A stretch of DNA of 64,000 bases, taken from NCBI GenBank assembly GCA_910588225.1, contig CAJUQT010000010.1, forward strand, positions 29,224 to 93,223, in the 5' to 3' direction. The position numbers were made by a program, and so were the translations under genes. This DNA comes from an uncultured Acetatifactor sp. (GTDB lineage: Bacteria; Bacillota; Clostridia; Lachnospirales; Lachnospiraceae). The notes under the pieces were generated by a model, which saw only the letters and a list, made by a program, of their open reading frames with translations, was not told where the DNA came from and ran no database searches. Positions 1 to 64,000 of the stretch are shown in pieces (position 1 is the stretch's first letter; the number at the start of each line of letters is the position of its first letter).

Positions 1-968
1 ATTACCTGCCCCTGCAGGTCAAAGAGGACACCGCTGGCGTTCTGGCTGCCGCTGATATCGGTCTGAATCAACTTATAATTTCTGTCCGACATGGACAATG
101 TGGTATTAGACGATGTGACGATACCATACCCGACGGAATTGCTGGTTCCCATAGGACTTCCCACCGCCACCACAGGAGTTCCCACCAGATTCCTGGCACC
201 CGAATAGCCGAACTGGGCTATGGGAAGCTGTTCCTCACTCTTCATCTCCTCGGACAGCGAATCCAGCGCTACCGACAGCACTGCCAGACTGGTAGCACTG
301 TTGTATTGTTTCAGCCGGGCCTCCACCTGAGAATCATCATAGAAAGTCACCAACAGCTTCGCCCCGAGCATCATATTGGAGTAATCAGTCAGAATCAACA
401 GCTCCAGCCCATTCTCAGAAACGATGACGCCCGAGCACTGATTTCTGCTTTCCTGCACGTCGTTCAGCCAGTCGATATTAGATGTCACGGCCGTAACTGT
501 CACGATATAATTGCTTAATTCCTCCGCATAGACGGAGAGGGCGGCATACATTTCTTTATAATGCTTCAAATCCAAAGTCACCTGAGACAGAATCTCCTGC
601 ACCTGTTCTTCCCCCAGAATTACCCTGCCTTCTTCCGGGTCTTGTACTGGTTCCTGGGTAGGCGTCGGCTCAGGCGTGGGTTCCGGACTTTCCGTTGGAA
701 GATTCTCCGCAAGCATTTCCTCCGGTGACATTTCTTCCTTGTCCTCCGGAAATCTGACCGTCTGCGTCTCCGGTTCTTTCGTCGGATAAAGCCAGTTGCT
801 GATTACCGGCTCCAGAACCAGAAAAGTGACGCATGCAACTAGACCGAATATAATTGCCATGGAAATGGTAATTATTGTTCTCCGGATCAGTTTCTTCTTA
901 TTTACAGGCTTCACCTTAATTTTCTCAGTGATAAAATCATTCTGATTGTTTTGTTTTAAATCAGACAT
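1..968 (-). CDS. Membrane-anchored HtrA/S1C trypsin-like protein, 3' end truncated by the window edge; catalytic triad looks degenerate
   Basis: Not in the ORF track; translated by hand. ATG at 968 with AGGAGG RBS. MSDLKQNNQNDFITEKIK, then an N-terminal TM segment, then trypsin-like motifs CSGVIVSENG.ELLILT, LAVLSV, LGSPMG and LIQTDISGSQNASGVLFDLQGQV. Open to the window edge. Confidence 0.75.
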   Translation of the reverse strand, partial: MSDLKQNNQNDFITEKIKVKPVNKKKLIRRTIITISMAIIFGLVACVTFLVLEPVISNWLYPTKEPETQTVRFPEDKEEMSPEEMLAENLPTESPEPTPEPTPTQEPVQDPEEGRVILGEEQVQEILSQVTLDLKHYKEMYAALSVYAEELSNYIVTVTAVTSNIDWLNDVQESRNQCSGVIVSENGLELLILTDYSNMMLGAKLLVTFYDDSQVEARLKQYNSATSLAVLSVALDSLSEEMKSEEQLPIAQFGYSGARNLVGTPVVAVGSPMGTSNSVGYGIVTSSNTTLSMSDRNYKLIQTDISGSQNASGVLFDLQGQV

Positions 969-1054
969 TTTGCCTCCTGATATTGTTCTGCTGTTAATCT
1001 ATCTATGCCTTCCTTACAGTATACAAAAACCCATTGTAAAAGTAAAGACAGGAA

Positions 1055-2248
1055 TCAGCACTGCGTGTCAGCCTTCTTCTCCTTTTTACACATCCATATT
1101 CCAAAGATCAGAAACAAAGGAAAAAATACTGCCGCCAGAATCCCTTTCTTCAAATCTTCATCAAAGCAGCTGGACACCATTCCCACCACAGTAGGACCGC
1201 CGGAACAGCCCAGATCCCCGGCCAATGCCATCATGGCAAATAACGCGGTACTCCCCTTTCTTATAGACGCCGCAGCCTTGCTGAAGGTTCCCGGCCACAT
1301 GATACCCACAGACAGTCCACATACGGCACAGCCTATCAGACCGATGACCGGATTAGGTATAAAGGAAATACACAGATAAGAAATCACACACAATATGCTG
1401 CTTCCTGTCATAAATCTGTCCAGATTGATTTTCTCTCCATATTTTCCATAGAAAACCCTTGCGCTTCCCATCAAAATGGCAAAGGCCATAGGCCCGGCCA
1501 GATCGCCCACTATCTTGCTGACTCCAAGCCCCTTTTCCGCAAAAGTAGAAGCCCACTGACTCACCGACTGCTCACTTGCCCCGGCGCACATCATCATCAA
1601 CATGAATATCCAGAAAATCTTCATTCTCACAAGTTCTTTTATGGAAAGTCCTTTTTCTCCTTCTTCAATAAGAGACGCAATGGGTACGCGTGCAAACAGG
1701 AAAGTATTTATCAGCGGAATCAACGCCCAGATACATGCCAACACCTTCCAGTTCTCAATTCCAAATATTTTGAAAAATACTGTGGATACCAATACCACTG
1801 CAACATGCCCCCAGCAGTAAAAAGAATGCAGAAGGCTCATGGTCTGCTCCTTATGATCCGAAGGACAGGCTTCCACCACAGGACTTACCAGTACTTCCAG
1901 CAGTCCTCCGCCGATGGCATAGAGGATAACCGCAATCAGAATTCCGGCAAAAGGATTTCCCAGCAGCTCTGGCAGCACCGCCAATAGTATCAGTCCTGAC
2001 GCCGCAAAGAGATGGGCGATTATCATGGATGCTCTATAACCAATCCTGTCCACAAATCCCACAGATATCAGATCCACCAGAAGCTGCAGACCAAAGTTAA
2101 TGGTCACCAGCATGGTAATTTGAGACAAAGGAATTCCATAGGTATCCTGAAACGTCAAAAACAACAAAGGAACAAAATTATTGACAATAGCCTGTACAAT
2201 ATATCCTATGAAGCAGGCATAAATTGTTTTTTGATACTTATTTTTCAT
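1055..2248 (-). CDS. MFS transporter (probable sugar permease)
   Basis: 397 aa with about 12 hydrophobic segments and an MFS loop motif (FVDRIGYR). Confidence 0.85.
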   Translation of the reverse strand: MKNKYQKTIYACFIGYIVQAIVNNFVPLLFLTFQDTYGIPLSQITMLVTINFGLQLLVDLISVGFVDRIGYRASMIIAHLFAASGLILLAVLPELLGNPFAGILIAVILYAIGGGLLEVLVSPVVEACPSDHKEQTMSLLHSFYCWGHVAVVLVSTVFFKIFGIENWKVLACIWALIPLINTFLFARVPIASLIEEGEKGLSIKELVRMKIFWIFMLMMMCAGASEQSVSQWASTFAEKGLGVSKIVGDLAGPMAFAILMGSARVFYGKYGEKINLDRFMTGSSILCVISYLCISFIPNPVIGLIGCAVCGLSVGIMWPGTFSKAAASIRKGSTALFAMMALAGDLGCSGGPTVVGMVSSCFDEDLKKGILAAVFFPLFLIFGIWMCKKEKKADTQC

Positions 2249-2298
2249 TTCCAGCCTCCCAATCTGAAATTGCTTTTAAATACCTGAATCCACATTCA

Positions 2299-3234
2299 TC
2301 ATGGCAGCAAATCTTTCTGCCATTGTACCTTCTTCACTCTTTTATATAAAGCCTTAATTTCTTCTCCAGTGGCCAGCAATTCCGAATATGCGCTGGCGCT
2401 TCCGGCGGCAAGCCCCATGGAAAAAGCATAGCCATAATCCTTCCGCTCTGTCCATCCTGCAAGAAATCCTGCTACCATGGAATCTCCGGCTCCCACACTG
2501 TTTATCAACCTGCCCTCCGGCGCCGGTGCGGAATAGAATTTTCCGTCTTCCGCCGCCAGGACAGCCCCTTCTCCGGCCATGGACACCAGCACATTCAGAG
2601 CTCCCATTTCCCGGAGTCTCTCCGCATAAGGCATTGCTTCCTCCCGGCTCCGCAGCCTGATCCCGAAAATATCCCCAAGTTCATGATGATTAGGCTTCAC
2701 CAGAAACGGATGATACTTCAGCACATTCAGCAGCAGCTTCTTCTCTGCATCTACCACAGCCATCATTTTCCGTCCTTCCAGCCCTGCCAGAATTCGCTCA
2801 TATAGATCATCCGGAAGAGAGCCGGGAATACTGCCTGCCAGCACAAGTACATCCCCGGCCTGCAACGCACTCAGCTTCTCTGTCAAACATGTGACTTCCC
2901 TGTCGCTCACATCCGGTCCCCGGCCGTTGATTTCCGTGCCCTCTGCGGATTTCAGTTTCAGATTAATCCTGGATATTCCTCTCTTCAAAAAAATGAAATC
3001 CGTTTTCAAACCTGTTTCCTCCACCCGGCGGACAATCTCTTCTCCCGTAAATCCGGCTGCAAACCCCAGAGCAACATTCTCCACTCCCAGGTTATTCAGC
3101 ACTGTGGAGACATTGATCCCTTTCCCTCCAGGAAGAATTTGCTCGAAATCTGTTCGATTTGTCATTCCCTGTTTAAAGTTTTCTACTGAAACAATGTAAT
3201 CCAGGGAAGGATTGCATGTGACCGTATAAATCAT
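2299..3234 (-). CDS. PfkB-family sugar-phosphate kinase, 1-phosphofructokinase/LacC type
   Basis: MIYTVTCNPSLD, PGGKGINVS, KPNHHEL and the PfkB signature NSVGAGDSMVAGF. Confidence 0.88.
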   Translation of the reverse strand: MIYTVTCNPSLDYIVSVENFKQGMTNRTDFEQILPGGKGINVSTVLNNLGVENVALGFAAGFTGEEIVRRVEETGLKTDFIFLKRGISRINLKLKSAEGTEINGRGPDVSDREVTCLTEKLSALQAGDVLVLAGSIPGSLPDDLYERILAGLEGRKMMAVVDAEKKLLLNVLKYHPFLVKPNHHELGDIFGIRLRSREEAMPYAERLREMGALNVLVSMAGEGAVLAAEDGKFYSAPAPEGRLINSVGAGDSMVAGFLAGWTERKDYGYAFSMGLAAGSASAYSELLATGEEIKALYKRVKKVQWQKDLLP

Positions 3235-3402
3235 TTTCTTCTCCTGTCAATCCTGTATCTCTCATATTTTATATGTAAATTGACACCATGTTTTCCAGTA
3301 TAGCATTTTTTTCCTGTAAATGCTATCCAGATTTTCGTATCTTTTTTATAAAAAGAATGTAACAACTCGGTGCCCTGTCCGAACGATTTCGAACAAAATT
3401 CA

Positions 3403-3436
3403 GGGAGGTTATGACTCATACAAATCACAACCTCCC
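3403..3436 (-). terminator. Stem-loop after the GH140 gene, probable terminator of the isomerase-to-GH140 operon
   Basis: GGGAGGTT-A-TGA ... TCA-C-AACCTCCC inverted repeat about 50 bp downstream of the GH140 stop. The U-tract is weak. Confidence 0.5.
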
Positions 3437-3487
3437 CGTCTTTATCTATGTTGATAAGCCTGGCAGCTCCATTTCACTGTTGACAGT

Positions 3488-4846
3488 TTAACCTTCTGCC
3501 AGTAGTACAAGCACCACGTCCGTACCATCTTCTCTCTCAGGCGGATTAAACGTCGCCTCTTCTCCGGTCACCATGCTTACGTAAGTGTACATTCCCGTCA
3601 CAGGGTCCATCCAGTAAGCCTGCAGTTTCCTGCCTCCATAGGCTTTCAGGGACAGAGCAATCGGTCTCCCTGTCACTGTGTAGGCAAGCAGAAAGTCATC
3701 GCCGGCCAGGACACTGATGTAGTCATATTTTTCGCCCTGTTCACTCAGCAGGTATTCCTGTGCGGGATGTCCCTTTTCAAAGCCCACCCGTTCACACAGC
3801 TTCTTCAGATGAACCATCTGTGCTCCGCCCGGATGATGAATGGCTTCCGACCAGAGATATTTCGCACCATATGCCCCTTCCCTGGAAGCATCCTTATAAA
3901 ACTGCATGATGGAATTATGGCCATACACATGCCCGGCCGCCCCGGCAAACACACTCCAGTAAGCATACCTTCTCACATCCGCAGCTTTCCAGTAAGGCTG
4001 GGAATTATCATGCAGTCCCTGCCGAATCCACTCATAGGAAGGTTCTCCGTCCAGCACAGGTCTGACGGGGCTCTTCTCCAGATCCCGCTTCACATATTTC
4101 CAGCTGTCCTCGCCGAACCATTCTTCCTTCGCCGTATTGTCATCCCACTTCTGCATGCTGACCTGGTCATAACGCCTGTGGCCGGACTGGAACAGGTTAA
4201 AGTCCAGCCAGTCCTCCTCATGAAACCAGAGGGAAGAACTGGTTCTGCCAAAAGGATGATACGTTACCAGACGATCCGGATTGTCTTCTTTCATGCGCTT
4301 TCCCATGTGTCGGAACACTTCAATAGCCACATCTCCCCGCACATCTCCTCCCACAACCCAAATGATATTCGGAAAATCATGATATCTGTTCAGCACAAAA
4401 TCCATATAGGCATCCACATTTTCCATATTCATGCGGCCGCTTTTTACCACACTGCTGCCCCACACAGGAAGAATTCCCATGTAAAGTCCCAGCTCGCGCG
4501 CCATTTCCATCACCGCGTCCACATGGGTCCAAAAGCTTCCTTCCGTATTCGGTCTGGCAGGATCTTCTTCTGTCAGCGCGCTGTCCCCGGCCAGATTCTT
4601 CTGGTCCACGGTATGGATAAAATCCGCCAGAATTACATTATAGCCCAGATCCTTCCGGTTCCTGAGATACACATAGCTCTCTTCCAGAGTCAGCTGGTGA
4701 AATAACAGCCAGGCCGTATCGCCCAGCAGAAAGAAAGGTTCCTCGCCGCAGCAAAAATGTCTGCCGTCCTCTGCTACCTTCAAAAGCCCTTTTTCCCAGG
4801 GAGCCTTTGCTTTTAATTCTGTTTTCATGTATACTTTTGTCTCCAA
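3488..4846 (-). CDS. Glycoside hydrolase family 140 (DUF4038, apiosidase-like) with a C-terminal collagen-binding-like domain
   Basis: Motifs FFLLGDTAWLL, GYNVI, WVVGGD, TYHP, FNLFQSGH and DGEPSYEWIRQGLHD resemble GH140 endo-apiosidases. No signal peptide. ATG at 4828 is an alternative start. Confidence 0.8.
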   Translation of the reverse strand: METKVYMKTELKAKAPWEKGLLKVAEDGRHFCCGEEPFFLLGDTAWLLFHQLTLEESYVYLRNRKDLGYNVILADFIHTVDQKNLAGDSALTEEDPARPNTEGSFWTHVDAVMEMARELGLYMGILPVWGSSVVKSGRMNMENVDAYMDFVLNRYHDFPNIIWVVGGDVRGDVAIEVFRHMGKRMKEDNPDRLVTYHPFGRTSSSLWFHEEDWLDFNLFQSGHRRYDQVSMQKWDDNTAKEEWFGEDSWKYVKRDLEKSPVRPVLDGEPSYEWIRQGLHDNSQPYWKAADVRRYAYWSVFAGAAGHVYGHNSIMQFYKDASREGAYGAKYLWSEAIHHPGGAQMVHLKKLCERVGFEKGHPAQEYLLSEQGEKYDYISVLAGDDFLLAYTVTGRPIALSLKAYGGRKLQAYWMDPVTGMYTYVSMVTGEEATFNPPEREDGTDVVLVLLAEG

Positions 4847-4878
4847 TCTCTATAAATTATATTTTCTGGCCACCCAAA

Positions 4879-6336
4879 TTAAAAAGTCATGGACACCGCC
4901 TTTTTCCAGGCAGCATACTTTGCCGCTCTGTTCTCCTCCGACATCTCAGGCGCATACGTCCTGTATTCCATCCGGGAGAACAGGCTTTCCCGGCGGTAAA
5001 TGCCTGCGGTAAGTCCGGCCAGATAAGCCGCCCCTATGGCGGATAGTTCCTCCTGTCCTGCGGCGCTTACCCTCACATTCGCAAGGTCGCTCTGCATCTG
5101 CATCAGATATTGATTCTTCGTAGGGCCTCCGTCTGTGCGAAGCTCCTGCAGCCCACAGCCGCTGTCCTGCTCCATAGCCTTCAGCACATCCGTCACCTGA
5201 AAAGCAATGCTGTCCAGGGCTGCCCGGACAATTTCCGCCCGCCCCGTGGTACGGCTCATTTCCGCAAGCACTGCCTTCGCATCACCTTTCCAGTAAGGAG
5301 CCGACAGTCCTGTGAAGGCAGGCACCAGAATACAGGTATCCGCAGGGTTCGCCTGCAATGCTAATTTTTCCGTCTCCCCGGGAGAGGAAATCAGACCTAC
5401 ATCCTCCTTTAACCAGGTAATCACAGCCCCTGTATAATTGATATTTCCCTCCAGCACATAGGTAGCTTTTCCATCTATTCCCCAGGCAAGGGAGGCAGCC
5501 AGACCATTTTTGCTCTGTACAAAGCTTTCTCCGATATTCATCATCACCGAAGAACCGGTTCCGTAAGTGGCCTTCACCATACCGCTTTCATGACAACCCT
5601 GTCCAAACAACGCCCCATGGGAATCCCCCAACATGGACAGAATCGGAATTTCTTTCTCCAGAAAGCCTTCAAAATCCGTGGTCCCGAAGCAGCTGTTGCT
5701 GTCACAGACCTCCGGCAGAGCCTCCATAGGAACGCCGAACAATGTGCAGAGCTCTGAATCCCAGGTAAGGGTACGTAAATTGAAAAGCTGGGTGCGGGAC
5801 GCATTGGAATAGTCTGTTTTATATAAATGATTTTTCGTCAACTTAAAAAGCAGCCAACTATCCACAGTACCGAAATGCAGCTTTGTATCCCCTGAAAGTC
5901 CTGAAACCACATTTTCCATCAGCCAGGCCATCTTCGCTGCAGGGAAATAGGCTGACAGAGGAATTCCTGACCTTTCATAGACAGTCTCTCCATTGTCTTT
6001 CAGCCGCTCCACAACCGTTTCTGCTCGGTTACACTGCCACACGACAGCGTGATTCAAAGGACGGCCCTGCTCATCCCACAGTACGGTAGTCTCTCGCTGA
6101 TTGCTGATACCCACGGCCGCCAGCTGTTCTTTTGGGACAGCCGCTCCTTCCACCGCCATTTTCACTGCTCGGATAACATTCCGGTATATTTCCTCCGGAT
6201 CATGAGAGACCCAGCCCTTTTCATTGACAATCTGTCTGTGAGGCACATCGGCCCGATATACGATTGCTCCGTCCCCGTCAAACAGCATGGCTTTGGTTCC
6301 CTGAGTACTCTGGTCGATTCCAATGATATATTTCAT
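4879..6336 (-). CDS. FGGY-family carbohydrate kinase (glycerol-kinase-like; candidate apulose kinase)
   Basis: IGIDQSTQGTK, ISNQRETT, TDYSNASRTQLFN, GDSHGALFGQ, KATYGTGS, DGGPTKN. Confidence 0.85.
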   Translation of the reverse strand: MKYIIGIDQSTQGTKAMLFDGDGAIVYRADVPHRQIVNEKGWVSHDPEEIYRNVIRAVKMAVEGAAVPKEQLAAVGISNQRETTVLWDEQGRPLNHAVVWQCNRAETVVERLKDNGETVYERSGIPLSAYFPAAKMAWLMENVVSGLSGDTKLHFGTVDSWLLFKLTKNHLYKTDYSNASRTQLFNLRTLTWDSELCTLFGVPMEALPEVCDSNSCFGTTDFEGFLEKEIPILSMLGDSHGALFGQGCHESGMVKATYGTGSSVMMNIGESFVQSKNGLAASLAWGIDGKATYVLEGNINYTGAVITWLKEDVGLISSPGETEKLALQANPADTCILVPAFTGLSAPYWKGDAKAVLAEMSRTTGRAEIVRAALDSIAFQVTDVLKAMEQDSGCGLQELRTDGGPTKNQYLMQMQSDLANVRVSAAGQEELSAIGAAYLAGLTAGIYRRESLFSRMEYRTYAPEMSEENRAAKYAAWKKAVSMTF

Positions 6337-6374
6337 AAATCAGCCCTCCTGCAGAGCCCTTCGGCTCCGTTTGT

Positions 6375-7319
6375 TCATAACCTGTCTGACACTGTCAGAG
6401 CCTTCTGTACTGTCCGGGCAATTCCTTCCGCATCCAGTCCGTAATGGGCGAAAATTTCCCTGTTATTTCCCCCAATCATATGTCCGTCCGGCAGGGCCAG
6501 ATTCATCACACGTCTGGGGCAATGGGCGGATATCACCTGCGCTGTAATGCTTCCCAGTCCCCCGAAAGGAGAATGCTCTTCCACCGTCACCACCAGCTTT
6601 GCTTTCTCTGCCGCCGCCAGAAGAGTCTCTTCATCTATGGGCTTCACGCAGTACATATCAAGCATCCCCACACTGTAACCCTTTTCCCGCAGGAGCTTTC
6701 CCGCTTCATAAGCATTGGGCACCATCTCACCGCAGGCCACCAGCAGAATGTCTTCCCCCTCCATCAGCACATTTGCTTTATTCAGGGTAAATTCCATCTT
6801 TTCATCGTATACATCTTCAGTGGCAGATCTGCTGACCCGCACATAAGCCGGCAGTTCATCCTGCAGAAGTGCCTGCATCAGCTTCTCTGTCTGAAAGCGG
6901 TCGCTTGGCAGATACACTCTCATGTCCGGCAGGGCGGCAAAGGCCGCAATATCCTGACAGGAATGATGGGTCATCCCCAACGCTCCGTAACTGACGCCTC
7001 CACTGATACCGATTAAGGTCACGTTCGTTTTGGAATAAGCCACATCCACCTTCGCCTGCTCATAGCTTCTGGTGGAGAGAAAGCAGGCCGGGGAGGCGGC
7101 GAATACCTTTTTCCCGCAGGAAGCCAGCCCTGCGGACACTGTGACCAGATTCTGTTCCGCAATCCCCATCTCCACGAACTGTCGGGGAAATTTATCCGCA
7201 AAAGCAGACAGGGAAGCGGATCCTCTGGAATCGGAGCAGACTACCACAATATCCCGGTCCTGTTCCGCCGCCTTTAACAGGGTATCACATATCACCTGAC
7301 GGTTGGTTATCTTATTCAT
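6375..7319 (-). CDS. Transketolase, C-terminal (pyrimidine-binding) subunit
   Basis: FVEMGIAEQNLV, YGALGMTHH, VTVEEHSPFGGLGS. Overlaps the N-subunit stop codon. Confidence 0.9.
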   Translation of the reverse strand: MNKITNRQVICDTLLKAAEQDRDIVVVCSDSRGSASLSAFADKFPRQFVEMGIAEQNLVTVSAGLASCGKKVFAASPACFLSTRSYEQAKVDVAYSKTNVTLIGISGGVSYGALGMTHHSCQDIAAFAALPDMRVYLPSDRFQTEKLMQALLQDELPAYVRVSRSATEDVYDEKMEFTLNKANVLMEGEDILLVACGEMVPNAYEAGKLLREKGYSVGMLDMYCVKPIDEETLLAAAEKAKLVVTVEEHSPFGGLGSITAQVISAHCPRRVMNLALPDGHMIGGNNREIFAHYGLDAEGIARTVQKALTVSDRL

Positions 7320-8134
7320 GCCAGCACCTCCTCCAGCTCCCGTACTGCTGTTTTATACTGTTCCTCTGTCATCACGCCATGATGCCAGCTCTTGTTGTCT
7401 TCCATGAAGGAAACTCCTTTGCCCTTCACCGTATGCGCGATCACAGCAGTGGGGCGTCCCTTTACCTCTGCGGCCTGCTCATAGGCCTCCAGAAGCTGCC
7501 CGCAGTCATTGCCATCCTCCACGGTAATCACATGCCAGCCGAAAGCTCTGAATTTCTCCCCCATATCGTCACTGCACATTACTTCTTTTGTGCTGCCGCT
7601 GATCTGCAGGCGATTTAAATCCACAGTCGCACACAGGTTATCCAGTTTATAATGAGCCGCGGCCATCATAGCTTCATAATTAGAGCCTTCCGCCATCTCT
7701 CCGTCTCCCAGCACCACATAGGTCCGATATTCCCTGCCGTCCATCTTCGCCGCCAGCGCGGTTCCCACACCCAGCGCCAGACCATGGCCCAGAGAGCCTG
7801 AATTCATCTCGATGCCCGGCACATCGGTATTTGGATGTCCAATAAATCTTGAACCATAAGCGCTGAAGGTATTGATCGCTTCCTGTTTGTCGAAAAATCC
7901 TTTCTCCCCAAGCACTATATATAACGCATCCGCACAGTGCCCCTTACTCAAGAAGAAACGATCTCTGTCCGAAGAATTCCAGTTCTCCGGGGACACCTTC
8001 ATCACCTTAAAATACAGTACTGTCAGAATATCCATCACACTCAGATCTCCGCCCACATGGCCTGCGGCGGAACGATATACTTCCTCAATTACATCCCTCC
8101 GCAATCCGTAAGCTTTCCTTGTCAATTCATCCAT
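7316..8134 (-). CDS. Transketolase, N-terminal (TPP-binding) subunit
   Basis: GHVGGDLS, LSKGH, SGSLGHGL and the TPP motif GDGEMAEG...N. Start moved to ATG 8134 (AGGAAAGG RBS) from the ORF-track start at 8212. Confidence 0.9.
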   Translation of the reverse strand: MDELTRKAYGLRRDVIEEVYRSAAGHVGGDLSVMDILTVLYFKVMKVSPENWNSSDRDRFFLSKGHCADALYIVLGEKGFFDKQEAINTFSAYGSRFIGHPNTDVPGIEMNSGSLGHGLALGVGTALAAKMDGREYRTYVVLGDGEMAEGSNYEAMMAAAHYKLDNLCATVDLNRLQISGSTKEVMCSDDMGEKFRAFGWHVITVEDGNDCGQLLEAYEQAAEVKGRPTAVIAHTVKGKGVSFMEDNKSWHHGVMTEEQYKTAVRELEEVLA

Positions 8135-8199
8135 ATTTTTTCCTTTCCTGCAATCTGCCTGACTATTGCCTTCTTGTCGGAACATTCTCCCACAATTCC

Positions 8200-9606
8200 T
8201 TAGTACCCACACACTTTACCCTTCACTTCATCCTCATTATCATCATACAGGTCAGGTTTCACCCCTATGTATTTGCAGGCTTCGTACAGTACAGGCACCA
8301 CATCCTTATGGATTCCTACACAGTGATGGATATAGGGTCCTTCCACAATCTTCGTCTCCAGGCGTTTCCAGTTCTTCACTTCCACCCACACATAAGTACC
8401 CTTTGTATAAGGTCCGTCCACACCTGCGGCATTGCCCAGAAGCATAGAATATTCCCCATTGTCTCCGTCGAATCGGCACAGAGTCATCTCCCCGTGCTTT
8501 GCCTCCGCTTCCACTGCTCCGGGATGAGAGAACGCCAGAGGATATCCGATGGTTGGCTTACAGGAGGCACAGGACAGCGGCCAGGGACCACAGTGCTGCA
8601 GCAGTTCTCCATTCTCATTGTCCGGATGACGCACAGTCCAGTCTGCGAAGAAGCTTCTGGCCTCGTCCATGCCTGCTGCCTCTGCCAGAACGGCGGTTAT
8701 GGCTCCGTGAATATCCGTCTCACATACCACCGGCAGTCCTTCCTCGTTCAGGAGACTGTTGGCAGCACAGGGCATAATGCCGATTTCTCCCTGGAGAGCA
8801 TTCCAGCACTGAATCGCCGCCGCATTACAGCCGTATTGATCCGCCAGATTCCGCATTGCCACCTTCAATGCCGCAACGGTCTCCAGCTCCTCATCCTTAA
8901 TCGCAATATTGAAATGCTCTCTGCAGTAGGCAACTGTCTCCGCCACCTTTGTTCCTTCTGCTTTCGCCTTTTCTATCTCATCTTTCAATTCCGGCATGGG
9001 AATAGGAGACAGCTGAATATTGAATTTCTCCAGCAGTTCGCCTTCATTACACATGGTAGACCAGAAGTCAAATGGCCTGGGCCCAATCTGCAGGATTCTG
9101 GTGCTGCGGAAGGTTTTCACAACATTACAGACTGCCAGGAAGTTGCGGATGCCCTTCTCGAATTCCACATCCTCCAGTCTGCAGTTGCACAGATAAGTAA
9201 ACGGCACACCGAATCGTCTCAATACCTTACCGGTAGCAAACAGTCCGCACTGACTGTCTCTGAGACGCACGCCATTCTCATCCGGCCTCTCATCTCTGGG
9301 TCCCCAGAGCAATACCGGCACATTCAACTCCTTCGCAAGCCTTGCCACTTCATATTCCGTACCGAAATTCCCATGCGGAAAAAACAGTCCGTCCACCTTC
9401 TGCTCCCGGAACTTCTCCGCAATCCGGATTCTGTCTCCGTCATCGTGAAGCAGTCCGTCCTCAGCGATATCTGTGATATCCACAAAAGATACTCCCATGC
9501 TTTTCAGCTTCTCTCTGGTCAGATTCGCATATTTTACCGCGTCCGGAGCAGAGAAAATACTTCTTCTGGTCGGTGCATAACCCAATACAATTTTCGCCAT
9601 ATTCAT
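8200..9606 (-). CDS. L-fucose/L-arabinose isomerase-family protein
   Basis: NFGTE, LLWG, RDSQCG, AIQCW, CETDIHGA, HCGPWP and a C-terminal HH. GGAGGT RBS. Confidence 0.8.
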   Translation of the reverse strand: MNMAKIVLGYAPTRRSIFSAPDAVKYANLTREKLKSMGVSFVDITDIAEDGLLHDDGDRIRIAEKFREQKVDGLFFPHGNFGTEYEVARLAKELNVPVLLWGPRDERPDENGVRLRDSQCGLFATGKVLRRFGVPFTYLCNCRLEDVEFEKGIRNFLAVCNVVKTFRSTRILQIGPRPFDFWSTMCNEGELLEKFNIQLSPIPMPELKDEIEKAKAEGTKVAETVAYCREHFNIAIKDEELETVAALKVAMRNLADQYGCNAAAIQCWNALQGEIGIMPCAANSLLNEEGLPVVCETDIHGAITAVLAEAAGMDEARSFFADWTVRHPDNENGELLQHCGPWPLSCASCKPTIGYPLAFSHPGAVEAEAKHGEMTLCRFDGDNGEYSMLLGNAAGVDGPYTKGTYVWVEVKNWKRLETKIVEGPYIHHCVGIHKDVVPVLYEACKYIGVKPDLYDDNEDEVKGKVCGY

Positions 9607-9646
9607 ACCTCCATCGAATTATATATTATTAATACGGAATACTTTC

Positions 9647-9734
9647 ATTATTTAATTAAGAGAACTTAATATCAATCTGAAATTAAGTATTTTATCTGTA
9701 TTTTCTTGACTTAATTTACTTAATTTTTTATAAT
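9647..9734. promoter_or_regulatory. Back-to-back sigma70-type promoters for the isomerase operon and lacI, with repeated CTTAAT motifs
   Basis: Plus strand: TTGACT(9706)-N17-TATAAT(9729). Minus strand: TTGATA(9675-9670)-N17-AATAAT(9652-9647). Palindrome ATTAAG-AGAA-CTTAAT at 9655-9670. ACTTAATTT at 9709 and 9718, and inverted at 9680. Confidence 0.55.
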
Positions 9735-9917
9735 GACACTGGAATTGTGCTTTTGAATTCCAGTGTGCAGATTCTATAATCAAAATTATATTGTTGCCTT
9801 ACTATCATGCAAGGTAAGGCAACAGGAATGCATGGGGAATACTGTATAAAATATAATGTATTATCAATGAAAATGTTTTAAGCAATATATTTCAGATATA
9901 GGAATGAGGAGAAAGAT

Positions 9918-10934
9918 ATGTCTGTCACCGCCAAAGAACTGGCCAGCCTGTTGAATCTGTCCGAAGCCGCCGTATCCATGGCCCTGAACGGCAAACCTGG
10001 AGTCAGCACTGCCACACGCAAAAAAGTCGTGGAAACCGCCGAAAAATACGGCTATGATTTCAGCCGGATTACCGCAAAAGCGCCTGCGCCCCGGCCTTCT
10101 CAGGGCACTCTGTATTTCATTATCTACCGCAAGCACGGCGCGGTAGTGACCGATACTCCCTTTTTTTCTCAGCTGTCTCAGGGGATTGACTCCGGCTGCA
10201 AAAAACACCACTACTTTTTAAACGTATTTTATCTGGATGAAGGGGAAAATCCGGAACGTCAGCTCCGGGAACTGATTCATTTCGACTGTAAGGGAATTCT
10301 TCTGCTGGGCACGGAAATGCTGGAAAATGATGTGCTTCCCTTTCTGAATCTGAAACTGCCTCTGGTCATCCTGGACACCTGTTTTGAGACCATAGAGGCG
10401 GATTATGTTCTGATCAATAATGCGCAGGGTGCCTATCTGGCCACCTGCCACCTGCTTTCCCGGTGCAGAGAACAGCCCGGATACCTGCGCTCTTCCTACC
10501 CAATCAATAATTTTACGGAACGGGCGGACGGATTCTATCGGGCAGTCCGTCGAAACGGCATGTCCACCTCCAACTCAAAAGTACATTTCCTCTCCCCCTC
10601 TGCGGAAGGGGCTTATGCGGATATGACAGCGATTCTGAGTACCGGAGAGAAGCCGGCCCGCTGCTACTTCGCCGACAATGACCTGATTGCCTGCGGCGCC
10701 ATGAAGGCGCTGAAGGAAAAAGGATACCGGATTCCTCAGGATGTGTCCATTGTGGGCTTCGACAATATGCCAATGTCCGCCTATACGGAACCGGCTCTCA
10801 CCACTGTCAACGTCCCGAAAGAATACATGGGAGAGATGGCCGTCTGCCGTCTCTCCCAGCTTATCGAATCCCAGGGGAATATTCCCGTGAAATTGGAGAT
10901 TTCCACCACCCTTGTAAAGCGGAAAACCGTATAA
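9918..10934 (+). CDS. LacI-family transcriptional regulator
   Basis: N-terminal HTH (TAKELASLLNLSEAAVSMALNGKPGVS) and a sugar-binding domain with ND.IA.G and SIVGFDN. Divergent from the isomerase operon. Confidence 0.92.
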   Translation: MSVTAKELASLLNLSEAAVSMALNGKPGVSTATRKKVVETAEKYGYDFSRITAKAPAPRPSQGTLYFIIYRKHGAVVTDTPFFSQLSQGIDSGCKKHHYFLNVFYLDEGENPERQLRELIHFDCKGILLLGTEMLENDVLPFLNLKLPLVILDTCFETIEADYVLINNAQGAYLATCHLLSRCREQPGYLRSSYPINNFTERADGFYRAVRRNGMSTSNSKVHFLSPSAEGAYADMTAILSTGEKPARCYFADNDLIACGAMKALKEKGYRIPQDVSIVGFDNMPMSAYTEPALTTVNVPKEYMGEMAVCRLSQLIESQGNIPVKLEISTTLVKRKTV

Positions 10935-11049
10935 TTAGATTCCTGCGGAAACAAGCCGCACCCCGTGTCGAAAACGCCTTATTCCATTCCTGCAAATGCT
11001 GATTTTTCCGTAACAGTTCAGCGCCCTGTCCGAACTGTTACGATTTTCC

Positions 11050-13017
11050 TCAGCCCTCCAGCCTGTGCAGAACAGCCTCGAATACATTGGCCGCCGCCCA
11101 GAGATTGTAGCTGAACCAGGAATTATATGCTTCTCCGGTATCATACCGCTCCGTCACCAGCCCGTCGGAGGGACACCATCTCTCAGACAGGACACCATAC
11201 TGCCCATATCCCGTCCGGTCCGGATACAGCTCCAGCGTCTGCATCATCCAGGCAATGGAATCCAGCGCACGCTCTGTGTAATAAGCATCCCCCGTCACTT
11301 CTCCCAGGAACAGCAAATCCTCATCCGCCAGCACACCCATTGGATGAATATGGGGATTGGAAACGGACGTAACAGAACCTCCGCAGGCATTCCAGCCGGC
11401 ATTTACCGGAGGATGCTCCGGACGGGTAGGATAGCCATACCGCCACAGGAATTCATATCCCGCGCTGTACTTCATATCCTCCAGGAATTCTGCTTCTTTT
11501 GTATATTCGTACAGCATCCGACTTCCATGCAGAAAGCTTAGATTCCCCTCCTGATCCACCGCCTTCCAGGTGTCCATTGGCGCGCCATAGCAATCCAGGT
11601 TGATGACAAACTTACGATAATAAGCATGTGCCTTCCTGGCCTTATCCACATAGGAGGCATCTCCTGTCAGCTGCGCAAGATACATCAGCCCCGGCACAAA
11701 CCAGCATCCCGCAAAGCCTTCCCAGTCCAGCACCTTCCTTTCCTGCGCCGAATAAGTATAGCCGAAAGCCCCGTCCTCTCTCTGGAGAGAAACCACGGTA
11801 TCCAGCACATTTTTACAGTTGCTCAGCCATTCTTCCTTCCAGGAAATTCCTTTTTCCTTCAGGAAAGATACTGTCTTTAAAATATAATATACCGCGCTTC
11901 CCTGAGTGTAAGCACAGTGGCAGTCTCTACAGAGACCATAATAAGTCCACCATCCATTCAACCGGTCATCAGAATTCTCGTTCACCGGTGCATATAAATC
12001 ATTGAAGAAGCCTGACTCCTCCCGATAACCGGCCACAATCCTGTCCAGCATCGTTTCTCCCGACATGGCCTGAGACAACCGGCCTGCCGCAAAATCTCCC
12101 AGCAGATATCTGCTCATCACAAGAGGAAATCCAAGAATGGCCCCGCCTGTCCAGCCGATTTCCACCACATTCCTCCAGGGCTCCAGCTTTGTATTGTCAT
12201 AAGGCTGGCATTTTCTGTTGGTGTATTCTCCCGCTTCCGAATCATAGTTCAGGCAGCAGAACGTATCCAGCATGGCTTCTGCCGCCTGTCGAAAGCTTCC
12301 GGTGTACACAGGTCTCACATGAATTCTTTCATATTCCCTGCGCACAATCCTGTGAATGCCCAGCCTTCCCTCTCCTGCCACAGTATAAATCTTCCCTGCA
12401 ACGCAGGCTTCTCTCCCCCGGCTCCCGGTGGAAGCGGCAGGTACGGAACGATTCAGGAAGGTCACCGGGTCGTTGGTGTAACCCAACGTAACTCCGAAAC
12501 AGTCCGGCAATGCAGCGAAGATACCGTTTCTGATCAGACCGCCCTCCTCTTTTCCTTCTTCCTCTGAATAAGGGTCTACAGATATCGCGGCAGTTCCCCT
12601 GCCACAACAGAGCGCCGACAAAGGCACAGCCGCCCGGTCCGCCCGAAATTCCCAATAGGGCGAACAGAATGCCGCCTCGGGATGAATTTCCGTAAGCAGA
12701 GGAAATTCTCCGATACGCACCTCCTCCGCATGATTGTCCCCGTAAATATTACAGGGAATCACATGGAAATAATCCTTTTCCTCCGGCAGGGAAAGCTGCA
12801 GCTTCATTCGGGTGTCATAGGAAGCATGGTATTCCATTCGATAACTGATTTCTCCCTCCGATCCTTCTTTGTCAAAAGCCACCCGGTATTCCGCATCCTT
12901 CGTCCGAAATTCACAGCCGCCTTCCGTATAACAGGAGTCCGGCACAGGAATCCATATATCATTTTTCCCGTAAAAAATATTCACTTTTAAGTTGAATCCA
13001 TTTAACTTTAATATCAT
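11050..13017 (-). CDS. Hypothetical 655-aa protein, possibly an (alpha/alpha)6-barrel glycoside hydrolase-like enzyme
   Basis: Long ORF with host-like codon use. Helical C-terminal region with QREDGAF, LTGDASYVDKARK and VTGDAYYTERA repeats typical of six-hairpin folds. No family recognised. Confidence 0.6.
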   Translation of the reverse strand: MILKLNGFNLKVNIFYGKNDIWIPVPDSCYTEGGCEFRTKDAEYRVAFDKEGSEGEISYRMEYHASYDTRMKLQLSLPEEKDYFHVIPCNIYGDNHAEEVRIGEFPLLTEIHPEAAFCSPYWEFRADRAAVPLSALCCGRGTAAISVDPYSEEEGKEEGGLIRNGIFAALPDCFGVTLGYTNDPVTFLNRSVPAASTGSRGREACVAGKIYTVAGEGRLGIHRIVRREYERIHVRPVYTGSFRQAAEAMLDTFCCLNYDSEAGEYTNRKCQPYDNTKLEPWRNVVEIGWTGGAILGFPLVMSRYLLGDFAAGRLSQAMSGETMLDRIVAGYREESGFFNDLYAPVNENSDDRLNGWWTYYGLCRDCHCAYTQGSAVYYILKTVSFLKEKGISWKEEWLSNCKNVLDTVVSLQREDGAFGYTYSAQERKVLDWEGFAGCWFVPGLMYLAQLTGDASYVDKARKAHAYYRKFVINLDCYGAPMDTWKAVDQEGNLSFLHGSRMLYEYTKEAEFLEDMKYSAGYEFLWRYGYPTRPEHPPVNAGWNACGGSVTSVSNPHIHPMGVLADEDLLFLGEVTGDAYYTERALDSIAWMMQTLELYPDRTGYGQYGVLSERWCPSDGLVTERYDTGEAYNSWFSYNLWAAANVFEAVLHRLEG

Positions 13018-13152
13018 TTATACTACATTCCTTTCCACAATTTACAGATATAATGCCACACAGATTATTCTTTTCCATATAATGTTCCAATTACCTGTCT
13101 GAACTACTGCCTATTCGTTCCCATCCCTTACTCTCTATCAGAAAAGCAGATA

Positions 13153-15837
13153 TCAGAAAGACTTCCGATACACAATCTCCCACTCTCCGGAACCGCACTG
13201 TGCAGTGAAAATCCCCTCCTTCAAAGCAAAATCCAGCCCCTCAGTCCTGATCTCTTCGGCGCCTTTTTCCAATCTGATCTCCGCGGTGGTATTGTGTGGA
13301 ATTGTAATCTGCAGCCTGCGGACATCCTCCGCCTCCCCCTTTTCCCAGCGAACCTTCAACACACCGTACACACTCTCGTAAGAGCCCTCCGCAAAGTCGA
13401 ATGCATCTCCTGTCTGGGGACTGATAATGGAATGATGATAACCCGGGTCCTTCTCGTCGATTTCCATTCCCAGCACCACTCTGTAAAGCCAATCCCCCAC
13501 AGCGCCGTAAGCATAATGATTGAAGGAATTCATATCCGGACTCCACATGGTCCCGTCTGGCTTCATGCCGTCCCAATGCTCCCAGACAGTGGTTGCTCCC
13601 ATCTTTACCTGATAAAGCCAGGAAGGGAAATCCTCCTTCAGCAGAAGGTCATAAGCCTCCTTCACATAGCCGTTACGGCTCAGCGCATGGCAGAAATAAG
13701 GCGTTCCCACGAAACCAGTGACCAGATGGCCATTCTCCTTCTTCAGCAGCTCTGTCAGACGCCGGGCTGTCTGGGCCCTGAAAGCTTCCGGCACCAGATC
13801 AAAATACAACGCCACAATGTGAGCCGTCTGGGTCTGGGCTGTCATGGTTCCGTCCGCCTGAAAGAAGGTTCGTCTGAACTTCTCCACAATCTTGTCATGC
13901 AGGGCACCGTACCGCACCGCATCCTCCCGCCTGTCCAGAATCCCGGCAATTTTCACGAAAAGTCCTGTGGAATAGGCAAAATATGCCGTACAGGTCAAAT
14001 CGTTTGGCGTGGCGCCGAAGTAGCTTCCCTCCTCTGCATCCAGCGCCACCCAGTCCCCGAACTGCAGCCTGTAATTCCATATGTAATCTGTGGAATGCTC
14101 TTTCATGAAATCAATCCACTTCCGCATACTCTCATACTGCTCTTCCAGAATTGTCTTATCCCCGAACGTCAGATACATGGTCCAGGGATTAATCACTGCC
14201 ACATCCGCCCATGCCGCCGCGGAATGAGTCCCCTGGGACAACAGCCAGTCATTCTCTTCCTTCCCGCTGATAATGTCAGGCACCACATGAGGCACACCTC
14301 CCTCCGGCGTCTGATCCGCCGCCACATCCTTCAGCCATTTCCGGAAAAAAGTATACGTGTTCATAAGCCAGCAGGCAGTCCTGCAGAAAATCTGGGCGTC
14401 TCCCGTCCATCCCACTCTTTCGTCTCTCTGAGGGCAATCCGTGGGAATATCCAGGAAATTCCCCTTCAGACCCCAGAGAATATTCTGCTGCAGTCTGTTC
14501 ACCAGCGGATTGGAACACCGAAAGGTTCCCGTCTGCTCCATCTGGGAATAAAGTGCAAACGCCAAGAAATCTTCCGCCTTCACTTCTCCGGGCCATTGCA
14601 GAATCTGTACATACCGAAATCCCATAAAGGTAAAAAGAGGGTGATACTCTTCCGGCCCGTCCCCTTTGCAGATATAATGAATCTCCTGCTTCGCGGAACG
14701 CAGATTTGCCGTATATACATTTCCCTGTGCATCCAGTGTCTCAAAGCATTTCAGAACAATCTCACATCCCCTGTCCGCCTGCACTCGAAAATTCACCCAT
14801 CCGGTCAGGTTCTGACCGAAATCAATCACAGTTTCCCTGTTGGGTGTCACAATCACTTCCCTGGCCTGAAGCTTTTCCATTTTCCGCACCCTGCTGCCCG
14901 CCTGGGCCGTGAGCGCTTCCATCGGGAACTCAATTCTGCTTACCTTTTTCCATTTCCCTTCATCTTCCGACTCCAGTCTGGCATCATACCATTCTCCGTC
15001 GTAAATCTCCGAAAAAGTTACTGGACCGGGTCGTCCCTGCCAGCTTTCGTCCGTCACGAAAATCTCTTCCCTGCCATCCTTATACCGCACTATCATCTGC
15101 ATCAGAAAAGCTGTTCTCGTACCGTAATTGTTCCTCAATAGCAGGAATCCCATCTTTCCTTTGTACCATCCTGCTCCCAGCATGACCTCCAGAACATTTT
15201 CTCCTTCTTTCAGCAGTTCTGTCACATCACAGGTCTGGTAACATAGATGCTTATGATAAGAAGTCCAGCCAGGGGTCATTTCGTCCTCTCCCTCCTTCTC
15301 TCCATTGATAAAAAAGCGGTACAATCCCAAAGCTGTCCCACACACATAAGCCGACTCCACTTCCCCCTTCAGATAAATCCTTTTCTTCAGACAGGTACTG
15401 TTGGATTTCTCGCTGTCTGATTCTTCCTCCACGGTAATGAAACCTGCCTTCCACTGGCTCCTGTCCAGAATTCCTGTCACAAAGGAAGCAGTGTCGCTGT
15501 AAGGACTCTTCTCCACGCCATCGCTCACCCGGACTCGCACAAAATATTCCCTGCAGGATTGAATCTCGCCTGATACTTTTCCTTTTTCATTGATTCGAAT
15601 TCCCTGCCCCTCTGTCTTCTCCCATGGAATTTCCACATGAACAGATTCTTCGCTCTCCACGAAACCACTGTCATAGACGAGCCTTTCAAACTGCAAATCC
15701 TCCGCAATCTGCAGCTGATAGGACTTTTGTACCACGCTTTTCCTGTCGCTCTCCAGCACCCAGCCAAACCATGGAATCCCTCCCAGACCTGTAGGCTGTT
15801 CCACATACTCCATTCTGATTTTTATCGCTTTAAGCAT
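13153..15837 (-). CDS. Alpha-L-rhamnosidase, GH78
   Basis: DFGQNLTGW, DIPTDCPQRDERVGWTGDAQ, GATTVWEHW, MNSFNHYAYGAV. Start moved to ATG 15837 (GGGAGAG RBS). No signal peptide. Confidence 0.92.
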   Translation of the reverse strand: MLKAIKIRMEYVEQPTGLGGIPWFGWVLESDRKSVVQKSYQLQIAEDLQFERLVYDSGFVESEESVHVEIPWEKTEGQGIRINEKGKVSGEIQSCREYFVRVRVSDGVEKSPYSDTASFVTGILDRSQWKAGFITVEEESDSEKSNSTCLKKRIYLKGEVESAYVCGTALGLYRFFINGEKEGEDEMTPGWTSYHKHLCYQTCDVTELLKEGENVLEVMLGAGWYKGKMGFLLLRNNYGTRTAFLMQMIVRYKDGREEIFVTDESWQGRPGPVTFSEIYDGEWYDARLESEDEGKWKKVSRIEFPMEALTAQAGSRVRKMEKLQAREVIVTPNRETVIDFGQNLTGWVNFRVQADRGCEIVLKCFETLDAQGNVYTANLRSAKQEIHYICKGDGPEEYHPLFTFMGFRYVQILQWPGEVKAEDFLAFALYSQMEQTGTFRCSNPLVNRLQQNILWGLKGNFLDIPTDCPQRDERVGWTGDAQIFCRTACWLMNTYTFFRKWLKDVAADQTPEGGVPHVVPDIISGKEENDWLLSQGTHSAAAWADVAVINPWTMYLTFGDKTILEEQYESMRKWIDFMKEHSTDYIWNYRLQFGDWVALDAEEGSYFGATPNDLTCTAYFAYSTGLFVKIAGILDRREDAVRYGALHDKIVEKFRRTFFQADGTMTAQTQTAHIVALYFDLVPEAFRAQTARRLTELLKKENGHLVTGFVGTPYFCHALSRNGYVKEAYDLLLKEDFPSWLYQVKMGATTVWEHWDGMKPDGTMWSPDMNSFNHYAYGAVGDWLYRVVLGMEIDEKDPGYHHSIISPQTGDAFDFAEGSYESVYGVLKVRWEKGEAEDVRRLQITIPHNTTAEIRLEKGAEEIRTEGLDFALKEGIFTAQCGSGEWEIVYRKSF

Positions 15838-15864
15838 TTCACACTCTCCCTTGTATTTTCTACC

Positions 15865-15901
15865 CTTCATAAGGTCATCATATACAGATGACCTTATGAA
15901 G
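15865..15901. repeat. Perfect 15-bp inverted repeat with a 7-bp spacer
   Basis: CTTCATAAGGTCATC-ATATACA-GATGACCTTATGAAG, 28 bp upstream of the GH78 start. Confidence 0.9.
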
Positions 15902-16075
15902 AATACGCTGTATCCTCCATCAACTGGACGAAAGAAAGCTGCCTTTTGCTTTCTTTAATATGGCCATTATATCAGACCCCGCTGATTTTACAATGCCCTT
16001 TTTCCACATGGCATTGAGGATGCGGAAATGTTATGATAAAATTAAGACGGATTGATATGGAAGGAGTTAACTTTT

Positions 16076-16945
16076 ATGTGGCTTATTATGGCAGTTTTAT
16101 CAGCTTTCTTCGCAGGAGTAACATCAATCCTGGCAAAATGCGGCATTCGGAAGACAGATTCCGATGTGGCGACCGCATGGAGAACTGTGGTTGTTCTGTT
16201 ATTCGCGTGGATTATGGTATTTATAGTTGGTTCTGCGGAGACCATTTTCACAATAACGCCAAAATCTTTATTCTTTTTGATTTTGTCCGGCATGGCAACA
16301 GGTGCGTCATGGATTTGTTATTTTAAGGCATTATCCCTGGGAGATGTGAATAAGGTTGTTCCCATTGATAAATCAAGTACGATTCTTACCGTACTGCTGG
16401 CAATCGCACTATTCGGGGAGACAGAGTATTTATTGTTCAGGCTGACCGGAACCGTCCTCCTGGCTGTGGGAATTTATCTGATGGTGGAAAAAAGACAGAC
16501 TGCGGAAAAAGAATACAACACCCGCTGGCAGCTTTATGCTGTTCTCTCCGCTGTTTTTGCCGCTCTCACTTCTGTACTTGCCAAAATCGGAATCACCGGT
16601 GTGGAATCTAATCTTGGCACTGCAATCCGTACCATTGTCGTCCTCGTTATGTCCTGGCTCATCGTTTTTATAAAAGGGAAACAGATACAGCTAAAACAGA
16701 TTGACAAAAAAGAAATCATTTTCATATCCCTTTCCGGACTTGCAACAGGAGCTTCCTGGCTGTGCTACTATTATGCCATTCAAAATGGTATTGTAAGCCT
16801 TGTGGTACCTGTTGACAAACTAAGCATTCTGATAACAGTCGCTTTTTCCTATGTGGTATTCCGGGAGAAATTATCCAGAAAAGCTTTCCTCGGACTTCTG
16901 CTTATGACCGCAGGCACACTCATAATGACATTACCGAGTCTCTGA
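16076..16945 (+). CDS. EamA/DMT-family transporter (two EamA repeats)
   Basis: Two similar halves (AFFAGVTSILAKCG / AVFAALTSVLAKIG; VVPIDKSS / VVPVDKLS). AAGGAG RBS before ATG 16076. TTGAGG-N17-TAAAAT upstream. Confidence 0.88.
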   Translation: MWLIMAVLSAFFAGVTSILAKCGIRKTDSDVATAWRTVVVLLFAWIMVFIVGSAETIFTITPKSLFFLILSGMATGASWICYFKALSLGDVNKVVPIDKSSTILTVLLAIALFGETEYLLFRLTGTVLLAVGIYLMVEKRQTAEKEYNTRWQLYAVLSAVFAALTSVLAKIGITGVESNLGTAIRTIVVLVMSWLIVFIKGKQIQLKQIDKKEIIFISLSGLATGASWLCYYYAIQNGIVSLVVPVDKLSILITVAFSYVVFREKLSRKAFLGLLLMTAGTLIMTLPSL

Positions 16946-16993
16946 TAAAGAAATCTTTGATCCGGAACTGTCACTGGAAATACTTGTGGTAGT

Positions 16994-17107
16994 ATGATAT
17001 AATGACCTTATTCTTGGGAGGAAACGGCCGAATGGCCATCCATCATGTGCACTCTGGGCACATGATATAATGACCTTATTCTTGGAAGGAAACGGCCGAA
17101 TGGCCAT
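16994..17107 (+). repeat. 46-bp direct duplication (one mismatch, 22-bp spacer) containing an extended -10 box
   Basis: ATGATATAATGACCTTATTCTTGG(G/A)AGGAAACGGCCGAATGGCCAT at 16994-17039 and 17062-17107. Confidence 0.9.
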
Positions 17108-17122
17108 TTAAAGGGAACACTT

Positions 17123-19516
17123 ATGAACGAAAAAGTACTAAATACTCTGGAATATAACAAAATAATAGAAATGTTGGCAGGAAAAGCCAATTCCGAACCG
17201 GGCAAAAAGCTCTGTCGGGAATTAAAGCCTTCCACAGACCTGGAAGAAATCTGCAGAAACCAGCGTCACACCGCAGATGCGCTTACACGCCTGTTCAAGT
17301 CCGGGAGTACCTCCTTTGGCAATAATAAAGACCTGGGATTCTCCATTCGCTCTCTGGAAATCGGTTCCACTCTTTCCATTCTGGAACTGTTGAATATTGC
17401 CTCCATGCTGGACAATGTATCCCGTATTAAAGCTTATGGAAGAAGGGACAGAGATGATGCTCCGACAGACACACTGGAGGAGTATTTTGAGCAGCTTGCC
17501 CCTCTGACCCAGATTGCAAACGAAATCCATCGTTGTATCCTCTCCGAAGAGGAAATCGCCGACGATGCCAGCCCGAAATTAAAAAGTATCCGGCGTTCCA
17601 TGATACAGACCAATGAGAAAATTCACAATCAGCTGAATTCCATGCTGGGTGGTTCTTATCGTACCTATCTGCAGGATGCTGTGATTACCATGCGCAACAA
17701 TCGTTATTGTATTCCTATCAAAGCCGAATACAAAGGACAGGTAAACGGCATGATTCACGATCAGTCTGCCACAGGTTCCACCTACTTTGTCGAACCTGCT
17801 GCCGTTGTCAATCTGAATAATCAGCTGAGAGAATTGGAGCTGGAAGAAAAGGAGGAAATTGGAAGAATTCTTGCAGACTTAAGCGCTCAGGCAGGGGAAC
17901 ACACCGAAGAGCTGACCGCTAACCAGAAAATCATGTCCCTTTTGGATTTCATCTTCGCCAAAGCAGAGCTGGCCATGGAAATGAACGCCACGGAACCTGT
18001 TTTCAATACAGACTGTTATATCAATATTCGAAAAGGACGTCATCCTCTGCTGGACAGGAAAAAAGTAGTTCCCATTGACATTCATCTGGGAAAAGATTTC
18101 GATCTGCTGATCATCACCGGCCCAAATACCGGCGGCAAGACGGTCTCTCTGAAAACCATAGGACTTTTCACTCTGATGGGACAGGCGGGTCTGCATATTC
18201 CTGCACTGGACCGTTCGGAGCTGTCTGTCTTTACGGAAGTTTATGCGGATATCGGAGATGAGCAGAGCATTGAACAAAGCCTGTCCACCTTTTCTTCTCA
18301 TATGAAGAGGATTGTCCATATCATGAACCATGCCGACCAGGATTCCCTCTGTCTCTTCGACGAGCTGGGTGCGGGAACAGACCCCACAGAAGGTGCCGCT
18401 CTGGCCATTGCCATCCTGAATTACCTTCATGACAGAGGCATTCGTACCATGGCCACCACTCATTACAGTGAGCTGAAAATATATGCACTTTCCACTTCTT
18501 TTGTAGAAAATGCCTGCTGTGAATTCAATGTGGAGACTCTGCGCCCTACTTACAGGCTGCTCATCGGTATCCCCGGAAAAAGTAATGCTTTCGCCATTTC
18601 TTCCCGTCTGGGTCTGTCCGAAGAGATCATCAGCGCCGCCAGAGAACAGATTGGCAGAGAGGACAAAACCTTCGAGGATGTTATTGCAGATTTGGAGCAT
18701 AGCCGTGTCACCATTGAAAAGGAGCAGCTGGAAATCGCACAGTATAAGGAGCGCATTCGTACGCTTCAGGAACAGCTTCAGCAAAAGAACGAGAAACTGG
18801 ATCAGGCTAAAGACCGGATTTTAAGAGAGGCCAATGAAAAAGCCCGTGAGATTCTGCAGGAAGCTAAGGAAATTGCAGATGAAACCATTCGGGATTTCAA
18901 CAAGGCAGGAGCCGGCCCGGATATCAAAGAACTGGAGAAAAAAAGACAGAAGGTCCGGGACAAAATTAATGAAAAAAATGATCGGCTGTCTGTAAACGGC
19001 GGAAATCGCCTGCAGCCGGAGAAAAAAAGCCGAGCCATTGACCCCAAAAAGCTGAAAAAAGGCGATACCGTAAAAATCGTCTCCATGGGCCTCAAAGGTA
19101 TCGTCAGTACTCTGCCAGACACAAAAGGAGGATTATTTGTGCAGTGCGGTATCATCCGTACCCGTACTAACATTAAGGACCTGGTCTATGCGGAGGAAGA
19201 AACCGTTACCGCTCCGACTCTTCAACGCAGTTCCTCCGCTTCAGGCAAAATGAAAATGTCGAAAACCCTCTCCGTTTCCACAGAGATTAATCTCCTGGGT
19301 AAGACAGTGGACGAAGCTTTGTCCATGCTGGATAAATACCTGGATGACGCGTACCTCGCACATCTGCCAAGTGTCCGTGTGGTCCACGGTAAGGGAACCG
19401 GTGCTCTCCGCAATGCCGTTCATGTACATCTAAAACGTCTGAAATATGTAAAGGAATACCGTCTGGGCGAATACGGAGAAGGAGATTCCGGCGTCACTAT
19501 TGTCACCTTTAAATAA
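17123..19516 (+). CDS. mutS2: Endonuclease MutS2 (with Smr domain)
   Basis: ITGPNTGGKT, DIGDEQSIEQSLSTFSSHM, DELGAGTDP and the C-terminal Smr motif VHGKGTG. Confidence 0.96.
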   Translation: MNEKVLNTLEYNKIIEMLAGKANSEPGKKLCRELKPSTDLEEICRNQRHTADALTRLFKSGSTSFGNNKDLGFSIRSLEIGSTLSILELLNIASMLDNVSRIKAYGRRDRDDAPTDTLEEYFEQLAPLTQIANEIHRCILSEEEIADDASPKLKSIRRSMIQTNEKIHNQLNSMLGGSYRTYLQDAVITMRNNRYCIPIKAEYKGQVNGMIHDQSATGSTYFVEPAAVVNLNNQLRELELEEKEEIGRILADLSAQAGEHTEELTANQKIMSLLDFIFAKAELAMEMNATEPVFNTDCYINIRKGRHPLLDRKKVVPIDIHLGKDFDLLIITGPNTGGKTVSLKTIGLFTLMGQAGLHIPALDRSELSVFTEVYADIGDEQSIEQSLSTFSSHMKRIVHIMNHADQDSLCLFDELGAGTDPTEGAALAIAILNYLHDRGIRTMATTHYSELKIYALSTSFVENACCEFNVETLRPTYRLLIGIPGKSNAFAISSRLGLSEEIISAAREQIGREDKTFEDVIADLEHSRVTIEKEQLEIAQYKERIRTLQEQLQQKNEKLDQAKDRILREANEKAREILQEAKEIADETIRDFNKAGAGPDIKELEKKRQKVRDKINEKNDRLSVNGGNRLQPEKKSRAIDPKKLKKGDTVKIVSMGLKGIVSTLPDTKGGLFVQCGIIRTRTNIKDLVYAEEETVTAPTLQRSSSASGKMKMSKTLSVSTEINLLGKTVDEALSMLDKYLDDAYLAHLPSVRVVHGKGTGALRNAVHVHLKRLKYVKEYRLGEYGEGDSGVTIVTFK

Positions 19517-19627
19517 AGTCCGGACAGAACAAAATTTTATTCTTATAATGATTGAAAAAGTGACTGTAGCCTCCTTCGTCAAATGTTTAATCCATTTAAG
19601 GTAAATGCTACAGGCTACGGAAAGGTT

Positions 19628-20344
19628 ATGATTATTTATATGGTAAACAAACAGAAAATCCTGATTGTAGACGATGACAACAATATTGCCGAACTCATTG
19701 CTCTTTATCTGACAAAAGAATGTTATGAAACCATGATTGTAAATGACGGAGAATCCGTACTGCCTGCCCTGGAAAGCTTTTCTCCCAATCTGATTCTGCT
19801 GGATATCATGCTTCCCGGTATTGACGGATATCAGGTATGCCGGGAAGTGAGAGCAAAATATTCCGTTCCCATCATCATGCTCTCCGCAAAGGGAGAAATA
19901 TTCGATAAGGTATTGGGACTGGAATTGGGCGCGGACGATTACATTGAGAAACCTTTCGATTCCAAAGAGCTGGTTGCTAGAGCCAAGGCAGTGCTGCGCC
20001 GTTACAAGCCGACGACTGCTGTTCCTACCAATACAGATGACAAATGTGTCCAGTATACTGATTTGTCTGTTAATCTGACCAATTATTCCGTTGTATACAA
20101 AGGCCGGACTGTGGAAATGCCTCCAAAAGAACTGGAGCTTTTATATTTTCTGGCATCATCTCCTAATCATGTATTCACCAGAGAACAGCTGCTGGACCAG
20201 ATCTGGGGATATGAATACATTGGCGATACCCGCACGGTGGATGTTCATATCAAACGTCTCCGGGAGAAAATTAAAGATCATGCCAACTGGAAGCTCACCA
20301 CAATCTGGGGCATTGGTTATAAATTTGAGGTACGCAATACATGA
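19628..20344 (+). CDS. OmpR-family response regulator
   Basis: ILIVDDD, LLDIMLP, GADDYIEKPF and the winged helix RTVDVHIKRLR. Start at 19628 or 19640. Confidence 0.93.
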   Translation: MIIYMVNKQKILIVDDDNNIAELIALYLTKECYETMIVNDGESVLPALESFSPNLILLDIMLPGIDGYQVCREVRAKYSVPIIMLSAKGEIFDKVLGLELGADDYIEKPFDSKELVARAKAVLRRYKPTTAVPTNTDDKCVQYTDLSVNLTNYSVVYKGRTVEMPPKELELLYFLASSPNHVFTREQLLDQIWGYEYIGDTRTVDVHIKRLREKIKDHANWKLTTIWGIGYKFEVRNT

Positions 20345-21762
20345 AGAAAACCCTTTATCTGAAGTTTATTCTCGCATATTTTATCTTCAGTGTATTCAGC
20401 TTCATCATTGTCACTACTTTTGTGCCCAGTATGACCAGGGACCGGCTGGTTCGGGAGAAGGCGGAACATCTGTATATCGAAGCCGACCGCATCTCCGACA
20501 CTTATGCAACTGGTCTCTATACCCGTGAAATGGATTTGGAAACGGTTAAATCTCAGTTGGATTCCCTGGCTGTCTATCTGGATTCCACTATTCGTATTAT
20601 CAATCCTTCCGGCAGCCTGGTCCTGGATACAGGTTCCCCTCTGAATGTGGAAGAGGTAGTTACCATTGATAACTTTGACCCTACGGCTACCGGCGGTTCT
20701 TATTACATGGTCAATACCTTTTTCGACCATTTTGAAGAGGAAATGCTCAGTGTCTTTTCTCCCATTACTTCCGGTTATAAGGTAAAAGGCTATGTAGTTA
20801 TTCATTGCAGCATGTCGGAAATCCAACAATCCTGCAACAGTATGCTGAATATTTCCTATATTACCATGGCAATACTCCTTCTGCTTTCCCTGATTATCCT
20901 GATATTTTTCACAGAGATGGTCTATATTCCTCTGCGGAAAATTACGTATGCCACAGAACAGTACGCCGCTGGCAACATGCATTATGAATTTCAGGTGGAA
21001 AGTGATGATGAAATCGGTTATCTGGCAGCCTGTCTGAACCATATGGCCAGTCAGATTGCAGGTGCGGAGGATGATCAGAAAAAATTCATTGCCAATGTAT
21101 CCCATGACTTCCGTTCCCCTCTGACTTCTATACGGGGCTACCTGGAGGCAATGATTGACGGCACCATCCCCGAAGATATGCATGATAAATATCTGAATAT
21201 TGTATTGAATGAAACAGAACGTCTGACTAAGCTGACTAATAGTCTGCTGTCCCTCAATAATTTAAACACCAGAGGCATGCTTCTGGACCTGACTGATTTC
21301 GACATCAACAGTGTCATCCGGTCCACAGCTACTTCCTTCGAAGGTACCTGCCGGAAAAAAACAATCGCCATTGAAATGATTCTTACCGGTGACGAGCTTC
21401 TGGTACATGCCGATATTGAAAAAATCCAGCAGGTCCTCTATAACCTGCTGGATAATGCCATCAAATTCAGCCATCATGACTCTATCATTAAAGTGGAGAC
21501 TTTCGTGAAGAACAGTAAGCTCTTCGTATCGGTCAAAGATACCGGAATCGGCATTCCGAAAGATGACCTGAAGCTTATCTGGGACCGCTTTTATAAATCC
21601 GACCTGTCCCGGGGCAAGGATAAAAAAGGAACCGGACTGGGACTGTCCATTGTAAAAGAAATTATCAATTGTCATGGCGAACATATAAATGTCATCAGCA
21701 CGGAAGGCGCCGGAAGCGAATTTGTGTTCTCCCTTTCGCTGTCGGAAGAGGAAGAAGATTAG
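20341..21762 (+). CDS. HAMP-domain sensor histidine kinase
   Basis: Two TM segments, HAMP (DEIGYLA), H-box SHDFRSPL, N-box NLLDNAIKF, G-boxes DTGIGI and GTGLGL. ATGA overlap with the regulator. Confidence 0.93.
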   Translation: MKKTLYLKFILAYFIFSVFSFIIVTTFVPSMTRDRLVREKAEHLYIEADRISDTYATGLYTREMDLETVKSQLDSLAVYLDSTIRIINPSGSLVLDTGSPLNVEEVVTIDNFDPTATGGSYYMVNTFFDHFEEEMLSVFSPITSGYKVKGYVVIHCSMSEIQQSCNSMLNISYITMAILLLLSLIILIFFTEMVYIPLRKITYATEQYAAGNMHYEFQVESDDEIGYLAACLNHMASQIAGAEDDQKKFIANVSHDFRSPLTSIRGYLEAMIDGTIPEDMHDKYLNIVLNETERLTKLTNSLLSLNNLNTRGMLLDLTDFDINSVIRSTATSFEGTCRKKTIAIEMILTGDELLVHADIEKIQQVLYNLLDNAIKFSHHDSIIKVETFVKNSKLFVSVKDTGIGIPKDDLKLIWDRFYKSDLSRGKDKKGTGLGLSIVKEIINCHGEHINVISTEGAGSEFVFSLSLSEEEED

Positions 21763-21780
21763 TGCAGTTTACTGAGACTG

Positions 21781-22428
21781 TTATATGCTACTGTCGAAAG
21801 TGTAGGTAGATACCAGTTTCTTCATACTCATGGATACCGGATGATACAGCACCATCATCAGAACAAAATTTCCAACGGCATGGATAATATCCATCTTTAT
21901 ACCTGCCACCCACCAGACAAACCCGGTATGTAGTCCGCTCCGAAGACCACCATCCACCACACCGACCGCAGCATAGGAAATTGCACACATAAATCCAAAA
22001 AAAAGACCGAATACAGACGACAGAATACTCCAGAACCAGACAGATTCCTGTCTTCTGAACAGGTAGCTGACCAGGGCAAGCAGGGGCCATACATACAAAT
22101 AAGAAAACCACCACATACCAAACCCATAGATAAGTCCTTCTATCAGAACAAATGCAGGAATGGCAAAAAAGATTTTCTTATGAAAAAAAAAAGTAAACAA
22201 AATAATCCAGAAGCTGACTAATTCAATATTGGGCAAAAAACTCAAAGCTGCTTTACATACTTCCAAAATAGCCACTATCAGTCCGATCAGCGTCATATCC
22301 CTGATTGTCAGCTTTCCGTATTTTCCCTGCTTTTTTACTTGAATCTCCGGTCTTTTTCCATTTCTTTTCTCCGGGATATTTTGGATTGCCTGCTCACTTT
22401 GTCCTCTCACTCTTTCATACTCTGTCAT
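21781..22428 (-). CDS. ECF-type S component, CbrT-like cobalamin uptake membrane protein
   Basis: About 6 TM segments and an LPNIELVS motif like CbrT. Lies downstream of a cobalamin riboswitch. Confidence 0.65.
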   Translation of the reverse strand: MTEYERVRGQSEQAIQNIPEKRNGKRPEIQVKKQGKYGKLTIRDMTLIGLIVAILEVCKAALSFLPNIELVSFWIILFTFFFHKKIFFAIPAFVLIEGLIYGFGMWWFSYLYVWPLLALVSYLFRRQESVWFWSILSSVFGLFFGFMCAISYAAVGVVDGGLRSGLHTGFVWWVAGIKMDIIHAVGNFVLMMVLYHPVSMSMKKLVSTYTFDSSI

Positions 22429-22556
22429 TCATTTTCTCTTTCTTTTCGTTTTATTTCACATTATAATTCGATTATTCCTGTAATAATTCAGACAGTCATT
22501 GAACTGTTATCGTCTTCTCTTGTTTCTTACTTACAGTAATTTCACACCCTAACCTC

Positions 22557-22976
22557 CTACTCGCCTATTGTATAGACAATAGAGAATACATCTCCATCTT
22601 CTACCGGCTGAGTGTCAATACCATAATTGCAATACTCACCATTCACAAAAAATCCCCAGTATGCTCCGTCCACATTATAATCAGCCGTCTCATCATTCAC
22701 AGTTTCCACCATCATGCCATACTCACTCTCTGCACCGGAAAAAGTAAGTCCTTCTGCTTCTTCCATCGCCTGCCTGAGATATTCTGCATCTGTCTTCAAT
22801 TCGTAGCTTGTCTTTTCCTCCGCCCTATTTACCACTTCAATGGTAATGGATTTAGAACCTTCCACAGGTTTCTCCCGAAATACATTGTAAACAATGACAA
22901 ACAGACCAATCAACACCACCAGACCTATAATTCCAATTACAATTTTCCTGTTTCCGTTACCGCTTTTACTGTTCAT
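22557..22976 (-). CDS. Membrane-anchored DUF4430 (transcobalamin C-terminal-like) protein
   Basis: N-terminal TM segment, then a YGMMVETVN...GAYWGFFVNG...GID..PVEDGD pattern. ATG 22976 with GGAGGAG RBS; the ORF-track start at 23060 is unlikely. Confidence 0.75.
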   Translation of the reverse strand: MNSKSGNGNRKIVIGIIGLVVLIGLFVIVYNVFREKPVEGSKSITIEVVNRAEEKTSYELKTDAEYLRQAMEEAEGLTFSGAESEYGMMVETVNDETADYNVDGAYWGFFVNGEYCNYGIDTQPVEDGDVFSIVYTIGE

Positions 22977-23084
22977 CTTTCTCCTCCTTTGCAGTTTCCT
23001 GCTGCCCTGTAAATTTTCATTCGTGCATCTTTTTCGCTTATTATGCGCCCATGCATACACTGTTCACTATGAAAATCTGCGCAT

Positions 23085-23112
23085 AAAAAAGCTCCTGCAT
23101 CATCACAGGAGT
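23085..23112 (-). terminator. Intrinsic terminator in the riboswitch expression platform
   Basis: Minus strand CTCCTG-TGATGATG-CAGGAG followed by CTTTTTT, between the aptamer and the DUF4430 gene. Confidence 0.75.
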
Positions 23113-23204
23113 CGGCGTACCTTAACAGACAGATTTCCCTTCCTCATTTTCGAAGGATAATCTGTTTATTCCGTACCAGCCAATTCCTCGTGACTACACA
23201 GTAC

Positions 23205-23402
23205 CCATTACAGGCAGGTCTTCTGACTTAAGTATCAACATTCTGCTTCGCCTTCCCGGGCATTTCCCAGTGACATGCACCGCCTTTCTTCTGCGGTGGA
23301 AACAAAACTCCTCTTTCACAGCGACGAGATCGTGCAGGTCTCTCACCTGCTTCCCTTTTCACCGGACCAAACGTCTAAACCGCTCTCCGGCACCTGAAAT
23401 GT
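23205..23402 (-). ncRNA. Cobalamin riboswitch
   Basis: Minus strand carries AGGTGCC...GTGAAAAGGGAAGCAGGTG..ACCTGCAC...CGCTGT...CACTGGG...GGGAAGG...AAGTCAGAAGACCTGCC, the conserved cobalamin-aptamer blocks in order. Confidence 0.93.
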
Positions 23403-23518
23403 CTATATACACTTGATTGTGTATTTTAACACAATGATTTGAAAAAAACAAGCAAAAAAGTCAATAAGCTATCTATATTAATTTTCTATAATTTCATTGC
23501 AAAATGCCAATAAATATA

Positions 23519-24622
23519 TCATCTAATAACTTTCACCAGCTCCAGATTCTTATCCATCAGAATCACATCCGCCTGCTTTCCGGGAGTCAGAGAACCAACC
23601 CTGTCATAAATCCCGATGCTTCTGGCAGGATTTATGGTAGCGGCGGCGATTGCCTCTTCCATAGGAATGCCGAAGGACACAGCAGTTCGCATACAGTCAT
23701 ACAAATTTGTGGCGGAACCGGCAATGGTTCCGTCAGAAAGTGTGGCAAGCTTTCCATTCACTGTCACCTGCTGCCCGCCCAGATCATAAGTGCCGTCTTC
23801 CATTCCGGCAGCACGCATGGAATCGCTGATAAGAACGATTCTTCCTGGGAACAGCTTAAAAGCTGCCCTCACCATGCTCTCATGCACGTGGATACCGTCG
23901 CAGATCAGTTCCGCCATACAGTTCTCATCTTCCGCCGCGGCTCCTATAAGCCCTGGTGCTCTATGTCCTAAAGGCATCATAGCATTGAAGAGATGAGTCA
24001 CATGGTTTGCTCCCGCTTCCAGAGCCGCTTTTGCCGTATCGTAATCTGCTCCTGTATGTCCCAGAGAAATTGATACCTCATTGTGAAGCTCTCTGATAAA
24101 TTCCATAGCGCCTTCCACATCCGGCGCCAGAGTAACCAGACAAATATGTTTTCCGCAGGCCTGATTACATCGCCGAAAAAAGTTTACATCCGGCGCCATA
24201 ATATTCTCTTGTTTATGAGCACCTTTTTTAGAAACATCCAGAAAGGGACCCTCCATATTAATTCCAGCTACATGTGCCATGCCGTGACCTTCCCGGAAAT
24301 TTCCCATCCGTTCAAAAAGGTTCTCAAGTTCCTTTCTGTCAATGGTCATGGAGGTAGGACAGTAGGAAGTAATTCCATGGGCATATTCATAGATAAGTAT
24401 TTCCTCCAGACCTTTCGGATTGCCATCTGAAAAATCATGTCCCACCGCCCCATGGCTGTGTATGTCAATCAGGCCTGGAAGAACCAGCAGATCTGAAGCA
24501 TTTATCTCAGAATGGTCTGTTACCTGCTCAGCGTTTTCCACAATAATTCCTTTTTCTATATATAAGTCTCTTTTTACAAAAACTTTGTTATCCTGAAAGA
24601 CATTGCCATTTTTAATAATCAC
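23519..24622 (-). CDS. nagA: N-acetylglucosamine-6-phosphate deacetylase
   Basis: PGLIDIHSHG, EGPF, GAH, TLAPD, GH...A, THLFNAM, DGIHV, SDSM, IAGS. Confidence 0.95.
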   Translation of the reverse strand: MIIKNGNVFQDNKVFVKRDLYIEKGIIVENAEQVTDHSEINASDLLVLPGLIDIHSHGAVGHDFSDGNPKGLEEILIYEYAHGITSYCPTSMTIDRKELENLFERMGNFREGHGMAHVAGINMEGPFLDVSKKGAHKQENIMAPDVNFFRRCNQACGKHICLVTLAPDVEGAMEFIRELHNEVSISLGHTGADYDTAKAALEAGANHVTHLFNAMMPLGHRAPGLIGAAAEDENCMAELICDGIHVHESMVRAAFKLFPGRIVLISDSMRAAGMEDGTYDLGGQQVTVNGKLATLSDGTIAGSATNLYDCMRTAVSFGIPMEEAIAAATINPARSIGIYDRVGSLTPGKQADVILMDKNLELVKVIR

Positions 24623-24738
24623 AGCCGCTTCATTCCTCCATTTACATTAGAAATTTTAATCTCTACAGCACCATGCAGCCAGAGTTAATTGATTTACTTA
24701 ATTCTGATAATTAATTACCTTCAATAACTGCCAGTGAA

Positions 24739-25500
24739 TTAATTATAAATCACCTGTTCACTGTAGCCCCTTTTACGTATCATGCTCATAGCCGCCTCAT
24801 CTGCAATTACCACTGTATCCGGATGGAGCTGCAGTATAGACGCAGGCACACCAGGTATCACAGGTCCAAAACAGGAGTCATAAAGAGCCTGAGCTTTTGC
24901 CTCTCCTGAAGCCAGAAGCAGAATTTTTTTCGCAGACATGATATTCCCGATTCCCATTGTCAGAGCCTGAGTAGGAACTTCCTCTATGGAAGCAAAGAAT
25001 CTGGAATTACTCTCTTTCGTTTCCTCTGTCAACTTCACCACATGAGTCCCTTTCTCAAATACATCACAGGGCTCATTAAAGCCGATATGTCCATTGCCTC
25101 CAATACCAAGGAGCTGCAGGTCAATTCCTCCCAGATCCCGGATAAGCTGATTATAACGCCGGCATTCTGTTTCCGCATCTTCGGCCAGGCCGTCAGGCAC
25201 ATTAGTCCTTTCCTTATCAATGTTCACATGATCAAACAAATTATAATTCATAAAATAACGATAGCTCTGATCATGTTCACCGGAAAGTCCTTTATATTCA
25301 TCCAGATTCACACTGGAAGCCTTGGAAAAGTCCAGATCTCCTTTTTCGTACCATTCAACCAGCTGTTTATAAGCCCCTACGGGAGTAGATCCTGTAGCCA
25401 GTCCCAATACAGCCTCCGGTTTCAGAATAAGCTGCGCGGAAATCATATTTGCCGCTTTACGGCTCATTTCATTATAATCTTTTACTGCATAAATTACCAT
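24739..25500 (-). CDS. nagB: Glucosamine-6-phosphate deaminase
   Basis: GLATGSTP, NLDEY, QLLGIGGNGHIGFNEP, ALTMGIG. Confidence 0.95.
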   Translation of the reverse strand: MVIYAVKDYNEMSRKAANMISAQLILKPEAVLGLATGSTPVGAYKQLVEWYEKGDLDFSKASSVNLDEYKGLSGEHDQSYRYFMNYNLFDHVNIDKERTNVPDGLAEDAETECRRYNQLIRDLGGIDLQLLGIGGNGHIGFNEPCDVFEKGTHVVKLTEETKESNSRFFASIEEVPTQALTMGIGNIMSAKKILLLASGEAKAQALYDSCFGPVIPGVPASILQLHPDTVVIADEAAMSMIRKRGYSEQVIYN

Positions 25501-25617
25501 AATCTTGTACCTTTTCCTTTCCTTGATATATTATTATCATTTATTACATTATTTCAATATATCGTTTTAGAGAAATCATTGTGCCTTTATTTGAAATAGC
25601 ATAAATCACTATCAAAA

Positions 25618-28425
25618 TTATGAATTCAAATTCATCAGGATTTTCAACAGTGTATCCGCCAGTCCAACATTATAACCTGCACTGCTGTAGAGGCATTTTT
25701 TCTCATGATTTAAAACCAGAGCAAGGGGCAGACTTCCCTTCTCTTCTCCCACCTCTTCTGCCATAACTTCTGCATTTTTATCAGAATCATCTATAAAGAG
25801 ATTAAGTGCCGGCAGTACTTTTATTGTCCGTTGAAGTGTAGCATTATTCAAATCTTCCGAAGTCTTTAATATCACATAGATCGAATTCTTTAACTTGGCA
25901 AATTCCCTTCTTTTGTCATAAAGCTCATTTAAAATGTGTTCTGTAGGTTCTCTTCCTGTCTCAATCCAAAGAAAAAGTATACTGTCCTTTTCAAGCAACT
26001 CTGACAATTTCCTGACTTTTCCTTTTAATGTCTTCAGGAGAAAATCTTTTACCTGAATTTTCGCTGCTCCGTCTTCTTCCGGTAACTTTCCAAAAGAAAG
26101 TGTCTCTATCCTGCTTTCTCCTTCATTCATGGAAAATACAGTCTTTTTTACTATCTGATCACCGTTTTTCCTCCTGTCTGATGTCAGGATTCGATAGATT
26201 CCCGGTCTCAATATCAATTCCAGTTCTCTGCCCTGTATCCTGTCTGATATCTGATGAGGCCACAGACACAGGAAACTTCCTTCTTCAAATCGTTCCAGAG
26301 AATAATGCTCCCAGTCGAACAGCTTCGGACGATGCTCCATTGAATCATCTTCACATAATATAAGTCTGCATTTTCTATTATCCGCCAAATATTCCGCTGA
26401 TGTAAAATCTTCTCCATCATAATACTCTACAGTACCATCAAATAGATTCAGTCTGGCCGGAATCCCCAGACTGCGATAGAGATTGACACATAATACTTTT
26501 TTTGAATGTCTGCTGCCAATTCCTCCTTTCAGACAATTAAGAGAAGAAGTAATCAAATCCTCATATTGCTCCTCCGGCAGAGACTGGATTTCTTCATCTA
26601 CTGCTTTCCAGAGAATCGCCGGACATTTCCGAATTTCTTCTTCCGCATCTTTGCTCAGATACAGGGAAAGCATTGTCCGACAAGGCCTGAGCATTTCATC
26701 CGACACTCGCGGTGACAAAAGGAATGGGAAAAAGATATCTTCCGGCAGATTTTCTGCATACGGAAAAGCATTTATGCAACAATCTTTCAATATATCTGCA
26801 TCTATATCCCAATAATCCTTCTCTCTCAGCGTATTCAGAACTTTCAGCTTCCATTCATGCCTATCTCCCCTTTTCCAGACAGGCGGCAGATAACTCTCCG
26901 CATCCCACTCCAGAAAACGCACAATCTCTCTCATATTCCCTCTGGCACTGCGCAGTATTTCCTCTGCCTGCATTCTGTTCTGGTCTCCAAAAAGCAACAG
27001 AACCTCGGAAGTTTTTGCCTCTGAATAAAAGCCCTTTTCTTTCTGATTACGATGCAATGTCATTCTGTCCAACCGCTGTTTTCCCAAATCCGTTTTACTC
27101 CGGACCCATTTACATTCCTGACAATCTGAGCATTCAGGCTTTACATTTTCAAAACTTAAATCTTTTTTTATATCCTCCTTATCCCTGGAAAAATTTTTAT
27201 ATTCTGCCTGTGGCGCATGAAAAACAAATTCCATCCATCCTTTCGTACATTCCGGAAAAGACTTCATCACAACAACGAATTCTGCATCTTGCTTATCTTT
27301 TATGCAGTGCAGAGGAATCAGTTTCTCTCCGTACAGCCATTCCTTACCTCTATCCGATTCCCTGCAAATTCCGGCACTGACCTGCAGATCACCATATCCT
27401 GTAACCAATCTGGCAATTCCGTAATTTTCTGGTTCGTATCCTGTCCATACTTCTGCTATTGTACCAAATGTTCCCTGATTCAACACCTGAAATTCCACTC
27501 TTGTCCCAGGGAGCAGATTTCCTTCTTCATCCACTGTTTTTACTGACAGAGTCAGCGTACGGGCATATCGTGACAAATGATTCAGAACTTTGATTGTACC
27601 CTTTTTTCCTACCTGTTCTTCCTCAGGCTCATGAATATCAAACCATCTGGAATGAACCATCATTGCCCTGGAAGAAGCCTCCAGAAACCATCCTGTATTC
27701 AATTGCATCTCCGGCTCACAAGCTCCCAGAAAATACCAATGTCCATCACACCATATTTCCACCCATGCATGATTATCATCACAATGAGACCACAGCGGCG
27801 CATATACCTGGCGGGCAGGAATCCCCATGCTTCGCAAAGCTGTCACAGTCAATGTAGATTCTTCTCCACAACGACCAATAGCGGCATTATACATAGTACG
27901 GGGATTCTGGGTCCGATTATCCGTGGAACGGTATGTGGCTTCTCCTGCACACCAGTAATTAATATCTACCGCCGCATTATAAAGGGAATCTGTACGTACA
28001 TAACCTGTCTCCTGAATCCTGTCATGGAAGAATCTTCTGGTCTCCGTAATGTCTTCATTATTAATTCTATAGTGCAGTACATAGTCAGCAAAAATATGTT
28101 CCGGTATACGACCTGCAAAAGGACCATTCTGCCATAAATATACACCATGCTTTGCATAATCCAGAAAAAGTGATACTGAATAATCCAGCATATCACTGAC
28201 AGGCATAGCGCTGTACAGAAATGTAAGGGCCTGCCTTTCCTCCTCTGTACAGTCCGCTATGACATCCTGAATCTCCTTTTTCTTCTCTCCCAGGAAATTA
28301 TCTGTTCCGTCACACAACATTTTCTGTTTCACACTTCTGATATTCCCATAGGCACATTTCTCCGGCAATTCCATCCTACGCTTAAATTCTGTTCTGATTT
28401 CGTCATAATATTTTGTAGAGAACAC
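25618..28425 (-). CDS. Transglutaminase-fold protein (one core with Cys and His retained plus one degenerate core), PNGase-like motifs
   Basis: GRCGEES...ALRSMGIPAR...DNHAWVE...WYFLGACEP, and a second degenerate repeat LYRSLGIPARL. No signal peptide. Confidence 0.8.
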   Translation of the reverse strand: MFSTKYYDEIRTEFKRRMELPEKCAYGNIRSVKQKMLCDGTDNFLGEKKKEIQDVIADCTEEERQALTFLYSAMPVSDMLDYSVSLFLDYAKHGVYLWQNGPFAGRIPEHIFADYVLHYRINNEDITETRRFFHDRIQETGYVRTDSLYNAAVDINYWCAGEATYRSTDNRTQNPRTMYNAAIGRCGEESTLTVTALRSMGIPARQVYAPLWSHCDDNHAWVEIWCDGHWYFLGACEPEMQLNTGWFLEASSRAMMVHSRWFDIHEPEEEQVGKKGTIKVLNHLSRYARTLTLSVKTVDEEGNLLPGTRVEFQVLNQGTFGTIAEVWTGYEPENYGIARLVTGYGDLQVSAGICRESDRGKEWLYGEKLIPLHCIKDKQDAEFVVVMKSFPECTKGWMEFVFHAPQAEYKNFSRDKEDIKKDLSFENVKPECSDCQECKWVRSKTDLGKQRLDRMTLHRNQKEKGFYSEAKTSEVLLLFGDQNRMQAEEILRSARGNMREIVRFLEWDAESYLPPVWKRGDRHEWKLKVLNTLREKDYWDIDADILKDCCINAFPYAENLPEDIFFPFLLSPRVSDEMLRPCRTMLSLYLSKDAEEEIRKCPAILWKAVDEEIQSLPEEQYEDLITSSLNCLKGGIGSRHSKKVLCVNLYRSLGIPARLNLFDGTVEYYDGEDFTSAEYLADNRKCRLILCEDDSMEHRPKLFDWEHYSLERFEEGSFLCLWPHQISDRIQGRELELILRPGIYRILTSDRRKNGDQIVKKTVFSMNEGESRIETLSFGKLPEEDGAAKIQVKDFLLKTLKGKVRKLSELLEKDSILFLWIETGREPTEHILNELYDKRREFAKLKNSIYVILKTSEDLNNATLQRTIKVLPALNLFIDDSDKNAEVMAEEVGEEKGSLPLALVLNHEKKCLYSSAGYNVGLADTLLKILMNLNS

Positions 28426-28485
28426 TTCTTCCGCCTTTCTCAGAAAACTGAAACATTGGTAGAAAATTTTGTCTTACGCTTTATT

Positions 28486-31590
<3,105 letters not shown>

Positions 31591-31616
31591 TCATTTTTAT
31601 CATTTTAAAGTCACAT

Positions 31617-31645
31617 AAAGCTGCCGCATTTCTGCAGCAGCTTTT
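31617..31645 (-). terminator. Terminator-like hairpin downstream of lysK
   Basis: AAAGCTGC-C-GCA-TTTC-TGC-A-GCAGCTTT, about 10 bp after the lysK stop. Confidence 0.65.
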
Positions 31646-31654
31646 GCTTCCTAT

Positions 31655-33667
31655 TTAACAAATCCTTGTTCCTTCCGGTATGATATCATCCACAAACACC
31701 ACCTGGCATCCGCATGCATTATTAGTTCCGGCCAACAGCATTCCTTCACTTTTCACACCCACAAAACGTGTAGGCTGCAGATTTGCCACCACAATAATTT
31801 TTCGGCCTATTAATTCTTCCGGCTTATAGTATTGCTTAATACTGGATACAATCACTCTCTCTTTGATTCCGTCAAATAGAGTAATCTTATAGCAGCTGTG
31901 TGACTTTCTGATTTCAGCACATTTCAATACTTTACACACCCGCAGATCAATTGCTCTGAATGCGTCAATATCGATTTCCTCTGCAACAGGCGCTACTTCA
32001 TCCGGCTCTCCATATTCCACCGTTGGCTTTTCCTCTTCTTTTGCCTCTTCCGGAGCTGTCAGCACTTTCGTTTCTTCCTCGGTAATCGGCGTGGAAAAAT
32101 CCAGCAGAGAAAGGAATCTGTCCTTTTCAATAGCATAAAGGAACAGATAAAGCCTTGGACCCTTTTCCTTATTCAACAGTAATTTATACACATCCTTAAA
32201 GAAGGTTCCCTGCAATGCCTTTAAATTTTCCACATCATAACCATATATTCTCTTTGGAATTTCATACAGTTCCTTATTCAGCTCTTCCAGTGTATAATCA
32301 CTTCCGGAGAGATATTCATACAACATTTTTACAGCTGCTTTTTCCTGTTCATTCAATTCATTATATACAGGCCAGTTTCTCACCGGACAAAGCTTATTTA
32401 CATTTTCCGGAGAACAGTTCTCCAGCCAGTATTCAGCCAGTCCCAGACGCTCTTTAAAATCTTCATATTTATACGGTGTTCCTATTTTCTCGAATACTGT
32501 CTCCAGCATATCCGGATTGAAATCCACAATGGAACCCAGCTGAACCAGATGAGACATGGGCACTGTTCTGATTTTTTCCTCAAACATCAGGCAGCTTTTC
32601 ATAATATCCTGTATATACTCATCCGCAGAGCCATCCATATAACTGTTGTACTGCTTATCGAATTCAAAATACTGTCTCAGAATTCCGTCGTCAAAGCAGA
32701 AATCAAATGCTTTATTAGGTTCCGATTTTGCATAGAGCCACAGAATCACTTCCGGCTGGTAGATACTCAACAGTGTAGCAGGCGTCAGATTCAGGCCAGA
32801 AGAACCTGACATCTTACCAGTAGACCCCTTAATACCAATGAATTCATATCCCTGGAAAACAGGGGCGTCATAATCAAAAATCTTTTTTGCAATTACTTTA
32901 CTGGTATCATAGCTTCCCCCCGGGCTTGCATGATCCTTTCCGCCCGGCTCGAAGTCAACCTGCTCATACTTCCAGCGCATGGGCCAGTCAACCTTCCAGG
33001 CCAGCTTGCAGTTATAATCCTTCGTAAAATCATGTTTTCCTTCATAACCGCACTTACAGATATAGTCTGCTCTGGTACAATCTTCCGAAAGACCGATTAT
33101 CTTTGTGGTATCTCTGTGACATTCCGGACAATAGATACTCACTGGATAATAAGCTTCCCTTTCTCCTTCCTGTGCATCCTGTGTACGGAAACTGTCGAGA
33201 ATATCAAATATTTCACCCCTTTTACGCAAAGCCTCAATCACATAATCCTTATACTTTCCGCTCTTATTCATCTGGGCCTGATATCTGTATTCCATTTTAA
33301 TACCGAACTTTTCAATGGAAGCTTCAAATTCTTTCTCAAAATATTCCGCATAAGACTTTTCTTCCGTATCAAAAGGATTCGGCGTGTCCGCATAGGAAAC
33401 TCCGATATACTTTTCCATATCATCCCTTACTTTAGCTACATTCACCGGAATTTTCCTTACCCTGTCATACTCGTCCCACGAGAACAGAAGCTTTGCTTTT
33501 TTGCCTTTTCTCTCCAATGCTTTCGCCACAAAAAGGCTGGTGGCAATATCTCTGAAATTACCGATATGAACGGAACCGGAAGGGCTGATTCCAGCGGCAC
33601 ATACATATTCTTCTTTGCTTGGATTTCTGCTGATAATTTTTTCCGCAATCTTGTCTGACCAATGCAT
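31655..33667 (-). CDS. lysK: Class I lysyl-tRNA synthetase with a C-terminal tRNA-binding (Trbp111/MetRS-C-like) domain
   Basis: MHWSD, GISPSGSVHIGNFRD (HIGH-like), KVDWPMRW, EPGGKDH, KMSGS, GPRL. The C-terminal ~110 aa (DLRVCKV...VANL.P..F.GVKSEGMLLA) match the OB-fold tRNA-binding domain. Confidence 0.92.
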   Translation of the reverse strand: MHWSDKIAEKIISRNPSKEEYVCAAGISPSGSVHIGNFRDIATSLFVAKALERKGKKAKLLFSWDEYDRVRKIPVNVAKVRDDMEKYIGVSYADTPNPFDTEEKSYAEYFEKEFEASIEKFGIKMEYRYQAQMNKSGKYKDYVIEALRKRGEIFDILDSFRTQDAQEGEREAYYPVSIYCPECHRDTTKIIGLSEDCTRADYICKCGYEGKHDFTKDYNCKLAWKVDWPMRWKYEQVDFEPGGKDHASPGGSYDTSKVIAKKIFDYDAPVFQGYEFIGIKGSTGKMSGSSGLNLTPATLLSIYQPEVILWLYAKSEPNKAFDFCFDDGILRQYFEFDKQYNSYMDGSADEYIQDIMKSCLMFEEKIRTVPMSHLVQLGSIVDFNPDMLETVFEKIGTPYKYEDFKERLGLAEYWLENCSPENVNKLCPVRNWPVYNELNEQEKAAVKMLYEYLSGSDYTLEELNKELYEIPKRIYGYDVENLKALQGTFFKDVYKLLLNKEKGPRLYLFLYAIEKDRFLSLLDFSTPITEEETKVLTAPEEAKEEEKPTVEYGEPDEVAPVAEEIDIDAFRAIDLRVCKVLKCAEIRKSHSCYKITLFDGIKERVIVSSIKQYYKPEELIGRKIIVVANLQPTRFVGVKSEGMLLAGTNNACGCQVVFVDDIIPEGTRIC

Positions 33668-33880
33668 TTGTAATCCTGTCCTTTCTGTAACCTGCGGCCA
33701 TTTTGGGCTGCTTCCTGCATTATACAGTACGCCTAACTTAAAGTCAATTGTCGGAACAGGCTTTTCTCATGTTTATTTCCCTGATATTGCGCTTGCATTC
33801 AAAGCTTTGGATGTTGTACAATGCTGAATAGTTACAAATATTTCTCACATAAATTATAACCAAAACGGAGTCAGTTTCAT

Positions 33881-35758
33881 ATGGACAAAATGAGAATGGA
33901 GTCAGTGGATATTTTTCAGCAGAATATAAATAAACTTGAGACGCTTTTTCCAGAATGCATTACTGAGTGCATAGGAAAAGACGGTAAAATGACAAAAACT
34001 GTAAATATTGAACGATTCAGACAGCTTTTTACCGATGAATTGCAGGGAAGAAATGAAGTCTATGAGTTCACCTGGGTTGGAAAAAAAGCAGCCATTGCTG
34101 AAGCCTGCAAACCTGTTCGAAAGACACTGCGTCCATGTCCCGACGAAAGTGTAGACTGGAATACTACTGAAAATATCTATATTGAGGGAGACAATCTGGA
34201 TGTATTAAAACTTCTTCAGGAAAGCTATCTTGAAAAAGTGAAAATGATTTATATTGATCCGCCTTACAATACAGGCAATGATTTTATTTATCAGGACAAT
34301 TTTACTCAAAATGCAGATAAATACAATGCACTGACAGAAAAATTTGACGAACAGAATCGTTCTCTCTTCAAAAATACGGATTACAACGGACGATTTCATT
34401 CAGACTGGTGCAGCATGATTTATTCCCGGCTGATGCTGGCAAGAAATCTGCTGACAAAGGATGGTGTCATTTTTATCAGCATTGATGATCATGAAGCAGC
34501 AGCCCTGCGTCTTATCTGTGATGAAATATTCGGAGAGCGCAATTTTATAGCTCAGATTGTATGGGAAAAAGTTCACACCCGGAAAAATTCTTCCATTAAT
34601 TTTTCCGGTTCTCATGAATATATTCTGTGTTATGCCAAGAAAAAGAGAGAAAATGCCGGAGACGAAGACGGATTTCGAATTCATCTGCTGCCCAGAGAAA
34701 ATACGGATGCTTACGCCAATCCTGACAATGATCCAAAGGGTCCCTGGAAAGCAGACCCCATAACTGCTCATAATTATTATAGTGCGGATTATCAGATTAC
34801 CAAACCGGATGGTACGATTATCAGAAGGCCGAAGGACAGATACTGGGCTTTCAGTGAAGAGACCTGGAACCGGCTTGTCAGTGAAAATGCAGTCATCTGG
34901 GGAAACGGAGATTCCATGCCTATGATGAAGCGCTATCTCTGTGACGTAAATGACGGTCTTGTTCCAACTACGTTATTCACAAGAAAATTTGCCGGGGATA
35001 CTTCCACAGCCAAGAAAAATATGGATGTTCTCTTTGATGTCAACGGACTGTTTGACTATACAAAGCCGGTAAAGCTTTTATACAGGCTGCTGCAGATTTC
35101 CACAGCGGAAAATGATATAGTTCTGGATTTCTTCTCCGGTTCCGGAACTACTGCTCAGGCAGTTATGGAATATAATTTCCGAAGCAACGGACATCGAAAA
35201 TTTATTATGGTCCAAATTCCGGAAAAGCCCTCTGAGAATTCCATCGCTTTTCAGACAGGATATGTATCTATCTGTGAGTTGGGAAAGGAACGTATCCGCC
35301 GTGCCGGATCGAGATTGAAAAAAGAATATTGCAATACTGTTCAGGATCAGGATACAGGTTTTCGGGTTTTTAAACTGGCTGACAGCAATATGAATGATAT
35401 TTATTACAGTGCAGATGAATATAACCAGAATCTTTTATCTCTTATGGAATCCAATATTAAAGCAGACCGAAATGATCTTGATCTGATATTTGGCTGCCTT
35501 CTGGAATGGGGACTGCCTCTTTCCATGCCTCTGCGCAGTGAAATATGGGGAAATTCCCATATTCATATTTACAATGATGGAGATATGATAGCCTGTTTTG
35601 ATGAGGATATACCAGAAAGCATCATTACCGAAATAGCTGAAAATAAGCCTGGACAGGTTGTATTTCGGGATATGAGTTTTTTATCCAGTCCTATTAAAAT
35701 AAATGTAACGGAAATTTTCAGAATAATTTCACCTGAAACAAAAATCAAAATTATTTAA
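33881..35758 (+). CDS. mod: Site-specific adenine DNA methyltransferase, type III Mod-like, with no res gene adjacent
   Basis: IEGDNL, YIDPPYNTG (motif IV), FISIDD.E, VLDFFSGSGTTAQAV (motif I) and a Mod-type N-terminus and C-terminus. Confidence 0.88.
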   Translation: MDKMRMESVDIFQQNINKLETLFPECITECIGKDGKMTKTVNIERFRQLFTDELQGRNEVYEFTWVGKKAAIAEACKPVRKTLRPCPDESVDWNTTENIYIEGDNLDVLKLLQESYLEKVKMIYIDPPYNTGNDFIYQDNFTQNADKYNALTEKFDEQNRSLFKNTDYNGRFHSDWCSMIYSRLMLARNLLTKDGVIFISIDDHEAAALRLICDEIFGERNFIAQIVWEKVHTRKNSSINFSGSHEYILCYAKKKRENAGDEDGFRIHLLPRENTDAYANPDNDPKGPWKADPITAHNYYSADYQITKPDGTIIRRPKDRYWAFSEETWNRLVSENAVIWGNGDSMPMMKRYLCDVNDGLVPTTLFTRKFAGDTSTAKKNMDVLFDVNGLFDYTKPVKLLYRLLQISTAENDIVLDFFSGSGTTAQAVMEYNFRSNGHRKFIMVQIPEKPSENSIAFQTGYVSICELGKERIRRAGSRLKKEYCNTVQDQDTGFRVFKLADSNMNDIYYSADEYNQNLLSLMESNIKADRNDLDLIFGCLLEWGLPLSMPLRSEIWGNSHIHIYNDGDMIACFDEDIPESIITEIAENKPGQVVFRDMSFLSSPIKINVTEIFRIISPETKIKII

Positions 35759-35857
35759 ATAAATATAAGGTATTTCATATAGTTTTACAAATAAACATAG
35801 ACTTTCTTTACTGTTTTGTGATATGATAAAAAAAATATACACGAAAGGTAAAATATT

Positions 35858-37336
35858 ATGATTTCTGATAAATTATACTCAATGGCATTTAAATTCAAAA
35901 AGAAAAAAGTCTGGGATATCATATTGAATGTACATGTTTTTGCAGTAAAATTTTCTGATGGCAATACAGGTTATGTTAACATTACCAAGTCTGTAAACGG
36001 ACGCTGTTGTCTTACCATTTATCTGGGGGATAAAGGTTTCAATTGCCTCCGAAGCATGGCAGAACTGGATAAAATACTGACAACCCCCTTTTCCCCCTTT
36101 AAATTTCAGGAAGCCCTTATTCAGCAGGAATGTATCAAATGTCTCTTCGTCAGTAAAAGTCAGCTGACGGAAGAAGAACAGGAAGGCATTAAAAGTTATA
36201 CTTCCTCTCATGAAATACGACTTTCCGGAAAAAATACATATCCTCAGTTTATTAAATATACAACTAATTGCATACCAATCACATTTTTGACAGAGAAGGA
36301 ACAGGAATACCTCTGTGAAGCTTTTTCGGCTTCTATGGCACTGTCGGATATTCTTATACGTGACATGAATTATACTCTGGGAATGACACAGATTTATGAT
36401 GATCCGGATACTATTGTTTCTCTGGAACTGAAAGGTGGAAAATATGTAACAGAAGAAATACCTGTACCTGAAAGAATTTCTCCAACTTATCCCTCCCCAA
36501 AAGCTGCCAATGATATCGCTGTTGCCAAATTGAAGAAACAAAAAAAAGTCGGCATATGGGAATGTGAAATTATCCGTTTTCCTCAACCTGTTCAAAATAG
36601 TCCGGAAGAAATCCCCAATTACCCTGTTGTTTTAATTGCAATAGAAAGTACTACTGATTATTTTCTCTCCATATCGCCGGTATCTCATTATGAAGAAAAT
36701 CCTGATAAACTGATTGATAATTTTATAGATTCTTTTCTGCAGCACGAATTTTGTCCCAAAGAAATTAAAGTACGTGATGAACGTACTTATGCCTTTGCGG
36801 AAGATATATGTAAGAAATTAAAGATTACTCTCAGTTTTGAAGAAGAATTAAAAGTTCTGGATGAGGCAGAACTTACATTCTGGGATCGGTTTGGGATAAC
36901 AGAACAGGAGAAGCCACAGGAAGATAAAGTAACTCCCATTCCTGTGAGACAATCCTATCTTATCAGTGTTTCCCTCGGTTCCGGCTGCTACCGTCATATT
37001 CAGATTTCCGGCAACAGTAAATTATCGGATCTACATACATCTATATTGAATGCATTTGAATTAAAAGAAGAAGACCATGAACATGGATTTTTTATGGACA
37101 ACAAAATATGGAGCAACGAAAACTGTTATCTTGCAAATCCTCCCTATCCTGAATTTCCTTCTACTTATGATTACAGATTAAGTCAAATTGAATTATCTAA
37201 AGGAAAACAGTTTAAATATCTTTTTGATTTTACAAATGAATGGAAATTTCAATGTAAAATACTTCAAGTCATGGAAACCGATACCAAAAAACCTATGGTC
37301 GTAAAAAGTAAAGGAAATGCTCCTTTATCCAAATAA
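35858..37336 (+). CDS. Multidomain protein with a C-terminal plasmid pRiA4b ORF3-like (MM3350) domain
   Basis: C-terminal YRHIQI....LSDLH.SILNAF......H...F...KQFKYLFDF..EW.F pattern. The N-terminal ~350 aa is of unknown function. AT-rich. Confidence 0.7.
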   Translation: MISDKLYSMAFKFKKKKVWDIILNVHVFAVKFSDGNTGYVNITKSVNGRCCLTIYLGDKGFNCLRSMAELDKILTTPFSPFKFQEALIQQECIKCLFVSKSQLTEEEQEGIKSYTSSHEIRLSGKNTYPQFIKYTTNCIPITFLTEKEQEYLCEAFSASMALSDILIRDMNYTLGMTQIYDDPDTIVSLELKGGKYVTEEIPVPERISPTYPSPKAANDIAVAKLKKQKKVGIWECEIIRFPQPVQNSPEEIPNYPVVLIAIESTTDYFLSISPVSHYEENPDKLIDNFIDSFLQHEFCPKEIKVRDERTYAFAEDICKKLKITLSFEEELKVLDEAELTFWDRFGITEQEKPQEDKVTPIPVRQSYLISVSLGSGCYRHIQISGNSKLSDLHTSILNAFELKEEDHEHGFFMDNKIWSNENCYLANPPYPEFPSTYDYRLSQIELSKGKQFKYLFDFTNEWKFQCKILQVMETDTKKPMVVKSKGNAPLSK

Positions 37337-37376
37337 ATAGAATCATCTAATTAACTGCTTCATGATTGTAAGATTT

Positions 37377-37417
37377 AAAAAAGAGCTGCGGCACACAGAC
37401 AGTGCAGCAGCTCTTTT
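37377..37417. terminator. Bidirectional intrinsic terminator between the ORF3-like gene and gyrA
   Basis: AAAAGAGCTGC-G-GCAC-ACAGACA-GTGC-A-GCAGCTCTTTT with A and T tracts on the two sides. Confidence 0.85.
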
Positions 37418-37426
37418 CATTTCTTT

Positions 37427-40003
37427 TTATGATTCCTGATTTTCCTCTGCCTCTTTTACGACATTTTCATTTTTCTGTATCTCTTCTCCTTCAATATATT
37501 CCATGGCATCTTCCGGATTATCAAATTCCTGTTCGCCGTCTGATACCTTTTCTCTGACCTTAGCTATCTTGGCTATCTTTACTCCTTCTTCCATATCAAT
37601 CATCTTTACACCGGAAGTAACTCGTCCCAAAGTAGAAATGTCCTGCATCCTGAGCTGAATAATAATGCCTTCCGTACTTATCATCATAATTTCGTTTTCA
37701 TCGACCACAGCCTTGACGCCTACTACATTTCCTGTTCTTTCCGTAACCTTATAACATTTAATTCCCTTACCACCACGGTTCTGAACGGTAAATTCATTCA
37801 GATAAGTACGTTTTCCCAATCCGTTTTCAGATACAATCAAAAGAGAATCACCCTGACTCTGAAGCTGCATGCCTATAATTTCATCTTCATCGGATAAATT
37901 CATACCGATTACACCCATGGAACTTCTGCCTGTAGAACGTACATCTGTCTCCTTAAAGCGAATGCAGATTCCCTGTTTTGTCACCAGAAAAATTTCACTG
38001 TCCTTATCTGTAACTTTGACCTCAATCAGCTCATCATCACTTCGAAGGTTTATTGCTGTCAAGCCTTTTTTCCTGATATTAGTGAATTCCATCATGGAAG
38101 TCTTCTTTACAATTCCCTTCTTCGTGACCATGAAGAGATTATTCTCACTGTCATACTCCTTGATTGGAATCATTGCCGTGATTTTCTCTTCCGGTGCCAG
38201 CTGCAACAGATTTACTATGGCCGTTCCTCTGGCCGTTCTACCTGCCTCCGGAATTTCATATGCTTTTAAACGATAAACTCTTCCCAGACTGGTAAAGAAA
38301 TTCAGATAATGATGCGTAGTGGTCATCAACAGATCTTCTATAAAATCATTGTCGATGGTCTGCATACCTTTAATTCCTTTTCCCCCTCGGTTCTGAGATT
38401 TAAAATTATCTACTGTCATTCTCTTGATATATCCCAGAGAAGTCAAAGCAATCACTGTATTTTCATTTGGAATTAAATCTTCTACTGATATATCAGAATC
38501 ATCATAACTGATTTTACTGCGTCTGTCATCTCCAAACTTATCGGAAATCTCCATAATTTCTTTTTTGATGACACCCAGCAAAAGGTTCTTATCAGCCAGA
38601 ATCGTCTTCAACTCCTTTATCTTTTTCTGAAGCTCCTCATGTTCATTCTCCAGCTTTTCTCTTTCCAAACCTGTAAGAGCCCTCAACCGCATATCCACAA
38701 TAGCCTGGGCCTGGGCGTCCGACAATTCGAATCTTTCCATCAGCCTTTCTTTTGCAATCTGCGTATTACGGCTGCTGCGGATAATGGATATGACTTCATC
38801 AATGAAATCCAGAGCTTTTAACAGTCCCTGTAAAATATGATCTCTTTCTTCCGCTTTGTTAAGATCATACCTGGTTCTTCTTGTGACCACATCCTCCTGA
38901 TGTATCAGATAATATTTCAGCATATCAGGAAGATTCATTACTTTTGGCTGCTGATTGACCAGAGCCAGCAAAATGACACCAAAGGTATCCTGCAGCTGTG
39001 TATGCTTATATAATTGATTCAATATTACATTGGCATTGGCATCCTTGCGGAGCTCAATAACCACTCTGATACCTTCTCTGTTTGATTCGTCACGTATATC
39101 TGTGATCCCGTCAATTTTTTTAAGCTTTACCAGCTCTGCAATCTTTATAATCATATTTGCCTTATTAACCATGTAAGGCAGTTCAGTTGCAATAATCTGG
39201 CTTTTCCCGTTGGGAAGGGTTTCTATATTGGTTACAGCACGGACTATAATCTTGCCTCTTCCCGTTCTGTAGGCTTCATTACAGCCTCTTGTCCCCAAAA
39301 TAAGACCTCCTGTAGGAAAATCAGGCGCTTTCACAATAGAGAGAATTTCTTCAATAGAAGTCTCCCTGTTTTCGTTTACTCTGTTATCTATGATCTTTAC
39401 AATAGCGCTTACTATTTCACGAAGATTATGAGGCGGTATATTGGTAGCCATACCAACTGCAATCCCTGTGGTACCATTTACCAGCAGATTTGGATAACGG
39501 CTGGGAAGTACTTCCGGTTCTTTCTCCGTATCATCAAAGTTTGGAGCAAAATTAACTGTATCCTTGTTGATATCGGCCAGCAGCTCCATGGAAATTTTGG
39601 AAAGTCTTGCCTCCGTATAACGCATGGCAGCCGCACCGTCTCCATCCATAGAACCGAAATTCCCATGCCCGTCCACCAACGGATATCTTGTAGACCATTC
39701 CTGCGCCATATTAACCAGAGCCCCATAGATGGAACTGTCTCCATGCGGATGGTACTTACCCATTGTATCACCGACGATACGCGCACTTTTACGATGAGGC
39801 TTATCCGGTCCATTGTTCAGCTCAATCATGGAATAAAGCACTCGGCGCTGAACAGGCTTCAGCCCATCTCTGACATCCGGAAGTGCTCTGGAAGCAATGA
39901 CACTCATGGAATAATCGATGTAAAAGGATTCCATTTTCTCCTTTAAATCTACTTCATGAATCTTGTCCATCTCCGGGTTATTGTCAAAAATATCATCTTT
40001 CAT
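37427..40003 (-). CDS. gyrA: DNA gyrase subunit A
   Basis: [30 protein letters not shown], GyrA box QNRGGKG and C-terminal pinwheel repeats. Confidence 0.98.
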
Positions 40004-40099
40004 TCTGTTCCTCTTTCATTGTCATAGGAAATGCCGTGAAATAACCTGTACAATCAAATTATTTTCGGACAGTTCCTTACTCTCACGCTTCAAAAAATG

Positions 40100-42208
<2,109 letters not shown>

Positions 42209-42213
42209 CTATT

Positions 42214-43314
42214 TTACGATACAACTTCCGTATTCATACAACTTACGGTTCCTTCCGATACCCTGTAAACCCTGTTTATTTCAAATCTGTGGTTAACAAA
42301 TTCTTCCAGACCGGTACAGGTAATAATGGTCTGAATATCCCCTATACTGTTCAAAAGATAATTCTGCCTGTTAGAATCCAGTTCAGATAATACATCGTCC
42401 AACAAAAGGATTGGATTATCTTTGGTAATTTTCTTCACAAGTTCTATCTCAGATAGTTTCAAAGAAAGGGCTGCCGTCCTCTGCTGCCCTTGAGAACCGT
42501 ATCTTCTGATATCCACATTCTCTATCATAAATGAAAAATCATCCCTGTGAGGACCTGTCGATGTTATCTTCGACTTGATATCTCTGTCCTGGTTGTGCCG
42601 CAGCTTTTGTTCAAATTCTTCTATCTCCACATCCGGCTCATAATGTATGATAAGCTTCTCTCTGTCTCCGGAAAGTTTTCTGTGAATATCATAAATAATA
42701 TCATTTAACTGTTCTACGAATAACTTTCTGCGCTCTATTATTTTGCTTCCAAAAGAAACCAGCTGCATATCCCATATTCCCAAAGTTTCTTTCAGGGATG
42801 GATTCATATACATATCTTTTAAAAGTTTATTGCGTTGATTGACAATTTTATTGTAATGATTCAGGTTATAAAGGTAAAAACTGTCCAACTGACACAATTC
42901 CATATCTACAAATCTTCTTCTTTCGACGGGTCCATTCTTGATAATTCCCAAATCCTCCGGTGAAAAAAATACCACATTACACAGACCAAGCAAATCCGCA
43001 GCCTTTTTTATCTTCTGCCCATCGATAGCAATCCCTTTTGATTTGGTTTTTCTTAAGTGCATGTCGACTCTCGTCTCCACACCCTCTTTTTCCAGAAAAG
43101 TTCTTATATGTCCCTCTTCTCTGTCGAAATTAACGATTTCTCTGTCCTTGCTTCCCTTATGGGATTTCGTGGTGGCTGCCATAAAAATAGCTTCCAGTAT
43201 ATTCGTTTTTCCCTGTGCATTATCCCCATACAGGATATTTGTTCCTCTGTCGAACTGCATGACAAGAAAATCGTAATTTCTGTAACCTGCCAGTTCAATT
43301 GATTTGATCACCAT
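42214..43314 (-). CDS. recF: DNA replication/repair protein RecF
   Basis: GDNAQGKTN, GSQGQQR, LLDDVLSELD. Confidence 0.97.
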   Translation of the reverse strand: MVIKSIELAGYRNYDFLVMQFDRGTNILYGDNAQGKTNILEAIFMAATTKSHKGSKDREIVNFDREEGHIRTFLEKEGVETRVDMHLRKTKSKGIAIDGQKIKKAADLLGLCNVVFFSPEDLGIIKNGPVERRRFVDMELCQLDSFYLYNLNHYNKIVNQRNKLLKDMYMNPSLKETLGIWDMQLVSFGSKIIERRKLFVEQLNDIIYDIHRKLSGDREKLIIHYEPDVEIEEFEQKLRHNQDRDIKSKITSTGPHRDDFSFMIENVDIRRYGSQGQQRTAALSLKLSEIELVKKITKDNPILLLDDVLSELDSNRQNYLLNSIGDIQTIITCTGLEEFVNHRFEINRVYRVSEGTVSCMNTEVVS

Positions 43315-43327
43315 AATAATACCGTCT

Positions 43328-43537
43328 TTACATTTCTATTTTGATGGTTTTTCCTCTATATTCCACAATGTCGCCAACTGACAACTTTTTTCCCCGTCTT
43401 GTTTCAATCTCTCCATTTACTTTCACCAGGCCATCCTGAATCTCATACTTTGCCTCCACACCGGAATCTGCCATTCCGGCAGCCTTTAAGGCCTGACCAA
43501 GCTTTATATAATCCTCTTTCAGATGTATGATTTCCAT
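43328..43537 (-). CDS. yaaA: S4-domain RNA-binding protein YaaA
   Basis: YIKLGQALK...SGVEAK...VNGE.ETRRGKKL, between dnaN and recF. Confidence 0.92.
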   Translation of the reverse strand: MEIIHLKEDYIKLGQALKAAGMADSGVEAKYEIQDGLVKVNGEIETRRGKKLSVGDIVEYRGKTIKIEM

Positions 43538-43579
43538 TCTTCTCTCTTTCTCCTCAGAAACTTACACCAAACCATGATG

Positions 43580-44701
43580 TTACTGATGGCCTGCATAATT
43601 TGCTACAAGGCTTACCGGAAGTATCAGATAAATATATCCTTTGTCCTCATTTTTAATGAAACAGGGGGCTTTCGGATTTACCATGTAAAGATCCACCTCT
43701 TCTTCATCAATGACCCTGAGTGCATCTATCAGGAATTTAGGATTAAAACCGATCATCAGATCTCTTCCCTGCTTTTCAATATCAATATCTTCATTCATAC
43801 TCCCCAGGGCAGATTCAATTCTCAATGCCATGCCGGCATCGCTGATATTGATAACAATTGGTTTTCTGTCTCCTTCTCTGGTCAAAAGAGTAGCTCTGTC
43901 GATACAATTCAGGAATTCCTTTTTATTTACGCTTACCTTTGTCTCATAATCGCTGGAAAGCATTCTGTCAATGTTGAAATATTCTCCTTCTATCAATCTG
44001 GATACTACAACCGTATTCTCAAATTCAAATACAATATGTTTTGAAGTAAAATATATGGTCAGAAAACTGTCTGCTCCTCCGGGAAGAATCCTGCTCACTT
44101 CATTCAACGTTTTACCGGGAACAATCACCTTCTTCGGCGCATATGTTTCCCTCAACTGAATTTTACGAATCGAAATACGATGTCCATCTGAAGAAACCAG
44201 CTTTAACTCGTCTCCGTTGATTTCAAATAATTCTCCTGTCATCAGCTTATTATTGTCATTGTCCGCAATGGAAAAAATTGTCTGTCTTACCATTTCCTTC
44301 AGAGCAAACTGACTGATTGAGATACTCTCTTCTTTTTCCACTACAGGCAGATAGGAGAAATCTTCTCCTGATTTACCCATTAAAGTGAACTTTGCCTTTT
44401 CACATGTAATAATTGTTTTATAAGAAGAATCTGTTTCTATCCTAATGAAACTGTCGGGAAGTTTTCTTACAATTTCAAGGAAAATTTTCGCGTCCAGTGC
44501 AATTAATCCTTTTTCCTGAATTTCTCCTTCTATAACTGTCTCTATTCCCAAATCCATATCATTGGCAGTTAAGGTGATCAATCCGTTGGAAGCATCTATT
44601 AATATACATTCAAGAATGGACATTGTAGTTTTATTGGGAACAGCTCTTGATACAATCTGTACACCATTCAGAAGATTTGATTTTGAACAAATTAATTTCA
44701 T
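43580..44701 (-). CDS. dnaN: DNA polymerase III beta clamp
   Basis: DGHRIS, SRLIEG.Y, GFNPKFLIDAL, YLILPV; canonical position. Confidence 0.97.
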   Translation of the reverse strand: MKLICSKSNLLNGVQIVSRAVPNKTTMSILECILIDASNGLITLTANDMDLGIETVIEGEIQEKGLIALDAKIFLEIVRKLPDSFIRIETDSSYKTIITCEKAKFTLMGKSGEDFSYLPVVEKEESISISQFALKEMVRQTIFSIADNDNNKLMTGELFEINGDELKLVSSDGHRISIRKIQLRETYAPKKVIVPGKTLNEVSRILPGGADSFLTIYFTSKHIVFEFENTVVVSRLIEGEYFNIDRMLSSDYETKVSVNKKEFLNCIDRATLLTREGDRKPIVINISDAGMALRIESALGSMNEDIDIEKQGRDLMIGFNPKFLIDALRVIDEEEVDLYMVNPKAPCFIKNEDKGYIYLILPVSLVANYAGHQ

Positions 44702-44739
44702 GTAGATAACTCCTTCCCTGTCAGAAAAAATCTCGTTTC

Positions 44740-44969
44740 TTATATATAAATAAAGAATTTCATAATATTAATAATAATGGCTGTTGATAAGTGCATAAGT
44801 ATCTCTATTATACTATTTTTCAAGGAAAAATGGAATGGAAAACTTGTTAATAATGAAAAAATATCATGAGAATAAAAGTGAAGTTATTCACGTCCTTTTT
44901 TCTCTTTTCTTTTCCTTCCCCTTCAGAAGATATATTAACCACATACAACCCACATGGATATGTGGTTAA
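44740..44969. other. oriC part 2: DnaA boxes, DnaA-trios and AT-rich unwinding element in the dnaA-dnaN gap
   Basis: Near-consensus boxes at 44782 (TGTTGATAA), 44790 (AGTGCATAA), 44884, 44935 and 44961. TAA-TAT-TAA-TAA-TAA at 44763-44777 lies next to GGC and the tandem boxes, followed by an AT-rich run. Confidence 0.8.
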
Positions 44970-44984
44970 TTTTTCTGGAAAGGT

Positions 44985-45023
44985 TTCTAAGAAGGGTTTA
45001 TCTTCTAAGAAGGGTTTATCTTC
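44985..45023. repeat. 18-bp perfect tandem duplication spanning the dnaA stop codon
   Basis: TTCTAAGAAGGGTTTATC at 44985-45002 and 45003-45020. Confidence 0.9.
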
Positions 45024-46369
45024 TTTATTATAATATCCACCTTATTTTTAAGCTCTTCATTTGTCTTCATTTCCGCGGTAATTTTGTTGACTCCATGAAT
45101 GATAGTGGTATGGTCTTTTTTCCCCAGAAGCTTTCCTATATTCACATAGGAAGTATCAGTCAGTTCACGGCAGAGATACATAACAATCTGTCTGGGAAGT
45201 ACAAATTCGGAATTTCTCTTTTTAGATGTAATATCTTCTGGTCTTACGCCGCAGTGTTCCGAAACTACGTTAATAATCAGAGAAGGGGTAATTTCTCTTG
45301 CCTTGTTGGGGTAAATAACGTCCTTCAGTGCTTCTTCGGCTATGGCAAGGGTCAGATCCACTTTGTTTAGCTTACCGGCGGCGGCTACTTTATTGAAAGC
45401 ACCTTCCAGCTCTCTAATGTTGGATTTGATATTGGTAGCAATATATTTGATGATTTCCTCATCAATAGGGTGGATAGAATGCTCGGCATTTTTACGGAGA
45501 ATTGCCATTCTCGTCTCGTAATCGGGAGGTTGTATATCAGCAATTAATCCCCATTCAAATCTGGAACGAAATCTTTCATCCAGAGTTTCTATTTCTTTTG
45601 GCGGCTTATCCGATGATAGGATGATTTGTTTTCTGGCGGAATGGAGTACATTAAATGTGTGGAAAAATTCTTCCTGTGTACTTTCTTTTCCTATAATAAA
45701 CTGTACATCATCTACCATCAGAACGTCTACGGTTCTGTATTTTTCGCGGAGTTTTGTCATGGAAGCAGCATTACCGCTTCTGATAGACTCAATTACTTCA
45801 TTTGTAAATTCTTCGCTGGTTACATAGAGAACTTTTTTATCTGGATTCTGTTCCATAATAAAATGACCTATGGAATGCATCAGATGTGTTTTGCCCAGTC
45901 CGGGACCTCCATATAGATAAAGAGGGTTATAAGTAAGTCCTGGAGATTCCGCTACTGCAAGGGAAGCAGAATGTGCAAATTTATTGCTGCTGCCTACTAC
46001 AAATGTATCAAATTTATATTTAGGATTGAGATTTGCGTTTTCGGAATTTATGTTACTGGAGGAATCATTTTCTGCAGGAGGGTTGTCCTTCTGCATTTCT
46101 TTGATTATATCTTTTTCCTGGACAAATTTAATATCATAATCTTCTTCCAGCATCTCCGTTATGGTGACCTGGAAAAAACTCTTATACCTGGAAGAAATAT
46201 AATCAATCATATGAGATTGTTCTTCCGGTATGATTATGCTTACTATATGATTGTCTGCATTGTATAATGCAAGAGGTTCTACCCATGTTCTGTAGGAAAT
46301 ATCAGTCAGGTCATATTCTCTCTTAATTGTTTCCTTTATAACAGTCCATTTTTCCCTGATACTTTCCAT
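45005..46369 (-). CDS. dnaA: Chromosomal replication initiator DnaA
   Basis: YNPLYLYGGPGLGKTHLM, LMVDDVQF, RFRSRFEWGL, NIRELEGA, DHTTIIHG. Confidence 0.99.
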   Translation of the reverse strand: MESIREKWTVIKETIKREYDLTDISYRTWVEPLALYNADNHIVSIIIPEEQSHMIDYISSRYKSFFQVTITEMLEEDYDIKFVQEKDIIKEMQKDNPPAENDSSSNINSENANLNPKYKFDTFVVGSSNKFAHSASLAVAESPGLTYNPLYLYGGPGLGKTHLMHSIGHFIMEQNPDKKVLYVTSEEFTNEVIESIRSGNAASMTKLREKYRTVDVLMVDDVQFIIGKESTQEEFFHTFNVLHSARKQIILSSDKPPKEIETLDERFRSRFEWGLIADIQPPDYETRMAILRKNAEHSIHPIDEEIIKYIATNIKSNIRELEGAFNKVAAAGKLNKVDLTLAIAEEALKDVIYPNKAREITPSLIINVVSEHCGVRPEDITSKKRNSEFVLPRQIVMYLCRELTDTSYVNIGKLLGKKDHTTIIHGVNKITAEMKTNEELKNKVDIIIKKINPS

Positions 46370-46468
46370 TTACTTTTCCTCCCTCAAACGAAAATGCTGC
46401 ATTTCATTATTGTAATATAGATTTCAAAAGATTTCAAATATTAGTTTTGAACATATATAGGGATAATG

Positions 46469-46709
46469 TTATCCACATAATGTGAATAAATCTGTTTATA
46501 ATTTTTTTTTATACATACAGATGTGGATATAAATGTGAATAAGTGGATAAGTATGTGGTATGAGAAAGTGGCTGTTTTACTGTGGTTTGTGGATATTATT
46601 TGTTTTATTACACAGGATTCGGATATTTTTTTCTGAATTATCCACAAATAATCAACATAATGTGTATAACTTTATACTATGTATTTATTGTGGATATCTA
46701 TGTGTATAA
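46469..46709. other. oriC part 1: DnaA-box cluster in the dnaA-rpmH intergenic region
   Basis: Six TTATNCACA matches (46469, 46481, 46534, 46638, 46661, 46701) plus several one-mismatch boxes (46522, 46542, 46588, 46689). Confidence 0.9.
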
Positions 46710-46761
46710 CTCACTTAAAATTTTTTTATTATATAAAAATCCTGTTTTTGCCGAATTTTCC

Positions 46762-46790
46762 TTGACATAAGGCTTTTTTTTTTATACAAT
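46762..46790 (+). promoter_or_regulatory. sigma70/SigA promoter of the rpmH operon
   Basis: TTGACA-N17-TACAAT; the spacer contains a T10 run. Confidence 0.8.
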
Positions 46791-46877
46791 CAATATGCTA
46801 TTTTCCTGAAATATACGCATGAAAAGAAAATAAGTTGCCTTTATATAAAAGGTTTAGAGAAAAGGAGGTGCTTTTCC

Positions 46878-47012
46878 ATGAAAATGACATTTCAGCCCAA
46901 AAAGCGTTCGCATGCTCGGGTTCACGGCTTCAGAGCAAGAATGAGTACTCGCGGGGGAAGAAAAGTTTTGGCGGCCAGACGTGCAAAAGGAAGAAAAGTA
47001 TTGTCCGCATAG
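46878..47012 (+). CDS. rpmH: 50S ribosomal protein L34
   Basis: Below the ORF-track cutoff; translated by hand as [54 protein letters not shown]. Confidence 0.98.
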
Positions 47013-47034
47013 GTCACAGAAATGTGACCTTTTT
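47011..47034 (+). terminator. Terminator/attenuator hairpin between rpmH and rnpA
   Basis: AGGTCACA-GAAA-TGTGACCT-TTTT. Confidence 0.75.
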
Positions 47035-47069
47035 GATTACGTTTGTGAAATGCAGACGGAGGATGGCAG

Positions 47070-47423
47070 ATGAGATTTTCTGAAAGTCTGAGGAAAAATC
47101 ACAGATTTCAATTTGTTTATAAGAACGGTAAATCTTATGCAGACAGGTATCTGGTTATGTATGTGAAGGAAAATGGCACGGAGAAGAACCGGATTGGAAT
47201 CAGTGTGAGTAAAAAGGTCGGAAATAGTGTCATAAGACACAGAGTGACGAGACTGATAAGAGAAAGTTACAGATTACATGAAGCGGTATTTAATAGTGGT
47301 TTGGATATTGTAATCGTTGCAAGGAAGAGCACAGCTTCGGCAGGATATTATGATATTGAAAAAGCTCTGCTTCACCTTGGAAAGCTTCACCATATTATTA
47401 AGGTATATTTTTATGTTGATTAA
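47070..47423 (+). CDS. rnpA: Ribonuclease P protein component
   Basis: RIGISVSKKVGNSVIRHRVTRLIRE (RNR-like motif). Confidence 0.95.
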   Translation: MRFSESLRKNHRFQFVYKNGKSYADRYLVMYVKENGTEKNRIGISVSKKVGNSVIRHRVTRLIRESYRLHEAVFNSGLDIVIVARKSTASAGYYDIEKALLHLGKLHHIIKVYFYVD

Positions 47424-47446
47424 GGTTTTAGTATTTTTTTGAGATC

Positions 47447-47695
47447 ATGAAAAAATTATTGGTTGCCGGTATTCGATTTTATCAGAAATATTTGTCTCCC
47501 TTGAAGAGAACAAAATGTCCTTATATTCCCTGCTGTTCTCAGTATGGCCTGGAGGCCATTCAGAAGCACGGTGCTTTTAAGGGCAGTTTGCTGGCCGGGT
47601 GGAGAATACTGCGCTGTAATCCTTTTTCAAAAGGGGGGTTTGACCCGGTTCCGGATGAAATTGTCATCGGAAAAAGGAGAAATCAGGGGAATTGA
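47447..47695 (+). CDS. yidD: Membrane protein insertion efficiency factor YidD
   Basis: YQKYLSP...C.Y.P.CSQY...RILRCNPFSKGGFDPVP. Confidence 0.93.
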   Translation: MKKLLVAGIRFYQKYLSPLKRTKCPYIPCCSQYGLEAIQKHGAFKGSLLAGWRILRCNPFSKGGFDPVPDEIVIGKRRNQGN

Positions 47696-47732
47696 TGAAC
47701 CGACACAATCTGACTGAGAGGATAGAGAATAA

Positions 47733-49076
47733 ATGAATTTAATTTTACTGACTCAGAATACCACCCCAATTATAGGGCAAGTTGCATGGCTGCTCGGTAA
47801 AATCATGAACGCGATATTTTATGTGATTGATTTTATCGGAATTCCCAATATAGGTCTTGCAATTATTCTGTTTACGATTGTGGTAAATCTGTTAATGACG
47901 CCTCTGAATATTAAGCAGCAGAAATTCTCCAAGCTTTCTGCGAAAATGAATCCGGAATTACAGGCAATCGAGGCAAAGTATAAGGGAAGAAAAGATAATG
48001 ATTCCATGATGGCAAAGAATCAGGAGATTCAGCTTGTCTATGCAAAGTATGGTGTATCTCCAAGCGGAAGCTGTGTGCAGCTGCTGATTCAGATGCCAAT
48101 ACTGTTCGCCCTGTATCGAGTCATTTATTCCATGCCCGCTTATGTGACAAAGATTGGAAATACTTTCAGGGTATTGGCTGATAAAATCATATCTCTTGAC
48201 GGAGGTGAATTCCTTCAGAATTCAGGTTCTGACAGTATTTCAAATGTAGTCAGTATGTATGGAAGATCCATGACGGATGGAAATCTAAGCAATGGCATTA
48301 TAGATGTATTGAATAAATTGTCCTCTGCCGACCTGGCAGTAATAGCGGAGCATTATAATTTAACCAGTCTCACTTATCCTGAAGTGGGAGGTCAGTTGAT
48401 TTTAAGCAATGAATCAACCAGGGGGTTAATAGATATTTATAATAATTTCCTGGGTCTGAATATGGGAGATTCTCCCAGTGCTCTGATTAAGACAGGTATG
48501 GAACTGGGTGCGTGGGGAATTATAATCGGTGCTGTGATGATTCCTGTTCTGTCCGCAGTGACACAGTGGATTAATGTAAAGCTGATGCCTCAGCAGCAGC
48601 CTGCTTCCGGTAATGAGAAGGCTTCCAGTATGGCTGCTTCTATGAAGACTATGAATATGATTATGCCTCTGATGTCCGCATGGTTCTGCTTTTCATTTCC
48701 TGCAGGTATGGGTCTGTACTGGGTGGCCGGAAGTGTTGTAAGAAGTATTCAGCAGATTATCATTAATAAGCATATTGATAAGATGGATTTTGAGCAGGTG
48801 ATAGCGAAGAATTCTGTCAAAAGTGCAAAAAAAATGGAAAGACTGCAGAAAAATCAGGAAAGAATGAATGCTTATGCGAATATGAATACAAGGAATATTC
48901 AGAGCAGATCAAGTATTCAGAGCAAGGCAAATGTGAATTCCGGTGTATCCGAGAAGGAAAAGGAAGCAGCTTCGAAAGAAAATCAGCAGTATAGAAGCAG
49001 CAGTGCCAAACCTGGAAGCATGATGGAAAAGGCTAATATGGTTAGAGAATATAACGAGAGAAACAACAGTAAGTAA
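47733..49076 (+). CDS. yidC: YidC/Oxa1 membrane insertase
   Basis: GLAIILFTI.V, PELQAI..KY, GSC..LLIQMPILFALY, PAGMGLYW; canonical position. Confidence 0.93.
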   Translation: MNLILLTQNTTPIIGQVAWLLGKIMNAIFYVIDFIGIPNIGLAIILFTIVVNLLMTPLNIKQQKFSKLSAKMNPELQAIEAKYKGRKDNDSMMAKNQEIQLVYAKYGVSPSGSCVQLLIQMPILFALYRVIYSMPAYVTKIGNTFRVLADKIISLDGGEFLQNSGSDSISNVVSMYGRSMTDGNLSNGIIDVLNKLSSADLAVIAEHYNLTSLTYPEVGGQLILSNESTRGLIDIYNNFLGLNMGDSPSALIKTGMELGAWGIIIGAVMIPVLSAVTQWINVKLMPQQQPASGNEKASSMAASMKTMNMIMPLMSAWFCFSFPAGMGLYWVAGSVVRSIQQIIINKHIDKMDFEQVIAKNSVKSAKKMERLQKNQERMNAYANMNTRNIQSRSSIQSKANVNSGVSEKEKEAASKENQQYRSSSAKPGSMMEKANMVREYNERNNSK

Positions 49077-49135
49077 AATAATCTCGAATATTGATGAAAG
49101 AATTCTGCGGAACTAAAATGAGGAGGTTTAAAGAG

Positions 49136-49780
49136 ATGGTTAAAGAGCAGGAGTATATTGAAATATCTGCTAAGACTTTAAATGAAGCTATTACAGAGGC
49201 ATGTCAGAAATTTGGTGTGACCAGTGATAAACTTGATTATCAGGTAATAGAGGAAGGTTCTGCCGGGTTTTTAGGAATTGGTTCCAAACCTGCAATTATA
49301 AAAGCTGCCGTGAAGATGGAAGAAATGTCTGTTGAAGAAGTGGCTGAAAATTTCCTGAGCGATGTATTTAAGGCAATGAGTATGAATGTGGCCGTTGAAG
49401 TGAGATATCAGGAAGATGAGAAGACCATGGATATAGAGCTTTCCGGAGAAGAAATGGGTGTATTAATCGGAAAGAGAGGACAGACTCTTGATTCTCTGCA
49501 GTATCTGGTTTCTTTGGTAGTAAACAGGGAGACAGAAGATTATGTGAGAGTGAAGGTTGATACGGAAGATTACAGGCAGAGAAGAAAGGAAACTCTGGAA
49601 AATCTGGCCAAAAATATAGCCTACAAAGTGAAAAAGACCAGAAGACCTGTATCTTTGGAGCCGATGAATCCATATGAGAGAAGAATAATTCATTCAGCTC
49701 TGCAAAATGATAAGTATATATCTACTCACAGTGAGGGAGATGATCCTTTCAGGAGAGTAGTTGTTACTTATAAGAGATAA
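49136..49780 (+). CDS. jag: Jag/EloR/KhpB RNA-binding protein (Jag_N, KH, R3H)
   Basis: LIGKRGQTLDSLQYL and LEPMNPYERRIIHSAL. ATG 49136 with GAGGAGG RBS. Confidence 0.95.
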   Translation: MVKEQEYIEISAKTLNEAITEACQKFGVTSDKLDYQVIEEGSAGFLGIGSKPAIIKAAVKMEEMSVEEVAENFLSDVFKAMSMNVAVEVRYQEDEKTMDIELSGEEMGVLIGKRGQTLDSLQYLVSLVVNRETEDYVRVKVDTEDYRQRRKETLENLAKNIAYKVKKTRRPVSLEPMNPYERRIIHSALQNDKYISTHSEGDDPFRRVVVTYKR

Positions 49781-49791
49781 ATTAAAAAAGG

Positions 49792-49845
49792 AAAGGGCTG
49801 TGGCATTAAGAAAAAAGTGAATTGACTTAATGCGGCGGCCCTTTT
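49792..49845 (+). terminator. Intrinsic terminator after jag
   Basis: AAAGGGC...GCATTAAG ... CTTAATGC...GCCCTTTT long stem followed by a T tract. Confidence 0.7.
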
Positions 49846-49925
49846 GTAATAAATGGCAGAATTGTTACAATAAATGTAATTATTTATTTTATGTGTGATG
49901 AGATACACAGATTGTTAAAAAATAT

Positions 49926-51398
49926 ATGATGAAAAAAGATACAATAGCGGCAATTGCCACAGGACTGACTGATGCAGGAATAGGGATTATAAGAATAAGC
50001 GGAAAAAATGCGGTAGAGGTTGGAGACAGACTATTCAGATTGCCGTCCGGAAGAAAAATGTTGTCCAAAGCGGAAAGTCATAGAATGTACTATGGATATG
50101 TGGCAGAAGAAAATAAAGATTTCATCATTGATGAAGTTATGATAGTAGTTATGAGGGCACCCAGAAGCTTTACAGGGGAAGATACGGTGGAAATACAATG
50201 TCATGGCGGTGTACTTGTGATGAAGAAAATTCTTTCTGCTTCTCTTTCGTGTGGAGCAAGGCTGGCAGAACCAGGAGAATTTACGAAAAGAGCATTTTTA
50301 AACGGAAGAATTGACCTGGCAGGAGCCGAGGCAGTAATGGATGTAATACAATCTCAGAATGAATATGCGCTGGCTTCTTCCGTGAGCCAGTTGAAAGGAG
50401 CTCTTTCCGGAGAAATTAGGAAGCTCAGAGCGGAAATGATTCATGAGATTGCTTTTATTGAATCTGCATTAGATGATCCGGAACATTTCAGTCTGGAGAA
50501 TTATCCTGAGGAATTGTATGTAAAAATTGAGATGACAGCTGATAAAATAAAAAAAATGATTGATACCGCTGATAACGGTAAGCTGATAAAAGAGGGAATC
50601 AGGACAGTAATTGTGGGGAAACCGAATGCGGGAAAATCTTCTCTGTTAAATTGTATTGCAGGGGAAGAGAGAGCGATTGTGACGGATATAGCCGGAACTA
50701 CAAGAGATATCCTTCAGGAAACGGTGAAATTAGGTGAAATCTGCTTGAATATTGTGGATACTGCAGGTATCCGTGATACCGGAGATATTGTAGAAAAAAT
50801 TGGTGTGGAGAAGGCGAAAGAGTCTGCGGAATCTGCAGATTTGATTGTATATGTTGTGGATACTTCCACGGAATTGGATGAAAATGACAGAGAGATTATA
50901 TCTCTGATAATGAATAAGCCTGTTATTGTTTTGATGAACAAAAGTGATCTGAAAAACATTGTCACAGAAGAAATGATTTGTAGTCTTTTTCAAGAAATAT
51001 TGGAGAGGGAATCTTATAAAGAGGATGAAGAGAATAAAAAGCAAAAAAAATATATAAAAAATTTTTTTCAGGAAAAAAGATTGATAACAATCAAAACTTC
51101 TGCCAGAGAGGAAGAAGGCCTGGATATCTTTGAAAAGGCTGTGAAGGATATGTTTTTTAAGGAAGAAATTAAGAGTACAGGTGAAATTGTGATTACAAAT
51201 ATGCGGCACAAAGAGGCATTGCAGGAAGCTTTTGATTCGTTGATGCTGGTGAAAAAAAGTATTGAGGATGGAATGCCGGAGGATTTTTATTCCATTGATT
51301 TAATAAATGCCTATGCTTCTCTGGGGAGAATTATAGGGGAAGAAGTGGATGATGACTTGGTGGAAGAGATTTTTTCTAAATTTTGTATGGGAAAATAA
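49926..51398 (+). CDS. mnmE: tRNA modification GTPase MnmE
   Basis: [47 protein letters not shown]. Confidence 0.97.
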
Positions 51399-51400
51399 AG

Positions 51401-53323
51401 ATGAGCAGAATAAATGAATTTGTGGAAAAAGTGGATGTATGTGTAATTGGAGCCGGACATGCGGGCTGTGAGGCGGCTCTGGCCTGTGCAAGATTGGGGT
51501 TGGAGACAGTTATTTTTACTGTCAGTGTGGACAGCATTGCTCTGATGCCATGTAATCCAAATGTGGGAGGATCTTCTAAAGGACATTTGGTGAGAGAGCT
51601 GGATGCGTTGGGCGGTGAGATGGGAAAGAATATTGACAAGACTTTTATTCAGTCGAAAATGCTCAATGTATCGAAAGGCCCCGCGGTTCATTCCTTAAGA
51701 GCACAGGCCGATAAGGCGGAATATACCAGAGAAATGAGAAAGGTTCTGGAGAATCAGGACCATCTGGTAATCAAGCAGGCAGAAGTAAGTGAATTGCTGT
51801 GGGAAGAGATAGGAGATTCCGAGGAGAGACAGGACAGGTATCAGAAGAAAATAAAGGGTGTAAAGATTTTTTCAGGAATGGTCTATGAATGTAAGGCTGT
51901 GGTTTTGTGTACGGGAACTTATCTGGGAGCAAGGTGCCTGTGCGGGGAGTCTATTACCTATACGGGACCAAATGGTCTGCAGGCTGCCAATTATCTGGCG
52001 GAATCTCTGAAGAAAATGGGGATAGAGCTTCGTCGTTTTAAGACGGGGACACCTGCCAGAATGGACAGAAGAAGTATAGACTTTTCTAAAATGGAAGAGC
52101 AGTTTGGGGATGAGCGTATTGTTCCTTTTTCTTTTTCAACGGATCCGGAGACAGTACAGAAGGAACAGATATCCTGCTGGCTTACCTACACAAATGAAAA
52201 AACTCATGAGATTATCAGAGAGAATCTGGACAGATCTCCGATTTATGCGGGGATTATTGAGGGTACAGGTCCCAGATACTGTCCTTCCATCGAGGATAAG
52301 GTGGTAAAATTTGCGGAAAAGGAGAGACATCAGGTTTTCATTGAACCGGAGGGTCTCCATACAAATGAAATGTATGTGGCAGGAATGTCCTCTTCTCTTC
52401 CCGAAGATGTACAGCTGGCCATGTATAGAACGGTTCCCGGTCTGGAGAAATGCAGGATTGTGCGTAATGCTTATGCTATAGAATATGACTGCATTCATGC
52501 GGGACAGCTTTATCCTACTTTGGAATTCAGGAAAATAAAGAGACTTTTCAGTGCGGGACAGTTTAATGGAAGCAGTGGCTATGAGGAAGCGGCCTGTCAG
52601 GGTCTGGTGGCAGGAATCAATGCGGCCATGTCAATATTGGGAAGGGAACCTCTGATAATTGACAGATCGGAAGGTTATATCGGTGTGTTGATTGATGATC
52701 TTGTGACAAAAAATAATAGAGAGCCCTATAGAATGATGACTTCCCGGGCGGAATACAGACTGCTGTTGCGTCAGGATAACGCTGATCTTCGGCTCAGAAA
52801 GAAAGGATATGAAGCAGGATTGATATCCCAGGAGGAGTATGGGAATTTACTGGAAAAAGAAAAGCTGATTGAGAGTGAAATTGAAAGGCTGAAAAATACT
52901 TCAGTAGGTGCAAATAAAGAAGTACAGCATTTTCTGGAATTACATGCCAGTTCTTGTTTAAAGACTGCAGCCAGTCTTGCAGAATTGTTATGCCGCCCGG
53001 AGCTTTCCTATGAGATTTTAGGAGAAATTGACAGTGATAGAAAGACATTACCTGCAGAAGTAATAGAACAGGTGGAAATTGAAATCAAGTATGAAGGATA
53101 TATTGTCAGACAGAAACGTCAGGTAGAACAGTACAGGAAGATGGAGAAAAAGAAGATCCCTGAGAATATTGATTATGACCAGGTCTCTTCCCTTCGCATA
53201 GAAGCAAGACAGAATCTGAAACTGTTTCGTCCTGTATCTATCGGACAGGCGTCCAGAATATCAGGAGTTTCACCGGCGGATGTCTCTGTATTGTTGGTGT
53301 ATCTGGAAAAATATGGCAGATAG
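51401..53323 (+). CDS. mnmG: tRNA uridine-5-carboxymethylaminomethyl modification enzyme MnmG
   Basis: [47 protein letters not shown]. Confidence 0.97.
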
Positions 53324-53356
53324 AGAAAATCCACAAAGAAGTATGAGAGGATTATC

Positions 53357-54736
53357 ATGAATAAACTGAAAACGAAAAATCAGGATAAAACAGAATTATT
53401 TGAAAGAACACCCGTTCCTGTTGCGGTCAGGAGGATGGTAATTCCAACAATTATAAGTTCTTTGATCATGATTATATATAATCTGGCTGATACATATTTT
53501 GTAGGTATGCTGAATGATCCAATACAGAATGCCGCAGTCACGCTGGTGGCACCGCTTATGCTGGCTTTCAATGCGATAAATAATCTCTTTGGAGTAGGGA
53601 CAAGCAGTATGATGAGCCGGGCTTTGGGACGACATGATGAACAGACAGTGAGACGTTCTTCTGCCGTAGGGTTTTATAGTACAATATGTGCGGCGGCATT
53701 GTTTTCGCTGGGCAGCATACTATTTCGGACTCATTTGCTGCATATGTTGGGAACAGAAGAAAATACAATTGCAGCGACGGCAGATTATATGAAATGGACT
53801 GTCTGCTGGGGGGCAGTTCCTGCAATTTTGAATGTGGTTATGGCATATATGGTGCGTTCGGAAGGAGCTACTCTTCATGCCAGCATTGGTACCATCAGTG
53901 GTTGTGTGTTGAATATGATTCTGGATCCGCTTTTCATTCTTCCATGGGGGCTGAATATGGGTGCGGAAGGAGCAGGACTTGCAACTTTTCTGGGAAATAT
54001 GGCAGCCTGTTTGTATTTCTTTGGTTTATTATTTGTGAGAAGAAATCGTACATATGTGTCTGTCTCTCTGAAATTTTTTACCTTTGACAGAAAAATTATT
54101 CTGGGTATCTGTGCAGTTGGTATACCGGCCAGCATTCAGAATCTGTTGAATGTGACAAGTATGACTTTGTTGAATAATTTTTCCGCTTCATTTGGTTCCG
54201 ATGTGGTGGCTTCTATGGGAATTGCACAGAAAATAAATATGGTGCCCATGAATTTATTTTTTGGTCTGTCACAGGGGATTTTGCCTTTGATTGGATATAA
54301 TTATGCCAATGGGAATCACCGACGTATGAAGGATACTGTTTATTATGCCATGAAGCTTTCTCTGTGTCTTGTAGTTACTGTTTCGGCAGGTTATTTTGTT
54401 TTTGCAGGTTCTTTGGTTCGATTGTTTATGAACAATGATATTATTGTTTCTTATGGAACTCATTTTCTGCGAGCCATGTGTCTGCAGCTTCCGTTTATGT
54501 GTGTGGATTTTTTAGCTGTGGGAGTATTCCAGTCTACAGGTATGGGAGAGAAGGCTTTGATTTTTGCTATTTTGAGAAAAGTAGTATTTGAGATTCCAGC
54601 GCTCTTTATTTTGAATAAGCTGTTTCCTCTTTATGGACTGCCTTATGCGCAGGTAACTTCTGAAGTGCTTTTGGCTCTGATAGCGGTAATTGTTCTGATT
54701 AGGTTATTTAAATCTGTTGATGCATCTAATGGTTGA
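53357..54736 (+). CDS. MATE-family efflux transporter
   Basis: P.IISSLI..IYNLADTYFVG, LN.ILDPLFI, GAEGAGLAT, QGILPLIGYNYA; about 12 TM segments. Confidence 0.92.
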   Translation: MNKLKTKNQDKTELFERTPVPVAVRRMVIPTIISSLIMIIYNLADTYFVGMLNDPIQNAAVTLVAPLMLAFNAINNLFGVGTSSMMSRALGRHDEQTVRRSSAVGFYSTICAAALFSLGSILFRTHLLHMLGTEENTIAATADYMKWTVCWGAVPAILNVVMAYMVRSEGATLHASIGTISGCVLNMILDPLFILPWGLNMGAEGAGLATFLGNMAACLYFFGLLFVRRNRTYVSVSLKFFTFDRKIILGICAVGIPASIQNLLNVTSMTLLNNFSASFGSDVVASMGIAQKINMVPMNLFFGLSQGILPLIGYNYANGNHRRMKDTVYYAMKLSLCLVVTVSAGYFVFAGSLVRLFMNNDIIVSYGTHFLRAMCLQLPFMCVDFLAVGVFQSTGMGEKALIFAILRKVVFEIPALFILNKLFPLYGLPYAQVTSEVLLALIAVIVLIRLFKSVDASNG

Positions 54737-54848
54737 AAATGATAGCTTTCCGAAGGCAGGGGTACTGTAGGATGAAAGAAAATAGAATCCAACGGCAGAG
54801 TTTATTGTAAAAAATATAATATAGAATCATATGAAACGGAGATTTAAT

Positions 54849-55574
54849 ATGAATCAATATAATAATGATATTTTGATAAGAGATATGAATTCCCTGGGTG
54901 TTGCTTTGTCTGAGAAGCAATTGGAACAGCTAATGAAATATTATGAAATGTTGCTTGAATGGAATCAAAAAATAAATCTGACTGCCATTACGGAATTTAA
55001 AGATGTAATGAAAAAACATTTTGTAGACAGCGTTTCTCTGATAAAAGCATATGATGTCAGTCAATCTGTCTCTGTGATTGATGTGGGAACAGGAGCAGGA
55101 TTTCCTGGACTTGTATTAAAAATAGTCTTTCCAAATCTGAATGTTGTGTTATTGGATTCTCTGAATAAACGAATTCGGTTTCTGAATGCAGTGATCAATG
55201 AGTTGGAATTGAAGAATGTGGAAGCAGTGCATGGAAGAGCGGAAGATTTTGCAAGGCCTGGAAAATGGCGAGAGAATTTTGATTTATGTGTGTCCAGGGC
55301 TGTTGCGAATTTTTCAACTCTGTCAGAATATTGTCTTCCTTTTGTGAAACAGAAGGGTTGCTTTATAGCATATAAATCTGAAAAATCATATGATGAGATA
55401 AAGCAGGCAGAACAGGCAATTTCCCTTTTGGGAGGAAAGTCTGCAAAAAAGGTTGAGTTTATGCTGCCGGATTCGGATATTTACAGAGTTTTATATGTGA
55501 TAGAGAAGGAAAGAAGGACACCTGAAAGGTATCCCAGAAAAGCAGGATTACCTGGGAAGGAACCCTTATATTAA
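54849..55574 (+). CDS. rsmG: 16S rRNA m7G527 methyltransferase RsmG
   Basis: INLTAI, KHFVDS, IDVGTGAGFPG, LDSL.KR, GRAE, SRAVA, RKAG.P.K.PL. Confidence 0.96.
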   Translation: MNQYNNDILIRDMNSLGVALSEKQLEQLMKYYEMLLEWNQKINLTAITEFKDVMKKHFVDSVSLIKAYDVSQSVSVIDVGTGAGFPGLVLKIVFPNLNVVLLDSLNKRIRFLNAVINELELKNVEAVHGRAEDFARPGKWRENFDLCVSRAVANFSTLSEYCLPFVKQKGCFIAYKSEKSYDEIKQAEQAISLLGGKSAKKVEFMLPDSDIYRVLYVIEKERRTPERYPRKAGLPGKEPLY

Positions 55575-55584
55575 ATAAAATGAG

Positions 55585-55614
55585 TTGTCAGTCTTCAACA
55601 GTATGGAGTATAAT
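55585..55614 (+). promoter_or_regulatory. Putative SigA promoter of the diguanylate cyclase gene
   Basis: TTGTCA-N18-TATAAT. Confidence 0.5.
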
Positions 55615-55657
55615 ATATGAGGGGATTTCATGTGATTGAGAAGGATGGTGAAAACAG

Positions 55658-57025
55658 ATGGAAGAGAATATCAGTAAAAATAACGTAAGAGGAATCAAAA
55701 TACGTACGATTAATTTATGTATGATTTTGATTTCTTTTATTTTGTACATATTGCTTATTTTGGCAACAGTGAGTGCTTCCTATAGATATAAGCAGATGAC
55801 ATCTGCCATGGAAGATTATATTGCCTGTGAAAAAAATGTAGATATGATAGAAGAAGGGTCAGATTATCTTACGGAACAGGTTCGCCTATATACAGTGACA
55901 ATGGATAAAAAGTATGTGGATGAATACTTTAAGGAAGTTTATACGGTTAAGAGAAGAGATTCGGCTCTGGAGGAAATGAAAGCACTTCATCTTGGAGAAA
56001 AAGGGACAGAATATCTTCAGAGTGCGCTTGATAATTCTAACGAACTTATGGAAGAAGAAATTTATGCCATGAAATTGATTTCCTTGGCACAGGAGTCTGA
56101 TATGTCACTTTTTCCGGATGTGGTCAGAAATATGGAAATTAAGGAAGAAGACAGAAAATTAAGTTATGATGAAATGATAGAAAAAGCACGGGATATAGTT
56201 TTTAATCAAGATTATCAGAATAAAAAAAGTATGATAATGGATGATATTATGGTATTTTTGAATAAGAATATAGATGATACCATAGAGAAACAAGAAGACA
56301 GTGTACAGAATTTGAAACAGACTATGATAAGACAGCAGATATTAATCAGTATATTGTTTGTTGAAAATATTTTGATGTTTTTCCTGATAACAATATTGAT
56401 TATAAAGCCGTTGAAAATTTATATCGAAAATATAGAAGATAAGGAAAGACTGGACATATCGGGGTCTTATGAGTTTAAATATCTGGCATTGACCTATAAT
56501 AATATTTATGAGCTGAATGCCGCAAATGAAGCAATGCTTAATTATCGTGCAGAGCATGATCCTCTTACGGGAATTATTAATAGAGGTGGTTTCGAGAATC
56601 TCAGGCAGCGATTGAATTTAAAAAAGATTCCCATAGCTTTTCTTATTATTGATGTGGATAAATTCAAATTGATTAATGATGGATATGGACATGAGGTCGG
56701 TGATCTTGTTTTGAAAAAGGTAGCTAAAATTTTGGAAAATAGTTTTCGAACTTCGGATTATACTGCCCGAATTGGAGGAGATGAATTTGCAGTTATTTTG
56801 ACAGAAGTATTTTCGAATATGGAACGGGTTATCATGAAAAAAATAAGTGATATCAATGAGGAACTGCTTCATCCGGCGGATGGTCTGCCAAAAGTTTCTC
56901 TCAGTGTCGGTGGTGCTTTTTCTCCTTCAGGTTTCAGTGATGATCTTTATAAAAATGCTGATTCCGCTCTTTATAGGACAAAGGAAAACGGACGTTGTGG
57001 ATGTAGCTTTTATAAAGGTGATTGA
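55658..57025 (+). CDS. Membrane-bound diguanylate cyclase (GGDEF)
   Basis: TM, extracellular domain, TM, then HDPLTG, IDVDKFK.IND.YGH..GD, RTSD (RxxD I-site) and GGDEF. Confidence 0.92.
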   Translation: MEENISKNNVRGIKIRTINLCMILISFILYILLILATVSASYRYKQMTSAMEDYIACEKNVDMIEEGSDYLTEQVRLYTVTMDKKYVDEYFKEVYTVKRRDSALEEMKALHLGEKGTEYLQSALDNSNELMEEEIYAMKLISLAQESDMSLFPDVVRNMEIKEEDRKLSYDEMIEKARDIVFNQDYQNKKSMIMDDIMVFLNKNIDDTIEKQEDSVQNLKQTMIRQQILISILFVENILMFFLITILIIKPLKIYIENIEDKERLDISGSYEFKYLALTYNNIYELNAANEAMLNYRAEHDPLTGIINRGGFENLRQRLNLKKIPIAFLIIDVDKFKLINDGYGHEVGDLVLKKVAKILENSFRTSDYTARIGGDEFAVILTEVFSNMERVIMKKISDINEELLHPADGLPKVSLSVGGAFSPSGFSDDLYKNADSALYRTKENGRCGCSFYKGD

Positions 57026-57093
57026 ATTGTATGATTTTTTGATATACTTCAGAATTATAAAGATATTATGATTTTGGTAAAGTAGGAGATACT

Positions 57094-57621
57094 ATGAGAT
57101 TCGAGGATTATGATATGTTGAGTTCCATATTGAATGAATTTTGTCGGGAAAAGTCAGATTTAGAAGTTCAGATAGAACATAATCTGAAATGTATGAAAAT
57201 GGCAGATGTTTATATGGATTCTTATGTGGATTCTTTATCTGATGATTTTAAAATTTTTTCACCGAGAAGAACAGATACGGAAGAGAAGAGGAGAATAGAT
57301 AATGTCTCTAAGGAAAAGGCAGCTTATGAGGAAATTAATAAAAAGCTGTTGGAAAGAAAAGATATTCTGATAGATTATGTAGAGAAGTTGGAAAATCTAT
57401 TGAAGTATGAGAGAGTAGATGATACAGAAAAGAATGAGTATGTAGAAAATATGTGGAGTGATACAATATTAAATCTGGATACTCTTGTTCAGAGGATGGA
57501 AGTATGCTGTAGTTATATCGAAAAAAAACCGGTTCAGGCAAAGCAGGATTTCATTGTTATTGGAAGATATTTAAAAGAAATTACTTATAAGTTGAGAGAT
57601 TATATGAAGGGAAAGATTTAA
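57094..57621 (+). CDS. Coiled-coil protein resembling a truncated DegS/HisKA_3 kinase lacking the phospho-His and ATPase domain
   Basis: The C-terminal third aligns by eye to the HisKA_3 pattern with W-S in place of H-D. It ends before any HATPase motifs and sits directly upstream of a NarL-type regulator. Confidence 0.5.
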   Translation: MRFEDYDMLSSILNEFCREKSDLEVQIEHNLKCMKMADVYMDSYVDSLSDDFKIFSPRRTDTEEKRRIDNVSKEKAAYEEINKKLLERKDILIDYVEKLENLLKYERVDDTEKNEYVENMWSDTILNLDTLVQRMEVCCSYIEKKPVQAKQDFIVIGRYLKEITYKLRDYMKGKI

Positions 57622-57648
57622 TCGCAGAATATTATAAAGATAATGTAA

Positions 57649-58326
57649 ATGAGGTGGAATGTGGGGAAAAGAGTAATGTTGGCTGATGATCATGTTTTGG
57701 TGAGACAGGGAATCAGACAGTTACTTGAAGTAGAAAAGGATTTTGTCATAGTCGACGAAGCAGAAAACGGAAGAGAATGTATTGAGAAGTTAATAAATTA
57801 TCAGAAACAAAATCAAATGCCTGATCTTTTATTGTTGGATATTTATATGCCGGAGAAGAATGGGATTGAGGTTCTTCAGGATATAAAAAATAATGGAATG
57901 AACTTAAAGGTTCTAATTGTGACTGGTTTGATGGATGAAGATTTTCTGATAAAAGCATTTCAGTCAGGAGCGGATGGATACCTTCTGAAAAACTGTGATT
58001 TTTCACAATTGATTAGGGCAATTCATATTATTTTTCAGGGAGAAAAATATATACAGCCCGATATAGTAAATGTAGTAAGTATTTGGGGTATGACAGGATT
58101 AAAGCAGGATAAGGTAATGACTAAAGCTGCTTTATTAACAGAGCGTGAAAAGGAAATTTTGATGTATGTAGCCAGAGGAATGCCAAATAAGGAAATTGCA
58201 TCTTCTTTGAATATTACTGAGAGAACAGTCAAAAATCATTTATTTCATATTTTCAGTAAGATCGATGTATATGACAGGACTCAGGCAGCAATTTTTGCTA
58301 TAAAAAGTGGTATAATTCTGATTTAA
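57649..58326 (+). CDS. NarL/DegU-family response regulator (REC + LuxR HTH)
   Basis: LADDH.LVRQG, LLLDIYMP, GADGYLLK, LTEREKEIL...G..NKEIA..L.ITERTVKNH. GTG 57661 is an alternative start. Confidence 0.93.
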   Translation: MRWNVGKRVMLADDHVLVRQGIRQLLEVEKDFVIVDEAENGRECIEKLINYQKQNQMPDLLLLDIYMPEKNGIEVLQDIKNNGMNLKVLIVTGLMDEDFLIKAFQSGADGYLLKNCDFSQLIRAIHIIFQGEKYIQPDIVNVVSIWGMTGLKQDKVMTKAALLTEREKEILMYVARGMPNKEIASSLNITERTVKNHLFHIFSKIDVYDRTQAAIFAIKSGIILI

Positions 58327-58366
58327 TATTGTTTCGTTGAAATCTGTAAAAAGGAGATATTTGGAT

Positions 58367-59365
58367 ATGGTACCTGTGAAGCTGGAAGATGAATTATGGG
58401 ATGTTTATACAAAGGATAGAGTGAAAACGGGTAAAACGCACAGACGTGGAGATAAGATGGAAAAGGGAGAATATCATCTAGTGGTACATGTCTGTATCTT
58501 TAACAGTAAAAATCAGCTTTTGATTCAACAAAGACAGCCTTTTAAAAAGGGATGGCCTAATATGTGGGACATATCGGTGGGAGGTTCTGCGGTGGCTGGT
58601 GATGACAGTGGACAGGCGGCGGAAAGAGAAGTACTGGAGGAACTTGGGTTGAGGTTGGATTTATCAGATAAACGTCCGAGTTTTACAATGAATTTTTCAG
58701 ACGGTTTCGATGATTATTACATTGTAAAGCAGGATGTTGATATCAGAAATCTTCATTTACAGAATGAAGAGGTGAAACAGGTAAAGTGGGTAGACAGAGA
58801 AGAAGCTTTGTGTATGCAGAATGCAGGAATTATGGTTCCTTATTGGTTTCTGGATAAATTGTTTGATTTAGGGGATGTCCATGTATTTGATGCTCATGGC
58901 AATAGGGAACATAGCTTAACAGTAGGGTTTGCATCATTTAAAAATGTGGAGTCCTGGATGAGTTTGGTGGAAATTGTAAGGGATAACTTTCCAGGACTTG
59001 AAACGAATAACGGAATGGAAAAATATCTTCAGACTTTATTAAAGAATATAAAGGAAGAAAGAGCTGTCTGTGCTTTAGATGGAAATATGGTGATAGGTAT
59101 TTTGTTGTTTTCTATAAATCATAATTTGATTAGTTGTCTTGCAGTTCATCCGGAATACAGAAGACAGAATATAGCTTCTCGTATGGTGGATTTGATGCTG
59201 ACTAAGATGGATTCCAATAGAGATATTTCAGTGGAGACATTTAGGGAAGGTGATGAAAAAGGGGGTGCTTCCAGGTTGTTTTATTCTTCAATGGGTTTTG
59301 TGCCTGGAGAATTAACATTTTCTTTAAATTATCCGACACAAAAATTTATATTGAAGTCTAAATAA
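58367..59365 (+). CDS. Nudix hydrolase-GNAT acetyltransferase fusion
   Basis: Nudix box GGSAVAGDDSGQAAEREVLEELGL; C-terminal GNAT motifs LAVHPEYRRQNIAS and A..FY.SMGF. Confidence 0.85.
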   Translation: MVPVKLEDELWDVYTKDRVKTGKTHRRGDKMEKGEYHLVVHVCIFNSKNQLLIQQRQPFKKGWPNMWDISVGGSAVAGDDSGQAAEREVLEELGLRLDLSDKRPSFTMNFSDGFDDYYIVKQDVDIRNLHLQNEEVKQVKWVDREEALCMQNAGIMVPYWFLDKLFDLGDVHVFDAHGNREHSLTVGFASFKNVESWMSLVEIVRDNFPGLETNNGMEKYLQTLLKNIKEERAVCALDGNMVIGILLFSINHNLISCLAVHPEYRRQNIASRMVDLMLTKMDSNRDISVETFREGDEKGGASRLFYSSMGFVPGELTFSLNYPTQKFILKSK

Positions 59366-59695
59366 CTTTTGTAAAAATAAATCATATTTCTTTTATTGTT
59401 TTATTTTACTGGATGGAGTTATGGTGAGGTGGAATGGGTGTGTATGGTATTGTGAAAAGATTTTTTGACATGTTATTATGTAGTATGAGTGAGAATTCTT
59501 ATTTATGTATTTGAATTTTTTTATGTTTATTGTTAGCAAGACAGCAACTGATTTCATTTAATTGATATTTTGATTATCTTTGAATATATATTTTTTGATT
59601 TTTGATTTATATATGTGTTATGAAATAATGTATATAGTATGTAAAAATGGGATTATGAATCTGAGATGAAGGTAAATGAAGCTGAATCATGTTTA

Positions 59696-59808
59696 AATAG
59701 CTCAAAATGTTTCACGTGAAACATTTTGAGCTATTATTGTTTTGAACACAATATAATGTTTCACGTGAAACATGTAGCCCAATATATTGTACGGGTTCAT
59801 GTGAAACA
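59696..59808. other. parS cluster (two perfect sites and one degenerate site)
   Basis: TGTTTCACGTGAAACA at 59708-59723 and 59757-59772, and GGGTTCATGTGAAACA at 59793-59808, upstream of parA. Confidence 0.93.
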
Positions 59809-60251
59809 TATAAATTACCGTGAAACGTCAGATAACTTGTATTTTATATAAGAATTATAAACAAATTAAAGCGTAATTACACATTCGTTATCATTTTTTA
59901 ATAAGGTCGGACAGACAATATTGCTTTAGTTGTCTTCGCACTAAAGTATTTAAACTGTTACACAGATATGAATATGTCATACAATAGAATACAGAGAAAT
60001 TATTCTATTTTCGAGAAACGCAAAGAAATTATAGATACCTTTGCAAGATTGTATAGAAATGTGTTACATGGATAAATTGCAATTACTAATTTCGCAGTAA
60101 GGGTATCTAAAATAATACTTAATAGATACAAAAATTCAACTTTTATATAGCTATCTCTCACAATAAGTGCTATAATAAAAAATGCGACTTACCTGAGACT
60201 AAAATAAATCAGAAAATAAATAAAACGCTAAACATATGAAAGGAGTATACG

Positions 60252-61013
60252 ATGGCAAAGACCATAGCAATTGCAAACCAGAAAGGCGGAGTAGGTAAAA
60301 CTACCACATCTATTAATTTATCTGCTTGTCTGGCAGAAAAAGGCAAGAAAGTTCTGGTAATCGATACAGATCCACAGGGTAATACTACCAGTGGTTTTGG
60401 AATAGATAAAAATAATCTTGAAAATACAATATATGATTTAATTCTCGGGGAATGCTCTATCAGTGACTGTATTATAAAAAATATCATTTCAAACATTTCT
60501 ATTGTACCTTCTAATGTAAACTTGGCAGCGGCAGAAATAGAATTAATCGGAATAGACAGAAAAGAATACATATTAAAAAAAGAAGTAGACTACATAAAAG
60601 AAGAGTATGACTTTATTATCATTGACTGTCCACCTTCTTTGAATATGCTTACGATTAATGCTATGACTACAGCAGACAGCGTATTGGTACCTATTCAATG
60701 TGAATATTATGCTTTGGAAGGACTAAGTCAGTTAATTCATACAATTAATCTGGTAAAGGAAAGATTAAATCCTGATTTAGATATGGAAGGCGCTGTATTT
60801 ACAATGTATGATTCCCGTACAAATCTTTCTATGCAGGTAGTGGAAAATGTAAAGCAGAATCTGAGTCAGAAAATTTATAATACACTGATACCTAGAAATA
60901 TCAGATTGGCAGAAGCACCAAGTCATGGTATGCCTATAAACTTATATGATGCAAAATCAGCAGGTGCGGAAGCTTATATGCAATTAGCTGAAGAGATTAT
61001 CAGCAATATATAA
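60252..61013 (+). CDS. parA: ParA/Soj ATPase
   Basis: NQKGGVGKTTT, IDTDPQGN, IDCPPSL, PIQCEYYALEG, IPRNIRLAEAPS. Confidence 0.97.
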   Translation: MAKTIAIANQKGGVGKTTTSINLSACLAEKGKKVLVIDTDPQGNTTSGFGIDKNNLENTIYDLILGECSISDCIIKNIISNISIVPSNVNLAAAEIELIGIDRKEYILKKEVDYIKEEYDFIIIDCPPSLNMLTINAMTTADSVLVPIQCEYYALEGLSQLIHTINLVKERLNPDLDMEGAVFTMYDSRTNLSMQVVENVKQNLSQKIYNTLIPRNIRLAEAPSHGMPINLYDAKSAGAEAYMQLAEEIISNI

Positions 61014-61085
61014 TTTCTTATTTGAGTAGCTCAGAAAAAATATCCAGTTATATAAAATAATCAAATAACTAAAGGATAATTCGTA

Positions 61086-61532
61086 ATGAAAAAAACAGAT
61101 ACAGTTGTTGAACTCATCAAACAGGAAATTGAAAATAAAAAAATATTGGAAATAGCTTGCGGGAGTGGGGACTTTTCTCTTTCTGCTGTCCAATATGCAG
61201 AAGAAATTTATTGTATTGATATTGATGAAAATCGTCTGAATGAGAAGATTCATAATATAGAAAAGATAGAATTTAAAAAAATGGATGCGGCTGAAATGAG
61301 TTTTAGTGATGAGTCTTTTGATATTGTCGTTATTTATAATGGACTATATCACATTCAAAATCAATACGATAAAATTATTTCAGAATGTAAACGGGTATTG
61401 AAAAAAGAGGGATGCATGTTTATAATTGGAACATGGAAGCTGGATATTACTTTAATGACAGAAATGTTTCAAACAAAAGTAAAAAATTTAAAAGATAATT
61501 ATATTGTCAATATTAAGGCAGAAGATTTATAA
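61086..61532 (+). CDS. Small class I SAM-dependent methyltransferase
   Basis: Motif I ILEIACGSG, post-I IDID, MDAAEMSFSDESFD, ECKRVLK.EG. Only 148 aa and very AT-rich. Confidence 0.8.
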   Translation: MKKTDTVVELIKQEIENKKILEIACGSGDFSLSAVQYAEEIYCIDIDENRLNEKIHNIEKIEFKKMDAAEMSFSDESFDIVVIYNGLYHIQNQYDKIISECKRVLKKEGCMFIIGTWKLDITLMTEMFQTKVKNLKDNYIVNIKAEDL

Positions 61533-61648
61533 TTATATTGTCGTGGTGATTTGAAAGTTATAAAATAGAAGTTTTAAATATTGAGCTATTAAAATCGATT
61601 GGTTGATAAAGGGCTTGATGATAGATGAGCAGGGAGGGATAAGATAAT

Positions 61649-62563
61649 ATGGCTGGAAAATCAGCAAGAGGACTGGGTAAAGGACTTGACTCTCTGATAC
61701 CAGATGCAGTGGGAGAGGCAAAGAAGAAAAAAGAAGCTGCCGCGATGAGTGAAATGGAAAGTATAGATAGCAAGGGTACTCAGGAAACAATTATAAAAAT
61801 CACTATGGTAGAACCCAACAGAAAACAACCGCGTAAGAATTTTGATGAAGATGCATTGCAGGAGTTGTCAGATTCGATTAAGCAGGTTGGATTAATACAG
61901 CCGATTTTGGTGCAAGACAAAAAGGATCATTATGAAATTATCGCCGGTGAACGGAGGTGGCGTGCAGCAAAATTAGCTGGATTGAAAGAAATTCCTGTAA
62001 TTATTCGAAATTATTCTGAGCAGGAGATTATGGAGATTTCCCTGATTGAAAATATTCAGAGGGAAGATTTGAATCCAATTGAAGAAGCACAGGCCTATAA
62101 ACGGTTGCTGACAGAATTTAATTTAAAACAGGATGAAGTGGCAGAAAGAGTATCAAAGAGCCGTGCTGCAGTTACCAATTCTATTCGTCTGCTGAAGCTG
62201 GATGAGAGAGTACAGCAAATGGTTATTGATGATATGATCAGTACCGGCCACGCGCGTGCGCTTTTGGCAGTGGAAGACCCAGAAGAACAATACACACTTG
62301 CACAGCAAATTTTTGATGGAAGATTAAGTGTGCGGGATGTAGAAAAATTAGTGAAAAATCTGCACAAACCAGAAAAAGCAAAAAAGAAATCCGGTGACAA
62401 AACCATGCAGGTCATTTATCAGGATATAGAGGACAAGCTGAAACAGAAATTGAGTACTAAGGTGACAGTTACCTCCAAAGGAGAGGGAAGCGGAAAAATT
62501 GAAATAGAGTTCTATAATCATGAGGATTTGGACAGACTGTTGGATATGATTGGAGAAAAGTAA
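61649..62563 (+). CDS. parB: ParB/Spo0J partition protein
   Basis: RGLGKGL, PN..QPRK.F, IIAGERRWRA, ENIQREDLNPIEEA, GHARALL. Confidence 0.97.
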   Translation: MAGKSARGLGKGLDSLIPDAVGEAKKKKEAAAMSEMESIDSKGTQETIIKITMVEPNRKQPRKNFDEDALQELSDSIKQVGLIQPILVQDKKDHYEIIAGERRWRAAKLAGLKEIPVIIRNYSEQEIMEISLIENIQREDLNPIEEAQAYKRLLTEFNLKQDEVAERVSKSRAAVTNSIRLLKLDERVQQMVIDDMISTGHARALLAVEDPEEQYTLAQQIFDGRLSVRDVEKLVKNLHKPEKAKKKSGDKTMQVIYQDIEDKLKQKLSTKVTVTSKGEGSGKIEIEFYNHEDLDRLLDMIGEK

Positions 62564-62588
62564 TTTATTTAAGTACAAAAGGAGATAT

Positions 62589-63143
62589 ATGATACAGGGA
62601 AACAGTAATTTTTTAAATCGGCTGGGACTGGAATCTTTTGATTTGGGATATATGGCCGTTGGAATACTTGTTCTTGCAGTTTTAATTCTGATACTGATAA
62701 TTATATTGATCATTCAGATTGTCAAGGTAAATAAATTGAAGAAAAGACTAGATAAATTTCTTGCAGGTAAAGAAGGGGCCAGCCTGGAACAGGATATCAT
62801 TGCCTTGTTCGAAGACAATAAGTTTTTGAAAAACAGTACTGATAAAAATAAAAAAGACATATCTATTCTGTTTAAAAGAATGGAATCGACGTATCAGAAA
62901 ATGGGCCTGGTAAAATATGATGCATTTAATCAGATGGGTGGACAACTGAGTTACAGCCTGGCTTTACTGGATGAAAATGATAATGGTTTCATCATTAATT
63001 CTGTTCACAGTGTGGAAGGATGTTATTCCTATTCAAAAGAAATCAGAAATGGTGATAACCAGATAACTTTGAGCGCTGAGGAAGAAGAAGCATTGGCTAT
63101 TGCTAAAAAGAGTATAAAACAGGCAGAAAAAAGAAAGGAATAG
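62589..63143 (+). CDS. DUF4446-family membrane-anchored protein
   Basis: N-terminal TM segment, then GLVKYDAF..MGGQLSYSLALLDE...GFIINS.HS...CY.Y.KEI; usual clostridial position after parB. Confidence 0.72.
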   Translation: MIQGNSNFLNRLGLESFDLGYMAVGILVLAVLILILIIILIIQIVKVNKLKKRLDKFLAGKEGASLEQDIIALFEDNKFLKNSTDKNKKDISILFKRMESTYQKMGLVKYDAFNQMGGQLSYSLALLDENDNGFIINSVHSVEGCYSYSKEIRNGDNQITLSAEEEEALAIAKKSIKQAEKRKE

Positions 63144-63151
63144 AATATATT

Positions 63152-64000
63152 ATGATTGATATTAAATTTTTGAGAGAAAATCCCGATATTGTAAAAGAAA
63201 ATATTAGAAAAAAGTTTCAGGATGAGAAAATTGCCCTGGTGGACGAAGTGATTGCTTTGGATGCGGAGAGCAGAAAGGCAAAGCAGGAGGGTGATAGTCT
63301 GCGCGCTTCCCGGAATAAAATTTCGAAGGAAATTGGTGCCCTAATGGCACAGGGAAAAAAAGAAGAAGCAGAACAAAAAAAGGCAGAAGTTGCCGCTAAT
63401 GCCAGGAGACTGGCTGAGCTGGAAAAGCTGGAACCTGATCTTCAGGAAAAAATAGCGAAAATTATGATGGTTATTCCCAATATTATTGATGCATCGGTTC
63501 CAATTGGTAAAGATGACAGCGAAAATGTGGAAATCCAGAAGTATGGAGAACCTACGGTTCCTGATTTTGAGGTTCCTTATCATGCGGATATCCTGAGCAG
63601 CATCAGTGGTCTGGACAAGGATGCGGCTGGCCGCACCAGCGGAAACGGGTTTTATTATCTTATGGGTGATGCGGCCAGGATTCATTCTGCAATGATAAGC
63701 TATGCCAGGGACTTTATGATTGACAAAGGATTTACTTACTGTATTCCGCCTTTCATGATTCGCAGCAGTGTAGTGAATGGTGTTATGAGCTTTGCAGAAA
63801 TGGAAGCAATGATGTACAAAATAGAAGGAGAAGATTTGTACCTTATCGGAACATCGGAGCATTCCATGATTGGTAAATTTAAAGGAGAAATTGTAAAAGA
63901 AAGCAGTCTGCCTGTAACCATGACATCCTATTCGCCCTGTTTCAGAAAGGAAGTGGGTTCTCACGGAATCGAAGAGAGAGGTGTGTATCGCGTACACCAG
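63152..64000 (+). CDS. serS: Seryl-tRNA synthetase (5' part, runs off the window)
   Basis: Not in the ORF track; translated by hand: MIDIKFLRENPDIVKENI...IPNIIDASVPIGKDDSEN...LIGTSEHS...SPCFRKEVGSHG...GVYRVHQ. Confidence 0.96.
   Translation, partial: MIDIKFLRENPDIVKENIRKKFQDEKIALVDEVIALDAESRKAKQEGDSLRASRNKISKEIGALMAQGKKEEAEQKKAEVAANARRLAELEKLEPDLQEKIAKIMMVIPNIIDASVPIGKDDSENVEIQKYGEPTVPDFEVPYHADILSSISGLDKDAAGRTSGNGFYYLMGDAARIHSAMISYARDFMIDKGFTYCIPPFMIRSSVVNGVMSFAEMEAMMYKIEGEDLYLIGTSEHSMIGKFKGEIVKESSLPVTMTSYSPCFRKEVGSHGIEERGVYRVHQ

What the first reader, a model, noticed from the sequence alone, without database searches (positions are those of the whole stretch)
3488..9606. Complete-looking D-apiose release and catabolism operon in a Lachnospiraceae-type genome
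Seen: five co-oriented, closely spaced genes encoding an isomerase, transketolase N, transketolase C, an FGGY kinase and a GH140-like hydrolase. Known: GH140 (prototype BT1012 of Bacteroides thetaiotaomicron) releases apiose from rhamnogalacturonan-II, and the non-oxidative apiose pathway uses an isomerase, apulose kinase (FGGY) and a two-subunit apulose-4-phosphate transketolase. Inference: this operon couples apiose release to its catabolism in a Firmicute gut lineage, where the pathway is little characterised.
Basis: partly seen in the sequence, partly recalled or inferred. Interest (0 to 1): 0.75.

Follow-up and report, generated by a model that had tools for sequence, protein, structure and literature searches.

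The report
Apiose-release and apiose-breakdown operon
A mouse-gut Lachnospiraceae bacterium carries a five-gene operon that most likely cuts the rare plant sugar D-apiose off imported plant glycosides and feeds it into central metabolism. It is a Firmicute version of a pathway already known from Proteobacteria, and databases currently mislabel it as fucose isomerase, transketolase and glycerol kinase.

Summary
Five overlapping or closely spaced genes on the minus strand (9606 to 3488) lie between a promoter-like site and a strong terminator-like hairpin, with a divergent LacI-family regulator. They encode an arabinose/fucose-isomerase-fold enzyme, a split transketolase, a glycerol-kinase-like FGGY kinase and a cytoplasmic GH140.

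The apiose interpretation is supported by sequence analysis, not by biochemistry. Three lines of evidence back it:
- **Kinase.** It shares GDSH and GTGSS motifs with three kinases from proteobacterial apiose clusters (the E. coli one is aplK). Four true glycerol kinases have GDQQ and GTGxF instead.
- **Transketolase.** Both subunits share several active-site changes with AptA/AptB-type pairs. These are absent from canonical split, human and two unrelated split transketolases.
- **Context.** In 85 related loci, an apiosidase-family (PF13204) gene is the only common accessory: 38-41 loci have one and 28 have it adjacent. Three different PF13204 subfamilies are involved.

The isomerase is the weak link. 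It is only 25-27% identical to the ApsI-position isomerase, and closer relatives sit in unrelated contexts.

One mouse-gut metatranscriptome shows higher contig depth across the operon than its flanks.

Verdict: a new member of a known kind, of moderate interest. The main value is re-annotation, including Listeria lmo1030-1036.

The parts
8200..9606 (-). Aldose-ketose isomerase of the L-arabinose/L-fucose isomerase fold; proposed D-apiose isomerase (apiose to apulose)
   Evidence: The AF2 model has pLDDT 95.9. The top Foldseek match is L-arabinose isomerase at TM 0.83, followed by D-arabinose and L-fucose isomerases. Identity to the isomerase in the Rahnella apiose-type cluster is 27% by BLASTP, E 2e-43. 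Family-wide E84, E188, E296, D298, H338, H427 and H428 are conserved. This gene is first in the operon in about 70 related genomes.
7316..8212 (-). Thiamine-diphosphate-binding subunit of a split transketolase (AptA-like)
   Evidence: Pfam Transketolase_N scores 177 bits. Identity to E. coli AptA is 43%. It shares GSLG-H-G, WH-H and GG-D-xS with AptA-type subunits of E. coli, Rahnella and Rhizobium, and the first two with Agrobacterium. Canonical transketolases have Q, G and S at those positions.
6375..7319 (-). Pyrimidine-binding/C-terminal subunit of the split transketolase (AptB-like)
   Evidence: Pfam Transket_pyr plus Transketolase_C. Identity to E. coli AptB is 35%. Canonical THxG...GEDG...(S/T)HQ is replaced by ISGG...GALG...THH, as in AptB-type subunits (LNAG..GPLA..THH; QSSG/ISSG..GELG..THH). 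A housekeeping-context Collinsella split transketolase keeps the canonical motif.
4879..6336 (-). FGGY kinase of the glycerol-kinase branch; proposed apulose kinase (AplK-like)
   Evidence: Pfam FGGY_N/C. Identity to the E. coli aplK product is 38% and about 43% to true GlpKs. The pocket motifs GDSH and GTGSS are shared with 71 operon orthologs and 3 proteobacterial cluster kinases. Four GlpKs have GDQQ and GTGxF.
3488..4828 (-). Cytoplasmic GH140-family glycosidase; proposed beta-D-apiofuranosidase (the ORF opens at TTG 4846; the likely start is ATG 4828)
   Evidence: Pfam Apiosidase PF13204 scores 336.5 bits, plus Collagen_bind_2. It scores 359 bits and 42% identity to BT1012 (3kzs/5msy), and also matches the apiosidase 8t9w. 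The N-terminus is not hydrophobic. W129, H197, Q220, E268, Y271 and E272 are invariant or nearly so across 43 operon-linked PF13204 proteins plus BT1012.
9647..9675 (-). Promoter-like site of the operon (TTGATA-17-AATAAT)
   Evidence: Consensus scan, 10 of 12 matches, 41 nt upstream of the isomerase start. Metatranscriptome contig depth drops at about 9586.
9664..9688 (.). Candidate operator: inverted repeat ACTTAAT-N11-ATTAAGT overlapping the -35 hexamer
   Evidence: Read directly from the sequence. It is conserved in the closest genome, L003. CTTAAT-N11-ATTAAG occurs in 11 of 47 LacI-isomerase intergenic regions. The operator role is inference only.
9918..10934 (+). Divergently transcribed LacI-family regulator
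   Evidence: Pfam LacI plus Peripla_BP_1/3. A LacI-family gene is present in 62 of the 85 related loci, usually divergent from the isomerase. A strong promoter-like site lies at 9706-9734 (+).
3401..3438 (-). Intrinsic-terminator-like hairpin ending the operon
   Evidence: The stem has 17 pairs (7 G-C) and is followed by a T-rich tail, 50 nt after the GH140 stop. In metatranscriptome X28, part of the downstream PfkB/MFS region has zero contig depth while the operon shows 45-150, apart from one assembly gap.
13153..15870 (-). GH78 alpha-L-rhamnosidase, a possible accessory (could remove rhamnose from Rha-alpha-1,3'-apiose or from flavonoid glycosides)
   Evidence: Five Pfam rhamnosidase domains. 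It scores 538 bits to the alpha-L-rhamnosidase 6gsz. A GH78 gene lies within 10 kb of the cassette in only 6-9 of the related loci, so the link is weak.

Best explanation
The five genes form one LacI-controlled operon for using apiose-containing plant glycosides.

Proposed steps:
1. An apioside enters the cell through a transporter that is not in the operon. Candidate substrates are a trimmed rhamnogalacturonan-II or apiogalacturonan fragment, or a small apiosylated glycoside such as apiin.
2. The signal-peptide-less GH140 cleaves the beta-D-apiofuranosyl bond in the cytoplasm and frees D-apiose.
3. The arabinose/fucose-isomerase-fold enzyme converts D-apiose to the ketose apulose.
4. The glycerol-kinase-like FGGY kinase phosphorylates one hydroxymethyl arm to give apulose 4-phosphate. 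Its glycerol pocket is changed at two motifs, GDQQ to GDSH and GTGxF to GTGSS.
5. The split thiamine-diphosphate transketolase transfers the C1-C2 glycolaldehyde unit to glyceraldehyde 3-phosphate. The products are xylulose 5-phosphate and dihydroxyacetone phosphate.

What is shown here: the gene content, order and boundaries; homology; the shared active-site signatures; the genomic association with apiosidase-family genes; and contig-depth evidence for expression in the mouse gut.

What is inferred: every catalytic activity, the identity of the natural apioside, the transporter, and the effector of the regulator.

The reaction chemistry comes from my recollection of Carter et al. 2018. I could not open that paper.
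For: **Operon anatomy.**

**Reference cluster.** E. coli SE15 aplK/aptA/aptB belong to a cluster carried by strains that grow on D-apiose (PMC13001218). The window proteins are 38, 43 and 35% identical to them.

**Same architecture in Proteobacteria.** An enterobacterial apiose-type cluster on a Rahnella plasmid has the order aptA-aptB-'fucose isomerase'-kinase. Its isomerase is homologous to the window isomerase (27% identity, E 2e-43).

**Kinase signature.** GDSH and GTGSS occur in the window kinase, 71 operon orthologs and 3 proteobacterial cluster kinases. Four glycerol kinases from Bacteria and Archaea have GDQQ and GTGxF.

**Transketolase signature.** The changes are shared with AptA/AptB-type pairs from four proteobacterial clusters. 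They are absent from the canonical split transketolase 6yaj/6yak, from human transketolase, from a housekeeping-context Collinsella split transketolase and from two split transketolases in unrelated clusters.

**Plasmid ranking.** After its own ortholog, the closest C-subunit in the plasmid collection comes from a Chondrinema cluster that has a FucI-like isomerase about 1 kb away. A Rhizobium cluster with a TIM-barrel isomerase and an FGGY kinase is also among the top hits of the sampled ranking.

**Isomerase fold.**

**Genomic association.**
- Of 85 loci with the cassette, 38-41 carry a PF13204 apiosidase-family gene within 10 kb.
- 28 have it directly adjacent or inside the operon.
- The next most frequent accessory family occurs in 9 loci or fewer.
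- Three different PF13204 subfamilies fill this slot.
- In Listeria and on L. plantarum plasmids the cassette sits with a beta-glucoside PTS, a PF13204 gene and, in L. plantarum, a 6-phospho-beta-glucosidase.

**GH140.** It is 42% identical to the BT1012 apiosidase over its full length, and a core of residues is conserved.

**Expression.** Metatranscriptome X28 has contig depth 45-150 over most of 3455-9586, with one low bin at an assembly gap near 4500-5000. LacI shows about 10-16, PfkB/MFS 0-25 and UNK655/GH78 0-50.
Against: - No biochemical or growth data exist for this organism or any Firmicute carrying the cassette.
- The isomerase is only 25-27% identical to the isomerase at the ApsI position. 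It lies on a different main branch of a large family, and relatives at 37-44% identity sit in unrelated gene contexts. Its substrate therefore rests on context alone.
- By overall similarity the kinase is nearer to glycerol kinases than to the proteobacterial cluster kinases, and it passes the NCBIfam GlpK subfamily cut-off.
- The NJ tree that groups it with the cluster kinases is weakly supported.
- The closest sequenced relative, L003, has the cassette but no GH140, and about half of the loci lack a PF13204 gene within 10 kb.
- No transporter lies in the operon.
- My proteobacterial references rest on growth phenotype and synteny, not on enzyme assays of those exact proteins.
- The expression evidence comes from assembler contig depth in one run, which is a poor measure.
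Confidence: 0.72

Rival explanations
1. The cassette breaks down a different sugar released by PF13204-family glycosidases, not D-apiose. Candidates are another furanose, a branched sugar or a tetrose/pentose. It would follow the same logic of isomerise, phosphorylate, then cleave with a transketolase.
For: - Only two PF13204 proteins appear as named apiosidases in what I could consult.
- The commonest operon-linked subtype (DUF5060-DUF4038-DUF5605) matches PF13204 with only 60 bits.
- The isomerase clade is distant from the ApsI-position isomerase, and its nearer relatives have other contexts.
Against: - The kinase and both transketolase subunits carry the same pocket substitutions as enzymes from clusters tied to growth on D-apiose.
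- A transketolase whose aldose-binding Asp is replaced by Leu fits a donor that leaves a ketone (dihydroxyacetone phosphate).
- The window's own PF13204 protein is of the BT1012 type, at 42% identity over the full length.
Confidence: 0.15
2. The genes are what databases call them: a glycerol kinase and an ordinary split transketolase serving glycerol/dihydroxyacetone or pentose-phosphate metabolism, next to an unrelated fucose-type isomerase and glycosidase. The Listeria literature treats lmo1031-1036 this way.
For: - The kinase scores 546.5 bits against the NCBIfam GlpK subfamily model (cut-off 498), and its best PDB matches are all glycerol kinases at 405-415 bits.
- Orthologs are named 'glycerol kinase EC 2.7.1.30', 'transketolase' and 'fucose isomerase' in NCBI and UniRef.
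- PMC3091722 calls lmo1031-1036 an operon for glycerol metabolism.
Against: - The kinase fails the GlpK equivalog cut-off (540.5 against 590.35).
- The GDQQ and GTGxF motifs are replaced in all 72 operon kinases. From memory of E. coli GlpK structures, these motifs hold glycerol-contacting residues.
- No glpF or glpD lies nearby, unlike a true glpK locus.
- The transketolase lacks the canonical THxG and GEDG motifs that a housekeeping-context split transketolase retains.
- No fuculokinase or fuculose-phosphate aldolase is present.
- The fixed four-gene order across about 70 species, with a dedicated repressor, argues for one dedicated pathway.
Confidence: 0.05
3. The cassette is a sulfoquinovose transketolase-type pathway. 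The only NCBIfam hit of the isomerase is the sulfoquinovose isomerase SftI, and that pathway also uses a split transketolase.
For: The isomerase aligns end to end with NF048012 (SftI) at 103 bits, E 1.5e-29.
Against: - The score is far below the 700-bit cut-off.
- The Rahnella apiose-cluster isomerase hits the same model equally weakly (116 bits), so the hit reflects family membership only.
- From memory, the sulfo-transketolase pathway has no sugar kinase.
- No sulfoquinovosidase, sulfoacetaldehyde reductase or sulfonate exporter appears in the window or among the recurrent neighbours.
Confidence: 0.02

Closest known systems
Transketolase route of D-apiose catabolism in Proteobacteria (apsI, aplK, aptA, aptB; Carter et al. 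2018, MetaCyc PWY-8089). Examples used here: E. coli SE15 ECSF_RS02670-02715 and a Rahnella aquatilis plasmid cluster.
   Same: - It uses the same four enzyme families: a FucI/AraA-fold isomerase in the Rahnella type, a GlpK-like FGGY kinase, and a two-subunit transketolase.
- The kinase pocket signature and the transketolase active-site signature are the same.
- All genes are clustered with a dedicated regulator.
   Different: - Identities are only 25-43%.
- The isomerase belongs to a different branch of its family.
- Gene order differs: isomerase first here; aptA-aptB-isomerase-kinase in Rahnella.
- The proteobacterial clusters import free apiose through an ABC system with a ribose-type binding protein and DUF2291. 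They have no glycosidase.
- The regulator is LacI-type here and an annotated 'sugar-binding transcriptional regulator' there.
- E. coli and Agrobacterium replace the isomerase with two SDR oxidoreductases, and Rhizobium uses a TIM-barrel isomerase.
BT1012, the founding GH140 beta-D-apiosidase of the Bacteroides thetaiotaomicron RG-II utilisation locus (PDB 3kzs/5msy)
   Same: It has the same PF13204 catalytic domain and C-terminal domain, aligns over the full length at 42% identity, and shares the conserved GEPxYE core.
   Different: - BT1012 is periplasmic, sits in a large PUL and cleaves Apif-beta-1,2-GalA to detach RG-II side chains.
- The window enzyme has no signal peptide and sits in a small catabolic operon with no other RG-II enzymes apart from a nearby GH78. 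Its natural substrate is probably a small imported apioside.
Listeria monocytogenes lmo1030-lmo1036 (and the related cassette on Lactiplantibacillus plantarum plasmids)
   Same: It has the same LacI | isomerase - TK - TK - kinase cassette. The isomerase is 71% identical in Listeria and 60% in L. plantarum. A PF13204 glycosidase lies in the same operon.
   Different: - The PF13204 protein belongs to another subfamily, about 26% identical to the window GH140 in the Listeria-type copies of related loci.
- A beta-glucoside PTS is present, and in L. plantarum also a 6-phospho-beta-glucosidase. This suggests PTS uptake of an apiosyl-beta-glucoside.
- Published work treats the operon as glycerol or fucose metabolism, and its function is untested.
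Glycerol kinase GlpK
   Same: Same fold and about 43% identity. The NQRET, WQC and ATP-binding regions are conserved.
   Different: The pocket motifs are changed (GDQQ to GDSH, GTGxF to GTGSS). There is no glpF/glpD context. The score is below the equivalog cut-off.
Canonical split transketolase (Carboxydothermus hydrogenoformans 6yaj/6yak)
   Same: Same two-subunit architecture, with the best PDB sequence matches at 240 and 208 bits. The thiamine-diphosphate and metal motifs are conserved.
   Different: The substrate-channel residues differ: the THxG His is lost, GEDG becomes GALG, SHQ becomes THH, GSLGQG becomes GSLGHG and WHG becomes WHH.

Membership tests
D-apiose transketolase pathway (ApsI/AplK/AptAB) | FGGY kinase of the AplK type rather than GlpK | tested here: met
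   The GDSH and GTGSS motifs are shared with the E. coli aplK product and the Rahnella and Rhizobium cluster kinases, and are absent from 4 GlpKs. Identity to the E. coli protein is 38%. Overall identity does not discriminate.
D-apiose transketolase pathway (ApsI/AplK/AptAB) | Two-subunit transketolase of the AptA/AptB type | tested here: met
   Identities are 43% and 35% to E. coli AptA and AptB. Multi-site active-site signatures are shared with four proteobacterial apiose-type clusters and are absent from five control transketolases.
D-apiose transketolase pathway (ApsI/AplK/AptAB) | D-apiose isomerase (ApsI) ortholog | tested here: inconclusive
   The fold and family are the same, and identity to the Rahnella cluster isomerase is 27% at E 2e-43. 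However, it lies on a separate branch, and nearer relatives have unrelated contexts. I inferred that ApsI is the 'fucose isomerase' gene from the Rahnella cluster, not from the primary paper.
D-apiose transketolase pathway (ApsI/AplK/AptAB) | All pathway genes clustered and co-regulated | tested here: met
   It is one operon with a promoter, a terminator and a divergent LacI gene. The order is conserved in about 70 genomes. Contig depth is raised across the operon relative to its flanks in one metatranscriptome.
D-apiose transketolase pathway (ApsI/AplK/AptAB) | Enzyme activities on apiose, apulose and apulose 4-phosphate; growth on D-apiose | not testable with these tools
   This needs biochemistry or culture work.
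Glycoside hydrolase family 140 | PF13204 catalytic domain above the curated threshold, and full-length similarity to BT1012 | tested here: met
   It scores 336.5 bits against a cut-off of 26.5. It scores 359 bits to 3kzs/5msy at 42% identity over 432 positions.
Glycoside hydrolase family 140 | Catalytic residues of BT1012 conserved | tested here: inconclusive
   E268, E272, H197, Q220, Y271 and W129 are invariant or nearly so across 43 operon-linked PF13204 proteins plus BT1012. I could not obtain the published identity of the catalytic residues.
Glycoside hydrolase family 140 | beta-D-apiofuranosidase activity | not testable with these tools
   This needs an enzyme assay.
Glycerol kinase GlpK (EC 2.7.1.30) | Curated HMM cut-offs | tested here: inconclusive
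   It passes the subfamily model NF000756 (546.5 against 498) but fails the equivalog TIGR01311 (540.5 against 590.35).
Glycerol kinase GlpK (EC 2.7.1.30) | Glycerol-pocket motifs GDQQ and GTGxF, and a glpF/glpD context | tested here: not met
   The window has GDSH and GTGSS instead. No glp genes lie nearby.
Canonical transketolase (EC 2.2.1.1) | Substrate-channel residues THxG, GEDG and (S/T)HQ in the C-terminal part | tested here: not met
   The window has ISGG, GALG and THH. The controls retain the canonical motifs.
Sulfoquinovose isomerase SftI / L-fucose isomerase FucI | Curated model cut-off | tested here: not met
   SftI scores 103 bits against 700. Fucose_iso_C scores 28.6 against 29.3. 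No PDB sequence match at E 0.01 or below. FucI structures align at only 11-13% identity.

The most novel reading that the evidence does not exclude
The Firmicute cassette could be a separately assembled apioside-utilisation system rather than a simple ortholog of the proteobacterial apiose pathway. On this reading:
- Its isomerase was recruited from a different branch of the arabinose/fucose isomerase family.
- It is coupled to at least three subfamilies of cytoplasmic PF13204 glycosidases whose real substrates are small apiosylated plant glycosides taken up whole, not RG-II.
- In Listeria and L. plantarum that uptake goes through a beta-glucoside PTS, so the glycosidase would act on an apiosyl-beta-glucoside 6-phosphate.

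This would give new specificities to the GH140 superfamily. It would also assign a function to Listeria lmo1030-1036, currently read as glycerol or fucose metabolism.
Probability: 0.35. Interest if true: 0.6.

Novelty: new member of a known kind. Interest (0 to 1): 0.42.

Why it matters
D-apiose occurs in rhamnogalacturonan-II, in apiogalacturonans and in many dietary flavonoid and aroma glycosides. Which gut Firmicutes consume it is poorly mapped.

**Distribution.** The four-gene cassette is widespread in Bacillota. Carriers include the pectin specialist Monoglobus pectinilyticus, L. plantarum plasmids and Listeria monocytogenes.

**Annotation gap.** Public annotation calls the parts fucose isomerase, transketolase and glycerol kinase.

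**A practical annotation rule.** Two short signatures separate these enzymes from glycerol kinases and ordinary transketolases in the sequences I compared:
- kinase: GDSH plus GTGSS
- transketolase C-part: xSxG...G-x-L-x...THH

**What it would add if confirmed.** It would add apiose and apioside use to the metabolic maps of many gut Lachnospiraceae, and it would explain a Listeria operon whose role has been guessed at since 2010.

The pathway type itself is already known, so this is incremental rather than surprising.

Tried and rejected
- **Carter et al. 2018 and Ndeh et al. 2017.** Neither could be opened. Pathway chemistry and the identity of the BT1012 catalytic residues therefore rest on memory or secondary sources. 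Searches for 'apulose' and related terms found no additional source.
- **Plain identity or HMM ranking for the kinase.** This is uninformative or misleading. The kinase is nearer to GlpK than to the proteobacterial cluster kinases. I switched to pocket signatures.
- **NJ tree of kinases.** It places the cluster kinases with the operon kinases, but support for the deep nodes could not be read reliably. I treat it as weak evidence.
- **Isomerase orthology.** Relatives at 37-44% identity have no transketolase or kinase neighbours, so a superclade-wide function was rejected.
- **NCBIfam.** It holds no model that recognises the Rahnella cluster proteins as apiose enzymes.
- **PfkB (2299-3234) and MFS (1055-2248) as operon members.** Rejected. 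A strong terminator-like hairpin precedes them, part of the region has zero metatranscriptome depth, and they were not found in any of the related loci.
- **GH78 and the 655-aa unknown protein as core parts.** Rejected. They recur in few loci.
- **Inverted-repeat tool on the intergenic region.** It found nothing at min_length 12. The repeats were found by eye and by script.
- **Sulfoquinovose, fucose and glycerol readings.** Considered and rejected as set out under rival explanations.

Full report
**1. What is in the sequence**

The minus strand between 9606 and 3488 carries five ORFs at exactly the reported coordinates.

| Gene | Coordinates | Size |
|---|---|---|
| Isomerase | 8200-9606 | 468 aa |
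| Transketolase N-terminal part | 7316-8212 | 298 aa |
| Transketolase C-terminal part | 6375-7319 | 314 aa |
| FGGY kinase | 4879-6336 | 485 aa |
| GH140 | 3488-4846 | 452 aa |

- The first two junctions overlap by 13 and 4 nt. The other two are gaps of 38 and about 32-50 nt.
- Pfam gives clear hits for the transketolase halves, the kinase and the GH140 (Apiosidase PF13204 at 336.5 bits, plus Collagen_bind_2). The isomerase gets only a sub-threshold Fucose_iso_C hit.
- The GH140 most likely starts at the ATG at 4828. That 446-aa product occurs exactly on 8 independent contigs, including two MAGs with the same gene order. Its N-terminus (MKTELKAKAPWEKG...) has no signal peptide.
- A promoter-like site (TTGATA-17-AATAAT, 9675-9647) lies 41 nt upstream of the isomerase.
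- A 17-bp-stem hairpin with a T-rich tail (3438-3401) follows the GH140 stop.
- A LacI-family regulator (9918-10934, + strand) is transcribed divergently from its own strong promoter-like site.
- The organism is a mouse-gut Lachnospiraceae. The best genome match is MAG MGBC117495, at 93% protein identity for the isomerase but only 75-80% DNA identity, so it is a different species. The stretch is present in many mouse gut metagenomes from several studies.

**2. Is the kinase/transketolase pair of the apiose type?**

I could not open Carter et al. 2018. As reference I used the E. coli SE15 cluster ECSF_RS02670-02715. A 2026 paper names aplK, aptA and aptB in it and shows that carrier strains grow on D-apiose (PMC13001218).

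The window proteins are 38, 43 and 35% identical to these three. That alone proves little. The E. coli aplK product is itself 41-43% identical to true glycerol kinases. The window kinase is about 43% identical to GlpKs and passes the NCBIfam GlpK subfamily cut-off, though not the equivalog one.

The discriminating evidence lies in the active sites.

*Kinase.*
- An alignment of the window kinase with 71 operon orthologs, three proteobacterial apiose-cluster kinases (E. coli, Rahnella, Rhizobium) and four glycerol kinases (Staphylococcus, Enterococcus, Thermococcus, Pseudomonas) shows a clean split.
- All operon and cluster kinases have GDSH and GTGSS. All GlpKs have GDQQ and GTGxF. An Agrobacterium cluster kinase also has GDSH.
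- From memory of the E. coli GlpK structures, these motifs hold the catalytic Asp245, its neighbour Gln246, and Phe270, which packs on glycerol.
- Replacing Phe with Ser would make room for the extra C(=O)CH2OH substituent on the glycerol-like end of apulose.

*Transketolase, C-terminal subunit.*

| Canonical motif | Window | AptB-type (E. coli, Rahnella / Rhizobium, Agrobacterium) |
|---|---|---|
| THxG | ISGG | LNAG / QSSG, ISSG |
| GEDG | GALG | GPLA / GELG |
| (S/T)HQ | THH | THH |
| DADL | SDS | ADS / NDS |

*Transketolase, N-terminal subunit.* GSLGQG becomes GSLGHG and WHG becomes WHH.

*Controls.*
- The canonical split enzyme 6yaj/6yak, human transketolase and a housekeeping-context Collinsella split transketolase keep the canonical residues.
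- Two split transketolases in unrelated clusters (Rhizobium leguminosarum, Pantoea) have other patterns.
- From memory, the lost His and Asp correspond to E. coli TktA His461 and Asp469, which bind the substrate phosphate and the aldose C2 hydroxyl. Their loss is plausible for an enzyme whose leaving product is a ketone (dihydroxyacetone phosphate).

*Plasmid ranking.* In the plasmid collection, the nearest C-subunit after the direct ortholog comes from a Chondrinema cluster with a FucI-like isomerase about 1 kb away. A Rhizobium cluster with an FGGY kinase is also among the top hits of the sampled ranking.

**3. The isomerase**

- A Rahnella aquatilis plasmid carries an enterobacterial apiose-type cluster: binding protein, DUF2291, ABC transporter, regulator, aptA, aptB, 'fucose isomerase', kinase. 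So the gene at the ApsI position there belongs to the fucose/arabinose isomerase family.
- Rhizobium uses a TIM-barrel isomerase instead. E. coli and Agrobacterium use two SDR oxidoreductases.
- The window isomerase is homologous to the Rahnella one (27% identity by BLASTP, E 2e-43; 25% in the multiple alignment).
- Its AlphaFold model (pLDDT 95.9) superposes on L-arabinose isomerases at TM 0.83, and on D-arabinose and L-fucose isomerases at TM 0.74-0.78.
- Family-wide Glu, Asp and His residues are conserved.
- It is not a clear ortholog. It forms a tight clade: 77% identity or more across the 80 best genomes, 71% in Listeria, 60% in L. plantarum. That clade lies on a different branch from the Rahnella protein.
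- Two relatives at 37-44% identity have no transketolase or kinase neighbours. The substrate assignment for this enzyme therefore rests on context.

**4. Genomic context**

The best 80 were fetched with 10-kb flanks.

- Isomerase-TK-TK-kinase is conserved in about 70 of them. Most exceptions are contig ends.
- Unbiased clustering of all neighbouring ORFs ranks the families as follows:
  - the four core genes and LacI (62-78 loci)
  - a single accessory family, the PF13204 apiosidase-like proteins, in 38 loci (41 by tblastn)
  - all other families in 9 loci or fewer, mostly transporters
- In 28 loci the PF13204 gene is directly adjacent to or inside the operon, usually just after the kinase, as in the window.
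- Three subtypes fill this slot, and all score above the Pfam threshold:
  - the BT1012-like type (window, L032, L043)
  - a 421-aa Listeria type
  - a DUF5060-DUF4038-DUF5605 type, as in Monoglobus pectinilyticus
- Repeated recruitment of different subfamilies to the same cassette is strong evidence of a functional link.
- In L. monocytogenes the operon is LacI | isomerase-TK-TK-'glycerol kinase'-beta-glucoside PTS-DUF4038. This matches lmo1030-1036.
- On L. plantarum plasmids it is PTS-DUF4038-LacI | isomerase-TK-TK-kinase-6-phospho-beta-glucosidase. That suggests uptake of apiosyl-beta-glucosides.
- The closest genome, L003, has the cassette plus the GH78 and the unknown 655-aa gene, but no GH140. 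Homology with the window ends at 4895. The GH140 is therefore an add-on in this lineage.

**5. The GH140**

- It aligns end to end with BT1012 (3kzs/5msy) at 359 bits and 42% identity. It also matches the mangrove apiosidase 8t9w.
- A core including GEPxYE (E268, E272) is invariant or nearly so across BT1012 and 42 operon-linked PF13204 proteins.
- BT1012 cleaves Apif-beta-1,2-GalA, and the rhamnosidase BT1001 then acts on Rha-alpha-1,3-Api.
- The window enzyme is cytoplasmic, so it needs an imported substrate with an accessible apiosyl bond. The nearby GH78 could play the BT1001 role, but this is speculative.

**6. Expression**

- In the random-primed mouse-gut metatranscriptome X28, assembler depth is 45-150 across most of 3455-9586. 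One bin at about 4500-5000 is low (3.8) because of an assembly gap.
- Over the flanks, depth is about 10-16 over LacI, 0-25 over PfkB/MFS and 0-50 over UNK655/GH78.
- One contig spans the kinase-transketolase junction.
- The other three runs give flat low depth, and contig depth is a rough measure.

**7. Conclusion**

The pathway type is known, so I file this as a new member of a known kind.

Its value is in re-annotation:
- The cassette is named fucose isomerase, transketolase and glycerol kinase in the NCBI and UniRef records I examined.
- It is treated as glycerol or fucose metabolism in the Listeria literature.
- It is widespread in gut Bacillota.

I could not check whether Carter et al. 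already assigned this Firmicute cluster. PMC13001218 says they showed apiose degradation by 'Bacteroides and Clostridia'. If they did, the finding is already known.

Noticed in passing
window 11050-13017 (-): A 655-aa protein has no Pfam, NCBIfam or PDB sequence match. Its 445 homologs are all 'hypothetical' and mostly from Lachnospiraceae or Eubacteriales. The AF2 model (pLDDT 85.8) shows an N-terminal beta-sandwich plus an (alpha/alpha)6 barrel. The best structural match is the PL27 rhamnose-glucuronate lyase BACCELL_00875 at TM 0.44 only. It sits next to a GH78 rhamnosidase, and the pair is conserved in L003. It may represent an undescribed carbohydrate-active enzyme family.
   Followed up: partly
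L086 (Listeria monocytogenes, lmo1030-1036) and L087 (L. plantarum plasmid): The same isomerase-TK-TK-kinase cassette occurs with a beta-glucoside PTS and a DUF4038 (PF13204) gene, plus a 6-phospho-beta-glucosidase in L. plantarum. Published work calls the Listeria operon glycerol or fucose metabolism, and databases name its kinase glycerol kinase EC 2.7.1.30. It is probably an apiosyl-glucoside utilisation operon.
   Followed up: partly
window 37427-53323: The window contains the chromosomal replication-origin neighbourhood. On the minus strand are gyrA, gyrB, recF, dnaN and dnaA (37427-46369). On the plus strand are yidC, mnmE and mnmG (47733-53323). The apiose operon therefore lies about 36-43 kb from dnaA. 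GC skew is strongly negative over 1-16000.
   Followed up: no
window 9736-9766 and 9664-9688: Two inverted repeats lie in the LacI-isomerase intergenic region. One is a perfect 11-bp-arm repeat, ACACTGGAATT-N9-AATTCCAGTGT, between the divergent promoters. The other, ACTTAAT-N11-ATTAAGT, overlaps the -35 of the operon promoter. The second is conserved in L003 and recurs in 11 of 47 related intergenic regions. It is a candidate operator.
   Followed up: partly
window 8119-9669 (+): A 516-aa antisense ORF overlaps the whole isomerase gene, and similar shadow ORFs occur in 7 related loci. It is most likely a non-coding by-product of codon usage. It misled a longest-ORF gene picker.
   Followed up: no
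window 1055-3234 (-): A PfkB kinase passes the 1-phosphofructokinase equivalog cut-off (309.5 against 292). It lies just downstream of the operon terminator together with an MFS transporter, with a 62-aa ORF called between GH140 and PfkB in MAG annotations. They are not part of the conserved cassette. The MFS could still be the missing apioside transporter. One metatranscriptome contig skips 298 bases (1504 to 1803) inside the MFS gene.
   Followed up: no
L010, L021, L077: In three related genomes the isomerase is present without transketolase or kinase genes in the fetched locus. In L077 it is followed directly by a DUF5060-type PF13204 gene. The catabolic genes may lie elsewhere, or the isomerase may have another role there.
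   Followed up: no
window 33881-37336 (+): A 625-aa N6/N4 DNA methylase and a 492-aa protein with DUF7309/DUF6930/PRiA4_ORF3 domains lie between the lysyl-tRNA synthetase gene and gyrA. This may be a small mobile or defence-related insertion near the origin.
   Followed up: no

Follow-up and report, generated by a model that had tools for sequence, protein, structure and literature searches.

Pectin, RG-II and apiogalacturonan in particular, ranks among the main carbon sources in the diet and the environment, and its breakdown is, to our knowledge, understood almost solely in Bacteroides. Three described systems come close to the protein family analyzed here. The PL27 L-rhamnose-alpha-1,4-D-glucuronate lyases (BACCELL_00875, PDB 5NOK/5NO8; BT0263) are, like this family, tied to rhamnose- and uronate-containing plant glycans, but they are secreted or periplasmic Bacteroides proteins acting on gum-arabic AGP, whereas the present family is cytoplasmic and linked to pectic-oligosaccharide importers. 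The GH105 unsaturated rhamnogalacturonyl hydrolases YesR/YteR (yesOPQR of B. subtilis) resemble it in being cytosolic (alpha/alpha)6 enzymes encoded after an SBP-permease-permease set; YesR finishes imported pectic oligosaccharides, and YesO is homologous to the SBPs linked to the present family. GH105 proteins are, however, about 370 aa long without a beta-sandwich, whereas the protein described below has 655 aa and carries one. In Yersinia and Dickeya, the oligogalacturonate lyase Ogl (PL22) together with TogMNAB degrades, in the cytoplasm, oligogalacturonides imported via a TogB-type SBP, and of the solved SBPs TogB is the one most closely related to those linked to the present family. Ogl has an HxH-containing metal site reminiscent of an NPHxH motif in this family, although its beta-propeller fold is wholly unlike the fold found here and the likeness is an analogy of role only.

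Other enzymes share the barrel. GH76 alpha-1,6-mannanases, AGE enzymes (cellobiose 2-epimerase, YihS) and LanC-like proteins have the six-hairpin barrel and the hairpin signature xTGDxxYLxxA, as does the present family, but the likeness is limited to about two hairpins and all of them lack the N-terminal beta-sandwich. The beta-L-arabinofuranosidase/RG-II aceric-acid hydrolase family GH127 (DUF1680) also uses an (alpha/alpha)6 catalytic domain, on RG-II; its E-x-C...CC catalytic/zinc motif, with a Glu/Cys3 zinc site and a Cys nucleophile, does not align with the superfamily studied here, and its domain order is reversed, with the barrel at the N-terminus.

The gene under study comes from a mouse-gut Acetatifactor and was analyzed within a window of 64,000 nucleotides, the whole stretch of DNA examined (Table 1). 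An earlier note on this DNA had claimed a 655-aa reading frame, and a frame with an ATG start, 655 codons and a stop was found there. It is a real gene and not a chance ORF, given the 445 or more homologous 90%-clusters and the more than 100 columns that are invariant across 40 family sequences of 48–90% identity. The maximum Kyte-Doolittle value of any 12-mer in the first 45 residues was 0.8, the first beta-strand of the model starts at residue 2, and a TM-like segment is lacking; a signal peptide, said in the earlier note to be absent, was found in none of the family members examined. Judged from its sequence, the protein is soluble and cytoplasmic.

Table 1. Positions of the features described in the text, numbered along the window.
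Feature	Position	Strand	Basis
Apiose utilisation operon, whole	1055..9606	-	Pfam
GH140 "Apiosidase"	3488-4846	-	Pfam
FGGY kinase, split transketolase, FucI-like isomerase	4879-9606	-	Pfam
LacI-family regulator, between target gene and apiose operon	9918..10934	+	Pfam
Perfect hairpin, 11-bp stem, between convergent target gene and lacI	11009..11042	.	Read from sequence
Target gene, unnamed two-domain (beta-sandwich + (alpha/alpha)6) family, founding-type member	11050..13017	-	ORF, searches without match, model
(alpha/alpha)6 six-hairpin barrel, residues 216-655, 12 helices	11053..12372	-	Model, Foldseek
SERW, residues 611-614	11176..11187	-	Alignments
NPHIH, residues 554-558	11344..11358	-	Alignments
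PMDTWKAVDQEGN, residues 480-492	11542..11580	-	Alignments
QREDG, residues 412-416	11770..11784	-	Alignments
EIGWTGG, residues 286-292, N-terminus of inner helix 2	12142..12162	-	Alignment, model
N-terminal beta-sandwich domain, residues 1-215	12373..13017	-	DSSP of model, invariant columns
FRADR motif, residues 124-128	12634..12648	-	Alignments
Intergenic spacer GH78-target, 135 bp	13018..13152	-	GGAAAGGA ribosome-binding site
GH78 alpha-L-rhamnosidase, upstream partner in presumed bicistronic operon	13153..15870	-	Pfam
Sigma-70-like promoter upstream of GH78, TTGTAA-16-TATAAT with TG extension	15966..15993	-	Consensus match only

The surroundings of the gene were as the earlier note had described them. 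ORF and Pfam calls placed a GH78 gene immediately upstream in the same orientation, 135 bp away, and its product contains five GH78 Pfam domains, namely Bac_rhamnosid6H (the best, E 5e-120) and four accessory domains. A lacI gene faces the 3' end of the target gene. The apiose context was recovered in Pfam as well: the operon encodes a FucI-like isomerase, the N and C parts of a split transketolase, an FGGY kinase, a GH140 apiosidase, a PfkB kinase and an MFS transporter, and the isomerase, transketolase, FGGY kinase and GH140 genes all lie on the minus strand. Among the neighbor genes no apiose-specific NCBIfam equivalog model was matched, and the assignments are at family level. The window encodes no TogB-like ABC system.

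The AlphaFold model of the protein (pLDDT 89.1, pTM 0.91) agreed with the proposal of a beta-rich N-terminal part followed by helical repeats: residues 1–215 are beta and residues 217–655 form 12 helices, which by DSSP lie between residues 242 and 654. The suggested resemblance to (alpha/alpha)6 six-hairpin enzymes was confirmed by the model and by Foldseek, and no non-barrel fold was found. All long inter-helix loops are on one face of the barrel, and these loops carry the invariant residues. Foldseek against the PDB gave 207 matches at E<=1e-3, and the best 50 of these 207 were all carbohydrate-active (alpha/alpha)6 enzymes. The top match, PL27 BACCELL_00875 (5nok/5no8; E 2.7e-12), spans both domains, runs full-length on 5nok_A (TMq 0.46) and shares the arrangement of beta-sandwich plus (alpha/alpha)6 barrel. 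The next family trails it by about four orders of magnitude in E-value; the PL27 match has a TM of 0.45–0.46, 10% identity and an rmsd of 10.5 A. AGE epimerases, GH76, GH116 and GH94 followed. The AGE-type matches (cellobiose 2-epimerases, YihS, mannose isomerase) reached E ~1e-8 with a TM normalised to the target of ~0.6, and across GH76, AGE and LanC-like chains this TM was 0.57–0.68; GH94 cellobiose phosphorylases and GH15/GH65-type chains reached E ~5e-8, with a TM of 0.23–0.34 for the GH94/GH65-type chains.

The superfamily comprises about 802 representatives (50% identity clusters) from at least seven phyla. Genome loci span Firmicutes, Planctomycetota, Verrucomicrobiota, Spirochaetota and Lentisphaerota (Victivallis), and a distant branch extends to Actinomycetota, Chloroflexota and Sumerlaeota. 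Among 80 genome loci Bacteroidota were absent, save for one "Paludibacteraceae" bin with a Firmicute-type operon. The earlier statement that no named family was recognizable was upheld, since searches of Pfam, NCBIfam and the PDB, by sequence and by profile, gave no confident match; members carry no family name in Pfam, NCBIfam, GenBank or UniRef annotation or the PDB and are annotated as hypothetical throughout. The literature, searched by topic and by accession, yielded no characterized member. Ten distant members of 700–1000 aa had no Pfam domain at all, and a second large homologue search returned only "hypothetical" names and two faint PF07944 labels.

Each named six-hairpin family was also examined separately, and by sequence the protein fell into none of PL27, GH76, AGE, GH127 and GH105/GH88. 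CAZy families are defined by sequence. Neither phmmer nor the family, superfamily and distant-branch profiles retrieved any PL27 chain at E<=10 from PDB chains that include 5nok/5no8. For GH76, PF03663 scored E 0.2 (11.6 bits against a gathering threshold of 25.9), and the superfamily profile matched GH76 Aman6 only locally, over 85 residues (E 5e-5); a local match to LanCL2 had E 0.004. AGE membership was taken to mean PF07221 above gathering and a single-domain barrel of ~400 aa; the protein scored E 0.031 (13.9 bits against 23.4) and has an extra conserved beta domain of 215 aa, and in one distant member this Pfam domain, GlcNAc_2-epim, was matched with E 0.0078. PF07944 of GH127 did not match the protein, a precomputed PF07944 match was present in 2 of 120 distant-branch members, and the PDB profile search contained no GH127 chain. 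When the superfamily profile was aligned by hhalign with a bona fide GH127 neighbor at another locus (L058:17260-19275), the alignment covered 112 columns that do not include the E-x-C...CC motif, at a probability of 13%. The narrow family has four invariant cysteines; these are replaced in the distant branch, so a shared Cys/zinc mechanism of the GH127 kind was rejected. For GH105/GH88, PF07470 gave no match, and YteR (1nc5/2gh4) was matched by profile with E 0.04–0.55 over ~80 residues. The protein had been put forward earlier as a candidate new glycoside hydrolase family. The lack of a named family and the six-hairpin fold stand, and the hydrolase chemistry is what we infer; the group has a credible claim to being a new family of carbohydrate-active enzymes.

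Conservation is concentrated in six long loops on one face of the barrel. The motifs quoted in the earlier note were all located (EIGWTGG at residue 286, DQEG at 488 and SERW at 611, and the xTGDxxY motifs as LTGDASY at 450 and VTGDAYY at 574). A core of D, E, H and R residues is kept in the distant branch at only 21% identity (hhalign probability 100%, E 2e-52), as is the GW(T/S)G part of EIGWTGG. In the N-terminal domain, IPCNIYGDN (86–95) and W-x-FRADRAA-x-P (122–132) are strongly conserved even in this 21%-identical branch, and D127 and R128 of FRADR are near-invariant superfamily-wide; by analogy with GH15/GH65/GH94/PL27-type architectures, the FRADR loop would reach the active face of the barrel. 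In the barrel, all 56 superfamily sequences have D482 of PMDTWKAVDQEGN, and the distant branch keeps the acidic pair D488/E490 in the form S-E-D; D482 and D488/E490 are candidate catalytic carboxylates. R413 and D415 of QREDG, N554, H556 and H558 of NPHIH, and E612 of SERW are conserved superfamily-wide; the conserved candidate carboxylates are D415, D482, D488/E490 and E612. The core further contains a conserved H367 and about five arginines, and the H556/H558 region with H367 is a possible metal or acid/base site.

In Firmicutes the dominant context was TCS-SBP-permease-permease-target, and many Clostridia/Lachnospiraceae show the order RR(AraC)-HK-SBP-perm-perm-target, in some cases as a stand-alone unit set among housekeeping genes. 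In many gut and rumen Clostridia the pectic-oligosaccharide importer is followed by this protein as its sole cytoplasmic enzyme. ABC permeases were present within 10 kb of the target gene in 21 of 54 dereplicated loci. A profile built from 15 target-linked SBPs matched TogB (2UVH/2UVG) with E 2e-57 and YesO (5Z6B) with E 4e-41, and other sugar SBPs with 1e-18 or worse. The reported ligands of TogB/YesO are oligogalacturonides and dGalA-Rha-Gal (PMC8839585, PMC7596534).

Association with pectin or apiose loci recurred across independent lineages and phyla in the locus survey, as the earlier note had expected, and the apiose operon gene set is joined with the target gene in other lineages too. 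A locus with a 53%-identity homologue reads UxaC-UxaB-UxaA-TCS-ABC-target-GH4-isomerase-TK-TK-FGGY-GH78; in a locus with a 62%-identity homologue the target stop overlaps the GH140 start, and loci with 44–45%-identity homologues read GH140-MFS-GH3-target beside UxaC/UxaA/UxaB. GH78 or GH78-like neighbors were found in Acetatifactor and Opitutaceae, and GH28, GH43, GH95 and GH2 adjoin the gene at some loci. The earlier prediction of action on RG-II side chains or apiosyl/rhamnosyl glycosides held as far as the pectic context goes, but only a minority of the 54 dereplicated loci have apiose genes (about 7) or GH78 (6) within 10 kb; the family-wide TogB/YesO-like importer points to acidic pectic oligosaccharides generally and not specifically to apiosyl/rhamnosyl (flavonoid) glycosides. 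Contexts without an evident pectin fit were GH1/MFS (Opitutaceae), sulfatases (Spirochaetes) and orphan copies such as L087, and a Pfam summary of the 112 remaining singleton neighbors revealed no further dominant partner. The distant actinobacterial branch sits in cytoplasmic all-glycosidase operons (ROK-SIS-GH38-GH2-homolog-GH1-GH4), in which no uronate genes were found.

It is quite likely that the protein cleaves carbohydrates, represents a new enzyme family and serves pectic-oligosaccharide utilization. More specifically, we give about an even chance to a cytoplasmic exo-acting hydrolase that finishes imported side-chain-bearing pectic oligosaccharides; we infer each of enzyme status, hydrolysis, catalytic residues and bond cut. 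In most Firmicutes a TogB/YesO-like ABC importer would bring in galacturonate-containing pectin fragments, and in the Acetatifactor window uptake would presumably occur through the MFS transporter encoded in the apiose operon next to the gene. The protein would then finish small galacturonate-containing, side-chain-bearing oligosaccharides inside the cell in an exo fashion. The beta-sandwich is predicted to pack against the barrel, whose putative active face would present D415, D482, D488/E490, E612, H367, H556/H558 and several arginines, with D127/R128 conserved alongside. The presumably co-transcribed GH78 would remove L-rhamnose and the neighboring GH140 D-apiose, with the freed apiose entering the transketolase pathway. 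With GH78 and GH140 as partners, the substrates are most likely RG-II or apiogalacturonan stubs, for example X-Rha-alpha-1,3'-Api-beta-1,2-GalA. Most likely, two of the conserved carboxylates would hydrolyze a glycosidic bond and so release or expose an acidic sugar. If the reaction were assigned, CAZy would gain a family and a step in Gram-positive pectin utilization would be filled; gut cross-feeding on RG-II fragments would be easier to explain, and annotation would improve in thousands of genomes and metagenomes. The discovery of CAZy families is a regular event, and this one is a solid lead, not a conceptual surprise.

The top structural neighbor is a lyase, and the His/Arg-rich core would also fit other chemistries, namely those of a metal-dependent beta-eliminase such as Ogl, of a phosphorylase and of an AGE-type isomerase. 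A PL27-like exo-lyase, which is unlikely, would cut, by beta-elimination, sugar-(1->4)-uronate linkages such as L-Rha-alpha-1,4-GalA in RG-I or, as Ogl does, GalA-GalA, to give a free sugar and a 4,5-unsaturated uronate, with a conserved His as base and an Arg or a metal neutralizing the carboxylate. The two-domain Foldseek match, the common architecture, the Arg/His-rich core with its HxH motif, the GH78 and uronate genes in the context and the TogB/YesO-like SBPs are all in its favor, and PL27 itself removes L-Rha from GlcA (PMC8377490). Against it stand the low TM and identity of that match and the failure of every profile to retrieve a PL27 chain. Distant homologues in GH38/GH2/GH1/GH4 operons without uronate genes make uronate-dependent chemistry unlikely to be ancestral, which favors hydrolysis over elimination as the shared chemistry. 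The adjacent catabolic genes, UxaCBA, handle saturated galacturonate, which argues in the same direction; KduI/KduD were not noticed among them, and the conserved loop tyrosine of toroid lyases was not seen.

There is a slim chance that the family cuts a pectic linkage whose known enzymes are confined to Bacteroidota, or one that has no known enzyme at all, possibly releasing aceric acid, Dha or Kdo. An RG-II stub such as AceA-alpha-1,3-Rha-alpha-1,3'-Api would be a possible substrate, and the His cluster might form a metal site new for six-hairpin glycosidases. Planctomycetota loci have a DHDPS-type aldolase, a PdxA-type dehydrogenase, a DUF1537 kinase and an Fe-ADH as neighbors (an acid-sugar catabolic set), and one of them (L055) has the apiose transketolase set in addition. 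PdxA-like ApnO with DUF1537 OiaK is, we assume, the D-apionate route. ApnO/OiaK/OiaX are named in PMC12994016, which backs that route only in part. If rare acids were released, the Planctomycetota set would be a catabolic route for the acid sugar, and Lachnospiraceae would cross-feed on RG-II fragments through this enzyme; Bacteroides thetaiotaomicron was reported to secrete an AceA-Rha-Api trisaccharide on RG-II (bioRxiv 10.64898/2026.03.13.711244).

A sub-case of the hydrolase reading, whose probability is contained in that of the whole, is an equivalent of GH105/GH88 (YesR/YteR-like). Its target would be the terminal 4,5-unsaturated GalA that extracellular pectate or RG lyases leave behind; by hydrating the vinyl-ether there, the enzyme would free this unsaturated residue from the imported oligosaccharide. 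This sub-case is improbable: the gene takes the operon position that YesR has in yesOPQR and the SBPs are homologous, the model has the (alpha/alpha)6 barrel, and GH78/GH28 neighbors suit stepwise degradation of the RG-I backbone, but the YteR similarity (E 0.04–0.5) is insignificant and confined to ~80 residues, GH105/GH88 proteins lack the N-terminal beta-sandwich, distant-branch contexts lack uronates and kduI/kduD linkage was not noticed. One target locus encodes a GH88/105 protein besides, although the two are not mutually exclusive.

It is quite improbable that these proteins form a new family of glycoside phosphorylases with the cytoplasmic location and beta-sandwich plus (alpha/alpha)6 build of GH65/GH94, which would convert an imported disaccharide and inorganic phosphate to a sugar-1-phosphate and a free sugar. 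A sole cytoplasmic enzyme behind an ABC importer is typical of phosphorylases, the superfamily-wide Arg/His could bind phosphate, and GH94 and GH15/GH65-type chains are among the Foldseek matches, but their TM is low, the C-terminal beta domain of the GH65/GH94 families is lacking, and no phosphomutase or sugar-1-P-processing gene recurs as a neighbor. An AGE-like epimerase or isomerase, in which two or three histidines would carry out aldose-ketose conversion or C2 epimerization at the reducing end without cleavage, draws on the AGE-type Foldseek matches, the faint GlcNAc_2-epim scores and the conserved H367, H556 and H558, but is highly improbable, in that those scores are far under gathering, AGE enzymes lack the beta-sandwich that here carries superfamily-invariant residues, an importer with an isomerase as its only enzyme would leave glycosidic bonds intact, and apiose loci have an isomerase already.

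Returning to the Acetatifactor locus, GH78 and the target gene presumably form a bicistronic operon, and no terminator-like hairpin was found in the 135-bp spacer between them. Mouse-gut metatranscriptome contigs cover the target gene and span the GH78-target junction; they bridge the convergent lacI-target junction too, so DNA carry-over is possible and the contigs are weak evidence of co-transcription. The hairpin between the two convergent genes is a probable terminator shared by both, as read from its sequence, and the lacI gene beside the target gene is kept in the Acetatifactor clade.

An open reading frame of 655 codons, whose product is hereafter called the target, lies directly downstream of a co-oriented GH78 gene and converges on a lacI-family gene; ORF calling and Pfam agreed with the earlier note on this arrangement. 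The motifs quoted there were all located in the target (EIGWTGG at residue 286, LTGDASY at 450, DQEG at 488, VTGDAYY at 574 and SERW at 611), and the signal peptide that it had reported missing was indeed not found, nor was a membrane segment. The target ATG is preceded by the ribosome-binding site GGAAAGGA, and no terminator-like hairpin was found in the 135-bp GH78-target spacer. Beyond lacI, an apiose operon on the minus strand was identified by Pfam, with a FucI-like isomerase, a split transketolase, an FGGY kinase, a GH140 "Apiosidase" (E 3e-100), a PfkB kinase and an MFS transporter. The target sequence was found in mouse-gut metagenomes, and the nearest genome was that of Acetatifactor muris DSM 23669 (91% protein identity, identical gene order). 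The gene was also present in mouse-gut metatranscriptome assemblies, in which contigs span the GH78/target junction; since the convergent lacI junction was spanned too, these contigs argue only weakly for a bicistronic GH78-target transcript. Within the spacer, a 2-base deletion relative to the window was seen at 13057 in all four runs compared, a strain-level difference located shortly before the target ribosome-binding site.

Features of the window around the target gene and the replication origin
Feature	Position	Strand	Evidence
LacI-family gene, downstream of target, convergent	9918-10934	+	Pfam
Perfect hairpin, 11-bp stem, after target stop, between convergent target and lacI	11009-11042	.	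read from sequence
Target ORF, ATG start, 655 codons	11050-13017	-	ORF call
GH78 alpha-L-rhamnosidase, 905 aa, five GH78 Pfam domains	13153-15870	-	Pfam, best E 5e-120
Sigma-70-like promoter, extended -10, upstream of GH78	15993-15966	-	consensus match
gyrA	37427-40003	-	
gyrB	40100-42193	-	
recF	42214-43314	-	
dnaN	43580-44701	-	
dnaA	45005-46369	-	
yidC	47733-49076	+	
mnmG/gidA	51383-53323	+	

Family searches with the target gave nothing in Pfam at E<0.01; at E<10 only GlcNAc_2-epim (E 0.031, 13.9 bits) and GH76 (E 0.2) appeared, both far under their gathering scores. NCBIfam gave no meaningful match, and phmmer against all PDB chains gave none at E<=10. In a collection of 5.8 billion proteins, 445 related clusters were recovered at E<=1e-3, all named "hypothetical" or "uncharacterized" and none carrying a Pfam domain, while a profile search of 1.84 billion representatives returned 802 clusters at 50% identity (112 with E<=1e-30). 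Over 100 columns were invariant among forty members of 48-90% identity. A distant branch of the superfamily (~560-1000 aa; Sumerlaeota, Micromonospora, Actinoallomurus, Chloroflexota, Bifidobacteriaceae) was unambiguously homologous to the family over both domains (hhalign probability 100%, E 2e-52, 21% identity), and it has no family name either. A literature search by accession found no paper citing family members. Near-identical Firmicute-type TCS-ABC-target operons, with proteins 83-88% identical to one another, were found in loci labelled Paludibacteraceae (L037), Succinivibrio (L039) and Anaerovibrio (L032), that is, in MAG bins of one project assigned to very different taxa. This probably reflects mis-binning or recent transfer, and the taxonomic breadth of the family should therefore be read cautiously.

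The structure of the target was predicted by AlphaFold2 with a 40-sequence alignment (pLDDT 89.1, pTM 0.91). In the model, residues 1-215 form a beta-sandwich and twelve helices lie within residues 242-654, with six long inter-helix loops on one face holding nearly all invariant residues of the alignment. Foldseek returned 207 PDB matches at E<=1e-3. The top match was the PL27 L-Rha-alpha-1,4-GlcA lyase BACCELL_00875 (5nok/5no8; E 2.7e-12), aligned over both domains at a TM of only 0.45-0.46 and 10% identity; the model shares with PL27 the architecture of an N-terminal beta-sandwich followed by an (alpha/alpha)6 barrel (PMC8377490). Among the best 50 matches, cellobiose 2-epimerases, YihS, mannose isomerase, GH76, GH116, GH94, GH63 and a GH15-type dextran dextrinase came next at E ~1e-8. 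The model and these matches bear out the earlier guess of a six-hairpin enzyme, and the description "unclassified" also stands, as no Pfam, NCBIfam or solved-structure family covers the target.

Profiles of the family, the superfamily and the distant branch (A1, A2 and A3) were searched against all PDB sequences, and their matches were local and confined to two hairpins. No PL27 chain was found by any of the three. The GH76 enzyme Aman6 was matched at E 5e-5 over just 85 residues and was rejected. Weaker matches were obtained with LanC-like proteins (E 0.004-0.07), with the "putative glycosyl hydrolase" structure 3p2c (E 0.011), which we take to be GH125, and with YteR/GH105 (E 0.04-0.5). Two distant members carried a precomputed GH127 (PF07944) label; one of them, P0335, matched no GH127 structure in the PDB, and hhalign of A2 with a genuine GH127 neighbour gave 13% probability over 112 columns outside the E-x-C...CC catalytic/zinc motif. 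The target has 19 cysteines, and four are invariant in the narrow family. These four first suggested a GH127-like Cys/Zn site, which was ruled out as a shared core because cysteines are replaced in the distant branch (C438 by L, C615 by H). No solved structure from the family was found in the PDB by sequence, profile or Foldseek searches. The target thus belongs to the six-hairpin fold class and to no family tested. Its gene is real, conserved and apparently expressed, and the family, unnamed though its fold class is known, is a candidate new CAZy family, judged against Pfam, NCBIfam, the PDB, source annotations and papers.

Across the superfamily, the N-domain retains IPxxxYGxN and W-x-FRADRAA-x-P, with D127 and R128 near-invariant. 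The barrel retains GW(T/S)G, H367, QRxDGxFG (R413, D415), GxPxD (D482 invariant in 56 sequences), an acidic pair at 488-490, R526, NxHxH (N554, H556, H558), TGDxYYxxRAxD (R583, D586) and E612. Judged from alignment and model, one face would combine an N-domain loop with several carboxylates, three histidines and some five arginines, a core such as an enzyme pocket should have; the arginines would suit an anionic substrate.

Genomic context was compared in 80 loci, dereplicated to 54 at <70% identity, from Lachnospiraceae and other Clostridia, Spirochaetes, Phycisphaerae/Tepidisphaeraceae, Opitutaceae and other Verrucomicrobiota, and Victivallis. The commonest neighbours were CUT1-type ABC permeases (21 of the 54). 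Importer and two-component system genes showed a stereotyped order in Firmicutes, RR(AraC)-HK-SBP-permease-permease-target, sometimes as a self-contained module amid housekeeping genes (L089); the homologues P0036 and P0025 come from minimal TCS-ABC-target modules. In a 53%-identical Lachnospiraceae lineage, one co-directional cluster reads UxaC-UxaB-UxaA-RR-HK-SBP-perm-perm-target-GH4-(FucI-like isomerase)-TK_N-TK_C-FGGY-GH78; in a 62%-identical lineage the GH140 start overlaps the target stop codon, and 44-45%-identical Clostridia have GH140-MFS-GH3-target adjoining UxaC, UxaA and a UxaB-like gene. GH43 (overlapping the target), GH95, GH28 and GH2 also recur, and Opitutaceae have GH1-MFS-GH78-like-target. 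Apiose genes were found within 10 kb of the target in 7 of the 54 loci and GH78 in 6. The proposed co-occurrence with GH140/apiose genes and GH78 therefore recurs across phyla and is not universal. No further dominant partner emerged when the other 112 singleton neighbours were scanned in summary (GFO/IDH/MocA 5, GDSL esterases 2, GH127 1, GH88 1). Downstream of the target, three Acetatifactor-related loci (L007, L008, L053) encode a 457-474-aa protein without Pfam domain and a class-V aminotransferase, and L007 also encodes a 946-aa protein without Pfam domain.

Planctomycetota have GH2-DUF3826-(unnamed 582 aa)-target-DHDPS-type enzyme-PdxA-DUF1537 kinase-Fe-ADH, and at L055 the apiose transketolase set is also present. 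This cluster, with XylR/AraC regulators, is conserved in L055, L057, L063, L065, L071 and L078 (~6000-17000) and resembles an as yet undescribed pathway of acid-sugar catabolism tied to glycan degradation; its 582-aa protein without Pfam match (c20) is a second unnamed family.

A profile built from 15 target-linked SBPs matched Yersinia TogB (2UVH/2UVG) over its full length at E 2e-57, a Pectobacterium-type SBP (4RY1) at E 5e-54 and B. subtilis YesO (5Z6B) at E 4e-41, with all other sugar SBPs at E 1e-18 or worse. TogB has been crystallized with digalacturonate, unsaturated digalacturonate and trigalacturonate (PMC8839585); YesO, encoded by yesOPQR together with the cytosolic GH105 hydrolase YesR, binds dGalA-Rha-Gal from RG-I (PMC7596534). 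Given these SBPs and its operon position, the target occupies the slot held by YesR in yesOPQR or by Ogl behind TogMNAB. It would thus be a cytoplasmic enzyme finishing imported acidic pectic oligosaccharides. Of the substrate context proposed in the earlier note, the pectin/apiose association held, but the family-wide signal points to acidic pectic oligosaccharides and not specifically to apiosyl or rhamnosyl glycosides. In keeping with this role, B. thetaiotaomicron grown on RG-II is reported in a 2026 preprint to secrete AceA-alpha-1,3-Rha-alpha-1,3'-Api, 2-O-Me-Xyl-alpha-1,3-Fuc, apiose and Kdo among small products, and its GH140 mutant to build up Rha-alpha-1,3'-Api-beta-1,2-GalA (bioRxiv 10.64898/2026.03.13.711244); the delta-BT1012 and delta-BT1003 strains of that preprint are sources of Rha-alpha-1,3'-Api-beta-1,2-GalA and AceA-Rha-Api. 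These compounds are plausible cross-feeding substrates for a GH78/GH140/target set.

Very probably, the target is a carbohydrate-cleaving enzyme in pectic-oligosaccharide utilisation. The narrower reading, that the target represents a new glycoside hydrolase family and acts exo in the cytoplasm on GalA-containing, side-chain-bearing pectic oligosaccharides, has about an even chance; candidates for the group released are rare acidic sugars of RG-II and terminal GalA, saturated or unsaturated. A PL27-like lyase, suggested by the top fold match and by a core rich in Arg and His, is unlikely. Distant-branch members lie in Actinoallomurus (L092, 2840-13424) and in a Bifidobacteriaceae MAG (L094, 880-5492), and the actinobacterial operons, with overlapping gene boundaries, read permeases-ROK-SIS-GH38-GH2(GlcNase-type)-homolog-GH1-GH4-BadF kinase and ROK-SIS-GH38-homolog. 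No uronate genes were found in these all-glycosidase cytoplasmic operons, so the shared catalytic core is unlikely to depend on a uronate C5 proton, and a different, non-pectic (mannoside/aminosugar-type) substrate is suggested for this branch. Moreover, the catabolic genes adjoining the target, UxaCBA, serve saturated galacturonate, and sequence searches gave no connection with a PL family; on these three grounds hydrolysis is favoured over beta-elimination. Within the hydrolase reading, the special case of a GH105-like hydratase is doubtful. A phosphorylase, which would fit a cytoplasmic, ABC-coupled protein with GH94/GH65 fold matches, has a slimmer chance still, and an AGE-type epimerase is the most improbable.

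The window also holds a chromosomal replication-origin region (37427-53323), which places the rhamnose/apiose island ~30 kb from oriC. The first gene of the apiose operon (8200-9606, minus strand) encodes a 468-aa protein with a sub-threshold Fucose_iso_C match (E 1e-6) and 103 bits against the sulfoquinovose isomerase SftI (cutoff 700), and no Pfam match was obtained for its L084 homologue. Several lineages keep this gene together with those for the FGGY kinase and the split transketolase, which makes its product a candidate apiose isomerase from a poorly annotated family. Between lysS and gyrA (33881-37336, plus strand), a gene for a DNA methylase (N6_N4_Mtase, 625 aa) precedes one for a 492-aa protein carrying DUF7309, DUF6930 and PRiA4_ORF3 domains; this origin-proximal pair could have been inserted as a mobile or defence-related element. 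A second sugar cluster (23519-31578, minus strand) encodes a NagA-like amidohydrolase, a NagB-like deaminase, a 935-aa transglutaminase-core protein and a 1030-aa GH2 LacZ-type beta-galactosidase. In L009, transglutaminase-like/Big_2 proteins lie downstream of the target homologue as well.

Follow-up and report, generated by a model that had tools for sequence, protein, structure and literature searches.

For gut and soil bacteria, only a few ways of removing the Asn-linked stub from N-glycoproteins are known: secreted PNGases of the F, A and H types and, in L. casei, an Ntn glycosylasparaginase. In lysosomes, the order of action is fucosidase, then AGA, then GH18 chitobiase. A 2023 review of bacterial N-glycan enzymes covers only PNGase F, A and H+ types, and no transglutaminase-fold enzyme (PMC10154615). 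These bacterial PNGases are secreted or periplasmic and have folds unrelated to the transglutaminase-fold family analyzed here, although they catalyze, on N-glycoproteins or N-glycopeptides, the same reaction that we propose for it. Ntn-type glycosylasparaginases (human AGA and L. casei AsnA2) are (Fuc-)GlcNAc-Asn amidases; their operon setting, with genes for a GH29 fucosidase, an importer and a peptidase alongside, matches the role predicted for the family, but their fold is unrelated and their mechanism relies on an Ntn Thr nucleophile instead of a Cys-His pair. In the alf-2 operon of L. casei, the glycosylasparaginase is accompanied by a GH29 fucosidase, a kinase, a peptidase and a Fuc-GlcNAc-Asn transporter (PMC6960285); the loci described below follow the same logic, with a transglutaminase-fold protein predicted to fill the amidase slot.

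Eukaryotic PNGase (Png1, mouse and human NGLY1; PDB 1x3w and 2f4m) shares with the bacterial family the transglutaminase fold, in which the Cys stands at the start of a helix and the strand that comes next carries the His. It has a triad Asp where every bacterial member has Gly, and it carries a zinc-binding CxxC domain (PMC12248763, PMC9102325) as well as PUB, PAW and Rad23-binding parts that the bacterial family lacks. Its role is quality control, whereas the role proposed for the bacterial proteins is catabolic. By this proposal, both act in the compartment to which the glycoconjugate is delivered, upstream of a chitobiose-cleaving enzyme, which is ENGase for eukaryotic PNGase and, if the predicted role is correct, GH18 for the bacterial family.

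The window, a 64-kb stretch of DNA from a mouse-gut Lachnospiraceae bacterium, contains the gene at 25618..28425 on the minus strand. It encodes 935 amino acids from a GTG start, and comparison with homologues shows that this start fits the family consensus MFSxEYYxEI. Pfam Transglut_core (PF01841) matches aa 146-232 with 77.4 bits against a cut-off of 23 bits (E = 1.3e-21); the Pfam search returned no other domain above cut-off, and NCBIfam assigned no family to the protein. Promoter and terminator scans gave nothing beyond shuffled expectation. The putatively active core (aa 146-262; 27640..27990) holds three motifs: GRCGEE (27859-27876), with the predicted nucleophile Cys186 (27868-27870); DNHAWVE (27757..27777), with the predicted general base His219 (27769-27771); and WYFLGACE (27715..27738), with Gly234 (27724-27726) and Glu237 (27715-27717), the latter two motifs together covering 27715-27777. 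In the AF2 model, Cys186 precedes helix 188-199 and His219 precedes strand 221-226, reproducing the Cys-at-helix-N-terminus and His-on-next-strand arrangement of the transglutaminase-like superfamily (papain-like clan).

We then considered which residues of the core are conserved. No variation occurs at Cys186, His219, R205, W221, E223, W230 or E237 across 76-77 aligned members from Firmicutes, Bacteroidota and Verrucomicrobiota at 27-100% identity, with Glu237 present in 76/76. HMMER alignment to mouse PNGase (2f4m) pairs Cys186 with Cys306, His219 with His333, and Gly234 with Asp350, the residue equivalent to Asp235 in yeast. Because Gly234 occupies the triad-Asp position in 76/76 aligned diverse members, it is a family trait, not a lesion. 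An invariant H214-C-D216-D-N218 loop leads into His219 and has low model confidence (pLDDT <50). A 4-6 residue insertion (W-x-H-C-D-D-N) ahead of His distinguishes the family from eukaryotic PNGase. That a Cys-His site of this fold can be active without the canonical Asp is known from the vasohibins, transglutaminase-like proteases that act as tubulin carboxypeptidases in eukaryotes and have no relation to the family in sequence or context. Later vasohibin structures place a backbone carbonyl at the third catalytic position. The vasohibin triad is cited as Cys-His-Ser in PMC10318531.

By profile comparison, eukaryotic PNGase appears to be the nearest characterized relative of the family, by a modest margin. 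PNGase 2f4m is the best solved-structure sequence match for the full protein (E = 0.012), and when the family core was aligned by hhalign with a profile of 25 PNGase core sequences, the probability was 97.4% (E = 1.3e-11; 28% identity over 79 columns). In a like-for-like hhalign comparison, the mouse PNGase fragment scored 58.5 (E = 1.1e-9) versus 39.3 (E = 5.6e-6) for the next-best structure, 3isr. PNGase and the family have in common R-x-x-N-P, GRCGE, H-x-W-x-E and W-x(3)-[D/G]-A-C-E; the PNGase-type core motifs GRCGE, ACE and R..NP extend the likeness past the catalytic residues and are invariant within the bacterial family. Identity is just ~28-31% over 65-79 residues, and the 935-aa protein is not a PNGase family member, because it has neither the triad Asp nor the zinc-binding CxxC domain nor PUB/PAW domains: Pfam found no PUB, PAW or Rad23-binding domain in the protein, aa 1-185 contain no CxxC, and the mouse CDAC motif aligns to WCAGE.

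Other methods rank the relatives differently. In HMMER profile-to-sequence searches, 3isr (E = 1.6e-4) is level with or above PNGase (E = 3.6e-4). Modeled by AF2 as a separate domain from an alignment of 10 sequences, aa 40-292 reached a pLDDT of 64.8, with the catalytic region below 50; Foldseek with this low-confidence model placed 3isr first and also matched TG2/3, FXIII and 3kd4, none at E <= 0.001, and PNGase was absent from the best 50 matches. This search confirms the superfamily and cannot rank PNGase. 3isr (Cytophaga hutchinsonii) and 3kd4 (Parabacteroides distasonis) are transglutaminase-like putative cysteine proteases that share PF01841 with the family. Unlike the family, proteins of the 3isr type retain the canonical Asp (at the Gly234 position in 3isr), lack the GRCGE and ACE motifs, have a different architecture and have no known link to glycan operons. 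The first-pass annotation had described an open reading frame with these three motifs, a transglutaminase fold, a local resemblance to PNGase, a Gly in place of the triad Asp and a degenerate second core, and all of these hold; the comparison that it suggested against Png1/NGLY1 came out divided, with hhalign favoring PNGase and Foldseek of the low-confidence model favoring 3isr.

Outside the core, the architecture is entirely unlike that of PNGase, combining a helical N-domain with Ig-like domains, a second core that is dead and a thioredoxin-like domain. The full-length AF2 model (pLDDT 85.5) shows an N-terminal all-helical domain (aa 1-145; 27991..28425) with no Pfam match and no CxxC zinc motifs, beta-sandwich (Ig-like) domains (aa 270-402; 27220..27618), a disordered linker (aa 410-440), a second helical domain (aa 436-612; 26590..27120) and a second beta-sandwich (aa 705-780; 26086..26313). 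The Ig-like region is homologous to PDB 3e8v (E = 1.1e-10), which covers part of a 'possible transglutaminase-family protein' from Bacteroides fragilis. Between the second helical domain and the second beta-sandwich lies a transglutaminase-like core (aa 615-700; 26326..26583), recognized by BLASTP alignment of aa 576-732 to the first core (E = 2e-4) and a weak Pfam Transglut_core match (E = 0.045). Arg639 and Thr665 stand at its Cys and His positions, both of which vary across the family, and conservation is limited to R651 and G654-I-P-A-R658; this core is a dead duplicate. The C-terminal domain (aa 795-935; 25621..26043) has a thioredoxin/peroxiredoxin fold in the AF2 model, with Foldseek matches to ResA, TlpA, Bcp and AhpE (E = 3e-5 to 3e-4; TM to target 0.6-0.7) and a Pfam AhpC-TSA match (E = 0.006) under its cut-off. 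It contains no redox cysteines, neither CxxC nor a peroxidatic Cys, and has R-E-P-T-E-H at that site; within the EPTEH motif (25936-25950), E826, P827 and H830 are invariant in 77/77 members. Among the best 50 PDB matches of the full-length model, Foldseek recovered this domain and the 3e8v Ig-like fragment only, so that search bears on those parts and not on the core.

The strongest support for a sugar-asparagine amidase comes from the gene neighborhoods, which we counted over 80 genomes or loci carrying family members. At least one of the partners named below is present at 57/80 loci, and an informative partner is missing at 23/80. A GH18 exo-N-acetylglucosaminidase, a close relative of the solved GH18 'N-acetylglucosaminidase' 6inx (E = 9e-129), occurs at 22 of the 80 loci at a median distance of 25 bp on the same strand, and CutC occurs at 23 (median 24 bp, same strand); the two were never found at one locus together. 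This linkage, inside transporter and glycosidase operons, recurs in several phyla and several clades of the family. GH29 fucosidase (24/80), M17 aminopeptidase (17/80) and ABC importers of the sugar or Opp type (52/80) are also frequent, and GH20, GH130, GH123, GH33 with NanA, and GH2 beta-mannosidase are found among further partners. Together, the GH18/CutC, GH29, M17, ABC importer, GH130 and GH20 partners point specifically to the N-glycan core or to glycopeptides. Given the GH29, GH130, beta-mannosidase and sialidase partners, a peptidoglycan (muropeptide) recycling context is rejected and a chitin-only context, suggested by the resemblance of the GH18 partner to chitooligosaccharide exo-GlcNAcases, is less likely. 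The recurrent neighbor clusters of the 80 loci include no amidase candidate, and none of their ORFs carries Ntn-glycosylasparaginase motifs. No Asparaginase_2 match was obtained in the 80 loci or, by Pfam and NCBIfam, in the 935-aa protein; these operons are thus without another enzyme for the GlcNAc-Asn bond.

Based on the conserved residues and these neighborhoods, we infer a substrate, a scissile bond and catalytic roles for the residues. The 935-aa protein is a strong candidate for a new kind of bacterial sugar-asparagine amidase. We read it as a large Cys-His hydrolase of several domains, belonging to the transglutaminase/papain-like superfamily, which as a post-import amidase would cut the GlcNAc-Asn bond of N-glycan core glycopeptides; taken as a whole, we hold this reading at slightly less than an even chance. 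The activity would be that of PNGase or glycosylasparaginase, and the amide linking Asn to the innermost GlcNAc would most likely be hydrolyzed after import. Cys186, at the helix N-terminus, would attack the side-chain amide carbonyl of the glycosylated Asn, and His219 would serve as general base; because the usual Asp is replaced by the invariant Gly234, His219 would have to be oriented by a backbone carbonyl or by a nearby invariant acid (Glu237, Asp216 or Asp217). The reaction would leave free Asp, or a peptide that contains Asp, together with a glycosylamine, which would decay to the reducing sugar and ammonia. GH29 would take off the core fucose, the GH18 exo-N-acetylglucosaminidase, or CutC in its place, would handle the chitobiose/GlcNAc end, M17 would trim the peptide, and GH2, GH20, GH130 and beta-mannosidase would strip the outer sugars. 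The predicted role of the family in its operons would thereby mirror the lysosomal fucosidase-AGA-GH18 chitobiase order.

An unlikely but better-surviving alternative is a glycopeptide-directed cysteine peptidase, an endo- or carboxypeptidase that cuts peptide bonds beside the glycosylated Asn and complements the M17 aminopeptidase, leaving the GlcNAc-Asn bond to an unlinked enzyme or uncut. Most bacterial transglutaminase-like proteins are predicted proteases, the putative cysteine protease 3isr matches as well as PNGase in HMMER and better in Foldseek of the low-confidence model, and co-occurrence with M17 and Opp-type peptide importers would fit a peptidase equally well. However, hhalign favors the PNGase core, the PNGase-specific motifs are invariant, the operons would be left with no enzyme for the GlcNAc-Asn bond, and neither a peptidase nor a peptide transporter is present at many loci, among them those of the Paenibacillus type (GH29-CBM9-like-TG-GH18). 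We consider it improbable that the protein performs other amide or acyl chemistry, whether N-deacetylation of GlcNAc or chitobiose, acyl transfer like that of the related arylamine N-acetyltransferases, or Gln/Asn deamidation in peptides: the fold also supports acetyl transfer and deamidation according to a survey of the papain-like superfamily (PMC10318531), the GH18 partner is of the chitooligosaccharide exo-GlcNAcase type and nagA and nagB adjoin the gene in the window, but the presence of GH29, GH130, beta-mannosidase, sialidase and M17 as partners speaks for N-glycans and not chitin, nagA where present already supplies deacetylation, and the searches revealed no specific resemblance in sequence to NAT or deamidase families. 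A non-catabolic scaffold, sensor or protein-modifying transglutaminase/protease, indirectly linked to glycan operons, would suit the large multidomain layout, with its dead duplicate core and non-redox thioredoxin-like domain, and the loci with no informative partner, but is likewise improbable given the strict invariance of Cys186 and His219 and the position of the gene beside GH18 or CutC, with a same-strand spacing of 24-25 bp, in transporter/glycosidase operons of several phyla and clades.

The family comprises >1,000 clusters at 50% identity, and a literature search found no paper on it or on a bacterial transglutaminase-fold PNGase. If the amidase assignment is true, it would fill a gap for Lachnospiraceae, Oscillospiraceae, Paenibacillus and Bacteroidales, offer glycoproteomics and glycan release a new class of enzyme, show that PNGase chemistry works without the canonical Asp, and give evolutionary context for NGLY1. 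The neighborhoods are also a concrete lead on CutC, a protein family without established function. More broadly, and with greater reserve, the protein could be the founding member of a large family of transglutaminase-fold glyco-asparagine amidases that use a Cys-His pair and in which Gly obligatorily takes the place of the triad Asp. Such enzymes would define a post-import N-glycan-core route (amidase, then chitobiose cleavage by GH18 or CutC, plus GH29) with parallels in the cytosolic PNGase-ENGase pathway of eukaryotes and in the lysosomal fucosidase-AGA-chitobiase pathway. Eukaryotic PNGase could then be a sister of the bacterial family or even derive from it, and CutC would gain its first real function.

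The 935-aa protein has neither a signal peptide nor a hydrophobic segment, supporting a cytoplasmic location. Firmicutes members likewise have no signal peptide, whereas Bacteroidales members carry signal or lipoprotein peptides and are therefore placed, by prediction, in the periplasm, so that member location appears to follow the imported glycans. The cytoplasmic, gut-bacterial class proposed in the first-pass annotation is thus supported in location for the protein of the window but not for the family, and too narrow in habitat, as Paenibacillus, Caldicoprobacter and Udaeobacter also have members. Its expectation that homologues lie near glycan genes was borne out by a strong association; the nagB/nagA/GH2 arrangement on which it had relied, however, is a minority one, with nagA/nagB as partners at 6/80 loci and GH2 at 2/80.

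The neighbors in the window are as it had described, and all lie on the minus strand. Upstream, 60 bp from the gene, lies a LacZ-type GH2 beta-galactosidase without a signal peptide (28486..31578); nagB, encoding glucosamine-6-phosphate deaminase (24739..25500; TIGR00502, 282 bits), follows 117 bp downstream, and then nagA, encoding GlcNAc-6-phosphate deacetylase (23519..24622; TIGR00221, 297 bits), which is the last gene of the unit because a cobalamin riboswitch comes next. NagA and NagB would feed freed GlcNAc into glycolysis. These three genes are the only partners within the 64-kb window, in which a search for GH18, CutC, GH29, M17, GH20, GH130, GH123, GH33, CBM9-like, NanA and DUF5696 homologues returned none. 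Mouse-gut metatranscriptome contigs span both gene junctions, with flat and low coverage that may include DNA, and the GH2-TG-nagB-nagA order is retained in a relative at 80% identity.

The transglutaminase-fold protein under study (TG) is encoded on the reverse strand at 25618-28425 (935 aa, GTG start), and its N-terminus fits the family consensus MFSxEYYxEI, indicating that the start is correctly placed. Translation located GRCGEE at 27859-27876 (-) and DNHAWVEIWCDGHWYFLGACE at 27715-27777 (-), and a single Pfam domain was detected, Transglut_core (PF01841, residues 146-232, E 1.3e-21), so that the ORF and the GRCGEE and His/ACE motifs described in the first-pass annotation are real; no NCBIfam model covers the protein. 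Annotation also confirmed its neighbours, all on the same strand: a LacZ-type GH2 beta-galactosidase (28486-31578), nagB (24739-25500) and nagA (23519-24622). The latter is the final gene of the unit, as a cobalamin riboswitch (RF00174, 23196-23412 (-), 97.6 bits) opens a separate one downstream; the riboswitch precedes genes for a DUF4430 protein (22557-23060) and a 215-aa membrane protein (21781-22428), which probably form a B12-regulated uptake unit distinct from the nag genes. Mouse-gut metagenome contigs carry an identical protein and the nearest genome relatives are Acetatifactor/Lachnospiraceae MAGs, placing the source as a mouse-gut Lachnospiraceae bacterium. The order lysK-GH2-TG-nagB-nagA is conserved in a relative at 80% identity. 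In one mouse-gut metatranscriptome, contigs span the TG gene and both of its junctions (GH2 and nagB) at low and flat coverage, so the evidence for co-transcription is only weak.

To profile the genomic setting of the family, ORFs were called in 80 genome loci (up to 10 kb of either flank; L001-L080) and clustered, and cluster representatives were annotated with Pfam. The recurrent partners were sugar-ABC permeases (34/80 and 33/80 loci), GH29 alpha-L-fucosidase (24/80), CutC-family proteins (23/80; same strand, median 24 bp from TG), a cytoplasmic 350-aa GH18 (22/80; median 25 bp), SBP_bac_1 (22/80), Opp-type ATPases (21/80), a 355-aa CBM9-like protein (19/80), M17 leucyl aminopeptidase (17/80) and regulators, with GH20, GH130, GH123, sialidase with a NanA-like lyase, GH2 beta-mannosidase, ROK kinase and an aspartate-aminotransferase-like protein at fewer loci. 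Three layouts recur: SBP-permease-permease-GH29-CBM9-like-TG-GH18 (Paenibacillus and others), SBP-permeases-CutC-TG-GH29-M17 (Lachnospiraceae) and Opp(ABCDF)-M17-CutC-TG (Oscillospiraceae), while the clade of the window protein has GH2-x-GH20-GH18-TG-GH29 and GH130-TG-GH123...LacI-nagB-nagA-sialidase-NanA. The earlier argument from nagB, nagA and GH2 held in that homologues lie near glycan genes, but those particular neighbours are weak family-wide (nagA or nagB, 6/80; LacZ-type GH2, 2/80), and the counts over 80 loci make a much stronger case. None of the typical partners was found in the 64-kb window around TG, making this locus a reduced version of the family neighbourhood. Two further proteins recur: the cytoplasmic CBM9-like protein (weak match; L010:12883-13950 and 18 other loci), which accompanies GH18-type operons, is related to no solved structure and may be a further, uncharacterised pathway enzyme, and a 392-aa protein without a Pfam match, which the GH2-x-GH20-GH18-TG-GH29 operons (L003:5686-6864 and L004) keep between GH2 and GH20.

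Together, the partners are the set needed to take apart an N-glycan core still attached to peptide. GH130 is a family of Man-beta1,4-GlcNAc phosphorylases, and GH130 or beta-mannosidase would cleave Man-beta1,4-GlcNAc; GH29 would remove core fucose, GH18 would cleave chitobiose or GlcNAc, GH2, GH20 and sialidase would deal with outer sugars, M17 would trim the peptide, and sugar- or peptide-type ABC systems would provide import. The GlcNAc-Asn bond would then be the sole bond lacking an assigned enzyme among the operon partners, a slot that TG may fill: the recurrent neighbours at the 80 loci include no amidase candidate, and Ntn-glycosylasparaginase motifs are absent from all their ORFs. To our knowledge, no cytoplasmic route for this bond other than the alf-2 operon of L. 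casei has been established experimentally in bacteria. In that operon (PMC6960285), the Ntn glycosylasparaginase AsnA2 is encoded together with a GH29 fucosidase, a peptidase, a kinase and a permease, and the family loci follow the same logic, with a transglutaminase-fold protein instead of AsnA2 in the amidase slot. Given this setting and the PNGase-like core described below, a post-import glyco-asparagine amidase is the best explanation for TG, albeit one we hold at somewhat under even odds; the earlier proposal of an amidase releasing GlcNAc-containing glycans from Asn or peptides pointed in the right direction and is partly supported. Of the alternatives, the main rival, a glycopeptide peptidase, is unlikely in our estimate; some other reaction at an amide or acyl group of amino sugars and a non-catalytic or indirect role are both improbable.

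To compare the active site with that of peptide:N-glycanase (PNGase), we aligned 77 members, taken from 80 genomes and sharing 27-100% identity with the window protein; they represent Lachnospiraceae, Oscillospiraceae, Paenibacillus, Caldicoprobacter, Bacteroidales and Udaeobacter. Invariant positions were R171, T172, G184-R-C186-G-E-E189, R198, R205, P210, W212, H214, D216, N218, H219-A-W-V-E223, W230, G234 and E237. In HMMER alignments, Cys186, His219 and Gly234 meet the triad positions of mouse and yeast PNGase (Cys306, His333 and Asp350 in mouse; PMC12248763), bearing out the replacement of the triad Asp by Gly, which is fixed across the family. Mouse PNGase was the top PDB sequence match for the full protein, although weak (E 0.012). 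A search with an N-terminal-region profile gave it a score much like that of 3isr, a Cytophaga transglutaminase-like putative protease (3.6e-4 and 1.6e-4, respectively). Like-for-like profile-profile scores were 58.5 for the mouse PNGase fragment and 39.3 for the 3isr fragment, and the family core matched a PNGase core profile built from 25 eukaryotic sequences with 97.4% probability (E 1.3e-11, 28% identity, 79 columns). Foldseek gave no ranking of PNGase because the domain-only model was poor. On this mixed evidence, PNGase appears to stand closest to the family among characterised proteins, though its lead is modest.

The likeness extends beyond the catalytic residues to R..NP, GRCGE and ACE, whereas eukaryotic PNGase has a triad Asp, a zinc-binding CxxC domain and accessory domains that are all missing here. 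Lacking these three defining features, the family is not a member of the PNGase family and at best would work like PNGase; the resemblance noted earlier holds at the level of local motifs and profile match. Since Gly is invariant alongside Cys and His, finding it in place of the Asp is no argument against the predicted activity. The Asp may be replaced functionally by a backbone carbonyl, by Glu237 or by Asp216/217 on a poorly modelled loop; a non-canonical third position is known in the transglutaminase fold from vasohibins, as cited in PMC10318531.

A confident full-length AF2 model (pLDDT 85.5, pTM 0.85) comprises a helical N-domain (aa 1-145), the transglutaminase core (146-262), Ig-like beta-sandwiches (270-402), a disordered linker, a second helical domain (436-612), a second transglutaminase-like core (615-700), a second beta-sandwich (705-780) and a C-terminal thioredoxin-fold domain (795-935). 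The protein thus carries helical domain, core and sandwich twice, through internal duplication, with the thioredoxin-like domain after them. The second degenerate core seen previously is real: the two cores align with each other (BLASTP E 2e-4), and Arg639 and Thr665 occupy the Cys and His positions, both variable across the family, so that the second core is a dead copy. The C-terminal domain resembles thioredoxin or peroxiredoxin folds of the ResA, TlpA and Bcp types (Foldseek E ~3e-5), and its redox position holds no cysteine; E-P-T-E-H (aa 826-830; 25936-25950 (-)) stands where redox cysteines normally sit, with E826, P827 and H830 invariant in 77/77 members, and may be a second functional site. 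No relative has been solved at full length; the Ig-like domain has a homologue in PDB 3e8v (E 1.1e-10), a fragment solved by structural genomics from a 'possible transglutaminase-family protein' of Bacteroides fragilis.

Among the partners, GH18 adjoins TG at 22 loci (L001-L004, L010, L024, L030, L034, L041, L043, L044, L046, L048, L051, L059, L060, L064, L065, L068, L072, L074, L077) and CutC at 23 (L008, L012, L017, L019, L020, L022, L025, L028, L031-L033, L035-L037, L042, L047, L049, L050, L052, L055, L071, L075, L079), with no locus of the 80 carrying both (hypergeometric P 1.3e-4, uncorrected for phylogeny). Both operon types are scattered over several family clades, which together suggests interchangeable roles in N-glycan-core catabolism. 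The GH18 partner is closely related over its full length to 6inx, a solved GH18 annotated 'N-acetylglucosaminidase' (E 9e-129), and is therefore predicted to be chitobiase-like and to act in exo fashion, not as an endoglycosidase. We know of no established function for the CutC family, the 'copper homeostasis' TIM barrel (PF03932). In Xanthomonas, cutC adjoining the nix N-glycan cluster was noted independently (PMC6718126).

A word-based search returned more than 7,900 family clusters at 90% identity, and an exhaustive search (E <= 1e-30) returned 1,072 representatives at 50% identity, nearly all of 800-1000 aa. Source databases name the family only 'transglutaminase domain-containing protein' or 'hypothetical'. 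The proposed cytoplasmic location fits Firmicutes members, which lack signal peptides, but not six Bacteroidales members (L058, L070, L071, L076, L079, L080) with N-terminal signal or lipoprotein-like peptides, predicted to be periplasmic or surface-located; TG would thus sit where imported glycans are processed. Two paralogues, in different operon types, occur in several genomes, namely L013/L016 (Robinsoniella peoriensis), L001/L027 and, on shared contigs, the member proteins P0042/P0067, P0040/P0082 and P0023/P0098, which suggests differing substrate specificities in a single organism. Full-text literature searches turned up no publication on the family. In a 2023 review of the bacterial enzymes that act on N-glycans (PMC10154615), the F, A and H+ types are the only PNGases listed, and the survey of papain-like proteins includes PNGase from eukaryotes only (PMC10318531). 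TG combines a known fold, and probably known chemistry, with an architecture, active-site configuration and biological setting that are new.

Elsewhere in the window, an N6/N4 DNA methyltransferase followed by a DUF7309/DUF6930/PRiA4_ORF3 protein (33881-37336 (+)) is flanked by class-I lysyl-tRNA synthetase and gyrA, with no endonuclease identified. A sugar-catabolic locus at 1055-15870 encodes a GH78 alpha-L-rhamnosidase, an apiosidase-like (GH140-type) enzyme, a fucose-isomerase-like protein, a split transketolase, FGGY and PfkB kinases, an MFS transporter and a LacI regulator, and looks like a cluster for utilisation of plant pectic side chains (rhamnose/apiose).
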